IMG/VR virus record: IMGVR_UViG_3300035670_000067
Coordinates: 46,385-110,384 of that record
Length of the DNA stretch: 64,000 nucleotides
Source of the DNA: a virus
Reading direction: 5' to 3' (one strand)
Position numbers and translations under genes: made by a program. The notes beneath the pieces are model-generated. The model was not told where the DNA came from. It did no database searches and was given only the letters and a program-made list of their open reading frames with translations. Shown in pieces: positions 1-64,000 of the stretch; the stretch's first letter is position 1, and the number at the start of each line of letters is the position of its first letter.

Positions 1-90
1 TTTTTGTTCAACTGCTAAACTGGATAAATCCCAGCAAAGACGTCTCTGATAATTGTGACACAATAATAGGATCTCTATTTTCATGTTACC

Positions 91-1668
91 TCACGGAGTT
101 AGATATTGTCTGAAGTTGTGTTTGACGATTCTTCGTTTGCCGCCAAGTCTTGTTATGACATACCATACAAGAGTGTCTTGGGAAGGTATTGGCATCTTAC
201 CGCCGCACATCCGCGCTAGATGCTTTGTGAAGGCTGTTTTTTCAATCGAGAAAAACGTACAAATTCTTTTGTGGCGATGCTTAGGCTGTTCTATCTTCAG
301 CCCACTAAATAGAGGCTTTGTCTTATTGAAGTCTGGCAGCTTGTCTGCCCACCAATCTAATAGATGAAGCCAGTGGATTCCATTTTTCTCATAAATCGGA
401 TCATGTTTAATCTTAGTGTATCCCCAAGGTGAAGCTGTCAAGGTTGCGTCCCACGCTTCTTCGGGAATTTCTATTTTATCACACTTTGGCGTCACATCGC
501 AATCCATCTTTATCCAATATCTAGTCTTTACATTTTTCGCAACACCGAAAACAAATGCGCTGAGCATATGCTCTTTGTCTGACAAATCTGAAGAGTTCGG
601 CCAAGTGATAACGCGAGTGCTGTTGTCTACTTCTGTAATAACAAAATCAATACATTTGCTGTCAGCAAATACAATCTTTTTCATATGTTTGATAGGTTCG
701 ACATTCTGCCAAAGTTTCCAATTCTTCAAGAAATGATGTAAATACTTATTATTGACTGCTGTTACTAATGTACAAAGATCCGCATTATTGTCTTTCTCTT
801 GCAACCACTTTTCTACTGAGCTATCGTGAAAGCAAGAATGCTCAATATCAATGAATCCATTCTCTCGCATCTCAGAATATGTCTTTTTCCAATATTCGCA
901 ATTCTTATATCTACCGACATGCTTGTGTCCATGATAATGTATAATCTTTGTATCTTTGGTGACTGTTCCAAATCTAACAGATTCGCCCCATTCTGTGCCA
1001 GCCAATCTATGCTCTACAAGAGGAAGCATTAGCTGACACGCTATTTCGTCAACTATTCTAGTCGTACAGCGCTTCTCATACCCGCGCTGACATATCTCAT
1101 TCCATTTTTCTAAGGCTGGATCACCACTAATCCAGCCATTGATGCCCGTGTTTATTGCCGCGCCATAGGCTAACGCGCCAGCTATTAATTCAGGGCAAGC
1201 CTTCTTCCAAGCGTTTATTCTACGTGAAATAGAACTACCAGTTGTTTTCCAATTCGCAAAATTCCCTGTAACAAATCCATTAGCTGCTATCATCATGAAA
1301 TATTCATCTATTGGATTCAAAACAAGTGTATCGGCATCCAGAAACATCACTAAATCAAAATTATTCACATAGCGATGTAATGTTGGCTTTATGCTCAGCG
1401 GATAATCATTAGATTCTGGCATATAAGCGGTGAAACACTTGAGCTCTTTCAATTTTGAAAGGAACCAGTCGTCCTGCAACCCCTGTAACAGAACAACTAT
1501 ACTTCCATTCCAAACCTTGCGCAATGAATAGATGCTAACAAGCATCCTCAAGCAGCATTTTGTTCCACGATTGAAATAGATTACTGTCTTACTGCATGTT
1601 AAAGAATCTAACATATTTTCTTCCATCAATAACTCGTTTAATGATGTTTCTTTGGTTGTAGCACTCAT
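91..1668 (-). CDS. two-domain glycosyltransferase (GT8-like N-terminal domain plus second GT-A-like domain)
   Basis: VMFLDADT DxD motif, INTG, DE and IIHYHG motifs typical of GT8; second domain has KMDCDV and SQDT. Confidence 0.7.
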   Translation of the reverse strand: MSATTKETSLNELLMEENMLDSLTCSKTVIYFNRGTKCCLRMLVSIYSLRKVWNGSIVVLLQGLQDDWFLSKLKELKCFTAYMPESNDYPLSIKPTLHRYVNNFDLVMFLDADTLVLNPIDEYFMMIAANGFVTGNFANWKTTGSSISRRINAWKKACPELIAGALAYGAAINTGINGWISGDPALEKWNEICQRGYEKRCTTRIVDEIACQLMLPLVEHRLAGTEWGESVRFGTVTKDTKIIHYHGHKHVGRYKNCEYWKKTYSEMRENGFIDIEHSCFHDSSVEKWLQEKDNNADLCTLVTAVNNKYLHHFLKNWKLWQNVEPIKHMKKIVFADSKCIDFVITEVDNSTRVITWPNSSDLSDKEHMLSAFVFGVAKNVKTRYWIKMDCDVTPKCDKIEIPEEAWDATLTASPWGYTKIKHDPIYEKNGIHWLHLLDWWADKLPDFNKTKPLFSGLKIEQPKHRHKRICTFFSIEKTAFTKHLARMCGGKMPIPSQDTLVWYVITRLGGKRRIVKHNFRQYLTP

Positions 1669-2434
1669 TTAACAATTCCTCTGCTGCCTCTTCATGCTCT
1701 AAATGTACCTTCAGTGTCTCTATAAATTTTTTCAACAAATCGAACTGCTCTTTGCTTATCCCAGTAACACACTCTTTCACTTCACCAAAATCAAATCTAA
1801 TTGGATCGCATCTTATTGAACTATCATTGTCGCCTATAAGATTCTGTATAACTAACACTAATTCCATCAATGATAAAGTGCTGATATCTGGGATTTTATT
1901 GCTCGTGACACAATCTATGAAATTATCTAACTCTGCAAATTTGATTCTTGTCAACGGATTATCTGTAACAATGTAAGATTTATTTATCAGCAATGATAGC
2001 GCGATATTGCACACCGTTGTATCAGTCCTCATTGATGAACAAAATCCATATAAGCTTGGAACATCAATTATATTTATTCTTGAACCGCTAATAGACGAGC
2101 AGTTGTTATGTTCTGATTTGAATAAAACAAATCGCTTGTATTTCTTGGATCTAATGATATCTAAACACTTTACATTCAATGCATGTAAATATCCTACGAA
2201 GTCTTGCTCTTTCCACAACTCTTCATAATCCAGTATAACACACCAATATATCGTGTCATACTCTTCTTTTATTTCGTAATTTAGAATATCACAGATTTCA
2301 AGATTTGCAACATCAATATCGTTGAATTTGTGGTATAGATTTATATCTACACCATCTACTTTTCTTAAATTGCCAATATTGGAAAATATCTTATATCCAA
2401 CATTCCCCAATGCTCCAATCACCAGATCTTTCAT
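1589..2434 (-). CDS. divergent NAD-dependent epimerase/dehydratase-like protein
   Basis: N-terminal GALGNVG Rossmann motif and LYGF..MRTD segment; no clear YxxxK; lies between two GTs. Confidence 0.4.
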   Translation of the reverse strand: MKDLVIGALGNVGYKIFSNIGNLRKVDGVDINLYHKFNDIDVANLEICDILNYEIKEEYDTIYWCVILDYEELWKEQDFVGYLHALNVKCLDIIRSKKYKRFVLFKSEHNNCSSISGSRINIIDVPSLYGFCSSMRTDTTVCNIALSLLINKSYIVTDNPLTRIKFAELDNFIDCVTSNKIPDISTLSLMELVLVIQNLIGDNDSSIRCDPIRFDFGEVKECVTGISKEQFDLLKKFIETLKVHLEHEEAAEELLNECYNQRNIIKRVIDGRKYVRFFNMQ

Positions 2435-3606
2435 AGTAGATTAAACACCTTTCTACATTCTATTTGATTAGCTTCGTAAAACAGTCTTGTGTTAATATCA
2501 TTAGCCATATTGGGATCATGCATTCTGGTGGCAGATTCTTCATGAATACCCATGGCTTCTGCGCAATACCAAATTGATACACCGCGCTTCTTAGCTCTAA
2601 AACAGAAATCAACATCATTGCAGTCACCATAGTATTGTTCATCTAATCCATTAAGCTCTTTGTACAGATCTACATTTATAAGGGCACAGGCGAAGGTGAC
2701 GGCATTTACCTCTCTGGTTGGATAAAAACACTTATCATGTTTTTTACCGCGTCCAACATGCTCAAACAAATTGTTTCCATCACCCATAATGATACCGGCA
2801 TGTTGATACCTAAAATCTGGATAATACAAGGAAGCGCCAACTATGCTCGCATTTTCTTCATGGCAAGCACAAAGCATCTCATTTATCCAATCAAAATGCT
2901 CCATCATATAGACATCATCGTTTAGAAGAAGAACGTACTTATATCTGCCTTCGATATGACGATGTATGATAGTATTATTCAAATGACTGAAATTAAACCT
3001 GCTTGTATTCTCAAACATATCAACAGAATAGCGCTGTCCGTACATTTCATTGTATCTCTTCAAAAAATCTTGATCGCCATAAAATCCAAGGTATGGCGTC
3101 CCACGCTTTATGCATCCCAGACATTTATCTAATCTTGTAGAATTGGAACTAAGAATTACAATTGCCACATCTTCATCTATATGTCTCGTGTGCGCATATC
3201 TGTCTCCGCAGAAACCAGATATTTTAGTTGCGTTTCTTCCTTCTATCGCATGCGAAAATTGTATTTCGTTCTGTACTATGCCACGATATTCTCTTATCAC
3301 TGATATTGTTGCTTTGCCCGCCAACACTGCCGCCACCATTGCACACCAAGACCTGTCTGAGAACATATTACGACGGGCTAAGACCACCACTGGCACACCA
3401 GCCCCGCCCCCCAGCCCCGCCCTACTTGTGAAAACGTTTACCGGGGTCTTTATACCATTCTTTTTCTTGTAATAATCGAAAACTATAATATCTGCCTTAG
3501 ACTGTTCAGCTATATAAAACAACTCTTGTTCTTTGTTTGACGTATCATAAATTCCGTCAGTCCTAACTAAAATTTCCCAGTCTTGATTGTGTGTTATCAT
3601 TTTCAT
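2431..3606 (-). CDS. glycosyltransferase family 2
   Basis: FNFSHLNN, LLLNDD, QHAG, AVTFAC, NDVDFC and HEESATR motifs. Confidence 0.85.
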   Translation of the reverse strand: MKMITHNQDWEILVRTDGIYDTSNKEQELFYIAEQSKADIIVFDYYKKKNGIKTPVNVFTSRAGLGGGAGVPVVVLARRNMFSDRSWCAMVAAVLAGKATISVIREYRGIVQNEIQFSHAIEGRNATKISGFCGDRYAHTRHIDEDVAIVILSSNSTRLDKCLGCIKRGTPYLGFYGDQDFLKRYNEMYGQRYSVDMFENTSRFNFSHLNNTIIHRHIEGRYKYVLLLNDDVYMMEHFDWINEMLCACHEENASIVGASLYYPDFRYQHAGIIMGDGNNLFEHVGRGKKHDKCFYPTREVNAVTFACALINVDLYKELNGLDEQYYGDCNDVDFCFRAKKRGVSIWYCAEAMGIHEESATRMHDPNMANDINTRLFYEANQIECRKVFNLL

Positions 3607-3633
3607 AAAAGAAATAACCTTATGGACGAAAAT

Positions 3634-3670
3634 AAAAAGGCCGGTGGATTTGATAATCCACCGGCCTTTT
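3634..3670 (-). terminator. intrinsic terminator after major capsid gene
   Basis: 16-bp stem aaaaggccggtggatt/aatccaccggcctttt with A/T tracts. Confidence 0.85.
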
Positions 3671-3681
3671 AGCGTGGTCGG

Positions 3682-4668
3682 TTAGAAGGAGACTGTCGTG
3701 CTCAGATTGTCGATCTCGCAGGTCATATCTGTCCGATTGAACTGGAAGGCGATACGCTCACTGGTAACGTACTTCCGCTGATCGGATTCGATGACTTTAT
3801 CAGATTCGAGTTTGATGCGCCGACGATCACCAATCTCGCAGGCTTCACGATGCATGACCACCGCGTGACCTGACGGAGCGTTAGCGAGTTCGTACACACG
3901 AACGCCATAGATGGTGGTCAGCATACCATCTGACTCACCAGCTGAGCCAAGACCAGTGATGAAGCTCGCCAGAGCCAGACCAGTCATGCTCGTGTTTTTG
4001 AAGTTGGTGTTTGACCGAATATTCGCAGCCTGATCGGGAGGAACGATGCAGATCAGACGGCTCTTGTTGCGACCATATTTCCCAAGGTTATAGATCGCGT
4101 TATTAACCATGTCTTCATCGAAGGCGGCACCACCGCCAGCGACTTCTGACGCACCAGATTCATTGGCAACGGTGAAGATACCGTCAAACGCAAGACGCGA
4201 ATCACGGATATACCAGTTGGCGGTTGTCGCGGACTCAGGCGTCGGCGCAGTAGCGGTGTGATCAACATCGCCCTGGAGGAACGCCAGTTCTTCCGCCTCA
4301 GCAATAGCATCGGCGAAGTCCTGCAGAACCTGAGCCACAACGTCAGGCTGAGAATCTTCGATAGCTTCTTCGTCAATCATGACGTAAGCCATCAGTTTCT
4401 TAGCCGTCCATGTGACTGAAGTCGCCGCATAGCTTGTCAGCGTAGCGGTCGTACCATCAGGAATATAGTACGCTGAACCGCCGCTAGTTCTCTTCGGCTT
4501 GGTCCATGTGCGCGAAGGCATGGTGAATGACGGGACCAGTCTACGAATCAGGTTGCGTTCGCGAACGAACTCGATCACCTGATTCGCCAGAGGCGTCGGA
4601 AGATAAGCACTGATGCTGGACCCAGAGGTCGCAACTGACAGTGCCTTGCGGATAAGCTCGACACTCAT
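3682..4668 (-). CDS. major capsid protein (HK97 fold)
   Basis: YLP..LA..VI, AKKLMAY...DEEAIEDS, AFLQGD motifs; follows portal and protease; biased codon usage. Confidence 0.9.
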   Translation of the reverse strand: MSVELIRKALSVATSGSSISAYLPTPLANQVIEFVRERNLIRRLVPSFTMPSRTWTKPKRTSGGSAYYIPDGTTATLTSYAATSVTWTAKKLMAYVMIDEEAIEDSQPDVVAQVLQDFADAIAEAEELAFLQGDVDHTATAPTPESATTANWYIRDSRLAFDGIFTVANESGASEVAGGGAAFDEDMVNNAIYNLGKYGRNKSRLICIVPPDQAANIRSNTNFKNTSMTGLALASFITGLGSAGESDGMLTTIYGVRVYELANAPSGHAVVMHREACEIGDRRRIKLESDKVIESDQRKYVTSERIAFQFNRTDMTCEIDNLSTTVSF

Positions 4669-4689
4669 TGTTTTTATTCCTTGTCTTTG

Positions 4690-5796
4690 TTACTTCTGGG
4701 TCGTTGACGCTAACAGAAGACCAAAGTAAACACTGGTCGCTTTACTCTGCTCTTCCTTGCTTAACGCCGCAAACTCATCAGGATTGCCCTTCAGAGCATT
4801 GCCGTCGCCAAGCAGATGGAGAACGTATTTGACAGTTTCGGGATCCGAAGCGTCCTTGAGAACTTTCTTGATCTTATTAGGATCGGGCTGTTCTGAGGAC
4901 TGTTCGCTTTTCTTGCCAAGCTGGGCGGTGAGAGCGGCAACGCTCTTAACCAGTTCAGCCATGACAGGATTTTCTGTCTCAAATTTCTTCTGCGCAGCGG
5001 CTTTCGCAGCATCCGCTTCCTGTTTCAGTTCTTCAGCTGTCTTGGCTTTCTGAGACAGAGCAGTGATCGCATCAGCAAGCTGTTTCTGCGAAGCAGCAAC
5101 AGTATCCACAAGCGCTTTCATCGCAGCAACAGAATCAGCAACAGGCTTAATCTGTTCTGCGACCATTGTCTTCGCCTTTTCCTCAGAAACGCCACTCGGC
5201 GTCGGCTGAGGAACTTTATCGGTCTTGGTGGCCATATGTTTCTCCTTGTTAGAGATCTTGTTTTGCAGTGATTTCCCGGTTGCTTCTAAAATAGAAGCTG
5301 CGGGATTTGCTGGTAAACCTACAACGCTAACTTCAAAAAGTTCCATTTCTTTGATTCTATACTCAGTAATACTTCCTGTGTCAGGATCTTCCACCCTTTC
5401 CACTCTCTTTACACGCAATCTGATGGACATTGAATTTAGAATACCTTCTTTAATTTTAGTCCAGATATCATCAACATCATTTGCCTTGCTAAACTTCACG
5501 GTAACGATAAGACCTTTATCGTCCACCTCGGTCTTCACAACCTTGCCAACCGGCTTGTCTGTGTCGTGATTGAAGAATACCGTGTTGGCACCGGGCTGTA
5601 ATAGATCTTTTTCAGATTTCTTCCAAGCTTCGAGTGTAATGACGTCACGAACACGATCTTTGACAATAGTACCAGCATATCCAACAAGAATTCTATCACC
5701 ACCCTTTTCACTCACACCCTTTATCTTAAAAAGACTGTCAATAGCTTTATTCACGTCTTTTTCAACAGATTTCTTGATCTTCATTTTCTTTTCCAT
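4690..5796 (-). CDS. HK97-type prohead protease with C-terminal scaffold region
   Basis: GYA, FFNHD, SMSI and LFEVSVVGLPANP motifs; Ala/Lys-rich coiled-coil C-terminal half. Confidence 0.9.
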   Translation of the reverse strand: MEKKMKIKKSVEKDVNKAIDSLFKIKGVSEKGGDRILVGYAGTIVKDRVRDVITLEAWKKSEKDLLQPGANTVFFNHDTDKPVGKVVKTEVDDKGLIVTVKFSKANDVDDIWTKIKEGILNSMSIRLRVKRVERVEDPDTGSITEYRIKEMELFEVSVVGLPANPAASILEATGKSLQNKISNKEKHMATKTDKVPQPTPSGVSEEKAKTMVAEQIKPVADSVAAMKALVDTVAASQKQLADAITALSQKAKTAEELKQEADAAKAAAQKKFETENPVMAELVKSVAALTAQLGKKSEQSSEQPDPNKIKKVLKDASDPETVKYVLHLLGDGNALKGNPDEFAALSKEEQSKATSVYFGLLLASTTQK

Positions 5797-7358
5797 TACT
5801 CGCCTAAGAGGTATAGATTGCGATAGTGGTTACTTACTTTGACTTCCTTCAAAAGCATATCAATCATAGTAGCTAATTTTTCTTGATTCCCGTCAAAATG
5901 CTTTTCACAAATCTTTAATGTCTGAATAAATCCGTATATGAGTTGTTTTTCTTCATCAGTAAAGGTGGACATAATGGTGTCATTAAAAACATTGTCTGTA
6001 TTTAGACGCTCTTTTGCACACTTCACAATCAGAGATAAAGCAGAATCAACAATATCCTTCTTGGGTTTCTGCTGAGTCTGTTGACCACTACCCTGTCTGG
6101 AAGGCGGCACTATTCTGCCAGATGGATCAACTTGCCCACCGCCAGGAAGAATATTAATCGGCGTATCACCCCATGGAACTTTAGACATACCCTTCTTAGC
6201 GCGTCTTTCATTAATGACTATAACGCCATTTCTAAGATCGTCACTATCTATTCTCCCTTCTGTCTCTGCATCTTCAAGATCGATAGCGCCAAACTCTAAC
6301 TTTAGATCCATAAAACCAAAACCGTCTTCTATGATCTCTTTTGTATAAGCGTAAGCTTCTTTATTCAATATAGGTTTTAGCGCACCATTCTTATAAATGC
6401 GAACTTGTTCTGCAGAATTCAATTTGCCGGTAGTCTCATCAACTATACCCATGATGAATGGCTGCATCTTGAAAACAGCAAAAATTCTATTTCTTATTTC
6501 CTTGCCATATTCAGAGAATTCCATATCTTTATTATTGAGCGCTATTCTAACCCAACTCAGCTTATCACTATTCGTAATAAATGTCCTATGTGAATTACTT
6601 GCCCCCTTAAACTTAGATTCCCAGTATTCTCTGAATTTCTTTAATTCTGTTCTGCTTAATCCAGGAACAGTCAAAACACCGCGAGCCTCTGCGCCATTGA
6701 TAAAATTGTTCGAATTGTAATTAGCTCTGAGCAGATCTGTTGCCACACTATTCGCGACAACGTCTATTGGCTTTAATCCGTATGGTGTAGAACTCATGGG
6801 CAAGATGTTCAGAAGAATTATTTCGTCCTTATCAAACTTAGGCGAATCTTCTGTAACGATCCCATTAGAAGTCTGTATGTAAGTATTCTTTTCGTAAAGA
6901 TTACCACTTTTGTCTGTTCTTATTTTGATCGAAGCAGATTTTATCGCATAAATTTCTCTAAGAAGTTTCTGCCGCTTAACCTTTTCTATTGTACCGTATC
7001 CCCATATCAGAAGATCACGTAAGAACTTTTCTCTTATTTCTCTAAACGACTCTTTGTTTAGATTGGGGTCGTTCAAGAATTCTGTGACGACTTCTATACG
7101 GCTCTTTACTTTACCATCTATCTTTTGGTCTTTGTCCTTAGGCACTATTGACCAATTTGTCTGTGTGCAATCGTCAACTATTCTGTTGATCGTAGCAAAC
7201 AGCCATTCATTCGCATGATATAATTCAAAGGCGTCACTATTACTTACTCTGATGAACATTTCTTGGATAGGTGCGCCACTACGCACAAACCCATCTATTT
7301 CGCCAGATGCATCTTTTATAATCAGCCCGGTCGCTTCTGATAACGTCAGTCTTTTCAT
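5796..7358 (-). CDS. portal protein
   Basis: DLLIWGYG, YGLKPI, KDMEF and INERR..G...VPWGD motifs; between terminase and protease. Confidence 0.9.
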   Translation of the reverse strand: MKRLTLSEATGLIIKDASGEIDGFVRSGAPIQEMFIRVSNSDAFELYHANEWLFATINRIVDDCTQTNWSIVPKDKDQKIDGKVKSRIEVVTEFLNDPNLNKESFREIREKFLRDLLIWGYGTIEKVKRQKLLREIYAIKSASIKIRTDKSGNLYEKNTYIQTSNGIVTEDSPKFDKDEIILLNILPMSSTPYGLKPIDVVANSVATDLLRANYNSNNFINGAEARGVLTVPGLSRTELKKFREYWESKFKGASNSHRTFITNSDKLSWVRIALNNKDMEFSEYGKEIRNRIFAVFKMQPFIMGIVDETTGKLNSAEQVRIYKNGALKPILNKEAYAYTKEIIEDGFGFMDLKLEFGAIDLEDAETEGRIDSDDLRNGVIVINERRAKKGMSKVPWGDTPINILPGGGQVDPSGRIVPPSRQGSGQQTQQKPKKDIVDSALSLIVKCAKERLNTDNVFNDTIMSTFTDEEKQLIYGFIQTLKICEKHFDGNQEKLATMIDMLLKEVKVSNHYRNLYLLGE

Positions 7359-7386
7359 CTACAAGTCTCCATAGAGCCTATATCTG

Positions 7387-9663
7387 TCAATCAATCCCAC
7401 TAATATTCACATCACTAAATTCAATGGCAACTTGTGAAGTCTGGTTTATTTCGCAATTATAAACTGATCCGAAAATACTATCTATAACGTCTTTCCCATA
7501 ACCGGTAGGATGATCAACTTTGTTGCCCTTCAAATATTTCAAATGTCTGGATTCTCTTGCGAAAATATAATCATAAGGATATTCAACTCTATTTTCAACA
7601 AAACAATTCTTTGCTTTTACTGGAACTTCATCTGTTCTGTCAAGCGAAAGTAAATCTGTATCTATACCTCTATCTTCAAGCGATTGCTTGAACATGTGAG
7701 AGTTGTAACTGTCTGCTGTTATCTTGGCAATCTTGAATCCGCGCTTCAATAATGCCATGACAATATATTGCAAGATTCCGGTATAGTATATCTCACCATT
7801 TTTCAGCAATCGCACATCAACTTTATCAGATGGATCTATCCATCCTATGAAATCAAGTTTGATTAGTGGCTTATCTTGCCACATTTCATCATCATCTACA
7901 TCTTTAGGCTTTTCTTCTTTTGACAGATCTTCAGTCAACGGATCTGGCTCATTCATCGCTTTAGAAAACTCTTTGTTTTCGAGCGGATCGACTCTAACCT
8001 TGACCCAGCCAACGCAATGAGTTAGTGAAAATGCGGTTTTATCCTTATTCTTCGATAAGTCGAAGTGCATATAGTAATCTGCTTCTATATCAGGAGTAAA
8101 CCAGTCAGCAAACGCACCATTCCCACGATATGGATTAGCAGTACAATTTTCATATTCTCTGCAAGCATACTTATTCTGTGTCAATGCTCTTTTCTGATAA
8201 ACCGGACACTGCCTGCATGTCTCGCAAACATTCTTATCGACAAATTCTGGGTCTCCCCAAAATGTCTCTATAACACCCATCGGCACAGCACCGAAATCTC
8301 GCATAGTCCTGCGATAATCTCGTTCAAGCTGCTGCTTAAAATCGTCTTTTGTCAACTTAGGATGTATTTCCCAAGTTGCCTTCTGAACAGCGTATGCGCT
8401 TTTGTTCGTTTCAGAGATTCTTTTTAATTCATAGAACTTATGCATCACGAAGTCGTCGTCATACCGCGGTGTCGTAATTCCGATCATTTTATAATGTTCT
8501 GGAAATCTAGTCTTGCACGAACCAAATGCTGCTTCCCAACATTCTTCCGCCTTTGATTCTCCAGAGTCATCGTCTGTTCCTCCAGAAGAAGCCAAGAAGA
8601 ATGCTATTTCGTCACCAACCCATTGAAGAGTGTTGTACCCAAGCCACCCAAAGGCTTGGGAGTTGCCGCTCAACGCAACCAAATTCTTTTGAAAGAAAAC
8701 TGCTTGAACACTCGGGGTGTCATATTTCTTTTCAAACCAAGCACAATTCTGCAAATGACCAAGAAATTCTTTGAAGAATACGTTCTTTGCTTGATTTTCG
8801 TTTCTTGCAACGTTGATGAAATATATGGGAGATCCCGGTGAAAGACCATAATATGACTGTGGGCTATACATGCACAAGCAACGATATATTCCATAAAGGT
8901 GTATAATACTAGAGATGAAGTCTTTACCACTATTTTCAGGATATAATCCATTAGCGCAATAATTGTGATATGGATGGTCGCAGATTATATCATAGACCAA
9001 TTCTGTTTTTCTAGGTTGGATGGATTCTAGACTAACCCAATGTATATTCGCAATGTGTTTATGTCGAGCTTCTGCAATTTCTGTCGGATTAATCGTCGGC
9101 GACAAAAATGTTCGCGGTGCCGCCATATAATCTCCAATAGACATCTTAGATATCGGAATTTTTCCCTTTCCTACAACATCTATGTTATGTTCATCTGTTG
9201 CATCGAGATACATCCCATTAGAAAACGTGTATCTCTTTGTTTTTTGTAATCCTCTGGCAACGCACAACCCCTTATTCCAAATTTCTTTATTATTTTCATC
9301 TCTGCTCTGGACAATAACCATTTGCCCGCACAACGATGACATTTTTCTAGGGCCACCATTTGTCCAAATTATTGTTTCTCCAGAAAGACAACCTTTTCCT
9401 AATAATAACAAAGCCTCACGCACTTCAGGTTTTGTAACTTCTACAGCAATTTCCATAATTTTAGGACGACAACCGCGACCAGTTCTAGGATTGAATTTAC
9501 AATTTAGATATTCTTTACTCTCTATAAATTCTACGATGTCTACAGGCTGTGTTTCCCAAATATCTTCTGGCGATGTCCCTATAGAGTGCGCCAAATATTT
9601 GAATGGATCAGCAACAAATTGATTTTCGTGTCCTCTTGAAATCTTGCGTGATTGTGCTGGCAT
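7387..9663 (-). CDS. terL: terminase large subunit, intein-containing
   Basis: Walker A GKG|SGKD split by an intein, Walker B VGDE, ITT motif, nuclease HFDLS...D and KDVIDS. Confidence 0.9.
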   Translation of the reverse strand: MPAQSRKISRGHENQFVADPFKYLAHSIGTSPEDIWETQPVDIVEFIESKEYLNCKFNPRTGRGCRPKIMEIAVEVTKPEVREALLLLGKGCLSGETIIWTNGGPRKMSSLCGQMVIVQSRDENNKEIWNKGLCVARGLQKTKRYTFSNGMYLDATDEHNIDVVGKGKIPISKMSIGDYMAAPRTFLSPTINPTEIAEARHKHIANIHWVSLESIQPRKTELVYDIICDHPYHNYCANGLYPENSGKDFISSIIHLYGIYRCLCMYSPQSYYGLSPGSPIYFINVARNENQAKNVFFKEFLGHLQNCAWFEKKYDTPSVQAVFFQKNLVALSGNSQAFGWLGYNTLQWVGDEIAFFLASSGGTDDDSGESKAEECWEAAFGSCKTRFPEHYKMIGITTPRYDDDFVMHKFYELKRISETNKSAYAVQKATWEIHPKLTKDDFKQQLERDYRRTMRDFGAVPMGVIETFWGDPEFVDKNVCETCRQCPVYQKRALTQNKYACREYENCTANPYRGNGAFADWFTPDIEADYYMHFDLSKNKDKTAFSLTHCVGWVKVRVDPLENKEFSKAMNEPDPLTEDLSKEEKPKDVDDDEMWQDKPLIKLDFIGWIDPSDKVDVRLLKNGEIYYTGILQYIVMALLKRGFKIAKITADSYNSHMFKQSLEDRGIDTDLLSLDRTDEVPVKAKNCFVENRVEYPYDYIFARESRHLKYLKGNKVDHPTGYGKDVIDSIFGSVYNCEINQTSQVAIEFSDVNISGID
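8932..9390 (-). mobile_element. mini-intein (153 aa, no homing endonuclease) in TerL P-loop
   Basis: Block A CLSGET, block B ATDEH, block F VYDI...HNY.ANG, terminal N followed by S+1; removal restores LGKGSGKD. Confidence 0.9.
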
Positions 9664-9893
9664 TAGAACTTACCAAATGTCACGATATTGTTTAAGAACA
9701 AACGATAAACAAACGATCCCTTCATACCCAATAATTCTTTGTCGATCTGCACACGCAAATCAGCAAATGGTACAGAAATCAATTTCATTCTATATATTCT
9801 CAACTTTTTACTACGCAGCGATTCATCTACTTCATTAGAAGACATATACTTGAAATATAATCTGAGATATTTTCTAAGTTTTGACATCTTCAT
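9663..9893 (-). CDS. hypothetical protein
   Basis: 76-aa ORF translationally coupled to terL. Confidence 0.5.
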   Translation of the reverse strand: MKMSKLRKYLRLYFKYMSSNEVDESLRSKKLRIYRMKLISVPFADLRVQIDKELLGMKGSFVYRLFLNNIVTFGKF

Positions 9894-10701
9894 GTGACAC
9901 TTCTATCACTTTGCCAACGCCAGAAGTAGTTTTGACACTAGCTTCCATAAGTCCTCTGCGTATTGCAGATTGGACTTCTGTATCCTTAACATGTAATCCT
10001 ATCAGCTCAACTATAGTTCTAAGAATAATCTTGAATCCGTCAGGCGTCAAGAAAAAGTCTGATTTTCTTTCGACTTTATCTATTCTCTCTATTGACTTGC
10101 CTATTGAGTCAACCAATCTGGATATTCTATCTATTACCTGCCCATCAGTAAGTGAAGTTTCATTATCCACAATTTCTTTGATCAGAAAGAATTTCTCACC
10201 ATTTCCCAAATGCTCTGCGGATAACGTCTCTTCTATGGCCTTAAGAAGTTTGTTGGGATTCTTTACTGGCTTATGCCTACTGAACCTATCTATGTATTGC
10301 GTAAGCATAACGCGCAGTGTGGCTAATTCTTTCTTGTGATCCAAAATATCTGGATCATTAATGAAAACAGTTAACACATCTGCCAATTGTTCGGTATACA
10401 CACCCTTATACTTATCTAAGGCGGATGCAGTCCCGCTAACTAAGGCTCTCGTATTTGCTCCACCATGGAATCTACAATATAAACTTCCATCAGATGCTGC
10501 TCTTTTACATCTAACTTTAGGCAGATCATATAACTTTTTATTCTCTTCGTCTCGCTGATGCTTCATCCTAAAGCATCGCAACTTGCCACCCTTTACTCTA
10601 TGTTCAATGGGAATATCTTCACCAGACATCCCTATAAGATGCCCGTGTTCTTTATAAAGTTGGCGTCTTGCCTTCTTTTCTTTTGCAAAGTCTCTGGTCA
10701 T
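9874..10701 (-). CDS. putative terminase small subunit (HGG-motif protein)
   Basis: C..CRFHGG motif, helical body, position upstream of terL. Confidence 0.55.
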   Translation of the reverse strand: MTRDFAKEKKARRQLYKEHGHLIGMSGEDIPIEHRVKGGKLRCFRMKHQRDEENKKLYDLPKVRCKRAASDGSLYCRFHGGANTRALVSGTASALDKYKGVYTEQLADVLTVFINDPDILDHKKELATLRVMLTQYIDRFSRHKPVKNPNKLLKAIEETLSAEHLGNGEKFFLIKEIVDNETSLTDGQVIDRISRLVDSIGKSIERIDKVERKSDFFLTPDGFKIILRTIVELIGLHVKDTEVQSAIRRGLMEASVKTTSGVGKVIEVSHEDVKT

Positions 10702-10747
10702 GTTTCTTTCCGTCTAATAGAAAGAATAACCAGCTGGAACAATCTAA

Positions 10748-11155
10748 TTAGTTCTTAGTTAACCATTCAAATATGGCTCTTATAACAGCCATCAATGTAA
10801 CCGCTGATATTCCACTTCCCGCCACTACAGCGGCAGTTCTTTTCCTACTTGGTTTTCTGCCGCGCAGCCATTCTATATCCCCCTCCATTTTCAAAATCTT
10901 TTTAGAAATACAGATATCGTTAACTTCCATTTTCTCAATTTGTCCACTCATAGAATCTATTTGTCCACGCATATTATCTATAGAAGTCTTATGTCCCTCT
11001 AACATCTGCCTTATACCGACCACCCTACCCAAGGGATCGCCAACAATCGCTTCCTTTAATACGTTTAACGAATCATCTATACTATCAAACCGTCTATCGC
11101 CGGATTGCTTATGTTCGCGACATTCTTTTATAGATACTGGGCGATCATCAGACAT
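10748..11155 (-). CDS. coiled-coil protein with C-terminal transmembrane helix (holin-like)
   Basis: Heptad region followed by hydrophobic AAVVAGSGISAVTLMAVI. Confidence 0.45.
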   Translation of the reverse strand: MSDDRPVSIKECREHKQSGDRRFDSIDDSLNVLKEAIVGDPLGRVVGIRQMLEGHKTSIDNMRGQIDSMSGQIEKMEVNDICISKKILKMEGDIEWLRGRKPSRKRTAAVVAGSGISAVTLMAVIRAIFEWLTKN

Positions 11156-11745
11156 TAGGTGTTCTTATCTATGTGTTCGTACCATTCTAATCTAACATTC
11201 GTCAAATTTGAATTTGTTCCTGAAGTTAGTCTAAGCAAGTACTTTGTATTTCTCTTCAAGATCAATTCTTCATCATTTCTAACTATCGAAGCTGATCTGG
11301 CTTGCGCTGATGCACCACCGCCCTTATAAGTATGGATCAACCTTCCATCTGTTGAACCGCCAGTTATTCCCTTGTGAATAGTGACTGTCGCAGCAGTCGA
11401 ACTATTCCTATTATTATTTCCAACAGTTTGTAAAGTAGTTCCAACTCTATCTGAATCTTCATATAAATCAAATTGCGTTATAGCCGAACCATCTAAATCA
11501 AACAACATATGAGCATATTTGGTTGAATTCGGTGTAGTGATCAAATAAACCTGAGCTTCTGAACTATTCAGTGCTACTGAATCGGTATAAATGAAGTGAG
11601 ATCCTGCATGGATCTCATGATGCGCGTAATCTATTATCTGAAGTGTATTCGTAGTCTTATCAACGCCAGAAATCCCATTAACCCATTTAATCCCACCAAT
11701 AATCAGTGGTTTTATGAGTCTTTCTATAGCTGTTGATATCACCAT
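11155..11745 (-). CDS. hypothetical protein (possible virion protein)
   Basis: 196-aa Ser/Thr/Gly-rich ORF coupled to both neighbours. Confidence 0.6.
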   Translation of the reverse strand: MVISTAIERLIKPLIIGGIKWVNGISGVDKTTNTLQIIDYAHHEIHAGSHFIYTDSVALNSSEAQVYLITTPNSTKYAHMLFDLDGSAITQFDLYEDSDRVGTTLQTVGNNNRNSSTAATVTIHKGITGGSTDGRLIHTYKGGGASAQARSASIVRNDEELILKRNTKYLLRLTSGTNSNLTNVRLEWYEHIDKNT

Positions 11746-12029
11746 TAATCTCCCATGTAATCATTGGCACCGAGGTATGAATTGGGACTAAAAGCGAAAT
11801 ATGCAGCCGCGCCAGCCATATCGCTTCTTCTTGCCCAACGAATAATGGTATCATTTCCTACAGTGTGCGTTCTGCGAACCGCCCATTCTGAAGTTGCTCT
11901 ACTGGTCCCAACGTCTGCAAAGAATTCATAAACATAATCAACACCGCTGATTGTAACTTCAACAGTGACTTTATCAATAATGTCAGCAAACTGATTACCA
12001 ACACTATTGAAAATCTTAGGCTTTGACAT
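11745..12029 (-). CDS. hypothetical protein
   Basis: 94-aa ORF with AAAGGA RBS, coupled to next gene. Confidence 0.6.
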   Translation of the reverse strand: MSKPKIFNSVGNQFADIIDKVTVEVTISGVDYVYEFFADVGTSRATSEWAVRRTHTVGNDTIIRWARRSDMAGAAAYFAFSPNSYLGANDYMGD

Positions 12030-12067
12030 TGTCTTATCCTTTTACAGAAAAATCTGTCATGCTCTGA

Positions 12068-12256
12068 TTATTTGATAACTTTCTGATCTTCAGCACCAAC
12101 AACTTTCTTTGCTGCTTCTATTCTATCCTGTGTTGGAATTTCGTATTCTTTGCGCTGTCTGAATTCTTCTTGCTTGCCTCTGTTCCAGAATTTGGTCGGA
12201 CGAAAATATCCAACAACTCTACTAAACACTTCGCATTCTCTTCCGCACTTAGCCAT
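12068..12256 (-). CDS. stand-alone NrdD C-terminal (glycyl radical) domain protein
   Basis: CEVFSRVVGYFRP...WNRGKQEEFRQRK; ATG overlaps upstream TAA (TAATG). Confidence 0.8.
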   Translation of the reverse strand: MAKCGRECEVFSRVVGYFRPTKFWNRGKQEEFRQRKEYEIPTQDRIEAAKKVVGAEDQKVIK

Positions 12257-12678
12257 TAGAGTAATCCTTGTCTTTGGAATCTCATTAGCTTTTCTCTGAG
12301 GGTTGTTCTTGCCATGTTCAAACATGCCGCTAAATCTGAAATGCTTACCGTATCGCCATGTTTCTTATATAACTGTAGAACTAACTCATCTATTCTTTTG
12401 CGGGCAACGTTTACCTTATGAATTCGTTCCAGTCTTTCTATCGGCGTCTCTGCATCGGCTAATCCCGTAACGGTTCTTGAAAATCCATAATTCGTATTTA
12501 ATGTTTTCTTTCTAAGACCAGAACCCAACTTATTTATGACTTCAAGTTGTTTCGTGATCTCTCCACTCAATTCTTTGAATATTTCTGAAGTTAAACTTTC
12601 AGCGCTTATTTCAGGAACAGATTGACTTTGCTTGCTTGAGGGATCTGACATAGTGTCTTTCGAACGGCTCTTCATCAC
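12256..12678 (-). CDS. HTH-containing protein
   Basis: C-terminal ISDLAACLNMARTTLREKL helix-turn-helix pattern. Confidence 0.55.
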   Translation of the reverse strand: MMKSRSKDTMSDPSSKQSQSVPEISAESLTSEIFKELSGEITKQLEVINKLGSGLRKKTLNTNYGFSRTVTGLADAETPIERLERIHKVNVARKRIDELVLQLYKKHGDTVSISDLAACLNMARTTLREKLMRFQRQGLL

Positions 12679-13447
12679 CCTGCCTCAGTAATATGCCGCC
12701 AAACTGCGGATTATGATTTTTCCCGGCGGTTCTGGAAACAAACGGCGTTTTCATCTGCCAGCCGGGTGTCACTATAGATAACCCAGTGATTGTATTTGTC
12801 GGAATACCAACTGAAATATATCTATGTCTGTGACTTCTAACTACAACATCAGAACGCTTTTCTCCCCATCTCATCTGATTAGCCCAGACTTCCGTTATTT
12901 CACCCATCGGTCCAGATGATTCATAAGCCTGCCTTGATGTTGTTCCAATATGATGTGCTATGTTCACATTCCACCTGCCAACATCAATGAAAATCATCTG
13001 TGGTACTTCATCGCCATCATATTTGTCAGCCTTCAAACAATCTGCAATCATTCTGGCTATTTCAGCAGACTGCCCGTCATGTACTTCTGTGCCGGCAGTC
13101 ATCAAGAACTTGTTTACTTTCTTGTTATGCCTAATCGGCTCTAGAATCTCAATCGCTGTATTTTTGTGATCATTCAAGTCATGACTGAATTGTGTTATGG
13201 AATTGTGATGTCTGTTATCTACAACATCACCATTTACCACAATGGAATAACCCTCACCCTTAGTCACATCTGGAACCCATTCATTCCAGAACTCTTCCCA
13301 ATACTGATACAATAATAACTGAAATCTATTAGGCATGTATTTTCCACCACCGACCAATGTAATTCCATTTTTAGGACACATGCCGAATTTGCATCCGCCG
13401 TGTAAATCGCTAATGATAATGAGATTATTTGTCTTCTGCGTTTTCAT
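12611..13447 (-). CDS. calcineurin-like metallophosphoesterase
   Basis: SDLH, NGDVVD, GTEVH, AHH and SHRH motifs. Confidence 0.8.
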   Translation of the reverse strand: MKTQKTNNLIIISDLHGGCKFGMCPKNGITLVGGGKYMPNRFQLLLYQYWEEFWNEWVPDVTKGEGYSIVVNGDVVDNRHHNSITQFSHDLNDHKNTAIEILEPIRHNKKVNKFLMTAGTEVHDGQSAEIARMIADCLKADKYDGDEVPQMIFIDVGRWNVNIAHHIGTTSRQAYESSGPMGEITEVWANQMRWGEKRSDVVVRSHRHRYISVGIPTNTITGLSIVTPGWQMKTPFVSRTAGKNHNPQFGGILLRQGDEEPFERHYVRSLKQAKSICS

Positions 13448-13669
13448 AACCTTCTCCTAGGACAACAGTTATATCAATCTGTAGCGCATCTAGAGATAAA
13501 AAGTTATTGAACGCTGTAACAAATGCGTTTTAGCCGCTCTAACACCACGCCCCACCCCGGCACATAGGCCAGCCCGCCTATTTGCGTCTAGACAGCCCCA
13601 AAAACGTTCTAGAAGCCGTTCCCGCCGTTGGCTGGTGCGCCACCTAGCCAACGGCACAGCAAAAACCAC

Positions 13670-13936
13670 CTAAGCTATGATCTTATCGCCCTTTGCTTCC
13701 ATTATCGGCATGACTCTATCTGAATTAACCCAAAACGCGCCATTCCTTCCATCCTTGAGCTTCAGCATAATGCCGCTTGGTGAAATATCAACTATCTTGA
13801 CTCTTACTGGCTTCTTTTCATCGCACAGTCTGACGATGTAAGATTTGCCGCGTTTGATCTCAATAGTCTTCTCTTCAATCTTCACATCTGTACCGTTCTG
13901 CTTCTCTTCCATCTTCTCTTCCATCTTCTCTTCCAT
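13670..13936 (-). CDS. hypothetical protein
   Basis: 88-aa ORF with duplicated MEEK start. Confidence 0.5.
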   Translation of the reverse strand: MEEKMEEKMEEKQNGTDVKIEEKTIEIKRGKSYIVRLCDEKKPVRVKIVDISPSGIMLKLKDGRNGAFWVNSDRVMPIMEAKGDKIIA

Positions 13937-14179
13937 TTTGATTCACTTTCTTGTTCGATTTTCCAATAGCTAATACTTGTTATATTCCGGCTGCCATTAC
14001 GGTAACGGCGACGGCTTCGGTTATATAGGCCGCCCCCTTAGGGGCGGCCATAACCGTATGTCGGCGCGGACGTTTTTTGAGAGAAATTGAACATTTTCCA
14101 TCTTTCCTTTCCACTGAATCTCCAATCCGATGTACGATTTGCCAGCCGGTGACTAATATCTATTACATAGAAGTCTAGA

Positions 14180-14213
14180 ATAGGTGGTAGCCCTTTAAGG
14201 GGCTACCACCTAA
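14180..14213. terminator. 13-bp stem-loop downstream of 14230 gene
   Basis: taggtggtagccc/gggctaccaccta; weak U tract. Confidence 0.55.
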
Positions 14214-14229
14214 CGGCCACAGCATTTGA

Positions 14230-14733
14230 CTAGCCGGCGATGATCTTTTTCTTCTTTTTCTTGAGGATCTTGATGCCTTCGGCAGGCTTGATCACAGCTT
14301 CTGCTTTCGGCATATAAGTGTCCTCTTTCTTCACGAAATACTCAGCAGGAATGCTGAATGTCCACACATCGCCATCCTTTGTGAGAGGACAAACGATGCG
14401 TTCACCAATCTTCTTCGCGTCACGGAAGTAACCGCGAAGATAGATTTCATTGTTCCAGAAGAAAGAACCAAGCCACAAAGCAATCTGCCGAGCCTTTGTA
14501 ACTTTGGTCTTCCACATGCCTTCGGGATTAACAGAAATGGCGAACTTGGTCTTATCTTCATCATCCGTCAAGATGTCAAAACAGACCGGTTCGCCCTTTT
14601 TGAAACCCATCTTACGAACAGCGTGATTGTTAATCGCACTGTTGCTTTTCCCGGTGTTCAGAATGAGTGCCGGGAAGTCAACAGCACCACCAAATGAGTT
14701 CCGAGGGACCTTATCGAGCTTCACAAAAGCCAT
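14230..14733 (-). CDS. hypothetical protein with Lys-rich tail
   Basis: 167-aa ORF with AGGAG RBS. Confidence 0.65.
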   Translation of the reverse strand: MAFVKLDKVPRNSFGGAVDFPALILNTGKSNSAINNHAVRKMGFKKGEPVCFDILTDDEDKTKFAISVNPEGMWKTKVTKARQIALWLGSFFWNNEIYLRGYFRDAKKIGERIVCPLTKDGDVWTFSIPAEYFVKKEDTYMPKAEAVIKPAEGIKILKKKKKKIIAG

Positions 14734-14755
14734 GTTTTTTCTCCTGTTTTATGTT

Positions 14756-15127
14756 CTAGTTTTGCTCAAAACCGTCTTCTTTTTGATCAACTTTTTCTGT
14801 TTTCTCTTCGTTTTTTACCTCTTCTTTCGTCGTTTCTTCTGCGATTTCTTCGTCTTTCACAAGCATCGGCTTAGGCATCAAACGTGCTCGGTTGATGCCA
14901 TTTGTCCCCTTTGACTTGCCATATTGTGAAAGACTTTGAATGAATTGTTCCTTGTCAAAACTCTTGTGATTTCCAATTGTGACAATGTCATGATTATCTC
15001 TGACCGCCACGGCTAACGTAGCAAGTAGACCAATCATCTCATCGCGGCTCATAAACCGGACAGCAACTGGAACTTCAACCGAGTTGACAAGAATTTCCTG
15101 ATTACCATCGATCGTCTTAACGAGCAT
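14756..15127 (-). CDS. hypothetical protein
   Basis: 123-aa ORF coupled to the GalE-like gene. Confidence 0.6.
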   Translation of the reverse strand: MLVKTIDGNQEILVNSVEVPVAVRFMSRDEMIGLLATLAVAVRDNHDIVTIGNHKSFDKEQFIQSLSQYGKSKGTNGINRARLMPKPMLVKDEEIAEETTKEEVKNEEKTEKVDQKEDGFEQN

Positions 15128-15968
15128 TTTGATAAAACTCCACTTGTGATTTTATGAGTTCTGTAATGCTTCTCTGTTGCGTGTGAATGGATTTCCATGT
15201 CGGACAGCATTCCAATTTTAATGGATCATACGGTGGGAGCTCCTTATATTGTGGGTTTGCTTGTTTATTTGTGACCAGTTCGACTATCTTCAGGAGATCA
15301 TCTAAAGAGATACTTTGTCCAGTGACATTGGAAATTGTTGATGTCTTACTATCTATCTTTTCAACAATGGCGTCTACGATTTTCAGCACATCAACAAATT
15401 CTCTAATCGGCGAGCGTCCGCGTTTTCTGTAGATCGTCAAGGGTTCTCCATACAGAACATGTCTAATCATCCGCGGAATGATGTGAGTCTCGTTGATGTG
15501 CGCTTCGCCATACTGCCCACTTGCGCCAGTAACATTGAAAAATCTCAAAATATTGTATTTCGTAGAATACCTCTTAACTAGAAGTTCCTGCATCAATTTG
15601 GTCATACCATAGTGGTTTATAGGCTCTAAACGACTTTCTTCCGTTATCATATCTTTTTTATTGCCATAAACTGAACAAGAAGAGGCTAAAATAACCGGGC
15701 AACGGTAACGGGCAAGCAACCGCCGCAGTTCAATTACATTGTTTTCGAAGTATTCATACGGCTTTTCTTCGCCTTCCGAAACGTATGCGTATGATCCTAA
15801 GTGAATAATTAGATCCGGTTGATTGTGGATATCAAGCGAATATGGAATGGTTGGATTCAAATTATAATGCCGTCCGCCGGTGTCGAAGAGCATTAGCTGG
15901 TGATTCTTCAATCTTTCGCAGAGGAACTGTCCGATGTAGCCCTTGTGTCCGATGATAAGAATTTTCAT
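15117..15968 (-). CDS. galE: UDP-glucose 4-epimerase-like (extended SDR)
   Basis: GHKGYIG, SSCSVYG, YGMTK, RFFNV.GA and ETHIIP motifs; start set at MKILII. Confidence 0.8.
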   Translation of the reverse strand: MKILIIGHKGYIGQFLCERLKNHQLMLFDTGGRHYNLNPTIPYSLDIHNQPDLIIHLGSYAYVSEGEEKPYEYFENNVIELRRLLARYRCPVILASSCSVYGNKKDMITEESRLEPINHYGMTKLMQELLVKRYSTKYNILRFFNVTGASGQYGEAHINETHIIPRMIRHVLYGEPLTIYRKRGRSPIREFVDVLKIVDAIVEKIDSKTSTISNVTGQSISLDDLLKIVELVTNKQANPQYKELPPYDPLKLECCPTWKSIHTQQRSITELIKSQVEFYQNAR

Positions 15969-16410
15969 TTTAGGAACCTTTTGTGTTGTGCATTGTGCAT
16001 TGTACAAAGGTAATAACACTGCAAAAAGCCATGTTTGCCGCATAACTGCAAAAAAAACATGCCGTATTGTGCCGTGCCGTATTGCCGCAAAACTGTGTAT
16101 TGTTTCGTTTTTATGAAATCTGTTCTATAGAATTTGGATCTTGAGTCTGTAAATGGAATCAAGTGATCAAAGATTCAGCAGTCTATGAATCATTCATCTG
16201 TAGAATCTTAGATTCAATAGTTTGTTCAGTTCTTATGAGGCGGGTGTGCCCCCCCAACAAAAAGTTGCTATTTGAAAATAAAAGAATTCAAATTATTCTC
16301 CATATATACCCCAGGTAAGGGGCATGGTTGTAGGTTATATGGATATTCAAAATTTCCGGACGTCTTTTTGGAAATCTGGATTTGCAGTGCCACATTGTAC
16401 CGCGCCGTAT

Positions 16411-16572
16411 TGTACAAAGTAATTCGTAACCGATTTGTGTATAAACGAAATCGGCTTGAAAATTTGTCATATAATCCGGGAGGAATTGTGTATAAACGAA
16501 ATCGGCTTGAAAATTTGTTATATAACTTTGGTATCGTACAAAGTAATTCGTAACCGATTTGTGTATAAACAA
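16411..16572. repeat. nested direct repeats with three TTATACACA (DnaA-box-like) copies
   Basis: gtacaaagtaattcgtaaccgatttgtgtataaac x2 and ttgtgtataaacgaaatcggcttgaaaatttgt x2; tgtgtataa at 16436, 16487 and 16560. Confidence 0.75.
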
Positions 16573-16662
16573 ATTTAAGCCGAATTTTTGTTATATGTTT
16601 GTGGGGGAATATCACACGCCGGCCAAAGGCTCCCCCCGCCACAAGGGCGGGGGGGCATCGCA

Positions 16663-16821
16663 TTAGGCCATACGGCCAGCAGCAAATTCGCCGGGGGCGA
16701 GGCGAACTTCGACGTTAGCCCGCGCGTTGATAGCGCGGGCGTAACGGCGGGTTTCGCCGCTCGCAATGCGAGCGGCGAGCCGCGCAGCGCGGCTAGGCTT
16801 GCTGGGACGGGGGGTACTCAT
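16663..16821 (-). CDS. 52-aa basic protein (not in the ORF track)
   Basis: MSTPRPSKPSRAARLAARIASGETRRY...GRMA*; AACCGAAAG leader; followed by hairpin 16632-16655. Confidence 0.6.
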   Translation of the reverse strand: MSTPRPSKPSRAARLAARIASGETRRYARAINARANVEVRLAPGEFAAGRMA

Positions 16822-16864
16822 ACTTTGTCTTTCGGTTGAGGGGTTGTGGGATTATGGGGCGGGG

Positions 16865-17119
16865 TTACATGTCCGCCACTTCGACCGCCATTACGGCAGC
16901 CTTGGCGGCGGCGGCGGCCATATCTTCATTGCCGCCGTCAATGGCATCGGCGGCGGCGGCGAGCAAGGCCGCCGTAGCCCTGAAGGCTTGCCACTGGAAA
17001 AGCGTCCCCCGTTCTTCTAATGTCTTGAAGTAGGCGGCGGCGGCAGCGTAGGCGGCGGCGGCGCCGAATTCGGCGCGCAGTGTTTCATCCAGCATGGCCA
17101 GTAACAATTTGCGATACAT
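16865..17119 (-). CDS. Ala-rich hypothetical protein
   Basis: AACCGAAAGGA leader before MYRKLL. Confidence 0.6.
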   Translation of the reverse strand: MYRKLLLAMLDETLRAEFGAAAAYAAAAAYFKTLEERGTLFQWQAFRATAALLAAAADAIDGGNEDMAAAAAKAAVMAVEVADM

Positions 17120-17190
17120 GACGATTCCTTTCGGTTTTGGGATTAGGGGGAATGTGGGACCGGGCGGCAATGCCGCCCGGTCCCGTTGCG

Positions 17191-17814
17191 TTACTTAAGG
17201 TCCGGGTTCGCCGCCGCCCATTCGGCGGTGGCTTTGAGCATGGCCACCGCCACGGCGGCGGCATCAATCGCCGCCGTCAGTGGCATTGGACGGACCCGCG
17301 CCGCTACTTCCGCCACAAGGGTGGCGGCGGCGGTGGCGTCTTCGTTGCGCATGGTACGCAACGCGGCAAGGCCAATGCCTTCCAACCCTTCACGGGTAGC
17401 GGCATCGCCTGCGGCGATAGCGTACAGGCCCGATACCTTGCCGGACTCACTGTAGGCGCTTGGAGAAGCGCCGGGAGCGGCCTTTCCAGTGGCAGCTCGC
17501 GCCGTCCACACTTCTTGCCATGCATGGCGAGCGAGGCAAGCGCCCTTGAGCGGGGAGCCCTCGACACTCACCGCTACCTTCAAGGCGGCCGCCGGGAAAG
17601 CGGCGGCGGCGGCGAAGTGCAGGAACCCCGCCGCCGCGTTTGCGGGGCGAGCGGCGAGGGTGGCAATTGCCAACACTTTGGCATCAGTGTTGGCGGCGGG
17701 CACCGTGGGCGGCACCGTGGGCGGCACCGTGGGCGGCACCGTGGGCGGCACCGTGGGCGGCACCGTGGGCGGCACCGCCGCCTTGCTTTGCTTGTTTTGC
17801 TTCTTACTGTTCAT
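17191..17814 (-). CDS. Ala-rich protein with PPTV repeats
   Basis: ACCGAAAGGA leader; in-frame 12-bp tandem repeat. Confidence 0.65.
   Translation of the reverse strand: MNSKKQNKQSKAAVPPTVPPTVPPTVPPTVPPTVPPTVPAANTDAKVLAIATLAARPANAAAGFLHFAAAAAFPAAALKVAVSVEGSPLKGACLARHAWQEVWTARAATGKAAPGASPSAYSESGKVSGLYAIAAGDAATREGLEGIGLAALRTMRNEDATAAATLVAEVAARVRPMPLTAAIDAAAVAVAMLKATAEWAAANPDLK
17698..17778. repeat. 12-bp tandem repeat ggcaccgtgggc, about 6 copies (encodes PPTV)
   Basis: Read directly from sequence. Confidence 0.95.
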
Positions 17815-18201
17815 GGTACTGTTCCTTTCGGTATGGCGGCATTCAATCCACCTAACATTACCGCCATATCGCTAGGTGGGGCTAGGCGGCACTTGCAGCC
17901 TAGCCTATTGCTTTCCCGCGCCTTATGGTGGGGGTCCGTGGGTCAGCTGCTATCAAAGAACGCCGGATATTCTGCAATATCCGCCACTAAGATACTGGAA
18001 TAGTAGGGAAGCGCAAATCGCTTTTTGCGAAATAAAATAAATTCTTTTTCGCTTGACAAGTGAGGAATTGCGAATTCGCCAGTAAACAGTAGGGTTTTTG
18101 AGCGATTTTGCCCCTTTTTGGCGGCGAAATTGGCGGCGAAATTCCTGCTTTTTGCCGCTTTTCGGCGGTGCATCTTTTTGGACAAATGGCGGCGGCGGCG
18201 A

Positions 18202-18312
18202 ATTGCCGCCACCATTGCCGCCACCATTGCCGCCACCATTGCCGCCATTTCGTATCGTTGCCGCCACCATTGCCGCCACCATTGCCGCCATTTCGTATCG
18301 TTGCCGCCACCA
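18202..18312. repeat. 12-bp attgccgccacc array interrupted twice by tttcgtatcg
   Basis: Read directly from sequence. Confidence 0.9.
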
Positions 18313-18374
18313 TTACAAGGTGAGAAAAAAGAAATTGTTGCAAGGTGAGAATTGGCATGGCGTATGCAATGCAT

Positions 18375-18525
18375 GAAACATGCCAATTCGGCAACGTAGC
18401 AGGAAACATGCCAATTCGGCAACGTAGCAGGAAACATGCCAATTCGGCAACGTAGCAGGAAACATGCCAATTCGGCAACGTAGCAGGAAACATGCCAATT
18501 CGGCAACGTAGCAGGAAACATGCCA
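18375..18525. repeat. 28-bp perfect tandem repeat, 5 copies plus partial
   Basis: gaaacatgccaattcggcaacgtagcag at 18375, 18403, 18431, 18459 and 18487; internal TGCC-N5-GGCA dyad. Confidence 0.95.
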
Positions 18526-18833
18526 TGTTTACGTATAATCGCAAATCGCAATTTGAAATCGCAAATCGCAATAATTTCGCATTGTAGTTTGTGGCGCAAA
18601 GCGCTTTGCTCAATATATATACTTAGGTTCCGCAGTCCGTTATCTGGATCTGATTCACGGTCTTTATTCTGAGATCTAGAATCGTTTTTAGTGCTCGCAA
18701 CTCTGGATCCCGCTCCCGGGTCGCCCCATCTACCAGATCCCGATTCAATATATATAGTCCGGGATTCCCGAATCCGGTGGCCCGGCCAGATCGGGATTCC
18801 ATATTATATATAGAGAATCAATATATATAGATT

Positions 18834-18993
18834 TGGAATTTTCTAAATCCCGGAGCCGCGGACGAGTCTGGAATCAGTATTATATATTGCGGTTTGCAAT
18901 GCCGCATTGCACATTGCGATTGTAAATCGTAAATCGCAATGTCACATACAAAAAGAAAAACCGCAATCGGTTTTTGCCGATTGCGGTTTGCGA
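18834..18993. repeat. 160-bp dispersed repeat copy 1 (includes minus-strand terminator)
   Basis: Near-identical to 19703-19862; hairpin aaaccgcaatcgg/ccgattgcggttt. Confidence 0.9.
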
Positions 18994-19359
18994 TTAGAAT
19001 CGCACAATCACCGCCGCGATTTCGCGCTCCAATTCGCGAACATATGCGCAACGTTGAAACGCCATTGCATCGCACGCATACCCATATGCGCGTTCCGTCA
19101 ATCCGCGTGTATTGATTGCGGATTCGAAATTCGCAACCTCCATCACATTGTGGAGTTTCTCCACAATGAGCATTGCACGATCATACACGAATTGGCGATA
19201 TGCCAATTCGAATAGCTTAGGATGCATGTTTTTGTAAACGCGAAATGAGAATTCGCCAGCATCCATTGCATATTGCAATGTATAGCTAGGATGCTCAAAT
19301 TCACGGCATGGCATTTCTTTCACGTCACGAAACACAATTCGCCGCTTTTTGCTTCCCAT
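18994..19359 (-). CDS. early hypothetical protein
   Basis: Own promoter, AACCGAAAGG leader and terminator. Confidence 0.7.
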   Translation of the reverse strand: MGSKKRRIVFRDVKEMPCREFEHPSYTLQYAMDAGEFSFRVYKNMHPKLFELAYRQFVYDRAMLIVEKLHNVMEVANFESAINTRGLTERAYGYACDAMAFQRCAYVRELEREIAAVIVRF

Positions 19360-19404
19360 TGCTTTGCCCTTTCGGTTATGGCGGTGTGATTGCCGCCTAC
19401 GCAT

Positions 19405-19432
19405 ACCATAGCCACACAATAGCGCAGTACAA
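19405..19432 (-). promoter_or_regulatory. sigma70-like promoter TTGTAC-N16-TATGGT
   Basis: Member of the 16-bp-spacer family. Confidence 0.6.
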
Positions 19433-19702
19433 GCAATTACCATTATTTACTTTGTGCCATATTGCAATGCCAAATGCTGAATCTGTAAACCGCAACTGCT
19501 AACAGATCCGGAATCGGTATTGCGCTGGCTGACTCAGGATCGCGATCCTGAATCCCAAGTAAGATCCCAGATTGGTTTAGCGTTTACTGATTCGCGATCG
19601 TAACCCGTCCCATTCGGCCTGCGCACCAGTCCCCCAGTCCAACGGAGGATCCCGAATCAATATTATAAGTCGGTAAGGATCTGGATTTGGTATTTACTGA
19701 TC

Positions 19703-19862
19703 TGGAATTTTCTAGGTTCCGGAGCCGCAGACGGGTCTGGAATCCATATTATATATTGCGGTTTACAATGCGGCATTGTACATTGCGATTGTAAATCGTG
19801 AATCGCAGTGTCGTATATAAAAAGAAAAACCGGAATCGGTTTTTGCCGATTGCGGTTTGTGA
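19703..19862. repeat. 160-bp dispersed repeat copy 2
   Basis: Aligned by eye to copies 1 and 3. Confidence 0.9.
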
Positions 19863-20180
19863 TTACATTGCTTCCAGTTCAATACAAATCGGCAACCCCT
19901 CATCGTGCAACCTAATCACGAGACGAAAATCGGTTTTGCACGCATTAAGACTCGGCAACGTAGTGATTTCCCATCCCGGATGGGAAATCAACAATCGCAA
20001 TTGCAAATTGCGAACCAATTCCCGCGGTTCCTTGTGGCCGTACTTATTGCAAAACCGCGCCGCGTTTTGCAATACGGTTTCGACTTCCGGCCCGACAACC
20101 AGAAGCGAGGTGATATGCTCATAACCCATGTAGTTTTCTCCCCACACCTCGATTTCCATACTTCGCTTGTTTCGCTTCAT
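19863..20180 (-). CDS. early hypothetical protein
   Basis: Promoter and CAACCGAAAGG leader before MKRNKRS. Confidence 0.7.
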   Translation of the reverse strand: MKRNKRSMEIEVWGENYMGYEHITSLLVVGPEVETVLQNAARFCNKYGHKEPRELVRNLQLRLLISHPGWEITTLPSLNACKTDFRLVIRLHDEGLPICIELEAM

Positions 20181-20227
20181 GTTTCGTATCCCTTTCGGTT
20201 GTGGCGGCGTTATTGCCATCTAAGCAT

Positions 20228-20255
20228 ACCATAGCCTTGCCGTAGTGTAGCGCAA
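20228..20255 (-). promoter_or_regulatory. promoter TTGCGC-N16-TATGGT
   Basis: Near-identical to 21460-21487. Confidence 0.65.
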
Positions 20256-20507
20256 GCGAATTTGACCATTTACTTTGTAGTAAATCGTAAATTGCAATAC
20301 GGCATTGTAAATTGCAATACGGCATTGTAATCCGTAATCCATAATCCATAATCTCAATACGATCCCGAATCGGTTTTAGACTAACCGATTCCCGATCAAT
20401 AAGTGCGATCCCGAATCGGTTTTAGGCTAACCGATTCATGATCGTATCCGGTCCTATTCGGCCTACTCCCCGGTCTGGTAGAGGATCCGGATTCGGCATT
20501 ATGGCTC

Positions 20508-20665
20508 CGGAATTTTCTAAGCTCCGGAGCCGCAGACGGGTCTGGAATCCATATTATATATTGCGGTTTACAATGCGGCATTGTACATTGCGATTGTAAA
20601 TCGTGAATCGCAGTGTCACATACAAAAAGAAAAACCGGAATGGCAACTTGCCATTCCGGTTTTTT
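20508..20665. repeat. 160-bp dispersed repeat copy 3
   Basis: Same body; terminator stem altered but still paired (ccggaatggcaa/ttgccattccgg). Confidence 0.9.
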
Positions 20666-20666
20666 A

Positions 20667-20969
20667 TTACCTTACGCAAATCTGATTGTCGTCTAGGTAT
20701 ACGACAATTTCAATATCAGATTCTATGTCGCCAACGTATACCGGTTCCGGCGCGTTATGCCGTATTGCGAATTGCAATAGCATAGCGGCAAAACATTGCA
20801 TATCGTGAACTACTCTTTCAGATTGCGAAAAACGTGCACGATTGTCAAATGTCCATCGTGCACATTCTTCTTCAATCGCCTCAGCAAATGTTTCGCCGTC
20901 AAGTGTCACATTGAAGATTAGAATTTGCTCTTGCTCTTCACAAACCCGCACCTTGCAAGCCGTTCCCAT
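20667..20969 (-). CDS. early hypothetical protein
   Basis: Third gene of a promoter-terminator cassette; AAGGA RBS. Confidence 0.6.
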   Translation of the reverse strand: MGTACKVRVCEEQEQILIFNVTLDGETFAEAIEEECARWTFDNRARFSQSERVVHDMQCFAAMLLQFAIRHNAPEPVYVGDIESDIEIVVYLDDNQICVR

Positions 20970-20970
20970 G

Positions 20971-21204
20971 TTACGATTCCTTATTTGTGATTTGTGATTC
21001 CATAAGCATATTGCACATTTGCATAATAGCTTCCATTGCCGTATTGTAGTATCGGCAGAATTTATCGTGATCTACGTTTCCCGGTAGCCCCAAGGCATCC
21101 GGCCCATTAGTGTCATTTACGACACTAATAGTTTTATTGCAAGTTACGATACACGATTCGTTGTTGGTATCGTCAATGTAAAATTCGGCTATGGTATTGA
21201 ACAT
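20971..21204 (-). CDS. early hypothetical protein
   Basis: Middle gene of cassette. Confidence 0.55.
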   Translation of the reverse strand: MFNTIAEFYIDDTNNESCIVTCNKTISVVNDTNGPDALGLPGNVDHDKFCRYYNTAMEAIMQMCNMLMESQITNKES

Positions 21205-21210
21205 TGCTAT

Positions 21211-21432
21211 TTACTCTTTGGCTTCGTCAATCATATCACGCATGGCGGCCAATGCGCCAAGCGCGATTGACAATTGCGTACCGAATTCCTCGCGATTCAC
21301 GCTTGCCGGCAATCCTGCAATGCGAAATCCGGGACAACAAAACATAACCGTGATTTGCGATTCACGGTCAAACGACACCGTAGCGGTGTCGTCCTCGATT
21401 TCGTTGACCTCATACTTGTGCTGCTCAAACAT
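21211..21432 (-). CDS. early hypothetical protein
   Basis: AACCGAAAGG leader with promoter upstream. Confidence 0.65.
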   Translation of the reverse strand: MFEQHKYEVNEIEDDTATVSFDRESQITVMFCCPGFRIAGLPASVNREEFGTQLSIALGALAAMRDMIDEAKE

Positions 21433-21459
21433 AGTGTGCCCCTTTCGGTTAGGTACTAT

Positions 21460-21487
21460 ACCATAGCTTCGCCGTAGTGTAGCGCAA
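21460..21487 (-). promoter_or_regulatory. promoter TTGCGC-N16-TATGGT
   Basis: 16-bp-spacer family. Confidence 0.65.
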
Positions 21488-21892
21488 GCAATCCCAGCAA
21501 TGTATTTTGTGGCGTATTACAATACCAAATACTGAATCTGTAATCTGTAACCCGCTACCATCTGCTGATCTATAATCGTAACTTAATCTACTGAATCACG
21601 ATCGCAGTGGGGGATCGTGATTCAACAGTTACTCTTATGATTCCTGATCGTGAGTCGCACCCGTACCGTCCAAGGCACTCCCCCTGTATTCACACCCTGA
21701 TCCTCTTTCTATAACTATAATCTTAGATCACAACACTAAATGGTGGTTTGCGCTCACTGATCAATTATTGGCTCCCACTCCCTAATCGTTGATCTATATA
21801 TATACGATCAAGATTCACCGTTCAATATCATATATAATGATCTTCTTCCATTCTGGATCGTATTTCTGTATTCGCCATCCGCCTCATGCCCC

Positions 21893-21922
21893 AAAAAGAA
21901 GTGGCGCGGGTACCCGCGCCAC
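21893..21922 (-). terminator. intrinsic terminator
   Basis: gtggcgcggg/cccgcgccac stem plus U tract. Confidence 0.85.
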
Positions 21923-21928
21923 TACCGT

Positions 21929-22249
21929 TTACCGGCAGTTTTGCTGCTCGCAGTAAGCCGTCCCGCGATGCTCCCACTCGCTCGACTTCTGGAACCGCAC
22001 CTTGCCGTGCGGCTTACGGAATCCGCTACCGTTCGCGTGGCACCGGATAGCGGCGATTCGCGGCATGTTGGCCGGGGCGATATCGTGGCCGGTCGCTTCC
22101 GTCTGTTCCAGGCACACTTCCCGGAGGTCAAACGGCCTGCCATCCACGAACACCAGCTTGGGCTTCCAGCCGGTAATGAATCCGGTGGCTTGCAGTGCCA
22201 TCAGTGCCCCGGCATCCTTGTAAACCTTTACGTGCTGACCGAGTTCCAT
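21929..22249 (-). CDS. early protein, paralog of 41221..41562
   Basis: Shared LGQ.V.V and PAN.PRI..IRC.ANG.GF..PH.K..F.KSS.WEHRG. Confidence 0.8.
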   Translation of the reverse strand: MELGQHVKVYKDAGALMALQATGFITGWKPKLVFVDGRPFDLREVCLEQTEATGHDIAPANMPRIAAIRCHANGSGFRKPHGKVRFQKSSEWEHRGTAYCEQQNCR

Positions 22250-22296
22250 GTGAGTCTCTCCTTTTGGGTTGGTGCGGCGTTTTTGCCGCTACCAGT

Positions 22297-22324
22297 ACAA
22301 TAGCCCTAGCCAGCATTGGAACAA
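22297..22324 (-). promoter_or_regulatory. promoter TTGTTC-N16-TATTGT
   Basis: 16-bp-spacer family. Confidence 0.55.
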
Positions 22325-22577
22325 GTGGGTAGAAGTTTTTGTTTTTGTCTTGTTTTCTTGGAGAGTCGCGGCCTCCCCGCCCCGATCCCGATTCATATCT
22401 TATTATCTTGATAACTCCCCTTGCCCCTCCGCCCCGATCCCGATTCATGTAATCTGAATACGATCGTTGGATATCCAAGGAATCTCAATACGAATCTTCA
22501 ATAGATCGCAATATATAGGGATGATCGCGAATCCACGCAATATATGGCGAATCCGCAATATAGATCCGCTCACAATA

Positions 22578-22690
22578 TAAAAGAAAATGGCGGAGGTCAC
22601 TCGCTGACACAGCGCGACCTCCGCCACCAACCGAAAGGAGTCCGAACATGAGCATGGATATGGAGAGGACGTATTAGGCCCTCCCCATAT
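22578..22690 (-). ncRNA. candidate 3'-UTR sRNA antisense to the early-gene leader
   Basis: Hairpin 22658-22690, single-stranded CAUGUUCGGACUCCUUUCGGUUGG, then terminator hairpin 22589-22626 and U tract. Confidence 0.4.
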
Positions 22691-22695
22691 AAGAA

Positions 22696-22905
22696 CTAAC
22701 AAAACAGAATGGCTACCGGCATGTTTTCCGTGAGGTTTGTACCTCCGGTCATGACCACGTTACGCGGCATTGTGATTTCCACGATGACCTTGTGCGTGGC
22801 CACCATGTATCCATTCTGTGAAGGCATCAGCTTGCCTACGAATCTCAGGCTGTTGTGGTCCAGCCGAACGTCCACGGTCTTGTTGATAAATGATAGCAGA
22901 CTCAT
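22696..22905 (-). CDS. early hypothetical protein
   Basis: GAGG RBS before MSLLSF. Confidence 0.6.
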   Translation of the reverse strand: MSLLSFINKTVDVRLDHNSLRFVGKLMPSQNGYMVATHKVIVEITMPRNVVMTGGTNLTENMPVAILFC

Positions 22906-22913
22906 GTGAACCT

Positions 22914-23186
22914 CTACTTGAAGTTGGCGATCTTGCGCCAGGCATTCGGGCCGAGGCCGTTGATAAGCTCCTGGAACAGCCACAAGCCGTTGACCAGAGC
23001 GTAGCAGTGGCCGGTGTCCGTGAACACCCAGTAGACCTTGTTCTCGAACACCCGGCCAATCTCGTCGTAGAGTCCCTCGTCTTTGGTAAGCCGAACGTCA
23101 GCCCGCTTGGCCTTTTTCAGCGTCAGGCTAACCTGGACCTTTTCTGCAGCCCTGATTGCATCGGCTGCCCACTGTGGGATTTCCAT
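22914..23186 (-). CDS. early hypothetical protein
   Basis: CAACCGAAAGG leader and promoter. Confidence 0.7.
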   Translation of the reverse strand: MEIPQWAADAIRAAEKVQVSLTLKKAKRADVRLTKDEGLYDEIGRVFENKVYWVFTDTGHCYALVNGLWLFQELINGLGPNAWRKIANFK

Positions 23187-23240
23187 GTTACTGCCCTTTC
23201 GGTTGAGCATAGGCGCGGCACCATTGCCTTGCCTGCCCTT

Positions 23241-23268
23241 ATTATAGGCCGCCACGCTTATCATGCAA
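23241..23268 (-). promoter_or_regulatory. promoter TTGCAT-N16-TATAAT
   Basis: Consensus -10. Confidence 0.8.
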
Positions 23269-23505
23269 GCGGCCAGATAAACTCTTTATTGTCTGGTTTT
23301 TCTGGTAGATCCGGCCTATTATCTGCCGTTGTGGCCAGTGTACCCTATAAGATTACCCTGTAGGACGCATTTTAGAGCCCTCTAGATGTACCCTGTTTGC
23401 TGGCCTAGCCTACCATGGGCAACTAGTTTTGTGTGCTCAAAACACGGTCACAACGCATCCGCGGCCGGCGCAGGATCCAGATTCACCGTCCATTTCCTCA
23501 ACAAA

Positions 23506-23533
23506 TAAAAAGGCCCGGAGTGAATCCGGGCCG
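23506..23533 (-). terminator. intrinsic terminator
   Basis: ggcccgga/tccgggcc stem plus U tract. Confidence 0.8.
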
Positions 23534-23537
23534 GTTG

Positions 23538-23759
23538 TCAGACGTGCATGACCTGTCGCATATGGCCGTACAATCCGGTCAGGCCACAGTAGACCTCGCT
23601 GACGTCGCCGTTTGCCAGTGCCGTTTTCGCGTATTCCAGGAACGGCTTGCACCCGTCGTCCCTGAGCTGCGTCGCCAGAAGCTCGGCGTTGGCGACGTCC
23701 TTCTGGGCCTCCGAAATCGTGGGCGGGGTGATGTCAACCTTGTACGTTGCGAATTCCAT
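23538..23759 (-). CDS. early hypothetical protein
   Basis: AAGGAGG RBS; terminator downstream. Confidence 0.7.
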   Translation of the reverse strand: MEFATYKVDITPPTISEAQKDVANAELLATQLRDDGCKPFLEYAKTALANGDVSEVYCGLTGLYGHMRQVMHV

Positions 23760-23761
23760 GG

Positions 23762-23899
23762 TCAGTCCTCCTTGTTGCTGGGGCCGGGCCGCTTGATTCC
23801 GGCGGCATCATCGTCCTTGTCAATCATGCCGGCCCAGATTACGCCGCCGCCCCAGATCAGAGCGCACAGGATTAGCAAGCAGTACCACAGAGAAGACAT
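23762..23899 (-). CDS. 45-aa membrane protein (not in the ORF track)
   Basis: GGAGG RBS; MSSLWYCLLILCALIWGGGVIWAG... Confidence 0.6.
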   Translation of the reverse strand: MSSLWYCLLILCALIWGGGVIWAGMIDKDDDAAGIKRPGPSNKED

Positions 23900-23949
23900 A
23901 CAGACCTCCATCGGTTGTTTGGGTAAGGCGTTTTGCCTTACCTGCCACT

Positions 23950-23977
23950 ACTATAGGTGCGGCCAGTATTGGAACAA
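23950..23977 (-). promoter_or_regulatory. promoter TTGTTC-N16-TATAGT
   Basis: 16-bp-spacer family. Confidence 0.65.
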
Positions 23978-24793
23978 GTGGTTTGAATAAATCTGTTTGT
24001 CTTTATTATCGGTGTCCGGACCTCCGTCCCGATCCAGATTCACATTCTAGTATCGTATCCGGAGGCTCCGCTAGGATCGTGAATTGGGGTCCCCGAATGA
24101 TCCGGATTCAACCATACCGAAATAGGATCTTGATATTATAAGACGATTCCCGATCTTACTTCTATGTCGCGCATATATATTCAAGATCGTGAAATATATA
24201 ACTGATTCTAACTCTCTAGGATGCATCAGATCTTTGATCTGACAATCCTAGAAAGAAAAAGAAAAAATCTATAAAGCTACATTGTAACTTTGCACCATAC
24301 TATTATTTCACTATTTACAAATCACAATATCACATTTTACATTTTATTTTGCGGCAACTGGCAATACCACTATTTACAATACAGACTCCATATCTAGAAA
24401 CCAGAACATCTTCCCAGATCTCTTTTGTATAGCCCCCATTATATATGGCACACATACCCAACATATGGATTCATGATATCCGTATTCTAGAATCATCTTT
24501 ACTTTGTGCAACTGGCAATACGGCATTGTAGCAATCGGCAACTGGCATTGCGGCAAACTGCAATCGGCAACGCTACTTTGTGCAACTTTTTCTGTAAAAC
24601 AGACTCTAGATATCTGTGAAACCGAAACGGTATCTTTTTATGTAAACACGGGCGGGGCAATATGTTACGTCACAGAAAGAGTCGTTTTCTATGACCAGAT
24701 CCGGTCAAATTTGTGTATAAAAACGGTCTCAGATCTTTCAAAAACATGATCATGAATCCGTATTTGAAGTGGAATTCCTCTCCCATCCTAAAT

Positions 24794-24860
24794 ATTTCGG
24801 TAAACTTTTCTCACGATTCCGGTAATTTTTCTCACGATTTCGGTAACTTTTTACAGATCC
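24794..24860. repeat. three 21-22-bp iteron-like repeats
   Basis: cggtaa...ttttctcacga units at 24798, 24820 and 24841; tgtgtataa at 24712. Confidence 0.7.
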
Positions 24861-25119
24861 CCATCATTTTTTGTAATTTCTTTACAGATCTACAATCCCT
24901 TTGAAACTTCTTTACAATCCGACAAGATTACCGAAAGATCAGAGGTACTGTTACCCTATACCATACGCTCTCTCATCATATCATATCATCATATAGAAGT
25001 AGATATATGAGAGCCTATCTCTTTTGCTTTGTTTTTGTTGAGAGCCTCCCACCTCTTCCATATAGATAATCAGCAGAAACTAATTTGATTCTCTGATTTT
25101 TATAGGGCGGCCCGCCACT

Positions 25120-25317
25120 TCAGGAATCTAACAAAGAACATCCACATGCTGAACAAATCATTTCCTCAATATGATCATCAGAAGCGAATATAGGGTGAAT
25201 CTCATTTCCTTCTGAATCAACATCTTCATCCTCACTGATCTCCCACTTTTGCATAGCGCAATCAACACAATAGATGTCAGCATCTCCGGAATAACCAAGA
25301 ATAGTCCATGCTTTCAT
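25120..25317 (-). CDS. small CxxC/CxxC zinc-binding protein
   Basis: CVDC and CSAC motifs. Confidence 0.6.
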   Translation of the reverse strand: MKAWTILGYSGDADIYCVDCAMQKWEISEDEDVDSEGNEIHPIFASDDHIEEMICSACGCSLLDS

Positions 25318-25478
25318 TAGACATCTTTCTGAATTTCTTGCGCGAGATCGTTGATTGTTACATTAGCTTGATTTGCTATAATGGCGAGCTCCTGCATCGC
25401 CGAAATGTACTTATCTAGCGGCAGTTCAAAGAAACGCACCCGTACAGCATAGAACAGACAAAGGAGTTCTTCAGACAT
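25317..25478 (-). CDS. hypothetical protein
   Basis: MSEELL...; coupled at both ends. Confidence 0.45.
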   Translation of the reverse strand: MSEELLCLFYAVRVRFFELPLDKYISAMQELAIIANQANVTINDLAQEIQKDV

Positions 25479-26100
25479 AGGATTTCTCAGAACTGTTAAT
25501 CTGTTCTTCTCCACCGAAAATGCTTTGACCGCAAACCTGGCTTTCGCCGAAAACATGAACATTCCCAAAGATTCGAGCATATCCGTAGACATGAGCGTTA
25601 TCGTGGATGTGAGCATTTCCAGAAACATTCGCATTTTCAGAGATGCGAGCTTCCTCGTAGACCCAAGCATTACCGAAAATGCGAGCTTCGTTGAAAACCT
25701 GAGCGTAGCCCATGACGCAAGCCTTATCATTGATAAGAGTTGCATCATAGACACGCGCATAACCGAAGACACGAGCGTGACCGAAGACACGGACATAATC
25801 ATAAACGCGAGCGTGACCAAAGATTGCGGCTTGCTCAGAGATGCAAGCAGCATCTTGGACTATGGCATATTCATAGATGCGAGCGTTTCCGTAGATCTGA
25901 GCGTCGTTCATGACCCGAGCTTCTCCATAGACCTGAGCATTTTCGCGAACCCAGCAGTCGCCGTATTGACTAAGATTCCGTTCCGATTCGATCCACCCGC
26001 CGAGATCGCCAGCCTTGACGTCATCGAAATTATGCAACGCACGGATGCGGCGAAGCTTCGGAAAATCTGGGTGGGTTTCGTGAAGGATTTCGTACTTCAT
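25471..26100 (-). CDS. hexapeptide-repeat (left-handed beta-helix) protein, copy 1
   Basis: MKYEI...RIRAL..F..VKAGDLGGWIESERNLSQ head plus VxGxA repeats. Confidence 0.85.
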   Translation of the reverse strand: MKYEILHETHPDFPKLRRIRALHNFDDVKAGDLGGWIESERNLSQYGDCWVRENAQVYGEARVMNDAQIYGNARIYEYAIVQDAACISEQAAIFGHARVYDYVRVFGHARVFGYARVYDATLINDKACVMGYAQVFNEARIFGNAWVYEEARISENANVSGNAHIHDNAHVYGYARIFGNVHVFGESQVCGQSIFGGEEQINSSEKSYV

Positions 26101-26281
26101 TTTTGATTACCTTTCTGCTGAAGCTCTTGCTGAAGTTCTCGTTTCATATCTCGAAGACGCTGCATACCGTCTTTGTCATCTTCATGAGAAGCGGCGCAAA
26201 CTCGGTTTTTGGCAATCAAGTAAAACCAAGAATCTCCGCCACCAATCATCTTTGTGATTTTGATGTCTTCCATTGATTACC

Positions 26282-26557
26282 TCACTCGATGATGGTGGTA
26301 ACTTCGGGGATGCTTGCCGTGGTGTGAAGCAGATACCACTTGCCATTGTCAAACATGGCGTACACGGGAAGTTCTTCAACAAGGTTGAACTCGTAGAACA
26401 TGGCGCTCATGGTTGGCTTGATGTCGCTGGTTGCTGCGATGAGTTCTCGAATAGTGGCCGGATCATCCGCTGGCATACAATCCACAATGTCCGGGATAAG
26501 GTAGTGATACTGCTCGTGCTTCTGCAGCTTGTTCTTTGCCCATTTGATTACGTTCAT
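26282..26557 (-). CDS. early hypothetical protein
   Basis: AAGGAG RBS and promoter. Confidence 0.7.
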   Translation of the reverse strand: MNVIKWAKNKLQKHEQYHYLIPDIVDCMPADDPATIRELIAATSDIKPTMSAMFYEFNLVEELPVYAMFDNGKWYLLHTTASIPEVTTIIE

Positions 26558-26603
26558 TGTGAACTCCTTGTTTGTGTTGTGTAGCCTTTGTGCTACTGCC
26601 CTT

Positions 26604-26631
26604 ATTATAGCTGTTCTTGGCCTTCTTGCAA
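26604..26631 (-). promoter_or_regulatory. promoter TTGCAA-N16-TATAAT
   Basis: Consensus -10. Confidence 0.8.
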
Positions 26632-26818
26632 ACTACCGGATAAAGTCTTTGTTGTCTTGTTTCTACGGAAGAATCAGCCAATTTGTGTATGACCAGAATG
26701 TTCTTGCAATTTACTGATCAGTCTGTAGATCTTTCAACTAAAATGCGTTACGTTTGCTTGCTCTATTGGAGCCAGAGTTTAGTGGCCAATATAATCTAGT
26801 TGCGAGGAATCATTTAGA

Positions 26819-27286
26819 TTAATCCTTTACACTAAGATTTCCGGAGACCTGAGCGTTGCCGCAGACCTGAGCGTTGCCGCAGACCCGAGCGTTTTCGTGG
26901 ACACGAGCGTTGTCGAAGACCCAAGCGTTTCCGTAGACCCAAGCGTTTTCGCAGACATGAGCGTTTCCAGAGACCAGAGCGTTGCCGAAGACCCAAGCGT
27001 TTTCGCAGACACGAGCGTTTTCGCAGACACGAGCGTTGCCGAAGACCCAAGCGTTTCCGTAGACCCAAGCGCTGCCGGAGACCTGAGCGTCGTCGAAGAC
27101 CTGAGCGTTTCCGTAGACCTGAGCGTCTCCGTAGACCCAGCAGTCTCCGTACCGGCTAAGATTCCGTTCCGATTCGATCCAGCCACCGAGGTCGCCGGCC
27201 TTGACGTTACCGAAATCCTGCAACGCACGGATACGGTGAAGCTTCGGGTTGTCCGGGTGGACTTCGGTAGTGATTTCGTACTTCAT
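26819..27286 (-). CDS. hexapeptide-repeat protein, copy 2
   Basis: Same head; 18-nt tandem units. Confidence 0.85.
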   Translation of the reverse strand: MKYEITTEVHPDNPKLHRIRALQDFGNVKAGDLGGWIESERNLSRYGDCWVYGDAQVYGNAQVFDDAQVSGSAWVYGNAWVFGNARVCENARVCENAWVFGNALVSGNAHVCENAWVYGNAWVFDNARVHENARVCGNAQVCGNAQVSGNLSVKD

Positions 27287-27322
27287 TTCAGTTTACCTTT
27301 CCGGCTTGGTTTGCCTAACCGT

Positions 27323-27350
27323 ATTATAGCCTGTCGGCATTATCCTACAA
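27323..27350 (-). promoter_or_regulatory. promoter TTGTAG-N16-TATAAT
   Basis: Consensus -10. Confidence 0.75.
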
Positions 27351-27523
27351 GCTACTGGAAAATGTAATTTGTTTCTAATCTGTTGGATTGTTGCAGACCG
27401 TTCTAGACGCGTTTAGGCTGTTACTGGCGTACCAGTGTACCCGCCGCCCACTGAAGCTGTCTAGAGTGGTCTATAGCGTGTCTATTGGCATATCATATAG
27501 GGCTAGGCTATTGGCGGCACAGC

Positions 27524-28048
27524 CTACTGTCTTATAATCGTATTATCGCAAATGGTTGAGTCATCCTTAATTCTAGCAGTTCCACAGACTATTGCATTTT
27601 CATGTATTCTAACGTATCCACCGATAATGACTTGTTCGTAGACGTGTGCGTTATCGAAGATCTTAGCATTACCAGAAATCCACGCATCACCGTGTACTAT
27701 GGTATATCCATAGATTTCAGCATATTCTTGAATTAAAGCGCGTTCATAGATTCTTGCGCATCCATGAACAAGTGCATTATCTTGAACTACAGCATTCCCC
27801 CTAACAGAAGCATTTTGGAAGACTCTTGCAAAACTGAGAATCTTTGCATGGTCACTAACCTGAGCTCTGTCGTAGACTTGGGCATTTTCATAAACCCAGC
27901 AACTTCCGATCTGGCTAAGATTATATTCAGACTCGATCCAACCGCCATAATCTCCAGCCTTGACGTGCCCAAAATCCTTCAACGCGATAATGCGTCTAAG
28001 TTTCGTGTTGAGGGGGCAGATTTCCGGAGTTATCTTGTATTTGTCCAT
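27524..28048 (-). CDS. hexapeptide-repeat protein, copy 3 (diverged)
   Basis: KLRRIIALKDFGHVKAGDYGGWIESEYNLSQ. Confidence 0.8.
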   Translation of the reverse strand: MDKYKITPEICPLNTKLRRIIALKDFGHVKAGDYGGWIESEYNLSQIGSCWVYENAQVYDRAQVSDHAKILSFARVFQNASVRGNAVVQDNALVHGCARIYERALIQEYAEIYGYTIVHGDAWISGNAKIFDNAHVYEQVIIGGYVRIHENAIVCGTARIKDDSTICDNTIIRQ

Positions 28049-28049
28049 G

Positions 28050-28322
28050 TCACACCAGTGGGTGATATTTACATGTTCTACGTTCTGCTTCAGACGGAGG
28101 TTCGGGTAGATCAACCGAATCTTCCACTGGCATCCAAAATGTCACATCATTAGAAAGAAATCCTTCATTGTTGTAGAATTGATCAAGAACAACTTTCCCA
28201 CGTTTTGTTGTGCAGAACTGTCCCCTGTAGACCATGCCAAATACTTCAAACCAATAGAATACATGCTGGTATTCTTTCGGTTGTTCTTGGTCTATTCTAC
28301 GCCATTTGTTAGACATGTTCAT
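28050..28322 (-). CDS. DUF551-like protein
   Basis: WRRI..EQP...VTFWMP...LPEPP pattern. Confidence 0.55.
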   Translation of the reverse strand: MNMSNKWRRIDQEQPKEYQHVFYWFEVFGMVYRGQFCTTKRGKVVLDQFYNNEGFLSNDVTFWMPVEDSVDLPEPPSEAERRTCKYHPLV

Positions 28323-28323
28323 G

Positions 28324-28536
28324 TCATCCCTTGAAGTTGATTTTGCGTAGGATTCTCGCAGCGGCGAGCGTATCAATTCTCAACAATGCTGGAACTGATG
28401 ACAATTCATCGAACTCTGCCAACACGCATCCGGTTTGTGATTGAAATTTACATACGAGTTCACACGCTTCAGCGTGTTCTTTCATCTCGTATTCTCGGTT
28501 ACAGAGTTCACAGACATACAGATTCCTTTCGCGCAT
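28324..28536 (-). CDS. small zinc-finger protein
   Basis: YVCELC...AEACE. Confidence 0.5.
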   Translation of the reverse strand: MRERNLYVCELCNREYEMKEHAEACELVCKFQSQTGCVLAEFDELSSVPALLRIDTLAAARILRKINFKG

Positions 28537-28696
28537 GATGATACCTCTTCAGCTTTGTGCGAGTTTATACAATACCAAGATGATGAAAAATATGATAAAG
28601 CAACCTACGCAACCTTCGCCGCCACCGTCATGGTGATAGATATCAAGACGCATTGCTTATTCCTTTGTTACTTAAGGACCGACACTCAGATATCCA

Positions 28697-29179
28697 TTAG
28701 TCAGTGAAAATTCCTTCCAACAAATATTCCTTACTACAGACCCGAGCGTTTCCACAGACCCGAGCGTTACAGAAGACACAAGCGTTTTCGTAGACCCGAG
28801 CGTTTTCGTAGACCCGAGCGTCTCCGTAGACCCAAGCGTCTCCATAGACCCGAGCGTCTCCGTAGACCCGAGCGTCTCCGTAGACCCAAGCGTTTCCGTA
28901 GACCCAAGCGTTTCCCATGACCTGAGCGTTTTTGGAGACCTGAGCGTTTCCCATGACCTGAGCGTTTTTGGAGATCCGAGCCTCGTCGTAGACCTGAGCG
29001 TCTCCGTAGACCTGAGCGTCTCCGTAGACCCAGCAGTCTCCGTACTGGCTAAGATTCCGTTCCGATTTGATCCACCCGCCGAGGTCGCCAGCTTTGACGT
29101 CACCGAAATCCTTCAACGCACGGATACGGTGAAGCTTCGGATTGTCCGGGTGGGTTTCGGGAAGGATTTCGTACTTCAT
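28697..29179 (-). CDS. hexapeptide-repeat protein, copy 4
   Basis: Same head; leader nearly identical to copy 2. Confidence 0.85.
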   Translation of the reverse strand: MKYEILPETHPDNPKLHRIRALKDFGDVKAGDLGGWIKSERNLSQYGDCWVYGDAQVYGDAQVYDEARISKNAQVMGNAQVSKNAQVMGNAWVYGNAWVYGDARVYGDARVYGDAWVYGDARVYENARVYENACVFCNARVCGNARVCSKEYLLEGIFTD

Positions 29180-29217
29180 TTCGGTTTACCTTTCCGGCTT
29201 GGTTTGTTGCCAGTAGT

Positions 29218-29245
29218 GTTATACTGCTCAAACCATATCAAACAA
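29218..29245 (-). promoter_or_regulatory. promoter TTGTTT-N16-TATAAC
   Basis: 16-bp-spacer family. Confidence 0.6.
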
Positions 29246-29432
29246 GTAGCTTGAAAACACAAATAAACTCTCTTCTATTAGAACTATTACAGACCCTTCT
29301 AGACCGTTTGTTGTGCGCTACTAGTAGCCAAGTATGGCGGTACCGCTGACTTTTGTCTAGAGTGGTCCATAATAGGTCTGTTGGCTATTCTTAGGCTGGT
29401 TACACTAGGCAGCCCAGTAAACAGCCATGACA

Positions 29433-29726
29433 TCAGTCCATCTTGGAAATGTTCAACAACTTGTCAATTTCTTGACTGTTAGTGCGCATTTCGTCTCGTA
29501 TCTTATCCAGCAGGTTATCCTGGTGTTGGATTTCTTCGTTCAATTCAATTTTCTTATTGTTGATCGCTATGAATTTCTCATTCAAGTGAGTCTTCTCCTG
29601 AATGAGCTCGAGATAGGCACACAGGATATCTTGCGCACATTGAGGGCACAGCGTTCCAATATTCTGAATCTGAACATTCGGCATTGCGAATTCGGAAAGT
29701 TCGGCCTTACATTTAGCACAGTTCAT
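29433..29726 (-). CDS. zinc-ribbon/coiled-coil protein
   Basis: CAKC...CPQC; AAGGAG RBS. Confidence 0.6.
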   Translation of the reverse strand: MNCAKCKAELSEFAMPNVQIQNIGTLCPQCAQDILCAYLELIQEKTHLNEKFIAINNKKIELNEEIQHQDNLLDKIRDEMRTNSQEIDKLLNISKMD

Positions 29727-29768
29727 GATTGTCTCCTTAGTAGCTTGTGGACTGTTTTCGTTAGACTT

Positions 29769-30080
29769 TTACAATTTCCCGGAAATAAAAGCATCTCCAG
29801 AGATTCGGGAAGAACCAGAAACCAAAGCGGAACCACAGACCCGAGCGTTTCCACAGACCCGAGCGTTACAGAAGACACAAGCGTTTTCGTAGACCCAAGC
29901 GTCTCCGTAGACCCGAGCGTTTCCGGAAACCCAGCAGTTACCGTCCTGGCTAAGATTTCATTCCGATTCGATCCACCCACCAAACTCACCAGCTTCAACA
30001 TTGCCAAAACTCTTGAGCGCACGGATACGGCGAAGCTTCGGATTGTCCGGGTAAGTTTTGGCAGTGATTTCGTACTTCAT
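29769..30080 (-). pseudogene. hexapeptide-repeat protein, copy 5, with in-frame TGA at codon 41
   Basis: MKYEITAK...GGWIESE*NLSQDGNCWVSGNA...GKL*; TGA at 29958-29960. Confidence 0.8.
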
Positions 30081-30129
30081 TCTGGTTGCCTTTCTGTGAA
30101 AATATAGACTTTACCGTTTGCCTAACCAT

Positions 30130-30157
30130 ATTGTAACACTTTCCAGCTATCTTACAA
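30130..30157 (-). promoter_or_regulatory. promoter TTGTAA-N16-TACAAT
   Basis: 16-bp-spacer family. Confidence 0.7.
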
Positions 30158-30200
30158 ACAGTTGGATAAAGTGTTTATTGTCAGCGTTTAGATTATCTTG

Positions 30201-30273
30201 AGCCAATGGTCGGATTTGAACCGACGACCGGTTGATTACAAATCAACTGCTCTACCGACTGAGCTACACTGGC
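30201..30273 (-). tRNA. tRNA-Thr(UGU)
   Basis: Cloverleaf; gttga-tt-TGT-aa-tcaac; no encoded CCA. Confidence 0.92.
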
Positions 30274-30292
30274 TTTTCACAACTGCGAACGA

Positions 30293-30378
30293 TGGTGTCT
30301 GGAGAGGGACTCGAACCCTCACTTCCTTACGGAAAGCAGATTTTAAGTCTGCTGCGTATGCCATTTCGCCACCCAGAC
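30293..30378 (-). tRNA. tRNA-Leu(UAA)
   Basis: gcaga-ct-TAA-aa-tctgc; long variable arm; CCA. Confidence 0.93.
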
Positions 30379-30719
30379 TGGTGGACCTGTCGGGAGTTGA
30401 ACCCGAGTCCTATATAGCTTCTACAATGAAGTTGTTACATGCTTGTTCAATCGTTTATGGTACGATTAACAGAACCATGACTGTCTTTCCAGTCCGTCAT
30501 TCGTATCTCTTCCGACTGTCACCCGGAACCACCGGGATCGTCAGGCTGATTTACTGCTCAGCGAGCGAAGCAGGCTCCGTTAGGCCGCGAGGGCCACGGG
30601 AGCGGGGAAGGACAGAACGGGTTTGGCAGTTCTGTTTTGACCGGAGTTTTGCGAGGCCAACGGTCATCCTCGGCATGAATTCATTATCTCCACTATACAG
30701 TCGAAACCTTTTCAGGCCC
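30379..30719 (-). ncRNA. ssrA: tmRNA
   Basis: 5' GGGCCTGA...TTCGAC; 3' GAC.CGGGTTCAACTCCCGACAGGTCCACCA; tag ORF 30627-30580 reads AKPVLSFPAPVALAA*. Confidence 0.93.
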
Positions 30720-30728
30720 ATTGATTGA

Positions 30729-30911
30729 TCACTTACTGATTGTAATCGCTCTCGCGATACAATACGGAATAACGGCCATACCGACCGCTTGCGCTGAAGC
30801 GCCGGCTTGCTGAACAGCGTTGGCTTCACCAGAAATGCTCAGCAAACTGAGCAATCCAATCACCGCAAACACACCGGCGATAGTCCAAACGATTCGGCCA
30901 AACGTCTTCAT
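30729..30911 (-). CDS. small membrane protein
   Basis: Two hydrophobic segments; AAGGAG RBS. Confidence 0.6.
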   Translation of the reverse strand: MKTFGRIVWTIAGVFAVIGLLSLLSISGEANAVQQAGASAQAVGMAVIPYCIARAITISK

Positions 30912-30941
30912 ACTGACTCTCCTTTGTTTGTGGAATAGAAC

Positions 30942-31397
30942 TTAGTTGTTACCGGGACAGAGTGCTTTGTCGTGAGCGGCAGGACAGAAGACCTTGTTAT
31001 TCTTTCTGTCAAAATGAAGGCGACCGCCGCAATGTTCGCAGACAAACCCATTGGCATATCGCTTCGCATAGGAAGGAGCAACACGCGCAATCCTGTCCGC
31101 ACACTGCATCGGCGTCAATCGAATAATGTGACGATTGACGTAAGTGGTTCCGGGAACCTTAACGCGCCGATACGTATTGAGCTGATCGCCAAGCGACCAT
31201 CGCCTATTAACCTTGGACAGATACCGCCGAACCACACCATGCGGATAAATCACGTAGAACTCGGGCCTGCCCGGGAGCTTGACCGCGACACTGCCGAACT
31301 TCTTGTGACCCTTTCCAGTCACATCCTGGAACCCTTGATTCACCAGGAAGCTCTTGGCCGTTTCCATCTCTTCTGCCGTGTACTGGGGGATTTCCAT
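30942..31397 (-). CDS. early hypothetical protein with C-terminal zinc ribbon
   Basis: Own promoter; CEHC...CP motif. Confidence 0.65.
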   Translation of the reverse strand: MEIPQYTAEEMETAKSFLVNQGFQDVTGKGHKKFGSVAVKLPGRPEFYVIYPHGVVRRYLSKVNRRWSLGDQLNTYRRVKVPGTTYVNRHIIRLTPMQCADRIARVAPSYAKRYANGFVCEHCGGRLHFDRKNNKVFCPAAHDKALCPGNN

Positions 31398-31435
31398 AGG
31401 ACACCTTTGGTTATGGTTTTGTGTGGCACAGTACC

Positions 31436-31463
31436 ATTATACCACTTCAAAGTTATCTTACAA
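31436..31463 (-). promoter_or_regulatory. promoter TTGTAA-N16-TATAAT
   Basis: Extended TGn -10. Confidence 0.8.
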
Positions 31464-31492
31464 ATGGGCTGATTTTATTTGTTTGTGTCTAG

Positions 31493-31566
31493 TAGGCCCG
31501 ACTGGACTTGAACCAGTGACCCGCGGCTTATAAGACCGCTGCTCTAACCAACTGAGCTACGAGCCT
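31493..31566 (-). tRNA. tRNA-Ile(UAU)
   Basis: gcggt-ct-TAT-aa-gccgc; A73; no encoded CCA. Confidence 0.9.
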
Positions 31567-31573
31567 AGAGAAA

Positions 31574-31759
31574 TCAAGCCTTATCGAAAATGGTGTCCTG
31601 GCATTTCTGACAAATGCCAGAAATCTTATATTCGCGCTTAGACCGTTCGTCACGGAAAGACTTTTCAGTAACATCACAGCCACAGAAAACACACTTATCC
31701 ACAGCGATAAACTTGTTAGCGAAGATCCGAATCGGATTTGTTACTTCGGTCGTTTTCAC
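31574..31759 (-). CDS. small zinc-finger protein
   Basis: GTG start with AAGGAG; CVFC...ISGICQKCQD. Confidence 0.65.
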   Translation of the reverse strand: MKTTEVTNPIRIFANKFIAVDKCVFCGCDVTEKSFRDERSKREYKISGICQKCQDTIFDKA

Positions 31760-31781
31760 ACTAGCTCCTTTCGTTGAGTTT

Positions 31782-31858
31782 TGGTATCCCCAACGGGGTT
31801 CGAACCCGTAGCCTTCAGGATGAAAACCTGATGTGGTAGCCACTTCCACCATGGGGAC
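31782..31858 (-). tRNA. tRNA-Glu(UUC)
   Basis: tcagg-tt-TTC-at-cctga; CCA. Confidence 0.88.
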
Positions 31859-31861
31859 ATT

Positions 31862-31938
31862 TGGTGCTCCGGCCGGGATTTGAACCCGGGACTCCGACAT
31901 TAAAAGTGTCGTACTCTAGCCAACTGAGTTACCGGAGC
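31862..31938 (-). tRNA. tRNA-Lys(UUU)
   Basis: cgaca-ct-TTT-aa-tgtcg; CCA. Confidence 0.92.
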
Positions 31939-31945
31939 TCCTTTC

Positions 31946-32248
31946 TTAGGTGTGGACTTGCCAAGTAACCATGTGAGGCATTTCCTTAGCCATCTCATGA
32001 TTATGGCAAATCACGCCACCGTTGAATAGAAAATGGTCTTTCCCGCGAATTGCGTTGAAGGTGAACGAATATGGTGCAAAGTCCTTGAACAAAACGATGT
32101 CAATGTTGCGACGTTCGAGCCAAGAGTTCCCGTACATGTCAAGGTACTGCAGAGTACCAAGGAACTTCTTGTAGATTTGGTCGTTCTTTTTGGCCCAATC
32201 CATGATGGATTCGAAGTATTCCTTGAGGTCTTCGCAGACGATTAGCAT
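31946..32248 (-). CDS. hypothetical protein
   Basis: LFKDFAPYSF...FNGG...W.VHT conserved-looking motif. Confidence 0.65.
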   Translation of the reverse strand: MLIVCEDLKEYFESIMDWAKKNDQIYKKFLGTLQYLDMYGNSWLERRNIDIVLFKDFAPYSFTFNAIRGKDHFLFNGGVICHNHEMAKEMPHMVTWQVHT

Positions 32249-32397
32249 GACTTCACCCCAGCCTTTTCGAGCTCGCGGTGCATCTTAGAAAGAGCAAACT
32301 TGTATCCCTTGATGATACACCAGATGCACTTGCCCTTGGCGACTTCGATTTCCCGCCTTTCGAGCTTGACCCCGCACTTTTGGCACGTTGCTTCCAT
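32242..32397 (-). CDS. small Cys-containing early protein
   Basis: AAGGAG RBS and promoter. Confidence 0.55.
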   Translation of the reverse strand: MEATCQKCGVKLERREIEVAKGKCIWCIIKGYKFALSKMHRELEKAGVKSC

Positions 32398-32446
32398 AGA
32401 ATGAACTCCTTTTTGTTTGTTGCCATGGTTTACTGGCAACGGTACT

Positions 32447-32474
32447 ATTATACCACATCTGGCGGCGGAAGCAA
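32447..32474 (-). promoter_or_regulatory. promoter TTGCTT-N16-TATAAT
   Basis: Extended TGn -10. Confidence 0.8.
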
Positions 32475-32497
32475 GCAGCAAGAAAAACTTTAGTTTT

Positions 32498-32767
32498 TCA
32501 TTCTTCTTTGAGTCTTGAAAAACTCAACTGATCTTCATCAATGTGACATTTGTATGTATTCGTTTCATTTTGTGGACCGCCGACTTTGATGATGAAATTG
32601 CACTGGTCAATCAAGTTCCAAGTGATCACATATAATCCAAGATTATGCTCTCGAATGAATTTATCCAGTGTTGTCATAATCTCAGAACAGACTTGTGGTG
32701 CGTCTTTGTCGGTTGAAATTGCTTCTTTTTGCAGGCTAATGAGCCGAGCCAATCTGCTGATATTCAT
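32498..32767 (-). CDS. hypothetical protein
   Basis: ORF starting MNISRL. Confidence 0.5.
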   Translation of the reverse strand: MNISRLARLISLQKEAISTDKDAPQVCSEIMTTLDKFIREHNLGLYVITWNLIDQCNFIIKVGGPQNETNTYKCHIDEDQLSFSRLKEE

Positions 32768-33173
32768 GTCGCACTTTCTCCCAGTATGGCTTTGTCGACC
32801 TCTTCTTATATCCATCTGGTCCACCATTCCACATCCTAGCGAACACTTCATTAGTGGGAGCTGAACCAGTTCTGCGCTGATATACGCGACCGTAATGAAG
32901 CAAGTATGTATGACAGACCATTTTAGCTTTCACTGGATCAAACATGTCTTGGTGTGAAAAATTCAATCCAGTAATTCTATTGAAGTCTGTTACCACCTCA
33001 ATATGAATCTGCAATAAGCCGATAGCCTTGCCGTTATCGCCTATCGCTTGGCTGTTGTTCCGAGATTCCACTCGACTCATCGCTCTCACCAATCTTGCCG
33101 ATGGCTTTGTTACGATTTCTCCAGATACTAATACAAGCGGCGACAGCGCGATCACGCTTATCACCTTCAGCAA
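32736..33173 (-). CDS. lysozyme-like/lytic transglycosylase with possible signal peptide
   Basis: VES..N..AIGD.G.AIGLLQI and ARMWNGGP motifs; start uncertain. Confidence 0.75.
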   Translation of the reverse strand: MLKVISVIALSPLVLVSGEIVTKPSARLVRAMSRVESRNNSQAIGDNGKAIGLLQIHIEVVTDFNRITGLNFSHQDMFDPVKAKMVCHTYLLHYGRVYQRRTGSAPTNEVFARMWNGGPDGYKKRSTKPYWEKVRHEYQQIGSAH

Positions 33174-33237
33174 TGCGGGTTGAAACACAAGCCCGCATGA
33201 AATCTTCCATGTTGTCATAGTCGTTTGGATTAGGCAT
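33034..33237 (-). CDS. small phage protein (MPxP...F..RC...EG...AVA.C...W type)
   Basis: MPNPNDYDNMEDFMRACVSTRIAEGDKRDRAVAACISIW. Confidence 0.55.
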   Translation of the reverse strand: MPNPNDYDNMEDFMRACVSTRIAEGDKRDRAVAACISIWRNRNKAIGKIGESDESSGISEQQPSDRR

Positions 33238-33244
33238 ATTTTTC

Positions 33245-33469
33245 TCAAGTATCGCAAGGGCCGCATTCGTGAGGGAACTTGCCGCCCAGCAAGTGGATCT
33301 TATGCCAGATTTGCATTCCAAGCTTCCAAGCAATGATGGCATCTTCCATTGACATACCTTCTGAATTGATGTCGTCATCAAGCCTATCGTGAAATTCTTC
33401 CCAAGCTTGATCGCCATTGATTTGTGGTTCTCGGCCAGTAACTCCCGGTGGGAAATTGTTCCCGCTCAT
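33245..33469 (-). CDS. hypothetical protein
   Basis: 74-aa ORF with N-terminal NFPPGV. Confidence 0.55.
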   Translation of the reverse strand: MSGNNFPPGVTGREPQINGDQAWEEFHDRLDDDINSEGMSMEDAIIAWKLGMQIWHKIHLLGGKFPHECGPCDT

Positions 33470-33590
33470 GGCTAGCTCTTTCGCATGGAACCCGGCTTGT
33501 GATACATGTTAGGATAACGAGCATTTCGCTGCATCTTCTCCTCGAAATCCCTCTGCCGATTCTCAAGCCGCTTCTGACGCATCTTGTACT

Positions 33591-33758
33591 TCACTTAGAA
33601 TTTCCCCTCTTGTTACGACCGCGTCGCGCCACTCCGCTCGGCGTAGCACACGTACACGGATTGAAACGAACGCATCCACAATTCTCGCAATTGTATTTGC
33701 GAACGGTGCCATCAGCAGACCTGCGGATGAGAGACTTGAGACCCTTCGAGTTTTCCAT
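33591..33758 (-). CDS. small basic Cys-rich early protein
   Basis: AAGGA RBS and promoter; CENCGC...CTC. Confidence 0.5.
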   Translation of the reverse strand: MENSKGLKSLIRRSADGTVRKYNCENCGCVRFNPCTCATPSGVARRGRNKRGNSK

Positions 33759-33799
33759 TTTCTTTCCTTGTGCTGAGGTTATGGTTTGGTAACACGCCT

Positions 33800-33827
33800 A
33801 TTATAGCCTGTCTTGCTTTTCACGCAA
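33800..33827 (-). promoter_or_regulatory. promoter TTGCGT-N16-TATAAT
   Basis: Consensus -10. Confidence 0.8.
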
Positions 33828-33874
33828 GCGGTCTATACACTTTTGGAATTCTTTGTTTGTTGCTGTAGTTAATA

Positions 33875-34204
33875 TCAACCCTGTACACAAGCTTTTTCTT
33901 CAACTCGTACCTCCGCATATTCTTTGTTTAGGATAGCCTTTCCCATCCTCCAGCGTCCCTTATCACCCATGCTAGGCCAAGAGATCACGAACAAATATTC
34001 GCTAGGTATGACCTGCATAATCGGCATCTTAGTGAGCGGTTCTTCTTCAACACGCGCTACGAAGGTGGTGGTCCTTGGATAATGCAAATCCCTAAAGGAT
34101 GTCTCCGCAGATTTGACTACATATAGACTTCGCATTTCGCTTCCATTATGATAAACGAAGTGCATCAATCCTTCTTTGACAACCAGATTTCCGTGATATT
34201 GCAT
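33875..34204 (-). CDS. hypothetical protein
   Basis: Last gene of an early operon. Confidence 0.55.
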   Translation of the reverse strand: MQYHGNLVVKEGLMHFVYHNGSEMRSLYVVKSAETSFRDLHYPRTTTFVARVEEEPLTKMPIMQVIPSEYLFVISWPSMGDKGRWRMGKAILNKEYAEVRVEEKACVQG

Positions 34205-34207
34205 TGG

Positions 34208-34552
34208 TCACTCCCAAGGGAACGGGCGCTTGATGTTCATAGTTTCTAGCGTACTATCCCATTTATCTGGAACATTTGCTTCCAGAAAATATGCATATTG
34301 AGATTCCTTTTCACTTTCCGGATTGTATCTTACCGCAACTTCACAATAACTTCCGAAATCGTGCGGATATGTAACAATCTTGAGATAAGCGTCACCGGGT
34401 GGTTCGCCAAAAAGTTTCAGCAGAAAAAGCTTGAATCGCCTGCATTCTTCTCGCATTTCTTCGATATACGGCACATCGCTTATTACTTGCACACACGGTT
34501 CGTCATGCGGACTGCAACCGATTTCCAATGTTTCAAGCATACTCAACATCAC
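34208..34552 (-). CDS. hypothetical phage protein
   Basis: P.DEPCVQV...PHDFGSY.EV motif. Confidence 0.65.
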   Translation of the reverse strand: MMLSMLETLEIGCSPHDEPCVQVISDVPYIEEMREECRRFKLFLLKLFGEPPGDAYLKIVTYPHDFGSYCEVAVRYNPESEKESQYAYFLEANVPDKWDSTLETMNIKRPFPWE

Positions 34553-35186
34553 AGTCTTCCTTTGTTGGAGGATTACGGAATATTCTACCTAGGAAATATG
34601 GCTCACTCTCGCGTTTATAAGAAGTACAGACGATCTCCCACTGCTTTATAGAAAATGGCGATTCGTATTTTCTGTTGTCAGGCTCGAACAGCCATCTATT
34701 CAGTTGTTCTGCTAAGCTCTTCCTGAGATTACTACGGAAGGTCTTTACTTTCAGCAACTGAATGCATTTGAAAAGTTGCCAGTTATCAACTTTCAATTCT
34801 CGTAATGGCTGAACATATTTTTCGCCTAGTTCGTTCTGCACGTATTCAGTGAATGCTTTGTGTCCGTGCATCCACTTAGACAATTGTTGTCCGCGCAAAT
34901 AAGCTTGATAGAACTTTTTGATGGTTTCCGATGCGTCTACGCTCGCGTGATTCATGTAAGTCCACGCTCGCGTAGTGGCGTATTCTATATCGAAGAATCC
35001 GCAATTCTCTTGGTCCCACACAACGGCGAAGAAATCACTATCATCGTAACCGTTGTGCTCATAAGTTCTGACAACACAACCTTCATATGCTGTTCGTTTA
35101 TACATGATCCGTTCTTGTGCTGTGCCCTTGTCAACTACGACAGGTTCAGCACCAGGACTTTCAGAACAATTGTAGACTGTTACCAT
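34533..35186 (-). CDS. hypothetical phage protein
   Basis: EHNGYDDSDFFAVVWD motif; own promoter. Confidence 0.7.
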   Translation of the reverse strand: MVTVYNCSESPGAEPVVVDKGTAQERIMYKRTAYEGCVVRTYEHNGYDDSDFFAVVWDQENCGFFDIEYATTRAWTYMNHASVDASETIKKFYQAYLRGQQLSKWMHGHKAFTEYVQNELGEKYVQPLRELKVDNWQLFKCIQLLKVKTFRSNLRKSLAEQLNRWLFEPDNRKYESPFSIKQWEIVCTSYKRESEPYFLGRIFRNPPTKEDCDVEYA

Positions 35187-35212
35187 AGGATGCCCCTTTT
35201 GTTGGCAACGTT

Positions 35213-35240
35213 ATTATAGCTCTTCGCTGCTATCCTGCAA
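35213..35240 (-). promoter_or_regulatory. promoter TTGCAG-N16-TATAAT
   Basis: Consensus -10. Confidence 0.8.
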
Positions 35241-35371
35241 ACGCCAAGACAAATTAGTTACAGGCTAGTATCGTTATCACAAACGTGATAGAGATAAAGC
35301 CAAACATCAATGCTACTACTCCATATATAGCGATTCTTTCATCATATTGAACAATTTGTCGATCAAGTTCC

Positions 35372-35680
35372 TTAATATCTGATTCTGAGTATATTTTCAT
35401 GCATGATATAGTTTTGACCATTCACGCAGAAAACAGGCTCATCAGTATTCCACTCTCTCACTACTACTGGTACATGACAGAATTCCCAAATGAAATGTTT
35501 GATGAGTCTTCGTGTTACTTGATTGATATGTTCCGGATTACGTCTTATCGTAATCTGTTTCTTATCAACTTCAAGCACAAGGAACTTGTAGAAGTACACC
35601 TTAGTCTGTTCGCCATAAACGACTGAAATATGCCGTTTATGCCGTACAGAATTAATCCTAATCTGTTCAGGAGAAAGCAT
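35372..35680 (-). CDS. hypothetical protein
   Basis: 102-aa ORF. Confidence 0.5.
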   Translation of the reverse strand: MLSPEQIRINSVRHKRHISVVYGEQTKVYFYKFLVLEVDKKQITIRRNPEHINQVTRRLIKHFIWEFCHVPVVVREWNTDEPVFCVNGQNYIMHENILRIRY

Positions 35681-35836
35681 ATTGTCACCAACACCTTTTG
35701 GCCATGGCGCACCATAGCCAGATTATGGCGTAAGACCCATTATAGACCGGCTCAGACAGGCTTTAGCTTGCGCAGGCTAACACTACCCATACCACAAGCA
35801 AAATGCGTCTAGAGCGGTCTATAAACGTTTCAACAG

Positions 35837-36058
35837 TTAGGACTTTTCACCTTTCTTAACCAGAATAGGCTTCGTACATTTGAAAACAGGCGCAAGAAGC
35901 TTTGCCGCTCTCTTGAAGTCCGCTACTGTTGGTGAATATGCGTGGTCCGTTAATTTCCTGTCTGGTGGCAGATAAGCCAACAGCGGGTTCATTTCTATCC
36001 AATGGCCGAAGTCAGCAAATGGCTGCAACGCCTCCATGACTTCTTTAGGATAATTCAT
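35837..36058 (-). CDS. hypothetical protein
   Basis: Coupled ORF. Confidence 0.55.
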   Translation of the reverse strand: MNYPKEVMEALQPFADFGHWIEMNPLLAYLPPDRKLTDHAYSPTVADFKRAAKLLAPVFKCTKPILVKKGEKS

Positions 36059-36738
36059 GGCGACACCGGGCTTCTGTCTTCACTGGCTTCGGGAGCGGGT
36101 GCCGAAAGATCAACGTCAAAGACGTATCCCTTTTGAGCCTTGTACTGATTAAGCACTTCTGACATGGCTTGATACACGTTAGAATTCGCATATGCAAGTA
36201 AGTCCAGTTTCCATTTTACAGTTTCCATAAGCCACTGATGAAAGTCAACCAGTGCGAAGATTTCACCATTGACATCAACGCGCCCATCCGTGATGGTGTA
36301 AGTGTTGTTATCAACGAGGACATTGCCAGTTTCAGAATTCAGCAGACAAACCAAATCTACATATGTTTGGAATATGTAGAGCTCTTTGGCAGGGAACGAA
36401 TAGCCGCGCAATTCTGAAGCCGAGACACCGGATGCACCAGAGAAATCGCAACGAAGCTTGTACGTCTCGGAAACGAGATTTTTTACATCGTTTCCAAACA
36501 ACGTAACGATCTGCTCACGTATTGATTTCTTCCATGGCGCATACACTGGAATGTAACTGAGAATGCCAGCTTCCAATTCCAACTTACTTGGAATCGCGTC
36601 TAGCGTGACAGCACCAGTCATCATCCCAGAACGTGCAAACAGATTAACACGATTGTCAGTTTTCACTGTTTTCAGGAATTCAAACAATCGCATCATCCTG
36701 TGTAGGTAGTGATAGCTTGTATGTCGTCTTGTTTTCAC
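36055..36738 (-). CDS. hypothetical protein
   Basis: 227-aa coupled ORF. Confidence 0.65.
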   Translation of the reverse strand: MKTRRHTSYHYLHRMMRLFEFLKTVKTDNRVNLFARSGMMTGAVTLDAIPSKLELEAGILSYIPVYAPWKKSIREQIVTLFGNDVKNLVSETYKLRCDFSGASGVSASELRGYSFPAKELYIFQTYVDLVCLLNSETGNVLVDNNTYTITDGRVDVNGEIFALVDFHQWLMETVKWKLDLLAYANSNVYQAMSEVLNQYKAQKGYVFDVDLSAPAPEASEDRSPVSP

Positions 36739-37022
36739 TTCTTAGCTTCCTTGTGCATGACACGCACCTTCTTGGCGAAGAATAGAACAGTATCTGTTCC
36801 AACATAGACTTCTAGTAACTTCAATGCTTCCATGACGTTACCAGAATTTATGCTATCGCACATCTGTTCGTACGTGTCTTCTTGGATTGGAGGATAAGCA
36901 TCGCATAACACCCTGAGTTCAGTTTTAATCCAGAACCCAAGTGTATGCTCTTTGAACGGCAACTTCACTGCTACCGAAGTAAGCTCAGCAATATGCCGTC
37001 TTCGCATGAATTGAGTAAGCAT
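36735..37022 (-). CDS. hypothetical protein
   Basis: 95-aa coupled ORF. Confidence 0.55.
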   Translation of the reverse strand: MLTQFMRRRHIAELTSVAVKLPFKEHTLGFWIKTELRVLCDAYPPIQEDTYEQMCDSINSGNVMEALKLLEVYVGTDTVLFFAKKVRVMHKEAKK

Positions 37023-37037
37023 GTTGTATAAAATGAT

Positions 37038-37069
37038 AATGCGGGGCGGTCCTTAGACCGCCCCGCATT
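37038..37069 (-). terminator. terminator-like hairpin
   Basis: 14-bp stem aatgcggggcggtc/gaccgccccgcatt. Confidence 0.75.
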
Positions 37070-37080
37070 TCTTATTCTGC

Positions 37081-37938
<858 letters not shown>

Positions 37939-37992
37939 AGTGAGTTACCCTTTTATTGAACGTTATGTGAGGCGCTTGCCTTACATGGTGCT

Positions 37993-38020
37993 ATTATACC
38001 ACCGTCTTGTTTTCTTGCAA
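37993..38020 (-). promoter_or_regulatory. promoter TTGCAA-N16-TATAAT
   Basis: Extended TGn -10. Confidence 0.8.
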
Positions 38021-38057
38021 CCGGCCGGACAATGTTTTTGTTATCAATGCCTCCTTA

Positions 38058-38657
38058 TTATCCGATCAACCAACCCTGAGATTCAGTTGTTCCATACTCA
38101 CTGATATGGTGAGCGTGTTCAGTCACGAATCTATCAAAGGCGGGTTTCGGACTATCATATGGGGTTCTGCCGAATATATTCAGATTCAGTCCATAATCAT
38201 CAACTATCATAACTCCGCCTTCCTTCAGAATTTGGAATCCAATAGTCATATCAACATAGGCGTCCATACAATTGTGATTCCCATCAACGTATATCACATC
38301 GAATTCATCATTGTGCCCATAAGCATGAAGCAAATATGTCAACGAATCACAAACCAAGAGTTGGAATTTGTTGCCTAACGGTTCAAGATTTGCTTTCGCA
38401 GTCTCTTTGATGATGTCACGTTTAGCCATCAAATCCGAGCTTCCGAAAATATACGGGTCAACACCAATCCCACGAGCACTATCTGCTGTGAAAATATTGT
38501 TCATCATCCAAATAGCAGAACGACCCTCGAAAACGCCGATTTCTAGATATCGAACTTTCTCTTTACCGACAAATTGCTTGAGCAATTTGCTCCACAATTT
38601 TGTCTTTTTATGAACCCAATTGCGTGAAAAATGCGGTTCATGCTTTGGAGTTTCCAT
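38058..38657 (-). CDS. class I SAM methyltransferase (Methyltransf_24-like)
   Basis: LEIGVFEGRS, FDVIYVDGNH, LKEGGVMIVDDY. Confidence 0.85.
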   Translation of the reverse strand: METPKHEPHFSRNWVHKKTKLWSKLLKQFVGKEKVRYLEIGVFEGRSAIWMMNNIFTADSARGIGVDPYIFGSSDLMAKRDIIKETAKANLEPLGNKFQLLVCDSLTYLLHAYGHNDEFDVIYVDGNHNCMDAYVDMTIGFQILKEGGVMIVDDYGLNLNIFGRTPYDSPKPAFDRFVTEHAHHISEYGTTESQGWLIG

Positions 38658-39012
38658 TATAGTCCTTTCTCTTATACCTATATTCGGACACTACTGGTCC
38701 CAGCCATTTCAATAACTCACGGAATGACGGGAACTGTTTGAATTTATTGTTTCCGCGTCCTTTGTTCAGTACACCTTGTGTCGCACCAATTGATGTATCG
38801 TGTGGAGCAATACACCTTCTTATCGCGCCAGAAGAAGCGATAACATAATACACACGAGCCTTATATTCATTGCCCTTATATTTCCGTTTTGCAGTTACTC
38901 GATTATCCAATAGATGAATTGATTTACTTCTTATACTGGATAACTCGAGATTATACCTGAAACAGAAAGCAAAAAGTTCGCTACGCTCTAAGAGATTCTG
39001 CAAATTTATCAT
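38638..39012 (-). CDS. hypothetical protein
   Basis: Overlapping operon ORF. Confidence 0.5.
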   Translation of the reverse strand: MINLQNLLERSELFAFCFRYNLELSSIRSKSIHLLDNRVTAKRKYKGNEYKARVYYVIASSGAIRRCIAPHDTSIGATQGVLNKGRGNNKFKQFPSFRELLKWLGPVVSEYRYKRKDYNGNSKA

Positions 39013-39316
39013 GTCGTTCTTCCCATCCGATTTCGTTGTACCTTATTTCTTTTTCTGCATGAGCTTTGATTTCTTCGAACGTTCGATACTTTTCCATCCA
39101 AGCGTATTGTTTTATCGCTTCTGCGGCAGCGTTCTTTAGAGCATTAAGAGTTCCATCCTTACATATCATGTAGATGTGATGATAGTTGTCATCACCACGG
39201 CAATAGAATGTCGCATCCCAGCCCGGAGCTGAAAGCATTGCTTCGCGCAATTTTTGGAAATCTTCTTCGGTCCAGTTGAGAATCTGTTTACAGATGGTGA
39301 GCGGATGAGCGGCCAT
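38981..39316 (-). CDS. hypothetical protein
   Basis: AGGAGG RBS. Confidence 0.6.
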   Translation of the reverse strand: MAAHPLTICKQILNWTEEDFQKLREAMLSAPGWDATFYCRGDDNYHHIYMICKDGTLNALKNAAAEAIKQYAWMEKYRTFEEIKAHAEKEIRYNEIGWEERHDKFAESLRA

Positions 39317-39317
39317 A

Positions 39318-39527
39318 TTACCTCCTACTTATAAATGGAACTATTTTAGTTGGCGAATTCGCAAGATATCCAAATCCATTTATCAGAAACGCATGTTTAT
39401 CGGCAGTGATCATTTGCCCGCTTCCCCATAAATTGAAATCTAATGCCGGAATGATGTACTTCTGTGCCTTAGCAGTCTCAATCCTTTCCATTGGAAAACA
39501 CGATGTATGAGTAATGTATTTTTCCAT
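39318..39527 (-). CDS. hypothetical protein
   Basis: Operon ORF. Confidence 0.5.
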   Translation of the reverse strand: MEKYITHTSCFPMERIETAKAQKYIIPALDFNLWGSGQMITADKHAFLINGFGYLANSPTKIVPFISRR

Positions 39528-39528
39528 T

Positions 39529-40239
39529 TTACTTGGACTTACCCTTCCGACTTTCCTTTGATTTGCCGGTAATCGTACCGATTACGATCTTCTTGTTCAC
39601 AATAATTGCACTCCTACAGATATGAGCAAATCCTCCAATGACAGATTTGCCACAAACCTTAGAATCACCACTGACTATGGCGTCATGTTCGATTATCGCA
39701 TTTTCAAGCACACGCGCTCTTCCAGAAATAATGGCACGGTCTCGAATTGTTACATCGCCATAGACATTAGTACATCCATTAACATAAGCGTATCCGCAAA
39801 CATTTGCTCTGTCACCAACGAAAGCTGTATCGTAGATTTTGGCGCGTCCGTACACTCTTGCATCACCGCCGACACTTCCCTGTCCATAGATCATAGCATA
39901 TTCGAAAACACAAGCATTACCAAACACCTGAGCGTCACCAAACACCTGAGCGTCACCGTACACCTGAGCGTCACCGTACACCTGAGCGTCGCCGTAGGCC
40001 AGAGCGTTACCGGAGACCCAAACATCGCCGGAGACCCGAGCGTCATCGAAGACCCAAGCGTTCCCGGAGACCTGAGCGTTCCCGTAGACCCAAGCGTTTC
40101 CGTCTTTGCTAAGGTTTTGTTCCGATTCGATCCACCCACCGAGATCGCCAACTTTGACATCACCGAAACTCTTCACCGCACAGATGCGATGAAACTTTGG
40201 ATTATCCGGGTGGGTTTCGGCAATGATTTCGTACTTCAT
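39529..40239 (-). CDS. hexapeptide-repeat protein, copy 6 (longest)
   Basis: MKYEIIAETHPDNPK...GDLGGWIESEQNLS head plus repeats. Confidence 0.85.
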   Translation of the reverse strand: MKYEIIAETHPDNPKFHRICAVKSFGDVKVGDLGGWIESEQNLSKDGNAWVYGNAQVSGNAWVFDDARVSGDVWVSGNALAYGDAQVYGDAQVYGDAQVFGDAQVFGNACVFEYAMIYGQGSVGGDARVYGRAKIYDTAFVGDRANVCGYAYVNGCTNVYGDVTIRDRAIISGRARVLENAIIEHDAIVSGDSKVCGKSVIGGFAHICRSAIIVNKKIVIGTITGKSKESRKGKSK

Positions 40240-40272
40240 ACTTGCTGCCTTTCATAGTTGGTACCTACCATT

Positions 40273-40300
40273 ATTGTACCCTTCTTATAGCATCATGCAA
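40273..40300 (-). promoter_or_regulatory. promoter TTGCAT-N16-TACAAT
   Basis: 16-bp-spacer family. Confidence 0.7.
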
Positions 40301-40484
40301 ACGCCCAGATAAAATAAGCACCAATCTCATTCTAGTTACAAATCAGTAAAAAGAGGCTCGAACTTCCTCATTAACACCTTATTTCCACTATCATAGTCTT
40401 GGGCATCACCGTAGCAATGTCTTAGTGAAAATGTAGAACTCTCGGCGCAACAAGGATACGTCCAGTCACCTGACGCTGAACCTC

Positions 40485-40572
40485 TGGCGGAGAGAGTGGG
40501 ATTTGAACCCACGGTACATCGCTGTACTCCAGTTTTCAAGACTGGCGCTTTCAACCGCTCAGCCATCTCTCC
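40485..40572 (-). tRNA. tRNA-Ser(UGA)
   Basis: ccagt-ct-TGA-aa-actgg; long variable arm; GCCA. Confidence 0.93.
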
Positions 40573-40580
40573 GTAATCCT

Positions 40581-40781
40581 TTACTTATCGTTCCACTTGA
40601 ATGTTGGCTGATTCATTGTTTCGTTTTCATACACGACATAACTTGCGTATCCTCTCAACACAGCTTCTCTTCTCGTCTTTTGTAACAAACTATCGAATCT
40701 AAACATCAAAACCACTATAAACGAAAACGCCACAGCTATCGGAACAAGCATGAACCACAATAGAGAATTTTCGCTTTTCAT
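40581..40781 (-). CDS. small membrane protein
   Basis: N-terminal TM segment; AAGGAG RBS. Confidence 0.6.
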   Translation of the reverse strand: MKSENSLLWFMLVPIAVAFSFIVVLMFRFDSLLQKTRREAVLRGYASYVVYENETMNQPTFKWNDK

Positions 40782-40799
40782 TTTTTGCTCCTTTGTGAG

Positions 40800-40876
40800 T
40801 GGCGTCCCCAGCAGGACTTGAACCTGCGACCCGCAGATTAGAAATCTGCTGCTCTATCCAGCTGAGCTATGGGGAC
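40800..40876 (-). tRNA. tRNA-Arg(UCU)
   Basis: gcaga-tt-TCT-aa-tctgc; GCCA. Confidence 0.93.
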
Positions 40877-40924
40877 GCTATTGAATACCAGTGAATTCTA
40901 CATATAACATTACGGTCGTGCCAT

Positions 40925-41155
40925 CTACTCCCTTATCTCATGCCAAATGAAATTCCCACAAGTAAGGCGTGGAGCATTACAGGTCACTTTCTCCTCGACA
41001 AAGAATGCACACCCACGACAGTCTCCCATGATATCTCTTTTCATACGATCTTCTACTGCTCGATATTTCTTTCCATCTAAGACGATAATTTCACCCAGAG
41101 AACGTTGGACTTTGCTCTCTGCCAACTGACGTGGACCTAAATCATCCCAAGACAT
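40925..41155 (-). CDS. hypothetical protein
   Basis: AAGGAG RBS; CRGCAF. Confidence 0.6.
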   Translation of the reverse strand: MSWDDLGPRQLAESKVQRSLGEIIVLDGKKYRAVEDRMKRDIMGDCRGCAFFVEEKVTCNAPRLTCGNFIWHEIRE

Positions 41156-41220
41156 AGATACTTACTCCTTATTCCAACTTAGTGGAGGTCATACATTCTC
41201 TACTACGAAGTTTTACTTCA

Positions 41221-41562
41221 TTACAACCCCCATTCTAGAAGAGCGTGTTCGACACTATTCTGCCGGCGCACACCACGATGCTCCCATACGCTACTCTTAC
41301 GGAATTTGATTTTGCTGTGAGGTCTTGTGAAGCCAACCCCATTCGCCTTACAGCGGATATGCTTAATCCGTGGCAGGTTTGCTGGCTTCAGTTCATGAGC
41401 ACAAGTTTCACACTGTTCGAAGATATTCGAGTTCGTTTTGAATATCTTGCCCTCCACCTTCACCTGATGAACCAGAAGTTGTTCGACAAACCCGCGATGC
41501 AGCTCAACCAGTGAACCGTTTGGCATTTCAGCCCAAACTCTTACGTACTGGCCTAGACGCAT
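41221..41562 (-). CDS. early protein, paralog of 21929..22249
   Basis: Shared C-terminal motif; own promoter. Confidence 0.8.
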   Translation of the reverse strand: MRLGQYVRVWAEMPNGSLVELHRGFVEQLLVHQVKVEGKIFKTNSNIFEQCETCAHELKPANLPRIKHIRCKANGVGFTRPHSKIKFRKSSVWEHRGVRRQNSVEHALLEWGL

Positions 41563-41590
41563 ATTATTCTCCTTTTGTGTTGGCGTGTTT

Positions 41591-41618
41591 ATTATAGCAC
41601 GCTACACACTTCTTACAA
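41591..41618 (-). promoter_or_regulatory. promoter TTGTAA-N16-TATAAT
   Basis: Extended TGn -10. Confidence 0.8.
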
Positions 41619-41649
41619 AACGTACGAATGCTTTTGTTTTTCTGTTTTA

Positions 41650-41994
41650 TCAATATCCAGACATCGCCGCAAACTGGTCGTAGACCGAAGCCTTAATCCT
41701 TTTCCAATTGGGTATGAACACACTTCCATCACATTCACATGGTCTAGCTTTCAATTGATCAAATGAGCACTCCCATATAGAAGAATATGAAGTGTACCCA
41801 TCGCAATCGCGTCCTTCGGTCAACATCATATTCAGAAGTCTCTCACCACCCGCATCATAAAAGAATTCATGTCCCTCTCCGTGAAACCCCTCTTCGGTCG
41901 GCGCTCTGTGGTAATGAACTATTCTTTCATCTGGCTTCAACGTTAGCTTTACCAGCCCACCATTCAGCCACGTCCAGAATCGTATGTTCTTCAT
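41650..41994 (-). CDS. hypothetical phage protein
   Basis: TEEG...GRDCDG...YDQFA.M.GY motifs. Confidence 0.65.
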   Translation of the reverse strand: MKNIRFWTWLNGGLVKLTLKPDERIVHYHRAPTEEGFHGEGHEFFYDAGGERLLNMMLTEGRDCDGYTSYSSIWECSFDQLKARPCECDGSVFIPNWKRIKASVYDQFAAMSGY

Positions 41995-42213
41995 ATTTAC
42001 TCCAAGTGGAAAGTAAAATCTCCCACGCTGGTCTGGCTCCAGCTATCCTGTTGGCAGCAGGACGCAACCACTGGGAGACTGGGAAGTCCCGCACACTTGG
42101 CGGGAAAGCTACTTGCGCCGCCATTATAATATGGCTTTAGAACACGTTTACAATGGCATAGAACACGTTTATTTAGTCTGGTAGGGTACTGGCACGTTAG
42201 ACCAGTTGGAACA

Positions 42214-42777
42214 TTATGCCGGGGTCTTGTAACCTTCCTTATCATAGTCCATAAGGATGTTGATCCCGAACGCTAATTGTTTGACTTTTCTCACAGGATC
42301 TCTATTATCTTGGAAGCAGAATAATTTGTGCCCCAGCAGGATTCTAATGCACTGACTCGTATTCCAATATTGTCTAACGAAATAGAACATGAAACAGTTA
42401 TCGCACAGTATTAGAACCGAACCACTATGTCCTTCTGGTTTATTAGCAGTTTTCGTATCTCCCATAATATACACGAGATTTCCAGGAAGTACACCAAGAA
42501 CCTCATATCCATAAGTGTTGATCGGGTTGCGCCACAGCCATTGTATCTTACGCCATTTTCTGTTGTAATCCGGAACATCTCTTTTCCAAGCATTGCCGCC
42601 AGTGAGATCATCATTCAATGTCTCAAACCATCTAAAGAATTTGGGCAATCTGTTATTCTTCTCAAACTGTACTAAGATCACAACAAGCGGAAAGCTAACA
42701 ATCAACAACGGAACACAAGATAAGTATTTCAAGAACCACACGACTATCAATTTCAGCAACAGCATTGAATTTTTCAC
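42214..42777 (-). CDS. phage membrane protein
   Basis: N-terminal TM; LP.FFRWFET...WLWRNP. Confidence 0.65.
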   Translation of the reverse strand: MKNSMLLLKLIVVWFLKYLSCVPLLIVSFPLVVILVQFEKNNRLPKFFRWFETLNDDLTGGNAWKRDVPDYNRKWRKIQWLWRNPINTYGYEVLGVLPGNLVYIMGDTKTANKPEGHSGSVLILCDNCFMFYFVRQYWNTSQCIRILLGHKLFCFQDNRDPVRKVKQLAFGINILMDYDKEGYKTPA

Positions 42778-42794
42778 GCTACTCTCCTTAATAG

Positions 42795-42822
42795 AAAACC
42801 CGGAGGGCTATTAGCCCTCCGG
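42795..42822 (-). terminator. intrinsic terminator
   Basis: cccggagggcta/tagccctccggg stem plus U tract. Confidence 0.8.
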
Positions 42823-42852
42823 GTCCGGATGGGATGGGTGGGAGGGACCGGG

Positions 42853-43536
42853 TTAGGACTGTGAACTGGACGAAGACGAACTGAAGCTCTGTGAAGAATA
42901 AGTGCTGGACGAACTTGAAGAAACAGAGAGGCTTGAGCTCGATGAACTTGAGCTCGATGAACTTGAGCTTGATGAACTGTGTTCAGAACTGGAACTTGAC
43001 GAACTGTCACCAGAAGTCGAAGAACTGGATGAACTGGACTGACTGGAGGCAGACTGGCTAGAAACCGAGGTTGAGCTCGAGCTTGAATAGCCACTAGGTT
43101 CGCGCGACGTCGAGCTCGAAGACGAACTTGACGAACTTGACGAACTTGACGACACTGATGCGGCGGTTGACGAACTTGACGATTCCGAAGTAACATCTGT
43201 GCCAAGCGAACTGATAGCGAGACGGCGAGGGCCACCCCATCTGCCAGCTTCCGACATCAGATAGACTTCAGCATACGAGGCCTGATCGACAGCAAAGGCT
43301 ATGACGCCATTGTTGTCAATAGTCAGACCAGCGGTTTTCGCCGTCTGTGAAACGCCAGCGATAGCATTGCCAGTGGTCCGATCAACGCTCTTCAGATAAG
43401 TTGCTGACAGCAACCCAGAAGATCCGTGAAGTAACGCATTGGCGTAAGTATCGTAGACGTTAACGATCTTACCAACTGAACCGGCACCATCAGCTTCAGA
43501 ATGCCCGCAGTTGAGGTATATCAGTTTGAATGCCAT
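42853..43536 (-). CDS. poly-serine-tailed protein (possible virion decoration glycoprotein)
   Basis: N-domain paralogous to 43560..43880; ~110-aa Ser-rich tail; GAGGAGG RBS. Confidence 0.75.
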   Translation of the reverse strand: MAFKLIYLNCGHSEADGAGSVGKIVNVYDTYANALLHGSSGLLSATYLKSVDRTTGNAIAGVSQTAKTAGLTIDNNGVIAFAVDQASYAEVYLMSEAGRWGGPRRLAISSLGTDVTSESSSSSTAASVSSSSSSSSSSSSSSTSREPSGYSSSSSTSVSSQSASSQSSSSSSSTSGDSSSSSSSEHSSSSSSSSSSSSSSSSLSVSSSSSSTYSSQSFSSSSSSSQS

Positions 43537-43559
43537 GAGGCATCCTCCTCACGTTCGAG

Positions 43560-43880
43560 TTACTGGACCACAACGCGGATCGGACCACTCTGGCGACCAG
43601 CGACTGAGATCAGGAACACTTCGGTATATTCAGCATCGTCAACATAGAAGCGGATCAAGCCGTTATTGTCAATGGTGACACCAGTGGTTTTCGCAACCTG
43701 AGTGATAGCCGCACCCTGAGCGCCAGTGAGGACTGTGGCGGCGTAGATGGTGCAGAGACCATCTTCGCCATGCGTAAGAGCATTAGCATAAGTATTATAG
43801 ACGTTCACAATTTTGCCGACCACTGAAGCGCCATCGGCTTCAAGATAATCACACTTCATATTTATCAGTTTGACAGCCAT
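43560..43880 (-). CDS. tail-less paralog of the poly-Ser protein
   Basis: Shared KLI...C...EADGA..VGKIVNVY.TYANAL.HG and TIDNNG. Confidence 0.75.
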   Translation of the reverse strand: MAVKLINMKCDYLEADGASVVGKIVNVYNTYANALTHGEDGLCTIYAATVLTGAQGAAITQVAKTTGVTIDNNGLIRFYVDDAEYTEVFLISVAGRQSGPIRVVVQ

Positions 43881-43941
43881 TTGAATCTCCTGTACTTTTC
43901 AGTTAGTTGAACGACTTGCCTTATGGCAACTAACGAATAAA

Positions 43942-44319
43942 TCAATCCTTATCCAAAGACCATCGTATATCTACAACAGATTTTACACCATATTTCTTTG
44001 TCAGAGTATTCCGTCTTTTCAATGACACGGCACTATTTTTAGAAGCACACTTGCGCGAACAAAAGGCACCATATCCCTTATTGAATCCTCGAAATCTTTT
44101 TACTAACCCAGAACACTCTACACATTGCGGATATTCAGTTATGTCGTGAATATACCTATATGCACGTTCACAAAATGGAAATTTGTCATTCTTGTTATAT
44201 TCCATAATTGCACTATACAAATCTGGATGTTTGAATCTAATGACGTTATAAACATGTTGAGTTCCAAACCGAGCTATCAATTCTTGTAATAGGAGATCAA
44301 TGATGGATTTATCAATCAT
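43942..44319 (-). CDS. zinc-finger protein resembling N-termini of phage endonucleases
   Basis: CVEC...GY..FCSRKC...T..KKYGV. Confidence 0.55.
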   Translation of the reverse strand: MIDKSIIDLLLQELIARFGTQHVYNVIRFKHPDLYSAIMEYNKNDKFPFCERAYRYIHDITEYPQCVECSGLVKRFRGFNKGYGAFCSRKCASKNSAVSLKRRNTLTKKYGVKSVVDIRWSLDKD

Positions 44320-44881
44320 ATATCGCCCTTTTGTTTCAACGGAAAGATCGGTGAATTGCTTGTCAGAATTCGATTTGGCTAACACGATTCAATTCTTAGG
44401 CCAATCGTTACGCGCCATATTAGAAAACAACGAAGACTTCATAAACAATCATGAATCATTGGCTTACTATGTGAATAATGGCCCAGATGTGAAATTCTTA
44501 TACAGATATTACAGATTTGCTAGAAATCGTTGGCTTTCTCTTGGTGGTGAAAAGATAGATTGGCTTTCTGCGGAAGAGCGCGAATGTATTTGTCAACATC
44601 ATGGTGGAGAAGTTTCTTGGACTCCAGAAATGGCAAACGTTCACAAATTTGCATTATTAGAACGTGATCACTTTTGGTATCAGAGATTCTTTGTAGAAGA
44701 ACCGTTTGCTTGGCGCTATCGTAGGCTTAGAGACACTAGGTTGTTCATTAATGGTAATCCAACAACTCTTTCCACAGAGGAACTAGAAGAAAAGACCTAT
44801 GAAATCTCTAGATCAGATATTGAAACTTATACGAAAAGGCTCAAAGCAGAAGAAAAGCAGCGTAAGAAAAAAGAAGATTGA
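44300..44881 (+). CDS. divergent pyrimidine-dimer glycosylase (DenV)-like protein
   Basis: Spacing pattern P....RS...L....L...Q.LRA, NH and H...LL..D...Y..FF; catalytic K-Q-R-V-E-like motif absent. Confidence 0.4.
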   Translation: MMDLSIIYRPFVSTERSVNCLSEFDLANTIQFLGQSLRAILENNEDFINNHESLAYYVNNGPDVKFLYRYYRFARNRWLSLGGEKIDWLSAEERECICQHHGGEVSWTPEMANVHKFALLERDHFWYQRFFVEEPFAWRYRRLRDTRLFINGNPTTLSTEELEEKTYEISRSDIETYTKRLKAEEKQRKKKED

Positions 44882-45242
44882 AAAGAATAAAGTAAACTAT
44901 CCGTGGATAAAGCGTGAATATAGTTGTCGTGCTAAGGCGTATATGGCGTTCTTAGTAGACACGCACAATATCAGCGGAACATCTAGATCTACTAAGAAAG
45001 CGTTCAGGAAATTCGTATACCCAAGATTAATTGAAAACTTTCCTGATTTGTTCCGTTTAGTTTCGGAATACTACAGATCCAGAAATCGCTCTATCACTGA
45101 AGAACATTTTATCGAAATAGCGTATGCTAGGATGGTGAACATGTACAACGCCAACCTTACCGTCAAGCGTAAGGAACATCCTCTCAATTCTGGCAACAAA
45201 TGTCTTAGATTAGCTTATCTTGGGCTCAAGAAAGATCTTTAG
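44799..45242 (+). CDS. basic hypothetical protein
   Basis: 147-aa ORF filling the gap between converging genes. Confidence 0.5.
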   Translation: MKSLDQILKLIRKGSKQKKSSVRKKKIEKNKVNYPWIKREYSCRAKAYMAFLVDTHNISGTSRSTKKAFRKFVYPRLIENFPDLFRLVSEYYRSRNRSITEEHFIEIAYARMVNMYNANLTVKRKEHPLNSGNKCLRLAYLGLKKDL

Positions 45243-46238
45243 ATCTAACTCATTTATCTTATTTACGATATTGAGCTGTTCGTCCAAAACGAGAAGAGTT
45301 ATATGTCTATCGGCGAACTCCACGCCTGGGATATATTCTGTGAACACTATTACATAGCGTCCATTTTGAGTTTTTGTAACATACGGATAAGAGCCGCAGA
45401 CTTCTGATAATTGATATATTTTGTCGTTCTTCTTCCTCGCTTCTTCACCAACGGCTCTTATAGATAACTGCTTTCGTGATATACAAGCGTTATACACAAT
45501 CCACGGATCTTCACCAACATTGAACAGACAAACACTTTCTGAATAATTCTTTATGAAATCAAACGGTTTATCGTTTGAACGAACTATTTCGTTTTTCCCA
45601 ATATAACTGATTTCAGTATCTGGCACATCCCAGACTATACTGTTCCACATCGGTCTTAGTGTGAATAAAAGTCCTTGCTTGTGCTGGATTATGGTTGGCT
45701 GTATTGTTTTCACCTTACTGGATCTAAGGATCAACTTCCTGGAAACTTCATAATGATCTTGATTCATCCAATTTGAGTTCGCTTCTAAAATAAATCCACA
45801 CCCAAACCATTCGTCATAAGCTGGAATATACGTAGTTTCTCCAATATGTATCGGCGGATTGCGAACACCCAAATAATTCAGACGATAATTTTCTATTGCC
45901 CCATCCGTATAAGTATCGTTTTCACCTTCACCAAGATCATAGAATAACAGATCTGTATACCGCCATTTGTATCTTGGTGCATACGCCACCGCTTCATCTC
46001 TGAATATGTTACAGGCCAAAATCAAATGATTATTGTGAACAAATAAAATTGGATTCCCAGTACCGTAATTGAAGTGCCACAGGATTTCCATATTCTCCAT
46101 GCTTGGCCATTCAATACGTCCAACAACAACGTGCTGATCTTCTGCGCCTTCGGATGAACCGATATAAAACGCTACATACAGATATTCACCAAATTCGCAA
46201 ACACTTGCGCTATGAGCACCCATCTCGATTTCGTTCAT
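45210..46238 (-). CDS. sialidase-like beta-propeller (BNR_2-type)
   Basis: AHSASV, GNPILF, RNPPI, IQPTI and SYPY motifs. Confidence 0.6.
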   Translation of the reverse strand: MNEIEMGAHSASVCEFGEYLYVAFYIGSSEGAEDQHVVVGRIEWPSMENMEILWHFNYGTGNPILFVHNNHLILACNIFRDEAVAYAPRYKWRYTDLLFYDLGEGENDTYTDGAIENYRLNYLGVRNPPIHIGETTYIPAYDEWFGCGFILEANSNWMNQDHYEVSRKLILRSSKVKTIQPTIIQHKQGLLFTLRPMWNSIVWDVPDTEISYIGKNEIVRSNDKPFDFIKNYSESVCLFNVGEDPWIVYNACISRKQLSIRAVGEEARKKNDKIYQLSEVCGSYPYVTKTQNGRYVIVFTEYIPGVEFADRHITLLVLDEQLNIVNKINELDLKIFLEPKIS

Positions 46239-47080
46239 TGTAGAAAAGACTCCGTTGCAGTTTTCATAAAATCACAATATTGATTGAGCCACCATGAGAT
46301 ATCCGTGACGTTTATTGGAATCTGCTTATAGAATAGATTGATGATTAGGTCGTCAAGCTGATTACTCCAACGTTTGAAGAGACCATTGCTTAGGGCTAAC
46401 GTAGGCTTGCCACACAAATACGCTTCATAAAGTAACGTAGAATTTAAACCTATCACTTCATCACAAAATGAAATGGCTTCTCTAGACGTAATTGAATCTG
46501 CAACACGTATGCGAGGATGAGATCTAACGTTATAACTAAGACATCTTGGGTGAGGTTTTACAAGTAGAAAGCTGCCTGGTCTAATTTCCAAAACATGTTC
46601 AACAAAAACGTTCATATCTTTTATTTCGGAATCCCTCATTATCTGAACATCATCTTCTAGCTGTAATGGAACCAGAACATGATTGCTCTTTGTGTTAGAG
46701 ATTCCTTTTCTATATTTATTCTTCAGTTGAGCCAATTCTTCATATTGTAATTGATTTGGGACAATGTCAAGCTTTTCCATTAAAGAAGACTTAGCACAAA
46801 TGCCACTTCTATCTATATGATAATGTTTATCCTGTGGAAGCCAGCCAACTTCAAGAATAGCATGTGGAATCCTAGCTTCCACAATTCTATTCAGCATTCG
46901 CTCTGTTTGATAACTTGCCCCGTTCCATATAAAGGCAAACTGATATTTCTTAACATCTACACCATCTGGATTCACATCAACATTCCAATCAACCGTACCT
47001 CTCATTTGCATATATTCAAGAAATCTTGGCAACCAGACCGCTCCGTGCCTTTTGCATGGAGTGTAGACTAATATCTTCAT
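46235..47080 (-). CDS. KpsS/KpsC-like capsule biosynthesis glycosyltransferase
   Basis: LEVGWLP, LVPLQLEDD.QI, VKPHP, NST..YEA.L.GKP. Confidence 0.75.
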   Translation of the reverse strand: MKILVYTPCKRHGAVWLPRFLEYMQMRGTVDWNVDVNPDGVDVKKYQFAFIWNGASYQTERMLNRIVEARIPHAILEVGWLPQDKHYHIDRSGICAKSSLMEKLDIVPNQLQYEELAQLKNKYRKGISNTKSNHVLVPLQLEDDVQIMRDSEIKDMNVFVEHVLEIRPGSFLLVKPHPRCLSYNVRSHPRIRVADSITSREAISFCDEVIGLNSTLLYEAYLCGKPTLALSNGLFKRWSNQLDDLIINLFYKQIPINVTDISWWLNQYCDFMKTATESFLQ

Positions 47081-47607
47081 TGTTCTCTCAACGCTATAAA
47101 TGAAGTGTCTTGATCATCATGCGTACATGATTGGATGTCCATAAAGATTCCTCTGTCCGCCAAGTGTTGAACCAACGCATGGAAAGCATCCGGCAATATC
47201 CGCCAACAGTCTATCGGATATCTGTGTATTCCTCTTTTATGGGGAACAGTGATAAACAGAATGCCACCGACATCAACAGTTCTGCACAAGGATTCAAACA
47301 ATATCCATGGATATCTGCAATGCTCCAATGTTTGATGACACATGACAACATCGGCACAATCTATTCCGATATCATGCTTGTCCCATATGGCGTCTATGAA
47401 ACGCTTATCCAAGACGATATCAACACCCTTGCCAGCTTGGATATCTACACCGATATATTTGAATTTTTCAACTGGAAAAAGATCTCGCAAGTTGCCATTA
47501 ACATCCAAACTTCCAACTTCAACCACAGTTGACTTAACGTCAGAATTCCAATATTCTAGATATTTGCGAACAAAATCTTTAGTCCAATTTCTTATAGCGT
47601 CATGCAT
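47077..47607 (-). CDS. class I SAM methyltransferase
   Basis: EVGSLDVNG, YIGVDI..GKGVD, LEH, HRYPIDCWR. Confidence 0.85.
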   Translation of the reverse strand: MHDAIRNWTKDFVRKYLEYWNSDVKSTVVEVGSLDVNGNLRDLFPVEKFKYIGVDIQAGKGVDIVLDKRFIDAIWDKHDIGIDCADVVMCHQTLEHCRYPWILFESLCRTVDVGGILFITVPHKRGIHRYPIDCWRILPDAFHALVQHLADRGIFMDIQSCTHDDQDTSFIALREQ

Positions 47608-47609
47608 GG

Positions 47610-47903
47610 CTACTCCACAGGTTCTAGAAAGATGTCACCATCTTTCATGGTGAAATCATATTGCGGCAAATCTTCGATATCATCAGTCCCAGTTAGAACA
47701 AAACATTCAGAAACTCCAATCATATTGAATTTATTATTAGATGTTTCCAATAATCCTATTGGATGGAATACTTGATATAGCGCGGAAGCTATATACCAAT
47801 TCTTACGATCTAACAAAATATCTGCCGGTATCCAAACCTTCCCTGCCGGCACCGCCATTCCGTCATCGTCCGGAATAATATTTTCAAATGGGAAATCAAT
47901 CAT
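47610..47903 (-). CDS. hypothetical protein
   Basis: Coupled ORF. Confidence 0.55.
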   Translation of the reverse strand: MIDFPFENIIPDDDGMAVPAGKVWIPADILLDRKNWYIASALYQVFHPIGLLETSNNKFNMIGVSECFVLTGTDDIEDLPQYDFTMKDGDIFLEPVE

Positions 47904-48514
47904 ATATCCAACCTATTCGGCATCTTACCCCAGATTTGAAGATATCTTTTTCTATCATTTTCCCATATCCACTTTTTATCTCTATTTGATTTTGAATAAC
48001 CGTAATGATAAACTTGACTACGATTGTGTTGTAAGATCTTTTTATTCAATCCCATCACGCGCATCAACAAATCCCAATCAGCATATGCCACCTTGAAGGA
48101 TTCATCAAATTTGCCAATATCTTCGAACAAACTTTTCCTAATAAAAAACATATTGCATGGCATAAGTTTCTTTTCAGTAAATTCTTCGTTACCTTCAACA
48201 GGAGTACTTTGATTCGTCGAAACAGGAAACACCAACCCAACATCTTCTTCAAACGTTTTCTCAGCCATTCTATTCATATCGACATGAACATCTATATCAA
48301 AATCCATGAAACACAATATCTCGCGTTGCGCTTGATTTGCTAATCTATTCCTAACGATTGGCAGATTTACTTTAGATATCGTATTATCAAATGTAATCCA
48401 TTCACCACCAGAATCTATAACGTAAGAATGTAATTGAAAATGTAAGGTCTTATAGCGCTCTCTTTCTGCGGCTATATTATAGTATTGAACAATGATAAAA
48501 CTAATTGGCACCAT
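47900..48514 (-). CDS. glycosyltransferase family 2
   Basis: RN..A.QA..E.LCFMDFD, FDESF...ADWDL..R, YH. Confidence 0.75.
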   Translation of the reverse strand: MVPISFIIVQYYNIAAERERYKTLHFQLHSYVIDSGGEWITFDNTISKVNLPIVRNRLANQAQREILCFMDFDIDVHVDMNRMAEKTFEEDVGLVFPVSTNQSTPVEGNEEFTEKKLMPCNMFFIRKSLFEDIGKFDESFKVAYADWDLLMRVMGLNKKILQHNRSQVYHYGYSKSNRDKKWIWENDRKRYLQIWGKMPNRLDI

Positions 48515-48524
48515 TTTTCTTCTC

Positions 48525-48908
48525 CTACTTAAATCTTAGAAAGTGATAATCGTCCCAGTTAAATTCTTCGTCAAACGAAGTGAATAAGCTTCTATCATCT
48601 ATATAAATGTCTGCGAATATTTTACGCGGATACCATTCGTATTTGAGATGTCCATCTCTACAATTTTCATTTATTGAATCAAATGTCAGTCCTTGTGTCT
48701 TACAGAATTCCACTGCCGAATCTAACAATTTTCTATCGGAAGTGTTTTCTCTGCATGTCCACAATACAATCTTATCACCAACACTACGTCTTGCAATAAG
48801 CCAATCAAATAGCTTCTTGTTTGGAATATATGTAGATATATCGTCGCTCAATTTTCCATATGGAACTTCCTTGATAAGTGTTCCATCAAAATCTACTGCG
48901 ATTATCAT
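48525..48908 (-). CDS. HAD-superfamily phosphatase-like protein
   Basis: IIAVDFDGT, LWTCR, RK.FADIYIDDR. Confidence 0.8.
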   Translation of the reverse strand: MIIAVDFDGTLIKEVPYGKLSDDISTYIPNKKLFDWLIARRSVGDKIVLWTCRENTSDRKLLDSAVEFCKTQGLTFDSINENCRDGHLKYEWYPRKIFADIYIDDRSLFTSFDEEFNWDDYHFLRFK

Positions 48909-49756
48909 TTCAGTATTTCTTTCAGCTTTTTCAGATCTTCTGTAAACAGCTTTCGCTTATCTGGTTTATTCATGTTGAGTGGACTGGGATGCAATAGCGG
49001 AAATACTTTGCCATATTCTGTTTCGTAAACTTTACCGTGACAATCTGTTATTGTGCGGTCATTGCCAAGCAAAGCCTTCAATGCGAAATTGCCAAGAGTC
49101 ACTATGATCCTTGGCTTCATTATCTCAATTTCTTGTTTTAGATATGCGAAACAATTTTTGATCTCTGATGGAACTGGCGCTCGATTGCCTTCCGTAAAGC
49201 ATTTCACCACGTTCGTAACATAAAGCTCTTTCCGCGGCACTCCAACATGCTCTTCAAACATTTGATCAAAGAACTGGCCAGAACGACCAACAAACGGTCG
49301 CCTGATTTTAGTTTCTTCCTTGCCAGGATTCTGACCAACAATCATAATCTTGGCCCTTACACGCATACTACTAAAAACGTTTCCAGGATATCCTTCTACG
49401 AATTGTCCACCGATATTGCATTTCTTGCAACTGAGACATGAGGCTTTTACCCTTTTCAACATATGCTTTCTATACAGATTTTCCTGAGGCTTCATGGAGC
49501 AGTCATCCATATCTATCCAGTGGAATTTTCCATCTATTGGACTATTGAGGAGAAACCATGTCCGGACCACATCTACAGGTTGAACAGGTTGTTTATCTTC
49601 CATCTCCATTTTATATTGTTCATCATCTTCATCCTCGTGAATATATGTCACATTTGGATCCGGCTTTATCTGCCCTAAATGCTCAACATCTATTTTGTAA
49701 ACAGGATAAAATTTATCCTTTAGGAACCACTCGCTATTCGTTACTTTGACTTCCAT
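48905..49756 (-). CDS. uracil-DNA glycosylase family 4 with N-terminal extension
   Basis: C..CKKC, VGQNPG..E, PFVG.SG, TNVVKC, LHPSP. Confidence 0.88.
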   Translation of the reverse strand: MEVKVTNSEWFLKDKFYPVYKIDVEHLGQIKPDPNVTYIHEDEDDEQYKMEMEDKQPVQPVDVVRTWFLLNSPIDGKFHWIDMDDCSMKPQENLYRKHMLKRVKASCLSCKKCNIGGQFVEGYPGNVFSSMRVRAKIMIVGQNPGKEETKIRRPFVGRSGQFFDQMFEEHVGVPRKELYVTNVVKCFTEGNRAPVPSEIKNCFAYLKQEIEIMKPRIIVTLGNFALKALLGNDRTITDCHGKVYETEYGKVFPLLHPSPLNMNKPDKRKLFTEDLKKLKEILK

Positions 49757-50772
49757 CTCTCCATCATCCTTTCCAGGAATGGCTTACTTTCTGCACCTCC
49801 GCTGTTCAGAATATCTATAAGCATACTTCCACTACACTTACCGGGATCTTTATCTTTGGGTAAGATGCTAGTTAATTCAAATGTCGGCATGAATTCTGAT
49901 AACTGCTCTACAGCGGCTTTTGTTCCAGTTATCCCAGCGTCATCATTATCGAACAACACGTAAGCTTTCCTGAAATTCTCAGCAATTAATTTCAGCTTAC
50001 GCGAACTAGTGCCGTGCCCCATAGCACACACTACGCCAAAGCGTTTACTCATTTTTTCATTTTTCAGTAACGCACACACGATCTGATAAAGATCAAAAGC
50101 GCCTTCTACCAGAACTACATCCCTTTTGCCAAACGCTTGATCAAATCCGTACAGTAATTGATTGAAATCTACATTACTTGGATGCAAGGATTTCCTTTTT
50201 GCGTTCTCATCAATTGATCTATCGTTAAACGTCAAGAGTTCGCCGCCTATGAAAAGCGGCATTATGATCCTACCAGCTTCCCGTCCACTATTACAATAGA
50301 ACAATTTGTACATATTTATGATATACGGTATGTTCAGAACATTGTGGTATTTCTTTTTCCTTTTTTCTAAGTAATCATACATTGGTTCTTGATTGGGAGC
50401 TCTGTCTGGCAAATAACTTCTTGGTATCTGCGATTCTTGTTTTACAACGGTCCTAATCTTTTTTATCCGCTGAATGAGAGCTGAAATATTGCAGACGTCA
50501 AGGCTTGTGTGCTTGCAGAGAAGCTTCTTTGCCTTATCTAATCCAACTCCACTAACTAATGATACAAGTCTAGCTAGATTCCCATGCACGTGACAACTGA
50601 AACAATTGAAGAATGGATCTGCTTTCTTGAAGTTTACTCTAAAGCTACTTTCATTATTCCCACCGTGAATAGGACAATTCAGCCTTATCTCATCCTTCAA
50701 TGGCTTTATGCCAGTACAGCCATTGTCTTCTAAGAACTGGAGAATATAATCATATGGATCTAATTTATTCAT
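49741..50772 (-). CDS. DNA primase (CHC2 zinc finger plus TOPRIM)
   Basis: CPIH...CFSC, LVEGAFD, FDNDDAG, KDP. Confidence 0.88.
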   Translation of the reverse strand: MNKLDPYDYILQFLEDNGCTGIKPLKDEIRLNCPIHGGNNESSFRVNFKKADPFFNCFSCHVHGNLARLVSLVSGVGLDKAKKLLCKHTSLDVCNISALIQRIKKIRTVVKQESQIPRSYLPDRAPNQEPMYDYLEKRKKKYHNVLNIPYIINMYKLFYCNSGREAGRIIMPLFIGGELLTFNDRSIDENAKRKSLHPSNVDFNQLLYGFDQAFGKRDVVLVEGAFDLYQIVCALLKNEKMSKRFGVVCAMGHGTSSRKLKLIAENFRKAYVLFDNDDAGITGTKAAVEQLSEFMPTFELTSILPKDKDPGKCSGSMLIDILNSGGAESKPFLERMMERWKSK

Positions 50773-50773
50773 G

Positions 50774-51052
50774 TCACTTACTATAGAATTCCTTTTCCCG
50801 CTTTTCTGCATCTCTTCTGGCTAAATGCTTAAGTCTATTTCTTTCAGCGTTTGCCCAGTATGAATCTGGCTTATTGCTGATATCACCCATCCCTTCAGCA
50901 AATGTGAAAAACATTCTGTCAGCGATGATTCGTTTTGTTGTTTTGGCGTGACATCTTGTGCATTGAGGCTTGAAAATATCTCTATTTTCCATGGAAACAT
51001 TGTGCCAATCGAATTTATTCCCACACTCTAAACAACGATAAGTGTACGTCAT
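50774..51052 (-). CDS. FmdB-like zinc ribbon protein
   Basis: YTYRCLECG..F...CTRC. Confidence 0.7.
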   Translation of the reverse strand: MTYTYRCLECGNKFDWHNVSMENRDIFKPQCTRCHAKTTKRIIADRMFFTFAEGMGDISNKPDSYWANAERNRLKHLARRDAEKREKEFYSK

Positions 51053-52353
51053 CTTATGTTCTCCAGTTCTTGCCATAAATGGCTTGTTGATATTTGATAA
51101 TTCCCTTGATTCACCTGTTCGCGCATCCGTTCACGAATTTCATCGGATTCATTTTTCATTATGGATTCTACTTGTTGGCAATGAACGAACTTAAACGGCA
51201 AACGGACCGGTTTCCCTAAAATAGCATTAGCGCGATACATTATTTCTCTATCTTCAAATCCCCATCCCTTCAATTGACTGTGGAACCCTCCTATCATAAC
51301 ATAAGCGCTCCAATCAAAGAACACACTGCCACCAGTAGCATCAGGAACAACAGCACCGTCGTATTCCACATTAGAATAGCACATTCCATATGAATTCTTG
51401 CAAGACAACATCGAATTAATCCAGCTCTTATCTGAGCAATACAAATCTCTGTCTTGGAATATATATTTGATTGCATATCTTCCTGCTAAAAATCCGTGAT
51501 TGAATAATATGCCTCTACTTGGCATATCATATGGATATCTTACATCAACTCCAGTCATCGTAGGATAGCCACAATTTCCACACACTATTCTAGTTTTTAT
51601 ATCTTCGATATCAATCAGATTTTCTATGGCTTTGTCGTATTTGCCATACACTGGAATGATCATAACAGCTGGATAATTTTGTTTCAGTAAATCAACAGTC
51701 TTCCTCTTATTAGTATCGCTAACATAATGATCCGCTATATCAACTCCATTACAAGATATTCTGTGGATACCACAAATATCTTCATGCTGTAGATATATCG
51801 GCTGAGTGTATTTACTCAAACATTCTAGTGTATCCCCACTTCTTTCATACGGTTTTTGTATTTCGTTTTGATGACTGCGCACAAAAGCCGTAGAGGCAAT
51901 TAACAGGCTGGGGTGTATATAACCCCTAGTGTGCCGCACACCGGCCAAAGACGCACCCTGTAACGCGTCTTGAAGCCTTTCTAACCAGTGCCTATGCAAC
52001 ACCATACAGTCTGAGTCTAACAGAACAAATTTTTCTGTCTTTATGCCTTCCAATAACCTAATTATTCCGCGCTTGTGGTTATCGGAACCTCTAACAGTAT
52101 TGTCATTCTGCATGAATTCTAATTCGTTTATGATATGGTGCTGATGAAGAGTTCTCAGCACCGGCCGCATATCTTCATACATATCATCCATCATATACAC
52201 CAAGTTTATCGTAACATTATTCAAATCAACATTAGTGATTAGACTATGAAGGAAACATTCCAGTACTAGACGTGAACCGTGTAGTACTGACACAACAGTT
52301 ATTTGTTGCGTCTCTTTTTCTGGAGTCTTTTTTTTAATGTATCGAAGTAGCAT
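51049..52353 (-). CDS. two-domain glycosyltransferase (GT2-like plus GT7-like)
   Basis: VLLDSD; RG.LFN.GF, FQDRD, GWGFED. Confidence 0.75.
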   Translation of the reverse strand: MLLRYIKKKTPEKETQQITVVSVLHGSRLVLECFLHSLITNVDLNNVTINLVYMMDDMYEDMRPVLRTLHQHHIINELEFMQNDNTVRGSDNHKRGIIRLLEGIKTEKFVLLDSDCMVLHRHWLERLQDALQGASLAGVRHTRGYIHPSLLIASTAFVRSHQNEIQKPYERSGDTLECLSKYTQPIYLQHEDICGIHRISCNGVDIADHYVSDTNKRKTVDLLKQNYPAVMIIPVYGKYDKAIENLIDIEDIKTRIVCGNCGYPTMTGVDVRYPYDMPSRGILFNHGFLAGRYAIKYIFQDRDLYCSDKSWINSMLSCKNSYGMCYSNVEYDGAVVPDATGGSVFFDWSAYVMIGGFHSQLKGWGFEDREIMYRANAILGKPVRLPFKFVHCQQVESIMKNESDEIRERMREQVNQGNYQISTSHLWQELENIR

Positions 52354-52796
52354 TCTGCATCAACAAGATTCATAAACGCATTCTTCTCAAAGTCTTCCCA
52401 AGTTAATCCACTAACATCACCATATGAAAAGACATTAAAGTTCTTGCCTTTCCACAAGACGGTACAGCCGCCATCACCTGAAAGTGTAACATATCTAACA
52501 TCTGTTCTGTTACTGAAGCTGACAACACTTTTCCAAATAGGGCCACACCAATCAGACCCTCTTCGTTTCTGTATTTGCTGAAAAGCGTTGGTGGGATGAG
52601 TTCCAAATACCAGAACCTTACAACGTTCGCTACCGGCGACGAGACAGCCATTTATCAAATCTATACATAAATCCATATCTGTAGATCTAATGATGTATAG
52701 ATCTCCATTAGGTGCAATATCTGTGAGTCTTCTGACTTCACACTGTATAGGATATCCGCTTTCTACGAATTTGATAAGAATTTCACTTGGCTTCAT
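52299..52796 (-). CDS. degenerate methyltransferase-like protein
   Basis: W.G.IWK..V and D.GC.V remnants only. Confidence 0.35.
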   Translation of the reverse strand: MKPSEILIKFVESGYPIQCEVRRLTDIAPNGDLYIIRSTDMDLCIDLINGCLVAGSERCKVLVFGTHPTNAFQQIQKRRGSDWCGPIWKSVVSFSNRTDVRYVTLSGDGGCTVLWKGKNFNVFSYGDVSGLTWEDFEKNAFMNLVDAECYFDTLKKRLQKKRRNK

Positions 52797-52797
52797 G

Positions 52798-53013
52798 TTA
52801 TCCTCTGTGTTCCTCTTTGCATTGTTCTATGGCACTGAATCCGCATTCAAATCCCGAATCATAAGCTTGATTTAACAAATCACAGAAATTGTCTGCTTCC
52901 AATTTTTGATGCGATTCAAATATCATAATGCGCTTTCCAAGCATTTCAATCACCCATCTATCATCTGGAACACCCAATACCACTAAGCGTTCCACAGAAT
53001 ATGTTTTACCCAT
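52798..53013 (-). CDS. hypothetical protein
   Basis: Operon ORF. Confidence 0.5.
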   Translation of the reverse strand: MGKTYSVERLVVLGVPDDRWVIEMLGKRIMIFESHQKLEADNFCDLLNQAYDSGFECGFSAIEQCKEEHRG

Positions 53014-53016
53014 TTT

Positions 53017-53223
53017 CTATGATCCTTCCTGTTTGCTTGGTGTCGTTGTCTCGGAAGTCAGTAATGCTCTTAACAAGTTCAGCTGTTTTTCTGACAACTT
53101 AATGCGATGCCCTTCTTCATATTCATACTGTTGTCCGCATTTGCTACACATCCAATCAAGGTATGACTGTACAATATTTTCAGCACCACAAACATCACAG
53201 TTGATCTTCATAACAATGTCCAT
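53017..53223 (-). CDS. zinc-ribbon protein
   Basis: CDVC...CSKC; start approximate. Confidence 0.5.
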   Translation of the reverse strand: MDIVMKINCDVCGAENIVQSYLDWMCSKCGQQYEYEEGHRIKLSEKQLNLLRALLTSETTTPSKQEGS

Positions 53224-53471
53224 CCTATCGGATTTGCTGGCGGTGTCACGGCACGGTATAGCGGCCAGCACACACGTTCAAACCAAAGAGTGTATGGTCC
53301 ATAACACGACCCAGAGTCATCATAGCGAGCGAATGTAGCTGAAGCGCAGAAGCCAACACCCCACCCATGCCACCAAACAAACAACGTCCGCAGTTCAACA
53401 ACCGCACAGAACCAACTTCGGATAACGTTCTCAATGTTATTCATGATCTTTATCATCGCGGAAACTCCAAG

Positions 53472-53690
53472 TTACGGTGGACCGATATGCCGATCATCAC
53501 CGCCTTCAATCTCTCGCATGGCAGCACATAGACGCTCTTGCTCCGCCCGCCACTCTGCGGCTTCGACGCGTTCAAGACGGTCGTCTTCGTCTGCCTTGGC
53601 TAGGTCGCGATAACTCCGTGTCCTGTGCGACCACCGCTTGCCTTTGCGCGGATACGCACTCTCGTCCGGTTCCCGATAATCGTCACTCAT
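53472..53690 (-). CDS. hypothetical protein
   Basis: ATGA coupling; AAGGAG RBS. Confidence 0.55.
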   Translation of the reverse strand: MSDDYREPDESAYPRKGKRWSHRTRSYRDLAKADEDDRLERVEAAEWRAEQERLCAAMREIEGGDDRHIGPP

Positions 53691-53896
53691 CGCGGGGACT
53701 CCTTTGGAGATAGCTTATTGTCGGACGATGAAATCATTTTCATGTATACGCTGATTTCTTCCTCGCACACATCGCACAGCCGGCCAATCGGCAGCTTCAT
53801 GGCGCGAGCATCTTTCTTGCCCAGCCGGCATTGGTGTCTGTTTCCCAAAGCCATCCGCAAGATCATACGCACACGGTGTTTTTCAGCGCGTGTCAA
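53687..53896 (-). CDS. hypothetical protein
   Basis: Coupled ORF. Confidence 0.5.
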   Translation of the reverse strand: MTRAEKHRVRMILRMALGNRHQCRLGKKDARAMKLPIGRLCDVCEEEISVYMKMISSSDNKLSPKESPR

Positions 53897-54174
53897 TTCT
53901 CACCTCTCTTCACCTTCCAGTTTTGGAACGCTGGATCATTCATGCAGTATCCGTATAGACCGGGGACAACGTTCTTAATGAACCACTGCACGTCTATCTG
54001 CACTGGATCTACGCGCTCAACATATCTTGCCGGTTGCGGAACTGCCAATCGCAGACGAGACGGCAATTTGGAAAAGTCAAGATCGACAATCATCCCTCCC
54101 TCTTCCACAGAGGCGCGGATTCTTTTCGCTAACTGATACGCGATTTCACGAATAACTGTTTCATTGTCGAGCAT
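53893..54174 (-). CDS. hypothetical protein
   Basis: Coupled ORF. Confidence 0.55.
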   Translation of the reverse strand: MLDNETVIREIAYQLAKRIRASVEEGGMIVDLDFSKLPSRLRLAVPQPARYVERVDPVQIDVQWFIKNVVPGLYGYCMNDPAFQNWKVKRGEN

Positions 54175-54349
54175 ATATTCTACTTCTGCTCTTCAATCCC
54201 GCGAACCCGGTATGATTGAATATCGTAATATCCGCCATTCATATTAGTCTTTTTGTCTGCATATTTACGAGCAGCTTCTTCGGTTGCGAACACCGCTTCA
54301 ACAACAAATTCTCCGCCTGTACTGTGCGACACGACCCAGACAGTTTGAA

Positions 54350-54544
54350 TCATTTGTTATTTCCCCTTTGCTGCTTCGCGAATTGTTCAGACAATCGATC
54401 AATCTTTAAGCCCTGCCGAAATTGTTTATTCAAGTGTTTCAGTCTGGCTCTTGCGTGATTTATTTCCATTACAACTTCTATACGATTCAATCTATTACCT
54501 TCATTAATGGCCAAGATAACTTCTTCATACGTAACTTTTTTCAT
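54350..54544 (-). CDS. hypothetical protein
   Basis: AAGGA RBS. Confidence 0.5.
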   Translation of the reverse strand: MKKVTYEEVILAINEGNRLNRIEVVMEINHARARLKHLNKQFRQGLKIDRLSEQFAKQQRGNNK

Positions 54545-54565
54545 GTGGAAAATTCCTTACATTGT

Positions 54566-55279
54566 TTACAGTGACATATCGTAATAACCACTCCTGACAC
54601 CGCGCCTTCCAGATCTCAATTCAGATTGGCATTTGTCTTTCCATTCCTGATAGCCAAGATCGTTTTCGACTGGGTGAGTCACATAATTCTTGGTATCTAC
54701 ATAAACCGGGATGTTCTTAGACATGGCAGCATTCCACAATGACGCTTCGTTGCCGCCATATAATGATCCTGTAGCAAACATGCCAAGCTCAATAAATAAT
54801 GAAGTACGTATGGTTAACCCTGCCCCAGCTACGCCGCGCAAGCAAGTTCTAAACACTTTGTAATGTTCCATTTCTTCAAAGATTGAATGTATTTTTTCGT
54901 AACAGTGACACCTATTGGTAAATTGTTCTGGAACGACAATGGCTTTGTGATTTATTGCGAAATCAAACAGATCTCTCAAAGTTCCCCTATGTACAAGTAT
55001 GTCAGCGTCAGACACACAGGCAACTGATTCAATATCTTCTTTCAGCAAAACTCCCATCATTGTATTAACGCCAACGGCCTTCCCGACATTCTTACCAAAT
55101 GTGAAGACTCTAGTGAAATCACATCTTTCTAACGTTACTCTTGTGTTCAAATCGTTTGGACTATTGTTCCAAATCCAAACCTCATCTACTTCATCCAGCG
55201 AATGTTTCAGCGTTTCAAGCGATTGACGCAATGAATCTGCTTTATAGTAAGTTGCGAACATATAGACTTTTTTCATCAC
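54566..55279 (-). CDS. glycosyltransferase family 2-like
   Basis: WNNS, NVGKAVGVN, VSDAD, YGGNE; coupled to upstream MTase. Confidence 0.7.
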   Translation of the reverse strand: MMKKVYMFATYYKADSLRQSLETLKHSLDEVDEVWIWNNSPNDLNTRVTLERCDFTRVFTFGKNVGKAVGVNTMMGVLLKEDIESVACVSDADILVHRGTLRDLFDFAINHKAIVVPEQFTNRCHCYEKIHSIFEEMEHYKVFRTCLRGVAGAGLTIRTSLFIELGMFATGSLYGGNEASLWNAAMSKNIPVYVDTKNYVTHPVENDLGYQEWKDKCQSELRSGRRGVRSGYYDMSL

Positions 55280-55953
55280 CAGTTTCCCTTACAGTACCAA
55301 TCTTTTCTTTCTTCTGAGCCACCAGTCCTGATCCTGGGCACTCGCTTAGTTAACCAACACACCCATTCATTAGAAATGGCTTCTATCGGGCATTGATAAG
55401 TCAATACGTAGGGGACTTCCAGCTTCTTAATCCATTTAGTGAATGTTTTGATGTTTAGATCTTCGACACCATAATTCCCGTCGGTGCCCAAATAAGGCGG
55501 ATCAATAAACAGAAAATCTCCGTCTTTCTGTTTATACGTCCTGTAAGACCCGTGTATAAATTTCCAATTATGAATTTTACGCATAGCGATTTTTGTATCT
55601 TCTACAGGCAACCTATGCTGCGGATATATCATCCAAGATGATAACTGACCAACATAAATTCCAGCCAAATTCACTCGAAGATAATCGCGCGCTTCTTCTC
55701 TTATACTAAGCGTCTTGACACTGATCTTATCTCCTTCGTAAACACGCAAACCATCTAAATCGGGCATAGTCCTCAACCATCTCAACATAGATATCAGGCT
55801 TTTGTTCAGATCTATACACAAAGCTGAATAATCGTACTGTAGTGAAAACGCGCACGAACCACAAAACGGCTCAACTATCCTTTTAGTTCCCTTGGGGAAT
55901 TGAATGCTTGGAAATTTTGCTTTATTCCCAGAATATTTGAATAGCCTATACAT
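55276..55953 (-). CDS. Dam-like DNA adenine methyltransferase (alpha class)
   Basis: FKYSGNK, EPFCGS, FIDPPY. Confidence 0.8.
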   Translation of the reverse strand: MYRLFKYSGNKAKFPSIQFPKGTKRIVEPFCGSCAFSLQYDYSALCIDLNKSLISMLRWLRTMPDLDGLRVYEGDKISVKTLSIREEARDYLRVNLAGIYVGQLSSWMIYPQHRLPVEDTKIAMRKIHNWKFIHGSYRTYKQKDGDFLFIDPPYLGTDGNYGVEDLNIKTFTKWIKKLEVPYVLTYQCPIEAISNEWVCWLTKRVPRIRTGGSEERKDWYCKGNW

Positions 55954-57094
55954 TCAGCATCTCCACAGAAACCCTTTCATACGAAGCGTTGTCTTTCAGC
56001 GCATTGTGTCGTATCCAATAATAGGCAGCCAACTTCATATCTGTATTGCGCAGATTTCTGAATACATTCTTATATTCGCTGTAGAATTGTATTGGATCCA
56101 TTTTCTTGGCCGCAGCATATATCGCCATATAATACAGATCTTCACCCATCACATTTCTAGAAAAAGAAGTGCGCAATCTGTTAAGATTACAATCTAAATC
56201 TTCTTCCCATAGAGATTGCACATACTTTACGAACCGCTTTGCTTCGCTGATATTGTAATAACAGTCATCGCCAATAAATGGTTCATATGTATTTACCGGA
56301 ATGCAATAATGCGGCACATTCGCCATCAAAATCTTTTTGAGCCTATCCTTCATATTTTCATAAACATGAAGAGAACCGGCGAAATGATAATAGCGACCGA
56401 CACCCACCCCCAAGATGCGCGACAGCATACCCTGAATGAAAGAAAATTCAAACACATTGATTTGTGAAAATCCAAACAGTAAATCGTTCGATCTCATAGT
56501 AACGAAGCAATCAAGCTTGCCGTTATTGATCTTATATTGAATGTAACCAGTGCAAGGATAATCCAAACTATCTCCAGCACGACAATCCTTTGCCGGATCC
56601 CAAATTGACATCACCGCCCGCTTACTGGTCGGATCCGCTTTCAGCGTTTCACAAACATATTGTATTTGATCAACGCTTTTCAAATTCGTAACTGCGTAAT
56701 TTTCTACTGCCCTATTTTCAATGGCGCTAGCCTTATAGAATCTGCTGTATTCAACATCGCTTAACCCATAGGAACGACGCAGCCTTGGCCCATAGCCCGC
56801 CCGCCATTGCACCCCGTCATCAGCATATTGCGGCGCTCTAGGTAAGAAGTGCTTTAGAACTGAAACATCTCTATCTCCACTAAGAACCCATATAGTTTCA
56901 AACAAAGAAGCAAATGGATTTCCATGTCTTTCCACCACAAGCGGAATGCGATATGGCCCAACGATTTGAATCATCATTGGTGAAACTTCAAAGATATAAT
57001 TGGCTGATGCTCCAACTCTTTTTACCTCGACCCTTTCACCATGAACGTCTATCATCTCCACTGCCCACAAAAACGCTTGTGTCATGTCAATCAT
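55946..57094 (-). CDS. thymidylate synthase-family dUMP hydroxymethylase
   Basis: YGPRL, DQI, D.PC, MRSNDLLFGFSQINVFEF (Asn is dUMP-type), GSLHVY; hmdU-kinase context. Confidence 0.8.
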   Translation of the reverse strand: MIDMTQAFLWAVEMIDVHGERVEVKRVGASANYIFEVSPMMIQIVGPYRIPLVVERHGNPFASLFETIWVLSGDRDVSVLKHFLPRAPQYADDGVQWRAGYGPRLRRSYGLSDVEYSRFYKASAIENRAVENYAVTNLKSVDQIQYVCETLKADPTSKRAVMSIWDPAKDCRAGDSLDYPCTGYIQYKINNGKLDCFVTMRSNDLLFGFSQINVFEFSFIQGMLSRILGVGVGRYYHFAGSLHVYENMKDRLKKILMANVPHYCIPVNTYEPFIGDDCYYNISEAKRFVKYVQSLWEEDLDCNLNRLRTSFSRNVMGEDLYYMAIYAAAKKMDPIQFYSEYKNVFRNLRNTDMKLAAYYWIRHNALKDNASYERVSVEMLNV

Positions 57095-57816
57095 TATTGA
57101 TTCCTTTCATGTCTGTTAGCTACATCTGCCCAATCGTTATTTTCAGTTACCGAACCTGCATATTCAATAACCGGCGGCTTTTTGAGATCTTCGAATTTAT
57201 ATGTACTGGCCAGATTTTCTATGAAGTTCTTAATCTTAAGCTGCCAATCGGTTCTCATTTTACTATTGAAAAAGTAAACATCAGCATGTGATCTTATTAT
57301 CGGATAAAACGATTCGGACTTATGCCGCGACGCTTCGTTTGTACTTCTTGGATCATCCGTATCTATGAAAACCAAAGTAAATCCATTATTCTTTACATAT
57401 TCTAATTCTGCAGGACGCCTTACATCCTTAATGCAGAACCCAAGCCTAACCGCTCCAAGTTCTTGCATTGTTTCGCGCAAACGAATGAACTCTTCTTGCA
57501 CTGAATCAACAAACACTCCGGGATAGATTTCTGGCAACATATCAAATGCCTGCCACACCATGCGCGGAGTATATTGCACCTTCGTTTCTGGATTAGTGTA
57601 AACTATCCTCGTCTCTTTCTCTGAACTTTCGTAATCAAACTGCATAAATCCAAATATGGATTTAACTATTTTCTTGAGCTGATCGCTAAAGCTAGCCACA
57701 GTAAAGCAATATTCCATTTCAAGCGTGTCTGTGACAGTGTCCTTACCTGAATATTTTGGACCACTGAATGCCAATTTCGTTACAGATATAACATTTTCTT
57801 CACCCATTGTGCACAC
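57094..57816 (-). CDS. deoxynucleoside monophosphate kinase
   Basis: SGPKYSGKDT P-loop, FSD.LK, TPR, DVR...E, H.SE. Confidence 0.85.
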   Translation of the reverse strand: MCTMGEENVISVTKLAFSGPKYSGKDTVTDTLEMEYCFTVASFSDQLKKIVKSIFGFMQFDYESSEKETRIVYTNPETKVQYTPRMVWQAFDMLPEIYPGVFVDSVQEEFIRLRETMQELGAVRLGFCIKDVRRPAELEYVKNNGFTLVFIDTDDPRSTNEASRHKSESFYPIIRSHADVYFFNSKMRTDWQLKIKNFIENLASTYKFEDLKKPPVIEYAGSVTENNDWADVANRHERNQ

Positions 57817-58837
57817 CTAGGATCTTTGCGACATGCAGCATGTTCGCAGGTTTGTTGTATTTATTGAATGTCCACTGAGCGGGTTTCCAGCTAACATCTC
57901 TATTCGCGTCTATGCTTCTAGCCCATCCGTCTCTGGACATATATCTATTACGAGGCCGCCCGCGATCCTCATAAGCTTTCATGTATTTGCTAAACTCACA
58001 AAGACAATTTTCCAAGGACATTACAGTAAGATAAGGATACGGCTGATCCTCAAATGTTTTCAGAAAATCTACATCGTAAAGTCTAGAATTCTTTAACTGA
58101 TTATTACGCAACCAATAATTCAACTCTTCGTATCCATTATCTTCTATGGTCTTTTCGGTAAACAACTCATGCAGTCCGCGTTTAGCCCCCGGTCCATCAA
58201 TAACAAAGTCATCTTCTCCAAACTTAGTACGATCTGAATAGCTTAAATCTACTGCAATCTGATATCCTAAGAACGGCCCTATCCCCTGAATGCTACGCAG
58301 ATAATAGTAGCATTCTTCCATTGATTTGTCGAACGCGTCACGTAAACAGCCAGACTTTTCATCATCATTGAGCTGATCGGTTATTTGCCCAAGCAACAAA
58401 GAAATTCTTGTAATCTTATCCATACCAAATCCGAACATACTGTACCCGCTGACAGTAAACGCATTGGTGAAAACATTTTCATTAGCTGATAAATTCAATA
58501 GTCTTAATCGCAACCCTTCTTGATCATATTTTCTGTAATCTGGCATATGGCCATGATACAGAAATGTCTCTATCTTGTTGAACAATCTGTATAAGACATG
58601 ATTAAAGAAGAACGAAGCATCATCAACATATTCTTGCTTCTGCAACCATTCTGTCACAAATCTAGTGCCGCGGTCTAATTCGCGGAAGATATTGGTGAAT
58701 TTGAAATCTGCTAATATTGGATCTTTAGTCCAAGGTGGTGGAAGGTTTTGTAGTTCTTTTCTTTTGTATATTTCGTGTCGTTCTGCTATGAATTTCCAAA
58801 ACAAACCCATATTTTCTTTATAATAGAATACTGACAT
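57800..58837 (-). CDS. 5-hmdU DNA kinase, helical domain (aGPT-Pplase1-like)
   Basis: ERH.IY.R, PPPWTKDPIL..FKFTN.FRELDR, YRLFN..ET, GPGA.RGL, EN.LCEF.KY. Confidence 0.85.
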   Translation of the reverse strand: MSVFYYKENMGLFWKFIAERHEIYKRKELQNLPPPWTKDPILADFKFTNIFRELDRGTRFVTEWLQKQEYVDDASFFFNHVLYRLFNKIETFLYHGHMPDYRKYDQEGLRLRLLNLSANENVFTNAFTVSGYSMFGFGMDKITRISLLLGQITDQLNDDEKSGCLRDAFDKSMEECYYYLRSIQGIGPFLGYQIAVDLSYSDRTKFGEDDFVIDGPGAKRGLHELFTEKTIEDNGYEELNYWLRNNQLKNSRLYDVDFLKTFEDQPYPYLTVMSLENCLCEFSKYMKAYEDRGRPRNRYMSRDGWARSIDANRDVSWKPAQWTFNKYNKPANMLHVAKILGVHNG

Positions 58838-58840
58838 AAA

Positions 58841-59302
58841 CTATTTCCACCAATGAGGAGTTTCTCTTTTTGTCCAAACAGCCAGATGCCTTTTGCATTC
58901 TATCATATATTGTCTATTCGACTTTATTGGCTCCAACTTTTCATAACCAGATTGAGTTAAGAAATACAATTTTCCATCAGGTAATTCTAGCGGATGTTCT
59001 TCTACCCATTCAAGAATCCTGCCGCAACTATGTTCGTTGCCATATCTGTAGTAATGTTCAGCAAATATGCACCAGCCTAGCCTAAGCGCGAACTTAAAAT
59101 TTTCGCTATTTTCATAAACCCATCTTTGAACACGTATATTCATGCGCTTATCTAATTCTCTGTACGGCATATCACCATCATATCCATTCCGGTGATATGC
59201 CGTACAAAGCAACTGAGCAATTTCTAGCAGAATCTTCATGTGCCTGTCCATGTAGTATTCGGCACACTTGCGAGGATTCTTGTCTAGAAAGAAAATATTC
59301 AT
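58841..59302 (-). CDS. pyrimidine dimer DNA glycosylase/endonuclease V-like protein
   Basis: MNIFFLD..P..CA...D.H.K..LE.AQLL; W.KR..P.W. Confidence 0.75.
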   Translation of the reverse strand: MNIFFLDKNPRKCAEYYMDRHMKILLEIAQLLCTAYHRNGYDGDMPYRELDKRMNIRVQRWVYENSENFKFALRLGWCIFAEHYYRYGNEHSCGRILEWVEEHPLELPDGKLYFLTQSGYEKLEPIKSNRQYMIECKRHLAVWTKRETPHWWK

Positions 59303-59859
59303 CGGGTCACAGATTTAGATTTGAAATCTACTATATCAACCGATATACTATCTATTTTCAATCTCTTACACACCCTTTCGACTGTTCTGCTACCAGCGCA
59401 TGGATCGTAAACAATCCCACGACCCGGCCAATGATTTCTTATAAGCCTTTCAATAAGACTTTCTGGTTTTTTCCAAGCATGTTCATCATTTCTAAATAGC
59501 CGGTCAGTAAAAATTCCAGTTCTATTACTCCAATGCAATTGTTCTGTAAATGATAATCCATAACACGCCATTACTTCTATAAAACGACTGTATCGTTTTA
59601 TGGTATTCTTTGTTGATTCTGGCTTTATCCAGTGCAGCAGTTGTTCCGGCTTAAATGGTAAATTCCAAACATCATCGGGCCACATGAAAATGATTGAAGG
59701 AATATCCTTTTCAACAGCCATGGAAACCAGATCACGCACATCTTCACTACCATACACAGGATCTGCTATCATCAAAGTGACTTCTTTAGTGGGCAGATTA
59801 TCCTGCCAACGTCCAAGAAAAAACACGTTATTAGCAATTCGCTTCATATCGCATTCCAA
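59299..59859 (-). CDS. beta-class N6/N4 DNA methyltransferase-like (DPVY variant)
   Basis: ADPVY, W.K, H...KP..L, VYDPCAGS. Confidence 0.7.
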   Translation of the reverse strand: MECDMKRIANNVFFLGRWQDNLPTKEVTLMIADPVYGSEDVRDLVSMAVEKDIPSIIFMWPDDVWNLPFKPEQLLHWIKPESTKNTIKRYSRFIEVMACYGLSFTEQLHWSNRTGIFTDRLFRNDEHAWKKPESLIERLIRNHWPGRGIVYDPCAGSRTVERVCKRLKIDSISVDIVDFKSKSVTR

Positions 59860-59867
59860 TCGCAGAT

Positions 59868-61145
59868 TTACTTATCGTCTCTTATCTCAACAAACTTTGG
59901 CAGAAGCAATGAAGGCAGACCCTTATCGTTTGTTGAAATGGCCATGTAAACAACACGCGCCACCTTGCCTATAAGCGCCGTTCTTTCAGCCCACATTTGC
60001 TTCAACTGCTCTCGATTGAAACCCTTAACGCCGCAGTGAACTTGCACTCCGTTGAAGTCAACCACAACTGCGCCAAGATGTTCTGCCCAGCTTTTCTTAC
60101 CTTCAACAACATCAACAATCTTCAAATCAGCGTCTTCTTCAACCTTCAGTTTGACCCAAGCATTGGAACGCTTGAATTCATACTCTGACGCCGGGTCTTT
60201 GGCTATAGCGCCTTCGTGTCCAAGTTTAATCTTTTTCCTGAACAGCGCAAGCAGTTCTTCTTCACTGTTTACTGTCTTGTGCTTAGAATACGCAACGCGG
60301 AATTTCTCAGTTTCCTTGTTTTCTGCGTGGAAAGCTTTGATGGCGTCCTTCAACATACTCTTTCTGCGAGCTAACTGTGTTGGACAACGATGCTTAACCC
60401 AATTGCCAATTGGCATGAAGTCCCAAACAGTATAGTTCAGCACCGTAGCGTCATAGCTGGAATCTGCCAGCTTAGGAATCTTTTTGGATATCCTAAAGTC
60501 CTCGAGATGATCACCAGTGTTACCACTCACTTCACCGTCAAAGACGACTGTATTCCCGGCAGCAATACCAATCAATTCCTTATCGAAGATGTGCAGATTT
60601 TCTACCGGCAAGCCATTACGGCTGTAGTAATCAACACGATCAATATGCACAAACGCAATGACACGCTTACCGTTTCTTTTGGTCTCGACGAAACAGGGAT
60701 ACCTAACCTTAGAATAATCCTTATTCGCCAGTTGCACATCGAACGATGGGATAAGATTTGGAACAATCTTATTGGCTATTGTCTCGCCTATGCCACAATC
60801 CAAATCCTTCTTGAGAATACATTCCAAAACCATCTGCTGGTCAGGATTTAGATGAGCGCTGCTTTTCTTGATAGCTTCCTTAGCACGATCGCCAGTAAGT
60901 TCGCGAGTACTCAACATATCCAACAATCTGAACATAACCAAAAGATTATGCTCAAAATCATCAGTATCGATCGGCTCGCTGAGTTCAAATTGCTTAACGC
61001 CAAACGTTATGTATGGCGAACATGCGTACTTCAGCACATCTGAAGCTCGCATGGTGTGGCTCAAATTCTGACGCCACAAATCAATCTTTTCTGTTGGCGT
61101 CAGTTCTTTACTCTTACGGATAAGTTCAGCGGGATTGATCATCAT
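59868..61145 (-). CDS. ATP-dependent DNA ligase
   Basis: ETKRNG.R, SRNG, FDGE, EGAIAK, KRS..WVKLK, OB-fold C-terminus. Confidence 0.9.
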   Translation of the reverse strand: MMINPAELIRKSKELTPTEKIDLWRQNLSHTMRASDVLKYACSPYITFGVKQFELSEPIDTDDFEHNLLVMFRLLDMLSTRELTGDRAKEAIKKSSAHLNPDQQMVLECILKKDLDCGIGETIANKIVPNLIPSFDVQLANKDYSKVRYPCFVETKRNGKRVIAFVHIDRVDYYSRNGLPVENLHIFDKELIGIAAGNTVVFDGEVSGNTGDHLEDFRISKKIPKLADSSYDATVLNYTVWDFMPIGNWVKHRCPTQLARRKSMLKDAIKAFHAENKETEKFRVAYSKHKTVNSEEELLALFRKKIKLGHEGAIAKDPASEYEFKRSNAWVKLKVEEDADLKIVDVVEGKKSWAEHLGAVVVDFNGVQVHCGVKGFNREQLKQMWAERTALIGKVARVVYMAISTNDKGLPSLLLPKFVEIRDDK

Positions 61146-61512
61146 CTTCACCCTTTCTATCTGACCAACGAATAGCAACGCCTTCGTCAATCATGTATTC
61201 GTTGAAGTTATACCATTTCTTGCACCGTTCATCGAATGCATACATGTCGACGAGATAATACAACTGCCCCTCAACACAGTCGTATATCTTAACGAAGACC
61301 TGCTGCCCTCGGCCTAAATGCTTTGCAAAGAATTTCTTCGCCGCTTCCTTATCTTCGATATACAGTCTGTTCAATTTGAGATGAGTTGAAACAACAACAT
61401 TCAAACCAAGATGAACATCGAGATAAACGATATTGGCGCAACGATAAGCGTTCCAGTTAGCCTCTCTGTAACAAGCGTCAAACAGGGTTTCGCGCATATT
61501 ATCTGAATCCAT
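61126..61512 (-). CDS. degenerate thermonuclease (SNase)-like protein
   Basis: D..LG....L.L, AK.F, N..MI.EG.A; DGDT and GR motifs missing. Confidence 0.4.
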   Translation of the reverse strand: MDSDNMRETLFDACYREANWNAYRCANIVYLDVHLGLNVVVSTHLKLNRLYIEDKEAAKKFFAKHLGRGQQVFVKIYDCVEGQLYYLVDMYAFDERCKKWYNFNEYMIDEGVAIRWSDRKGEDDDQSR

Positions 61513-61513
61513 T

Positions 61514-62515
61514 TCACACCTTTATTTTAGTTGAAGTGTGGGCTGTTCTGTTTATATTAACTCCAATCTTACGTAAGATTGGCACAACATCTACTGTTCT
61601 TAGTTCCAAATTTCTAACTAATGCCACAACATTACTCACCTCTACTTTATCTGACATGTTTACTTGATTGAACATTTCTTCTAAGCGCTTCAAATCATCG
61701 GCGCTGTATTCTTCATTCTGTGTCCTGATTCTCAACAACTTCTTGCTTTTTACAACCTGCTTCCAATTTTTCAATAACTGCAAGCGATACTGCTCTGAAA
61801 TTGGCGTTTGTTTCGCAATAAGTCTTTCCTTCAGAACCTTCAACTTAAACCCGGCATCACTCAATGCCGCGATTGCTTTCACGGCACCAAATCTGAATTT
61901 TTTCAACTTCATCTTTTTCTGGTCTACATCACAAGCGCCGGGGATAAAGTCTCCCTCTTGACCACATAAGGCATCAATCAAAATGGATTGTTTAGGCTTC
62001 ATAGAATGCTCAGCATAAAAGCTACGAAGTGAATATATCATGTCTTTGCATGGCCTGTATATCTTCACCTGACTATTCAATAACTGGTAATAGTCTTTGT
62101 CATCACTATATATGATAACGGAATGACCTTCTGCCGCAAACTTATTAGCAAGCCAGCCCACAACATCATCAGCTTCTATACCTGTAATCGCAGCCTGCTT
62201 TATTCCAAGCACTTCCAGATAATCTCTGGTCGCGTCAAGCTCCTTGAAATAGTCGCCAAGATCTTTGTATTTCCTATTCTTTTTGTACAGTGGCCAGATT
62301 GTTCTGCGCCACTGATTGCCGCCGCCAACATCCCAAGCGACTATCATTTTGTCAACTTCTCTGGACTTTACAAATGTATCTATGGATCTCAGTAACCCAT
62401 AGATTACAGTGGTGGGCATTCCTACACTGTTTGTCAGCGGTTGTCCCTTTTCTGAAAAAGAACTATAAATTCTGAACGCCAAATTGTTCCCATCTATAAC
62501 GACAACCTTCATCAA
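61514..62515 (-). CDS. 5'-3' exonuclease (PolI N-terminal/FEN-like)
   Basis: IDGNNL, YK.NR, EADD, SDDKDYYQL, GD.IPG. Confidence 0.9.
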   Translation of the reverse strand: MMKVVVIDGNNLAFRIYSSFSEKGQPLTNSVGMPTTVIYGLLRSIDTFVKSREVDKMIVAWDVGGGNQWRRTIWPLYKKNRKYKDLGDYFKELDATRDYLEVLGIKQAAITGIEADDVVGWLANKFAAEGHSVIIYSDDKDYYQLLNSQVKIYRPCKDMIYSLRSFYAEHSMKPKQSILIDALCGQEGDFIPGACDVDQKKMKLKKFRFGAVKAIAALSDAGFKLKVLKERLIAKQTPISEQYRLQLLKNWKQVVKSKKLLRIRTQNEEYSADDLKRLEEMFNQVNMSDKVEVSNVVALVRNLELRTVDVVPILRKIGVNINRTAHTSTKIKV

Positions 62516-63006
62516 TCAACTCCCAAGATGAGAGGCAATCCCTTTGGGTCAACATACCCGCCAGTAGCCACCAAACTATTCGCTTCTTGAGTATTCAGAC
62601 TATTGATTTTCTTGTTAAATCTCTCAAACGCAGATAAACAAGCAAACACATTGAACTGTAAAATCCTCATTTCTACAATGATATGCTTAACATCTTTTCT
62701 ACAGTTTTCCATCACTTCTTTCAGTACAGCCATCACATTATTTCTGCAGATGGAAAGGTTCCCCTCTATACTTTCCTTTTCATCCACATCCCAAGAGTAT
62801 GTTGCGATATGTCCATTCTTATACCTGATGCGAAGGTCTATCTCCCATTCGTATTGTCCATCAGTCATGCGCTGGCATCTTTCAAAGATATCGCATAAAT
62901 TATCGAATATGACATCTAACTTTCCAGTTGGTTCCATCAAATACTGATGAACACCAAACGGTCTGAAAATAACTTCATTCTTGGGCACCTTGCTAATGCG
63001 CTTCAT
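62512..63006 (-). CDS. hypothetical protein
   Basis: AGGAG RBS and upstream promoter. Confidence 0.6.
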   Translation of the reverse strand: MKRISKVPKNEVIFRPFGVHQYLMEPTGKLDVIFDNLCDIFERCQRMTDGQYEWEIDLRIRYKNGHIATYSWDVDEKESIEGNLSICRNNVMAVLKEVMENCRKDVKHIIVEMRILQFNVFACLSAFERFNKKINSLNTQEANSLVATGGYVDPKGLPLILGVD

Positions 63007-63043
63007 TTTTCTCCTGTGAACGTTAGTTGTTGGTTACTGGTAT

Positions 63044-63072
63044 ATTATACCACACAGATACAGGCTTACCAA
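63044..63072 (-). promoter_or_regulatory. promoter TTGGTA-N17-TATAAT
   Basis: 17-bp spacer, extended -10. Confidence 0.7.
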
Positions 63073-63073
63073 T

Positions 63074-63589
63074 TCAATAGACGCTTTGGATTTTCCTTTT
63101 TATCTTCTCGCGCTTCACCCAACTAGTTACCCCGAATTTAGTCCACATCTTTATCCAGTTCCCACCATTATCTATCAACTCTAGCACCATTTTTTGCTTA
63201 CGCTTAGAAAGCTTAGACAGAATATCTTTGAGATCTATCATTTCTTTCTGAGCCGCTGGGATCTTTTCCAAATCTGTGTAATAATCGCTATCATTATCGG
63301 AATTGTTGGGAGAATTCTTATATCTGTTGATGTAAGTATAAGTCTCCTTCTGCATAGTCCGTATGCGATTCTTGGTCGCTATAAACAAGAATCGTAGATA
63401 CTTATTATCTTCTTCATAATAATCTTCGAAATGCTTGAAGAAGATTATGACTGCTTCTTGTATCAATTCTTCATCTGTTGCAGTCCAAAACCCACACTGT
63501 TTTCTCAATTTCTTTGTTTGAGAAACAAGTTTAGTTTTTATTCGTTCGAATATTTTATGCGAAGCTAGGACATTATATTGCGTCATCAT
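63074..63589 (-). CDS. sigma-70 (ECF)-like factor
   Basis: EELIQEA...F, N.IR and L..LS..Q regions. Confidence 0.55.
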   Translation of the reverse strand: MMTQYNVLASHKIFERIKTKLVSQTKKLRKQCGFWTATDEELIQEAVIIFFKHFEDYYEEDNKYLRFLFIATKNRIRTMQKETYTYINRYKNSPNNSDNDSDYYTDLEKIPAAQKEMIDLKDILSKLSKRKQKMVLELIDNGGNWIKMWTKFGVTSWVKREKIKRKIQSVY

Positions 63590-63806
63590 CTGACCTTACT
63601 GCATTTGTTCGGCTCTCAATCCCATCTGGTGGATTCACCCTCATCCAATGAGTAGCATCACGAATACAAGAATATCCGCTTCCATGAGGATACCAATATG
63701 AACCGTCTTTATGACGAATCATATTTACACATCTTCCATATTGAGCGCTCCAAATATCTGTTGGAACATCATCAATTGGACATGTCTCAATCGGTTGCCA
63801 ATTCAT
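63573..63806 (-). CDS. DUF551-like protein
   Basis: MNWQPIETCP...THWM...PP. Confidence 0.65.
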   Translation of the reverse strand: MNWQPIETCPIDDVPTDIWSAQYGRCVNMIRHKDGSYWYPHGSGYSCIRDATHWMRVNPPDGIESRTNAVRSDDDAI

Positions 63807-63832
63807 TTAGCCTCCCATGCTGCATTAGCCCT

Positions 63833-63861
63833 ATTATATGCCCGTAGGATACCATTTACAA
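63833..63861 (-). promoter_or_regulatory. promoter TTGTAA-N17-TATAAT
   Basis: 17-bp spacer. Confidence 0.7.
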
Positions 63862-63937
63862 CCCCGTAGAAATAAAAAAAAACCCCGCCCCCAGCATTGG
63901 CTACCGAGGGCAGGGTGTGACCGCTTACTACGGTCTT

Positions 63938-64000
63938 TTACTCTTCGTCATCGTCATCGTCATCTTCGTCGTCGGCGTTGGCGTCATCAGCCTCTTCGAC
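63938..64000 (-). CDS. partial CDS: acidic C-terminal tail
   Basis: ...VEEADDANADDEDDDDDDEE* followed by a terminator-like hairpin. Confidence 0.6.
   Translation of the reverse strand, partial: VEEADDANADDEDDDDDDEE

Follow-up and report, generated by a model that had tools for sequence, protein, structure and literature searches.

An inverted copy of the early-gene leader in the 3' UTR of a phage message: a candidate self-limiting anti-leader

The two-gene message and its 3' UTR

The window analysed here makes up the final 64 kb of a viral contig of 110,384 bp from IMG/VR (CheckV completeness 76%), the DNA of which comes from four metagenome runs on subsurface and soil material in one study. 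The contig belongs to a tailed phage, its gene content includes terminase, portal, protease/capsid, primase, ligase and thymidylate synthase, and nearly all genes of the window are carried by the minus strand. A two-gene message in the early region is the subject of this work. Its features, with one short reading frame on the opposite strand, are as follows.

23241..23268, minus strand: early sigma-70-type promoter, TTGCAT, 16-nt spacer, TATAAT (found by regular expression; 32.2 bits by weight matrix)
23184..23205, minus strand: 5' leader and start site of gene 1, CAACCGAAAGGGCAGTAACATG, with Shine-Dalgarno sequence (SD) and AUG; predicted partner of the 3'-UTR linker
22914..23186, minus strand: gene 1, a 90-aa ORFan with promoter and leader directly upstream
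22696..22905, minus strand: gene 2, a 69-aa ORFan with its own GAGG ribosome-binding site
22658..22690, minus strand: first 3'-UTR hairpin, 13 predicted pairs with an 11-bp core stem (from folding)
22627..22657, minus strand: open linker of 31 nt, the candidate anti-leader, reverse complement of a full early start site; core at 22628-22650, CAUGUUCGGACUCCUUUCGGUUG
22578..22626, minus strand: intrinsic terminator, stem of 10 bp and 5 bp (22626-22589) followed by the U-run AUUUUCUUUUAU
22648-22677, plus strand: 9-codon ORF MSMDMERTY behind the inverted leader, probably not expressed

Gene 2 ends with a TAG stop codon (22698-22696), which is separated from the terminator stem by 69 nt. Five other cassettes of the early region have intrinsic terminators at 23532, 21923, 20664, 19851 and 18989, in these the corresponding gap is 2-11 nt. 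The sequence 5' of the first hairpin includes a single-stranded stretch rich in A and U, and the terminator stem has at its base GGCGG/CCGCC, the same as in the small hairpins of the early leaders.

The minus-strand RNA 22700-22570 folds with -54.3 kcal/mol (z = -5.4 against shuffles), and the linker is unpaired in the centroid structure. An earlier note on this DNA had described a layout of hairpin, seed and terminator on the minus strand, and the fold reproduces it (22690-22658, open linker, 22626-22589). The plus-strand RNA of the element reaches -43.3 kcal/mol, which is 11 kcal/mol weaker than the minus-strand RNA. One position in the core stem of the first hairpin pairs as G-U in the minus-strand RNA; in the plus-strand RNA this position is a mismatch of A and C.

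A promoter search of the minus strand between 22690 and 22950 gives at best 0.5 bits, against 28-38 bits for real promoters, so this sequence is presumably made as the tail of the message and a small RNA could arise from it only through processing. A single transcription unit, ending at the terminator 22626-22589, includes the promoter (23268), the leader (23205-23184) and the linker (22650-22628). Judged by these signals the element is not a free-standing gene but the 3' UTR, 69 nt long, of an early message that encodes two ORFans and extends from promoter 23268 to terminator 22589; the stand-alone trans-acting sRNA of ~110 nt that the earlier note proposed is not supported. Across the element the contigs of two samples show no difference. 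A search of 21800-23400 against Rfam at E <= 10 gives no match at the element, two sub-threshold matches fall at a different terminator and none reaches the gathering thresholds.

Both proteins of the message lack relatives in the collections searched. No homologue of gene 1 or gene 2 was found among 5.8 billion clustered proteins or 1.84 billion representatives, Pfam gives no match for either (for gene 2 at E <= 10), and gene 1 has no match in the Atlas structure search. The neighbouring proteins and those of genes 20180 and 22249 find nothing in IMG/VR. Megablast of 21500-24500 against phages and a search with the portal protein also give no match, and the phage collections hold no close relative.

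The spacer from this terminator to the next promoter (22330-22585) is densely filled with short repeats and rich in GATC and GANTC. It includes four units of TATATTGCG type (minus strand, ~22507-22580) and two copies of CCGCCCCGATCCCGATTCAT, a third copy of which lies at 24024. This spacer could hold regulator-binding or methylation sites.

Several features elsewhere in the window were recorded. A tmRNA gene (30379-30719, minus strand; Rfam 123.9 bits, tag peptide AKPVLSFPAPVALAA) adjoins a tRNA cluster, and seven tRNA genes (Thr, Leu, Ile, Glu, Lys, Ser, Arg) are found at 30200-30378, 31492-31938 and 40485-40876. The large terminase gene (9663-7387, minus strand) contains an insert of ~153 aa at 9390-8932 that splits the P-loop (LLLGKG / SGKD). 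The insert starts with CLSGET and ends with PEN followed by Ser; it looks like a mini-intein and is not flagged by Pfam. In relatives this protein has larger inteins with homing-endonuclease domains (PF14528, PF14890).

The early cassettes and their shared leader

The early region is an array of self-contained cassettes, each with promoter, leader, ORFan and terminator, in which near-identical promoter pairs and repeats are present. Between 15 and 31 kb, 12 minus-strand sites and a single plus-strand site match the regular expression TTGNNN-N16-TANNNT-A. A weight matrix was trained on nine early promoters from these sites. The training promoters score 28-38 bits against a background mean of -26, and the matrix recovers two sites that were not used in training (33827 and 35240). 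In the window 11 promoters score at least 24 bits, all of them on the minus strand. The 5' order of a cassette is promoter, then within ~10 nt a short hairpin of GGCGG/CCGCC type, then the block A(C/T)(A/C)AACCGAAAGG, with the ATG 7-10 nt further on. Codon-usage scoring gives no strand separation in this GC-rich early region. The promoters and leaders are listed below.

30157, 27350, 26631, 23977, 23268, 22324, 21487, 20255, 19432, 33827, 35240, minus strand only: early promoters, TTGNNN-N16-TA(T)NNT-A; near-identical pairs are 21487/20255 and 23977/22324
16836, 17135, 17832, 19376, 20199, 21449, 23203, minus strand: copies of ACCGAAAG, each 7-10 nt before an ATG
16821, 17119, 17814, 19359, 20180, 21432, 23186, minus strand: the ATGs behind these copies

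The window contains 10 exact matches to ACCGAAAG, against 1.77 expected, and none of 100 shuffles reaches 10. The earlier note had named the seven genes listed above as sharing a leader motif, and a copy does precede every one of their ATGs. An eighth gene (22249) has the variant leader AACCCAAAAGG. Two further copies are of another kind, the one at 24930 (plus strand) is part of a TTACCGAAAT repeat block with no ATG nearby, and the one at 28281 lies within an ORF. The 10-mer AACCGAAAGG is present five times on the minus strand of the whole 110-kb record, each time in a leader, and once on the plus strand, at 22629.

Two other groups of repeats are found in this part of the genome. At 18381-18505 there are five tandem units of 28 nt, each made of a small hairpin TGCCGAATTGGCA followed by TGTTTCCTGC, which overlap long low-complexity ORFs. 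The region 25471-29179 (for example 28697-29179 and 25471-26100) contains paralogous genes that share an MKYEI head and have beta-solenoid or hexapeptide repeats of YdcK type (PF18836, E about 1e-19). Some of these paralogues have their own promoters and the variant leader AGCCGGAAAGGTAAAC.

The plus-strand copy of the leader is CCAACCGAAAGGAGTCCGAACATG and occupies exactly 22627-22650, where the earlier note had placed it. The plus strand from 22620 to 22651 shares 27 of 32 bases with the gene 20180 leader, from CCGCC through ATGA, with a local score of 35 against a maximum of 26 among 200 shuffles. The other early leaders align to the inverted copy over the core block. The copy keeps the 11-mer CAACCGAAAGG intact, and its ATG follows the SD block at a distance of 9 nt. 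The alignment covers the hairpin base and the SD block as well as the spacer and the ATG; the conserved promoter block is missing. Because the match is so long and scores above all shuffles, we regard the copy as a genuine inverted version of the full early leader, homologous to it by sequence and not a product of chance. The genome contains a single instance.

One explanation of the copy is that it is a relic of cassette shuffling. In this case module recombination would have inverted a leader fragment with its first codons and placed it beside the terminator or fused it to the terminator, only the terminator would be functional, and any pairing would be incidental and unselected. We consider this nearly as likely as the anti-leader function put forward below. 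It is in keeping with the array of repeated self-contained cassettes and near-identical promoter pairs, with a copy that has no promoter and just 9 codons behind it and occurs once, and with a sequence closest to the leader of another cassette (20180) and not to that of its own. Against it, both core motif and ATG are preserved in full, remodelling of the flanking hairpin has given a terminator of 15 bp whose U-run lies on the opposite strand, and pairing in the first hairpin is better in the minus-strand RNA.

Recombining arrays of a similar kind are the PeSL cassettes of T4-type phages. In the passages of the PeSL literature that were searched, these are described as ORFan arrays with strong sigma-70-like early promoters, a conserved SD and start region and stem-loop terminators (PMC2839356, PMC4122927). 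The present array resembles them in its repeated modules of sigma-70-like early promoter and stem-loop around ORFans, ORFan status being confirmed for two of the genes here. On the same passages, repeated modules favour shuffling, which is a possible origin of the inverted leader and agrees with a relic. The PeSL stem-loop, as described there, differs in that it precedes the promoter, and the phage studied here is not T4-like. The passages hold no description of an inverted leader within a 3' UTR.

The copy could instead act on the plus strand, where an antisense transcript directed into the convergent cassette would use it as the ribosome-binding site for the 9-aa ORF. The earlier note had named such a role as the observation that would count against its proposal. 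The start-site features are complete, with hairpin, AACCGAAAGGAG and a 9-nt spacer to the ATG, and a weak terminator-like hairpin is present on the plus strand beyond the cassette (23271-23298). Yet the best plus-strand promoter score in 22350-22600 is -4.5 bits, a consensus scan finds none and the promoter block is the part absent from the alignment. The 9 codons are followed by convergent minus-strand genes, with no gene downstream on the plus strand, the U-run belongs to the other strand, the plus-strand RNA folds more weakly and the genes of the window are nearly all on the minus strand. We regard a plus-strand role as very unlikely. The ORF was also considered as a truncated paralogue of the N-terminus of gene 20180, this is unsupported, the alignment ends at ATGA.

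The leader and its inverted copy also form perfect 11-bp inverted repeats (22628-22638 and 23195-23205) that bracket genes 1 and 2. They might allow the coding part of the cassette to be flipped on and off as DNA, and in the flipped state promoter and leader would drive only the 9-aa ORF. Such a switch is extremely improbable: no serine or tyrosine recombinase is found in the 110-kb record, the metagenome contigs show no strand-switch joints and the repeats are simply the common leader.

In the sequences searched, neither the cassette nor the leader family turned up in any relative. None of 34 terminase-related loci (46-62% identity) has the ACCGAAAG leader family, and a pattern search for leader and anti-leader in IMG/VR and JGI metagenomes returns only unrelated contigs, apparently chance matches.

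Predicted pairing in cis

When the full message of ~650 nt is folded, the linker pairs with the start site of gene 1. Bases 23205-23194 pair with 22628-22639 (12 pairs, over the SD) in this equilibrium prediction, which leaves out ribosomes and co-transcriptional kinetics, and 23191-23184 pair with 22644-22650 (7 pairs, over the AUG). The pair probabilities are 0.94 for the 12-pair and 0.70 for the 7-pair helix, and they are stable across the 5' and 3' ends assumed for the message and from 15 to 50 C.

In these predictions the tail makes the start site much less accessible. SD and AUG have a mean unpaired probability of 0.62 in an RNA that ends at the stop codon and of 0.17 with the tail; with shuffled linkers (n=10) the value is 0.35-0.64. 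Among six cassettes folded alike, this one has the lowest start-site accessibility (0.17 against 0.33-0.57) and the highest long-range start-site pairing (0.82 against 0.11-0.60 in the others). The most robust partner of the linker is thus predicted to be the leader of its own cassette, in cis.

Anti-SD-like sequences hundreds of nucleotides downstream have been shown to pair with the ribosome-binding site in vivo, to inhibit translation and to promote decay, and such sequences are depleted from genes and selected against (PMC12697547). In the minus-strand RNA of the window CCUUUC occurs 3 times, against 8.5 +/- 2.9 expected. Because long-range anti-SDs repress and are avoided, a 19-pair complement to the message's own start site is, by analogy, unlikely to be silent. 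The same reasoning argues against a relic of cassette shuffling, an anti-SD with 19 potential pairs to its own ribosome-binding site is not expected to be neutral (PMC12697547).

Predicted pairing in trans and RNA-handling proteins

The 126-nt tail was paired with the 5' fragments of 16 messages, which gave the following net binding energies.

Leader of 20180: -27.0 kcal/mol
Leader of 21432: -21.7 kcal/mol
Leader of 17814: -18.8 kcal/mol
Leader of 16821: -18.2 kcal/mol
Leader of 19359: -16.1 kcal/mol
Leaders of 17119, 22249 and the tail's own message: about -13 kcal/mol
Start sites outside the family: -8.7 to -18.4 kcal/mol

Only 20180 and 21432 are clearly above the unrelated start sites, the other leaders (-13 to -19) overlap with the background. 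In a genome duplex scan of 27,584 windows, after collapsing, 21432 ranks 3rd, 20180 4th and 23186 9th, with the plus-strand complement of the element counted as 1st. A plain duplex-energy scan is unspecific, random windows reach -33 kcal/mol. On these models trans pairing is possible for the whole leader family and clearly specific for two members only.

These energies bear on the claim of the earlier note that one RNA shuts off the early regulon. Its basis, complementarity between the linker and the leaders, is real and not due to chance; the breadth of the regulon is another matter, two leaders alone (20180 and 21432) being clear of the background. The corresponding model has a processed RNA of ~110 nt that would silence the whole AACCGAAAGG early regulon, or host mRNAs with a strong SD, in trans. 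The open seed, terminator hairpin and U-tail with an AU-rich single-stranded stretch upstream are laid out as in 3'-UTR-derived sRNAs, and the net energies for 20180, 21432, 17814, 16821 and 19359 and the ranks of three family start sites in the genome scan are in its favour. The lack of an own promoter speaks against it, as do unrelated start sites and random windows with comparable energies, which leave modest regulon specificity apart from the two targets. The intramolecular partner should also out-compete targets in trans unless the RNA is processed. We therefore consider silencing of a whole regulon by a processed RNA to be unlikely.

A further point against such an RNA is that no phage Hfq, RegA, ProQ or RNase III was found in the record, which is 76% complete and in which the RegA model was run with no positive control. 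Gene 2 gives a lead in this direction. Its Atlas model, itself of low confidence (pLDDT 0.56), has LSM, Hfq_1 and the RimP C-terminal domain as look-alikes with TM scores of 0.54-0.61, values that mean little for proteins as short as this one. By eye the sequence resembles the Sm1 and Sm2 motifs. Profiles for Sm, LSm and Hfq are negative for gene 2, searches of the phage record with PF17209, PF01423 and PF21979 are negative as well, and an AF2 single-sequence model (pLDDT 43) is too poor for a structure search. An Sm-like fold of gene 2 is a weak, unconfirmed lead from these models.

Taken together with the tail, gene 2 could in principle form a self-contained riboregulatory module, in which it would be a minimal Sm-like chaperone and a released 3'-UTR RNA of ~110 nt would silence the AACCGAAAGG early regulon and possibly host mRNAs with a strong SD. 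We give this idea very little credence. If true, it would be a phage-borne pair of chaperone and sRNA that times early-gene shut-off.

Comparison with known systems

The c4 RNA of P1 and P7 and the CI RNA of satellite P4 are cut out of transcripts of the very family under their control, and they base-pair with complementary sites that recur over ribosome-binding sites. Both stem from 5' leaders of immunity operons in temperate elements. The phage element differs in that it lies in the 3' UTR of a lytic-type early cassette, and it is not matched by the C4 covariance model of Rfam.

CpxQ, SroC and DapZ are Hfq-dependent sRNAs derived from 3' UTRs. They consist of the mRNA terminator hairpin with its U-tail and an open seed upstream, and as type II sRNAs they lack a separate promoter. 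The phage tail shares the terminator hairpin, the U-tail, a predicted open seed and the lack of an own promoter; it differs from them in that processing, chaperone and stable product are only hypothetical.

The closest parallel to pairing in cis is the icaR message of Staphylococcus aureus. An anti-SD motif in its 3' UTR pairs with the SD of the same mRNA, blocks initiation and makes a substrate for RNase III (PMC3868564). The phage message is like icaR in having, in its 3' UTR, an anti-SD that matches its own SD, with occlusion predicted in silico. In both cases the 3' UTR contains a pyrimidine-rich anti-SD complementary to the message's own ribosome-binding site, and the block and the duplex of RNase III type seen for icaR are predicted here. 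The anti-SD of the phage differs in being a full inverted copy of the leader, with 19 pairs including the AUG. Its target leader, unlike that of icaR, is common to ~8 sibling genes, and it stands in an early ORFan cassette of a phage. The phage UTR is 69 nt long against more than 300 nt for icaR, and the pairing in the phage is a predicted one. A related pairing of 5' and 3' UTR is found in hbs of B. subtilis (PMC5737220).

The long-range anti-SDs from a B. subtilis reporter screen (PMC12697547) are also comparable. The phage anti-SD lies ~560 nt past the ribosome-binding site, which is within the range over which pairing takes place in vivo. Such sequences are avoided in that study, whereas in the phage one is present and extended, and this suggests either purposeful use or a recent accident.

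A self-limiting anti-leader

We propose, tentatively and as something short of a probable explanation, that the 3' UTR is an icaR-like self-limiting anti-leader which may also act in trans. The proposal is built on the anatomy of the message, its leader homology, the absence of other promoters and the predicted folds. That leader and tail pair in the cell, and that this pairing has been selected for, we infer.

In the proposed mechanism the tail would have been built from an inverted copy of an early translation-initiation leader, comprising hairpin base, AACCGAAAGG SD block and ATG, and the hairpin of this copy would now serve as the intrinsic terminator of the message. Once the full message has been made, the linker (22650-22628) would pair with the message's own SD and AUG (23205-23184) and close the mRNA into a loop. 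The loop would block further initiation on gene 1, and the leader-tail duplex of roughly 20 bp might be a cut site for host RNase III. The outcome would be a self-limiting pulse of expression. The linker may also pair with sibling leaders in trans, best with 20180 and 21432; the form acting in trans could be the full mRNA or a processed 3' fragment stabilised by the two hairpins.

Some observations count against an anti-leader. The greater likeness of the tail, by alignment, to the 20180 leader than to its own would not be expected if pairing in cis had been selected for. The genome has no second element of this kind, other cassettes also show predicted long-range start-site pairing (0.24-0.6), and in a recombinogenic array a recent inverted fragment, neutral or mildly harmful, is plausible.

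If the anti-leader proposal is true, the message would have a compact limit on early-gene expression that consists of RNA only, in which the tail mirrors the leader that launches it, all within a small cassette of ~700 bp. Control of the 5' end by the 3' UTR is documented for few bacterial mRNAs, icaR and hbs among them, and to our knowledge it is hardly known in phages. Since the leader is shared, one such tail could dampen the expression of sibling genes too.

Follow-up and report, generated by a model that had tools for sequence, protein, structure and literature searches.

What might replace thymidine in the DNA of an uncultured phage whose putative hydroxymethyluracil (hmU) operon ends in a glycosyltransferase gene? 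This question is raised by positions 54566-59859 of the window, the whole stretch of 64,000 nt that was analysed. The seven abutting or overlapping genes of the original prediction exist, with the coordinates and order it gave: seven minus-strand ORFs fill the locus exactly, with gaps of ≤8 nt or overlaps of 1-17 nt between them (Table 1). Judged from sequence, the arrangement is not due to chance, because the order PF18723, kinase, thymidylate synthase (TS)-like and GT2 is seen again in independent contigs from metagenomes, at 30-54% identity. The order ligase, PF18723, TS-like hydroxymethylase and GT2, with or without the kinase, is found whole or in part in nine metagenomic relatives (L029-L033, L035, L036, L050 and L107), and a GT2 homologue directly follows the TS-like gene in four (L029, L030, L031 and L036) of the five contigs that reach that far. 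A gene of ~440 aa occupies the same position in L031, L032 and L036, the L032 copy, which was scanned, encoding a UDP-glucose dehydrogenase. Neither DNA methyltransferase has a counterpart in the relatives (the beta-class enzyme lacks a homologue in their loci and the Dam-like enzyme is absent from them) and the DenV-like protein is specific to this phage; all three are best explained as lineage-specific additions to a DNA-modification island. The DenV-like protein has no Pfam match at 0.01; in a protein atlas it falls among Pyr_excise clusters, with a feature score of 0.94 and a TM of 0.92 for structure.

The two ends of the contig overlap by 132 nt, which makes it circularly closed and the genome, of ~110.25 kb, complete. 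A six-frame profile search of the whole closed genome detected neither a clade-2 amino acid:DNA transferase (AADT; PF18724) nor a P-loop 5-hmdU DNA kinase (PF18748), and our own diverse AADT and HMUDK profiles had no match in it. The lack of a canonical AADT, originally noted for the locus, thus holds for the entire genome, and the reservation that this enzyme might lie outside the window is largely settled. In addition, a Pfam scan of 65 of the phage's own ORFs revealed no tailoring enzyme of the PLP, radical-SAM or FAD kind. Because the hmU operon adjoins a base-transferase-like enzyme and glycosyltransferases, yet both enzymes known to decorate hmU are absent, the DNA base that this phage makes is probably an undescribed one, which possibly carries a sugar. 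We tentatively favour further modification of hmU DNA by an AADT-independent route, probably through addition of a sugar; dUTPase and dCMP deaminase were searched for and neither was found in the phage, which counts against this reading.

Table 1. Coordinates of the features discussed, numbered from the first letter of the window
Feature	Position	Strand	Details
Terminal overlap, last ~133 nt of the contig repeating its first 132 nt	63869..64000		118 nt exact; 1-nt difference in A-run
N6/N4 DNA methyltransferase-like, small beta-class, 186 aa	59299..59859	-	PF01555 1.7e-09; motifs ADPVY, DPCAGS
DenV/pyrimidine-dimer-glycosylase-like protein, 153 aa	58841..59302	-	phrog_624 1.4e-25
PF18723 "HMUDK_hel" protein, candidate base-flipping group transferase	57800..58837	-	209 bits
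T4 Dnk-like dNMP kinase, 240 aa	57094..57816	-	P-loop GPKYSGKD; PF21448 27.7 bits (cut-off 27.1); phrog_139 3.7e-23
dUMP hydroxymethylase-like TS superfamily protein, 382 aa	55946..57094	-	Thymidylat_synt 8e-24
D12-class Dam-like N6-adenine DNA methyltransferase, 225 aa	55276..55953	-	PF02086 4.4e-11; phrog_56; motifs FCGSCA, DPPY
GT2, soluble GT-A fold, 237 aa	54566..55279	-	DxD = D91-A-D93; PF00535 31 bits
Second GT-A-like protein, 434 aa	51049..52353	-	Glyco_transf_7C 2e-06; weak DUF6492
Free-standing UDG-superfamily protein	48905..49756	-	PF03167 6.7e-37
Block: GT2_2-like GT, SAM methyltransferase, KpsS/Capsule_synth-like transferase, BNR propeller	45210..48514	-	
Poly-Ser protein	42853..43536		
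NAD-dependent sugar epimerase/dehydratase	15117..16043	-	PF01370 1.4e-32

The GT2 gene, the sole PF00535 match of the genome, shares 4 nt with the Dam-like gene; the expected GT-A glycosyltransferase is translationally coupled to the hydroxymethylase and Dam-like genes of the operon, in a position conserved in relatives. Its modelled structure has a GT-A fold nearest to the ppGalNAc-Ts and TarP. Either hmU in DNA or a serine-rich protein may be its acceptor, which is not deducible from family membership, and it accompanies PF18723 in 2 of 11 complete genomes and is thus not a general partner; both points count against a sugar on hmU. Counted in favour is a report, in the available text of a preprint, that phage GT-A enzymes glycosylate 5hmC in DNA and often lie beside ThyS-like genes (bioRxiv 10.1101/2023.12.21.572611). 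The 434-aa GT-A-like protein shares 34% identity with L030:4656-5843, located directly after the GT2 homologue of that contig. The epimerase is the sole nucleotide-sugar enzyme family found in the genome among the families searched, and is 29% identical to an RmlB-like gene adjoining the TS-like gene of G021, a related complete phage with 44 genes in common. The four-gene block may or may not be part of the DNA pathway.

Four proteins of this genome consist of 29-46% Ser, the densest 40-residue window holding 35 Ser, and additional GT-like genes stand among its virion genes; the target of GT2 may therefore be protein instead of DNA, an option that the original prediction omitted. On this account, the main alternative, which we consider possible but rather unlikely, the DNA contains hmU, possibly changed by PF18723 in a way that adds no sugar, GT2 and the other glycosyltransferases O-glycosylate poly-serine neck and tail proteins, and the operon position reflects only early co-expression. 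The location of one poly-Ser gene just downstream of the four-gene block is in keeping with this, as are the closest structural neighbours of GT2, which are protein and teichoic-acid glycosyltransferases, and its nearest G021 homologue (24% identity), which lies within the structural module and is counted against a sugar on hmU. However, the 4-nt overlap and the placement of GT2 directly after the hydroxymethylase gene in four relatives argue against it. In G021, moreover, a large glycan cluster encloses PF18723, an enzyme of DNA-glycosylase fold, whereas a search for Ser-rich frames returned no more than one, a short one, and the homologue of the poly-Ser neck protein has no Ser tail. PF18723 is located there within a UDP-sugar dehydrogenase/GT1/GT1 operon, RmlB/C/D-like genes adjoin the TS-like gene, and neither PF18724 nor PF18748 was found.

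The gene first labelled a 5-hmdU DNA kinase does not encode one: its product matches PF18723 rather than PF18748 and contains no P-loop or Walker A motif. PF18723 is the former clade 1 of the aGPT-Pplases, the type of M6 gp55 and ViI gp160, and we know of no biochemical function for it. The AF2 model (pLDDT 89.9) has a helix-hairpin-helix (HhH) fold, with the AADT gp46/PUGT (8z2n) as its best PDB match (Z 10.6 over 228 residues). E276 and C280, invariant in PF18723, lie 85-95 residues past the HhH motif, a spacing equal to that of the catalytic Cys247 of gp46. The protein is thus an HhH paralogue of AADT that keeps the E-x3-C catalytic motif, although hhalign links the PF18723 profile to AADT weakly (probability 5-7%) and other HhH enzymes score almost as high for fold (Z 9-10). 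A TS-like gene accompanies PF18723 in 19 of 20 viral records, including all 11 complete ones, of which few contain PF18724 (three) or PF18748 (two); the family therefore works with hmU, independently of AADT or kinase. The named cultured carriers among the matches listed are M6-, PaMx11- and ViI-like thymidine-hypermodifying phages.

The only kinase of the operon is of the T4 Dnk type. In a second alternative, which we regard as improbable, the known pathway is present in cryptic form: the Dnk-like kinase, or a second activity of it, phosphorylates hmdU in DNA and PF18723 is a true AADT that adds an amine or amino acid, yielding a ViI- or M6-type base with no sugar. The PF18723 and kinase genes overlap and their adjacency is kept in relatives, the AADT catalytic motif is retained, and Pfam names PF18723 the helical domain of 5-hmdU DNA kinase. 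This name, together with the extra C-terminal part of SP10 gp186, a C-terminal deletion of which (the kinase domain alone) was assayed by Lee et al. 2021 (PMC8989533), hints at kinase-PF18723 fusions. However, alignment of the Dnk-like kinase with PF18748-type kinases is limited to the P-loop, no such kinase occurs in L035, G021 or most other PF18723 phages, and the 65 scanned ORFs lack the tailoring enzymes mentioned above.

The TS-like protein, by its sequence features, looks like a dUMP hydroxymethylase. In the PDB it is matched best by the CMP hydroxymethylase MilA (5e-25, true TS reaching 1e-15), its top full-length phage matches are Yuavirus HMases, and TS equivalog models, whose cut-offs are 108-576 bits, score it at ≤77 bits. 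Its invariant residues include Cys181 and Asn213, the latter being the uracil-reading Asn that is Asp in cytosine-specific MilA, and a C-terminal extension is common to this protein and the M6-type dUMP HMase. Pfam and PHROG names say "thymidylate synthase" only, but an ordinary thymidylate synthase or dCMP hydroxymethylase, without hmU and within a generic nucleotide-metabolism/methylation island or a T4-like hmC-glucose system, is very improbable given Asn213, the greater proximity to hydroxymethylases than to TS, the scores far under the equivalog cut-offs, the shared extension and the tight linkage to PF18723. The original prediction therefore holds for the hydroxymethylase route, the missing canonical AADT and the coupled GT-A glycosyltransferase, but not for the activation of hmdU by hydroxymethylase plus kinase, as its presumed DNA kinase is the AADT paralogue.

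In the route that we tentatively favour, thymidine would be replaced, fully or partly, by 5-hydroxymethyl-deoxyuridine, which would be modified without the known DNA kinase or AADT. Family membership and active-site residues suggest that, before replication, the TS-like enzyme would convert dUMP to hmdUMP and the Dnk-like kinase, presumably, hmdUMP to hmdUDP, with the remaining steps to DNA falling to NDP kinase from the host and to the phage's own DnaE-type polymerase. In the replicated DNA, the PF18723 enzyme may flip out hmdU and activate the C5-methylene through Cys280. GT2 could add a sugar to a group installed by PF18723 or, as happens in base J, directly to the hydroxymethyl, and the 434-aa GT-A-like protein may lengthen it.

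In the kinetoplastids, base J is produced by oxidation of T by a JBP dioxygenase, followed by the action of a GT-A glucosyltransferase, JGT. The phage system would resemble it in having hmU in DNA and a GT-A fold glycosyltransferase as candidate modifier, the latter a likeness of fold class. Unlike in base J synthesis, hmU here would arise before replication via a TS-like enzyme and not by oxidation of T, and a PF18723 enzyme, to which base J has nothing similar, is present. Phage hmC glycosylation, by the T4 alpha/beta-GT or the GT-A/GT-B enzymes of 5mYOX/ThyS clusters, likewise pairs a TS-like enzyme making a hydroxymethyl-pyrimidine with an adjoining phage glycosyltransferase, and TarP is a near structural neighbour of both GT2 and the cluster enzymes; however, Asn213 indicates that the base here would be uracil rather than cytosine, the R...DDD...EDY/F motif set of the cluster GT-A enzymes was not recognised in GT2, and the available text describes no link to PF18723 (bioRxiv 10.1101/2023.12.21.572611).

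As in SP-15, YerA41 and Carin-5, to judge from the accessible portions of their descriptions, several glycosyltransferases lie beside replication genes, and relatives of this phage possess UDP-glucose dehydrogenase. A UDG-like module such as is fused to the polymerases of that group is also present, as a free-standing protein that is 36-38% identical to the N-termini of the polymerases from SPO1 (gp31), CP-51, SP-10 and phiLo. The polymerase itself is a split DnaE here and PolA in that group, no protein similar to its KDO-transferase-like glycosyltransferase was found in this phage, its oligosaccharide-bearing thymidines have a C-C linked pentyl linker on the base, and those portions do not mention PF18723 (PMC5977210, PMC9023294, PMC12686479).

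Thymidine hypermodification in M6, PaMx11, ViI, PhiW-14 and SH-Ab 15599 employs a dUMP HMase, a P-loop 5-HMUDK, a clade-2 aGPT-Pplase/AADT and tailoring enzymes (PMC8989533, PMC11472151, PMC13458397). Clade 1 provides the only family member of this phage, whereas the M6 reaction reconstituted by Lee et al. 2021 did without it, gp55 being dispensable (PMC8989533). In common with the M6/ViI group, a TS-like dUMP hydroxymethylase is clustered with a clade-1 PF18723 gene whose product shares the HhH fold and E-x3-C motif; unlike that group, this phage possesses, in place of PF18748, PF18724 and PLP, radical-SAM or FAD tailoring genes, a set of glycosyltransferases.

The interval 54566-59859 holds exactly seven minus-strand ORFs, separated by gaps of no more than 8 nt or overlapping by 1-17 nt. 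The seven-gene operon of the original prediction is therefore a real feature, and its core is conserved in relatives. As family guesses, six of the seven labels first attached to these genes hold, because they are borne out by Pfam and PHROGs families and by placement in the atlas (see table); the exception is ORF 3, the supposed 5-hydroxymethyl-deoxyuridine (hmdU) DNA kinase. The DenV-like protein of ORF 2 lacks a Pfam match at E<=0.01, its atlas neighbours being Pyr_excise (DenV) clusters (feature score 0.94, TM 0.92), and PF03013 is present in 13-48% of the members of the nearest of these. The Pfam scan covered 65 of the 167 ORFs called in the phage, most of the others being virion genes or short early ORFs. 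Neither a megablast search of 50,697 phage records with the operon nor a viral-contig scan with a single protein returned a match.

Features of the phage genome. Positions are those of the window unless marked otherwise; L002 is a locus handle of this phage, with genome coordinates
Feature	Position	Strand	Length (aa)	Family or match
ORF 1		-	186	N6_N4 MTase-like (Pfam/PHROGs)
ORF 2		-	153	no Pfam match; phrog_624
ORF 3	57800-58837	-	345	PF18723 "HMUDK_hel", 209.4 bits
ORF 4 (Dnk-like kinase)	57094-57816	-	240	weak DNMK match; phrog_139 (dNMP kinase)
ORF 5 (TS-like)	55946-57094	-	382	Thymidylat_synt
ORF 6		-	225	D12 Dam-like MTase
ORF 7 (GT2)	54566-55279	-	237	Glycos_transf_2
Eight abutting ORFs between GT2 and the 434-aa GT	52798-54544	-	57-93	
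GT-A-like protein	51049-52353	-	434	
UDG-superfamily protein	48905-49756			
GT/MTase/KpsS-like/BNR block	45210-48514	-		
Ser-rich protein	42853-43536			
Ser-rich protein	genome 27094-31992			
Ser-rich protein	genome 40929-43070			
Ser-rich protein	genome 43345-44058			
tmRNA/tRNA regions	30200-31938, 40485-40876			
tmRNA	30379-30719	-		
O-methyltransferase and two YdcK beta-solenoid/hexapeptide-like proteins	38058-38657, 28697-29179, 39529-40239			Methyltransf_24/3 (O-methyltransferase)
Split DnaE-type Pol III alpha	L002:11264-15955		876 and 374	

The PF18723 model covers the product of ORF 3 over positions 5-274 of 281, far above its cut-off of 25 bits, and the translation contains no GxxxxGK[ST] Walker A P-loop. 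In the M6-like phage Aergia, a PF18723 gene matching the 345-aa protein (28% identity, E 2e-26) adjoins a separate gene for a 187-aa P-loop protein, which matches PF18748 "5-hmdU DNA kinase" and is the M6-type orthologue of the proven kinase; a ViI-like record also holds a gene matching the 345-aa protein. The proven 5-hmdU DNA kinases are listed as P-loop proteins by Lee et al. 2021 (PMC8989533), in whose work gp54 and gp51 sufficed for making the M6 product, with gp55 left out. Because of these M6- and ViI-like matches, and because the proven kinases are P-loop proteins, PF18723 is, as judged from sequence, the former clade 1 of the aGPT-Pplases and not the P-loop kinase family, and the kinase label for this gene is withdrawn. 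The Pfam name "5-hmdU DNA kinase, helical domain" is thus an annotation trap, since it is applied to stand-alone proteins without a kinase domain and readers label a non-kinase as a kinase; one GenBank record or more still carries the older name "pyrophosphorylase clade 1". The model phages ViI and M6 both encode clade-1 aGPT-Pplases, for which we know of no demonstrated activity or role.

The AlphaFold model of the PF18723 protein (pLDDT 89.9) gives it an HhH glycosylase-like fold of the type seen in gp46/PUGT, an amino-acid:DNA transferase (AADT; PF18724, clade 2 of the aGPT-Pplases). This enzyme is the best PDB match (8z2n_B; Foldseek probability 0.91; VIA-align Z 10.6 over 228 residues, rmsd 4.2), with DUF2419 and Ogg-type glycosylases close behind at Z 9-10. 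The HhH motif of the PF18723 protein is GIGPFLGYQIA (residues 185-195), and neither E276 nor C280 varies among 20 homologues. In AADTs an E-[TS]-x-x-C motif, containing the catalytic Cys247 of gp46 and the nearby E243, lies 85-95 residues from the HhH, and in sequence spacing E276/C280 stand at the same distance. The Glu/Cys motif was recovered by regular expression in 56 of 89 family members, and global alignment of PF18723 with AADT brings the HhH and E-x3-C motifs of the two into register. Profile comparison by hhalign gave a weak probability of 5-7% against both one AADT and five diverse AADTs; an iterative HMM seeded with M6 was not broad enough to recover diverse AADTs, and neither the PF18723 profile nor the kinase had a match in PDB sequence searches. 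Complex prediction for the PF18723 protein and the Dnk-like kinase scored 0.02, a value that says nothing about whether the two bind.

The product of ORF 5 belongs to the thymidylate synthase (TS) superfamily (PF00303, 8e-24) and matches the CMP hydroxymethylase MilA (5e-25) better than it does any thymidylate synthase (1e-15). Against the NCBI TS equivalogs (cut-offs 108-576 bits) it scores at most 77 bits, its best full-length phage matches are the Yuavirus hydroxymethylases, and the M6-type dUMP hydroxymethylase has the same C-terminal extension (TDMKLA..YW). Both Cys181 and Asn213 are invariant, the column of the latter being occupied by Asp in MilA. The protein combines the predicted TS fold and catalytic Cys with a putative uracil-reading Asn (Asp in cytosine enzymes), the features by which a dUMP hydroxymethylase is recognized. 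Its proximity to MilA, the sub-cut-off equivalog scores and the extension in common with the M6-type enzyme point indirectly to a hydroxymethyl rather than a methyl product. The 240-aa kinase carries a T4 Dnk-type P-loop, GPKYSGKD (GxxxxGKD), and matches phrog_139 at 3.7e-23 and PF21448 marginally (27.7 against a cut-off of 27.1); its alignment with PF18748 proteins is confined to the P-loop.

The window makes up the right-hand 64 kb of an IMG/VR contig that measures 110,384 nt and is flagged as linear and 76% complete. The last ~133 nt of this contig (window 63869-64000) repeat genome positions 1-132, with 118 nt exact and a 1-nt difference in an A-run, and the genes at the two contig ends are neighbours in relatives. 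Because the ends overlap by ~132 nt, the genome is closed at ~110.25 kb, and the CheckV label "76% complete, linear" was rejected; within the overlap a T-run comes after a GC-rich hairpin. Six-frame segments of the closed genome gave no match at E<=1 to PF18724, whose model recovered an M6-type AADT at 1.3e-46 as a positive control, or to PF18748. A self-built profile of diverse AADTs and a four-sequence HMUDK profile also found nothing in the genome, and the closed genome has no second PF18723 paralogue. The earlier observation that no amino acid:DNA transferase was in view, for which a full-genome HMM search had been proposed, accordingly extends to the whole genome, and the reservation that such a transferase may lie outside the window largely falls away. 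Six-frame searches for a dUTPase, dCMP deaminase, GT1, NTP_transferase and CMP-KDO synthetase found none in the closed genome; one sugar epimerase/dehydratase gene is present, at 15117-16043 of the window.

A census of viral records holding PF18723 comprised 20 records, 11 of them complete genomes. A TS-like gene accompanies PF18723 in 19 of the 20, including every complete genome; among the complete genomes PF18724 occurs in three (eight being without it), PF18748 in two and PF00535 in two. PF18723 and the TS-like gene therefore form the constant pair, to which the AADT, kinase and GT2 are optional partners, and as PF18724 is missing from eight of the 11 complete genomes in this small census, thymidine modification that is independent of AADT may be the more frequent case. 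Metagenomes are the sole source of homologues at 40-57% identity to the PF18723 protein. The gene order ligase, PF18723, (Dnk-like kinase), TS-like is found in part or whole in nine metagenomic contigs (L029-L033, L035, L036, L050, L107), and a GT2 homologue directly follows the TS-like gene in four of the five that reach past it. In L030 this homologue is succeeded by one of the 434-aa GT-A-like protein, in L032 methyltransferase-like genes replace GT2 after the TS-like gene, and in L031 a dUTPase gene lies between the PF18723 and kinase genes; the relatives' loci lack the DenV-like gene and both MTase genes. Between homologues of the two end genes of our contig, L031, L032 and L036 carry a ~440-aa gene, the L032 copy of which, the sole copy scanned, encodes a UDP-glucose dehydrogenase.

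A related complete phage, G021 (109,578 nt, with terminal repeats), has 44 genes in common with this phage at a median identity of 36%. Its PF18723 protein keeps an E-x-x-L-C-E motif and is encoded in an operon with the order unknown gene, PF18723, UDP-sugar dehydrogenase, GT1, GT1, adjoined by genes for a GT2, a GT1, FkbM-, TylF- and SAM-methyltransferases, a HAD phosphatase and a sulfotransferase. Between its exonuclease and TS-like genes stand RmlD-, RmlC- and RmlB-like genes. The TS-like gene itself (L120:6563-8848 in the G021 locus) is a 761-aa ORF with TS-domain halves more than 1 kb apart, which may contain an intein or inserted domain. A Dnk-like kinase was searched for in G021 and not found. 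In searches for clades 1 and 2, clade 1 was the sole superfamily member found in this genome and in G021, both of which gave no PF18748 or PF18724; in both, PF18723 is linked to a TS-like gene, a candidate dUMP hydroxymethylase, and to sugar enzymes. With clade 1 alone beside these genes in two complete genomes, three or four recombinant proteins, together with hmdU DNA made by PCR, would allow its function to be tested directly, and the phage is a good entry point to the function of clade-1 aGPT-Pplases.

GT2 (PF00535, 31.4 bits) has invariant D91-x-D93 and N64-x-GKA motifs and is modelled (pLDDT 75.7) with a GT-A fold that matches GT-A enzymes at E ~1e-10. Its nearest structures, ppGalNAc-transferases and the phage WTA transferase TarP, do not indicate the acceptor, and it is gene context that bears on hmU or hmC in DNA in that role; tblastn found no GT2 homologue in the 50,697 phage records, and a word-based homologue search gave the query alone. 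A serious rival to DNA as acceptor is that the glycosyltransferases, GT2 included, build a coat on serine-rich virion proteins. Four proteins with 29-46% Ser, reaching 35 Ser per 40-residue window, were confirmed and are candidate O-glycan acceptors that bear directly on GT function. One of them, that at 42853-43536, is encoded just downstream of the GT/MTase/KpsS-like/BNR block, which may well serve protein glycosylation, and in G021 the homologue closest to GT2 (24% identity) is encoded in a structural module. G021, however, has at most one short Ser-rich frame and yet a larger glycan cluster, with PF18723 inside it. The KpsS-like protein showed no similarity to the KDO-transferase-like GT of YerA41 and Carin-5. 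The original interpretation thus survives in part: the putative 5-hydroxymethyl-uracil (hmU) cluster is real and conserved, whilst its "kinase" is a non-kinase and probable AADT paralogue, and its GT gains a serious rival acceptor.

Several other features of the genome were recorded. Longer plus-strand ORFs opposite the eight short ORFs beside GT2 are probably spurious, and the free-standing UDG-superfamily protein adjoins the primase gene. The tmRNA has the tag AKPVLSFPAPVALAA, and seven tRNAs (Thr, Leu, Ile, Glu, Lys, Ser, Arg) are all on the minus strand. An extra O-methyltransferase and the two YdcK-like proteins are encoded among small early genes. Left of the window, the Pol III alpha gene is split into a part with PHP, NTPase and finger domains and a weak Hint match at its C-terminus (876 aa) and a part with HHH_6 and OB domains (374 aa), with a plus-strand ORF between them. 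The arrangement may reflect what is left of an intein or homing element, or else a polymerase that is truly split.

For DNA as the acceptor, a pathway can be proposed in which every chemical step is drawn from family membership and motifs. The TS-like enzyme would convert dUMP to hmdUMP and the Dnk-like kinase hmdUMP to hmdUDP; hmdU would then be incorporated into DNA, where PF18723 would flip the base and attack C6 through Cys280, and GT2, perhaps with the 434-aa GT, would add the sugar. Phage GT-A enzymes glycosylate 5hmC, and the pairing of GT-A with ThyS is frequent (10.1101/2023.12.21.572611); glycosyl-hmU in phage DNA is anticipated in the literature, in which we found no demonstration of it. 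It is conceivable, although we consider it rather unlikely, that PF18723 enzymes constitute a second class of DNA C5-methylene transferases, independent of the known kinase on hmdU, which in this phage lineage pass the base to GTs or put a sugar, sugar acid or polyol on it themselves. The resulting thymidine analogue would carry a glycan and would arise by a route other than those of base J, T4-type glucosylation and the AADT pathway. The base J system employs a JBP/TET-type thymine dioxygenase, whereas here the hmU would be accounted for by the TS-like gene.
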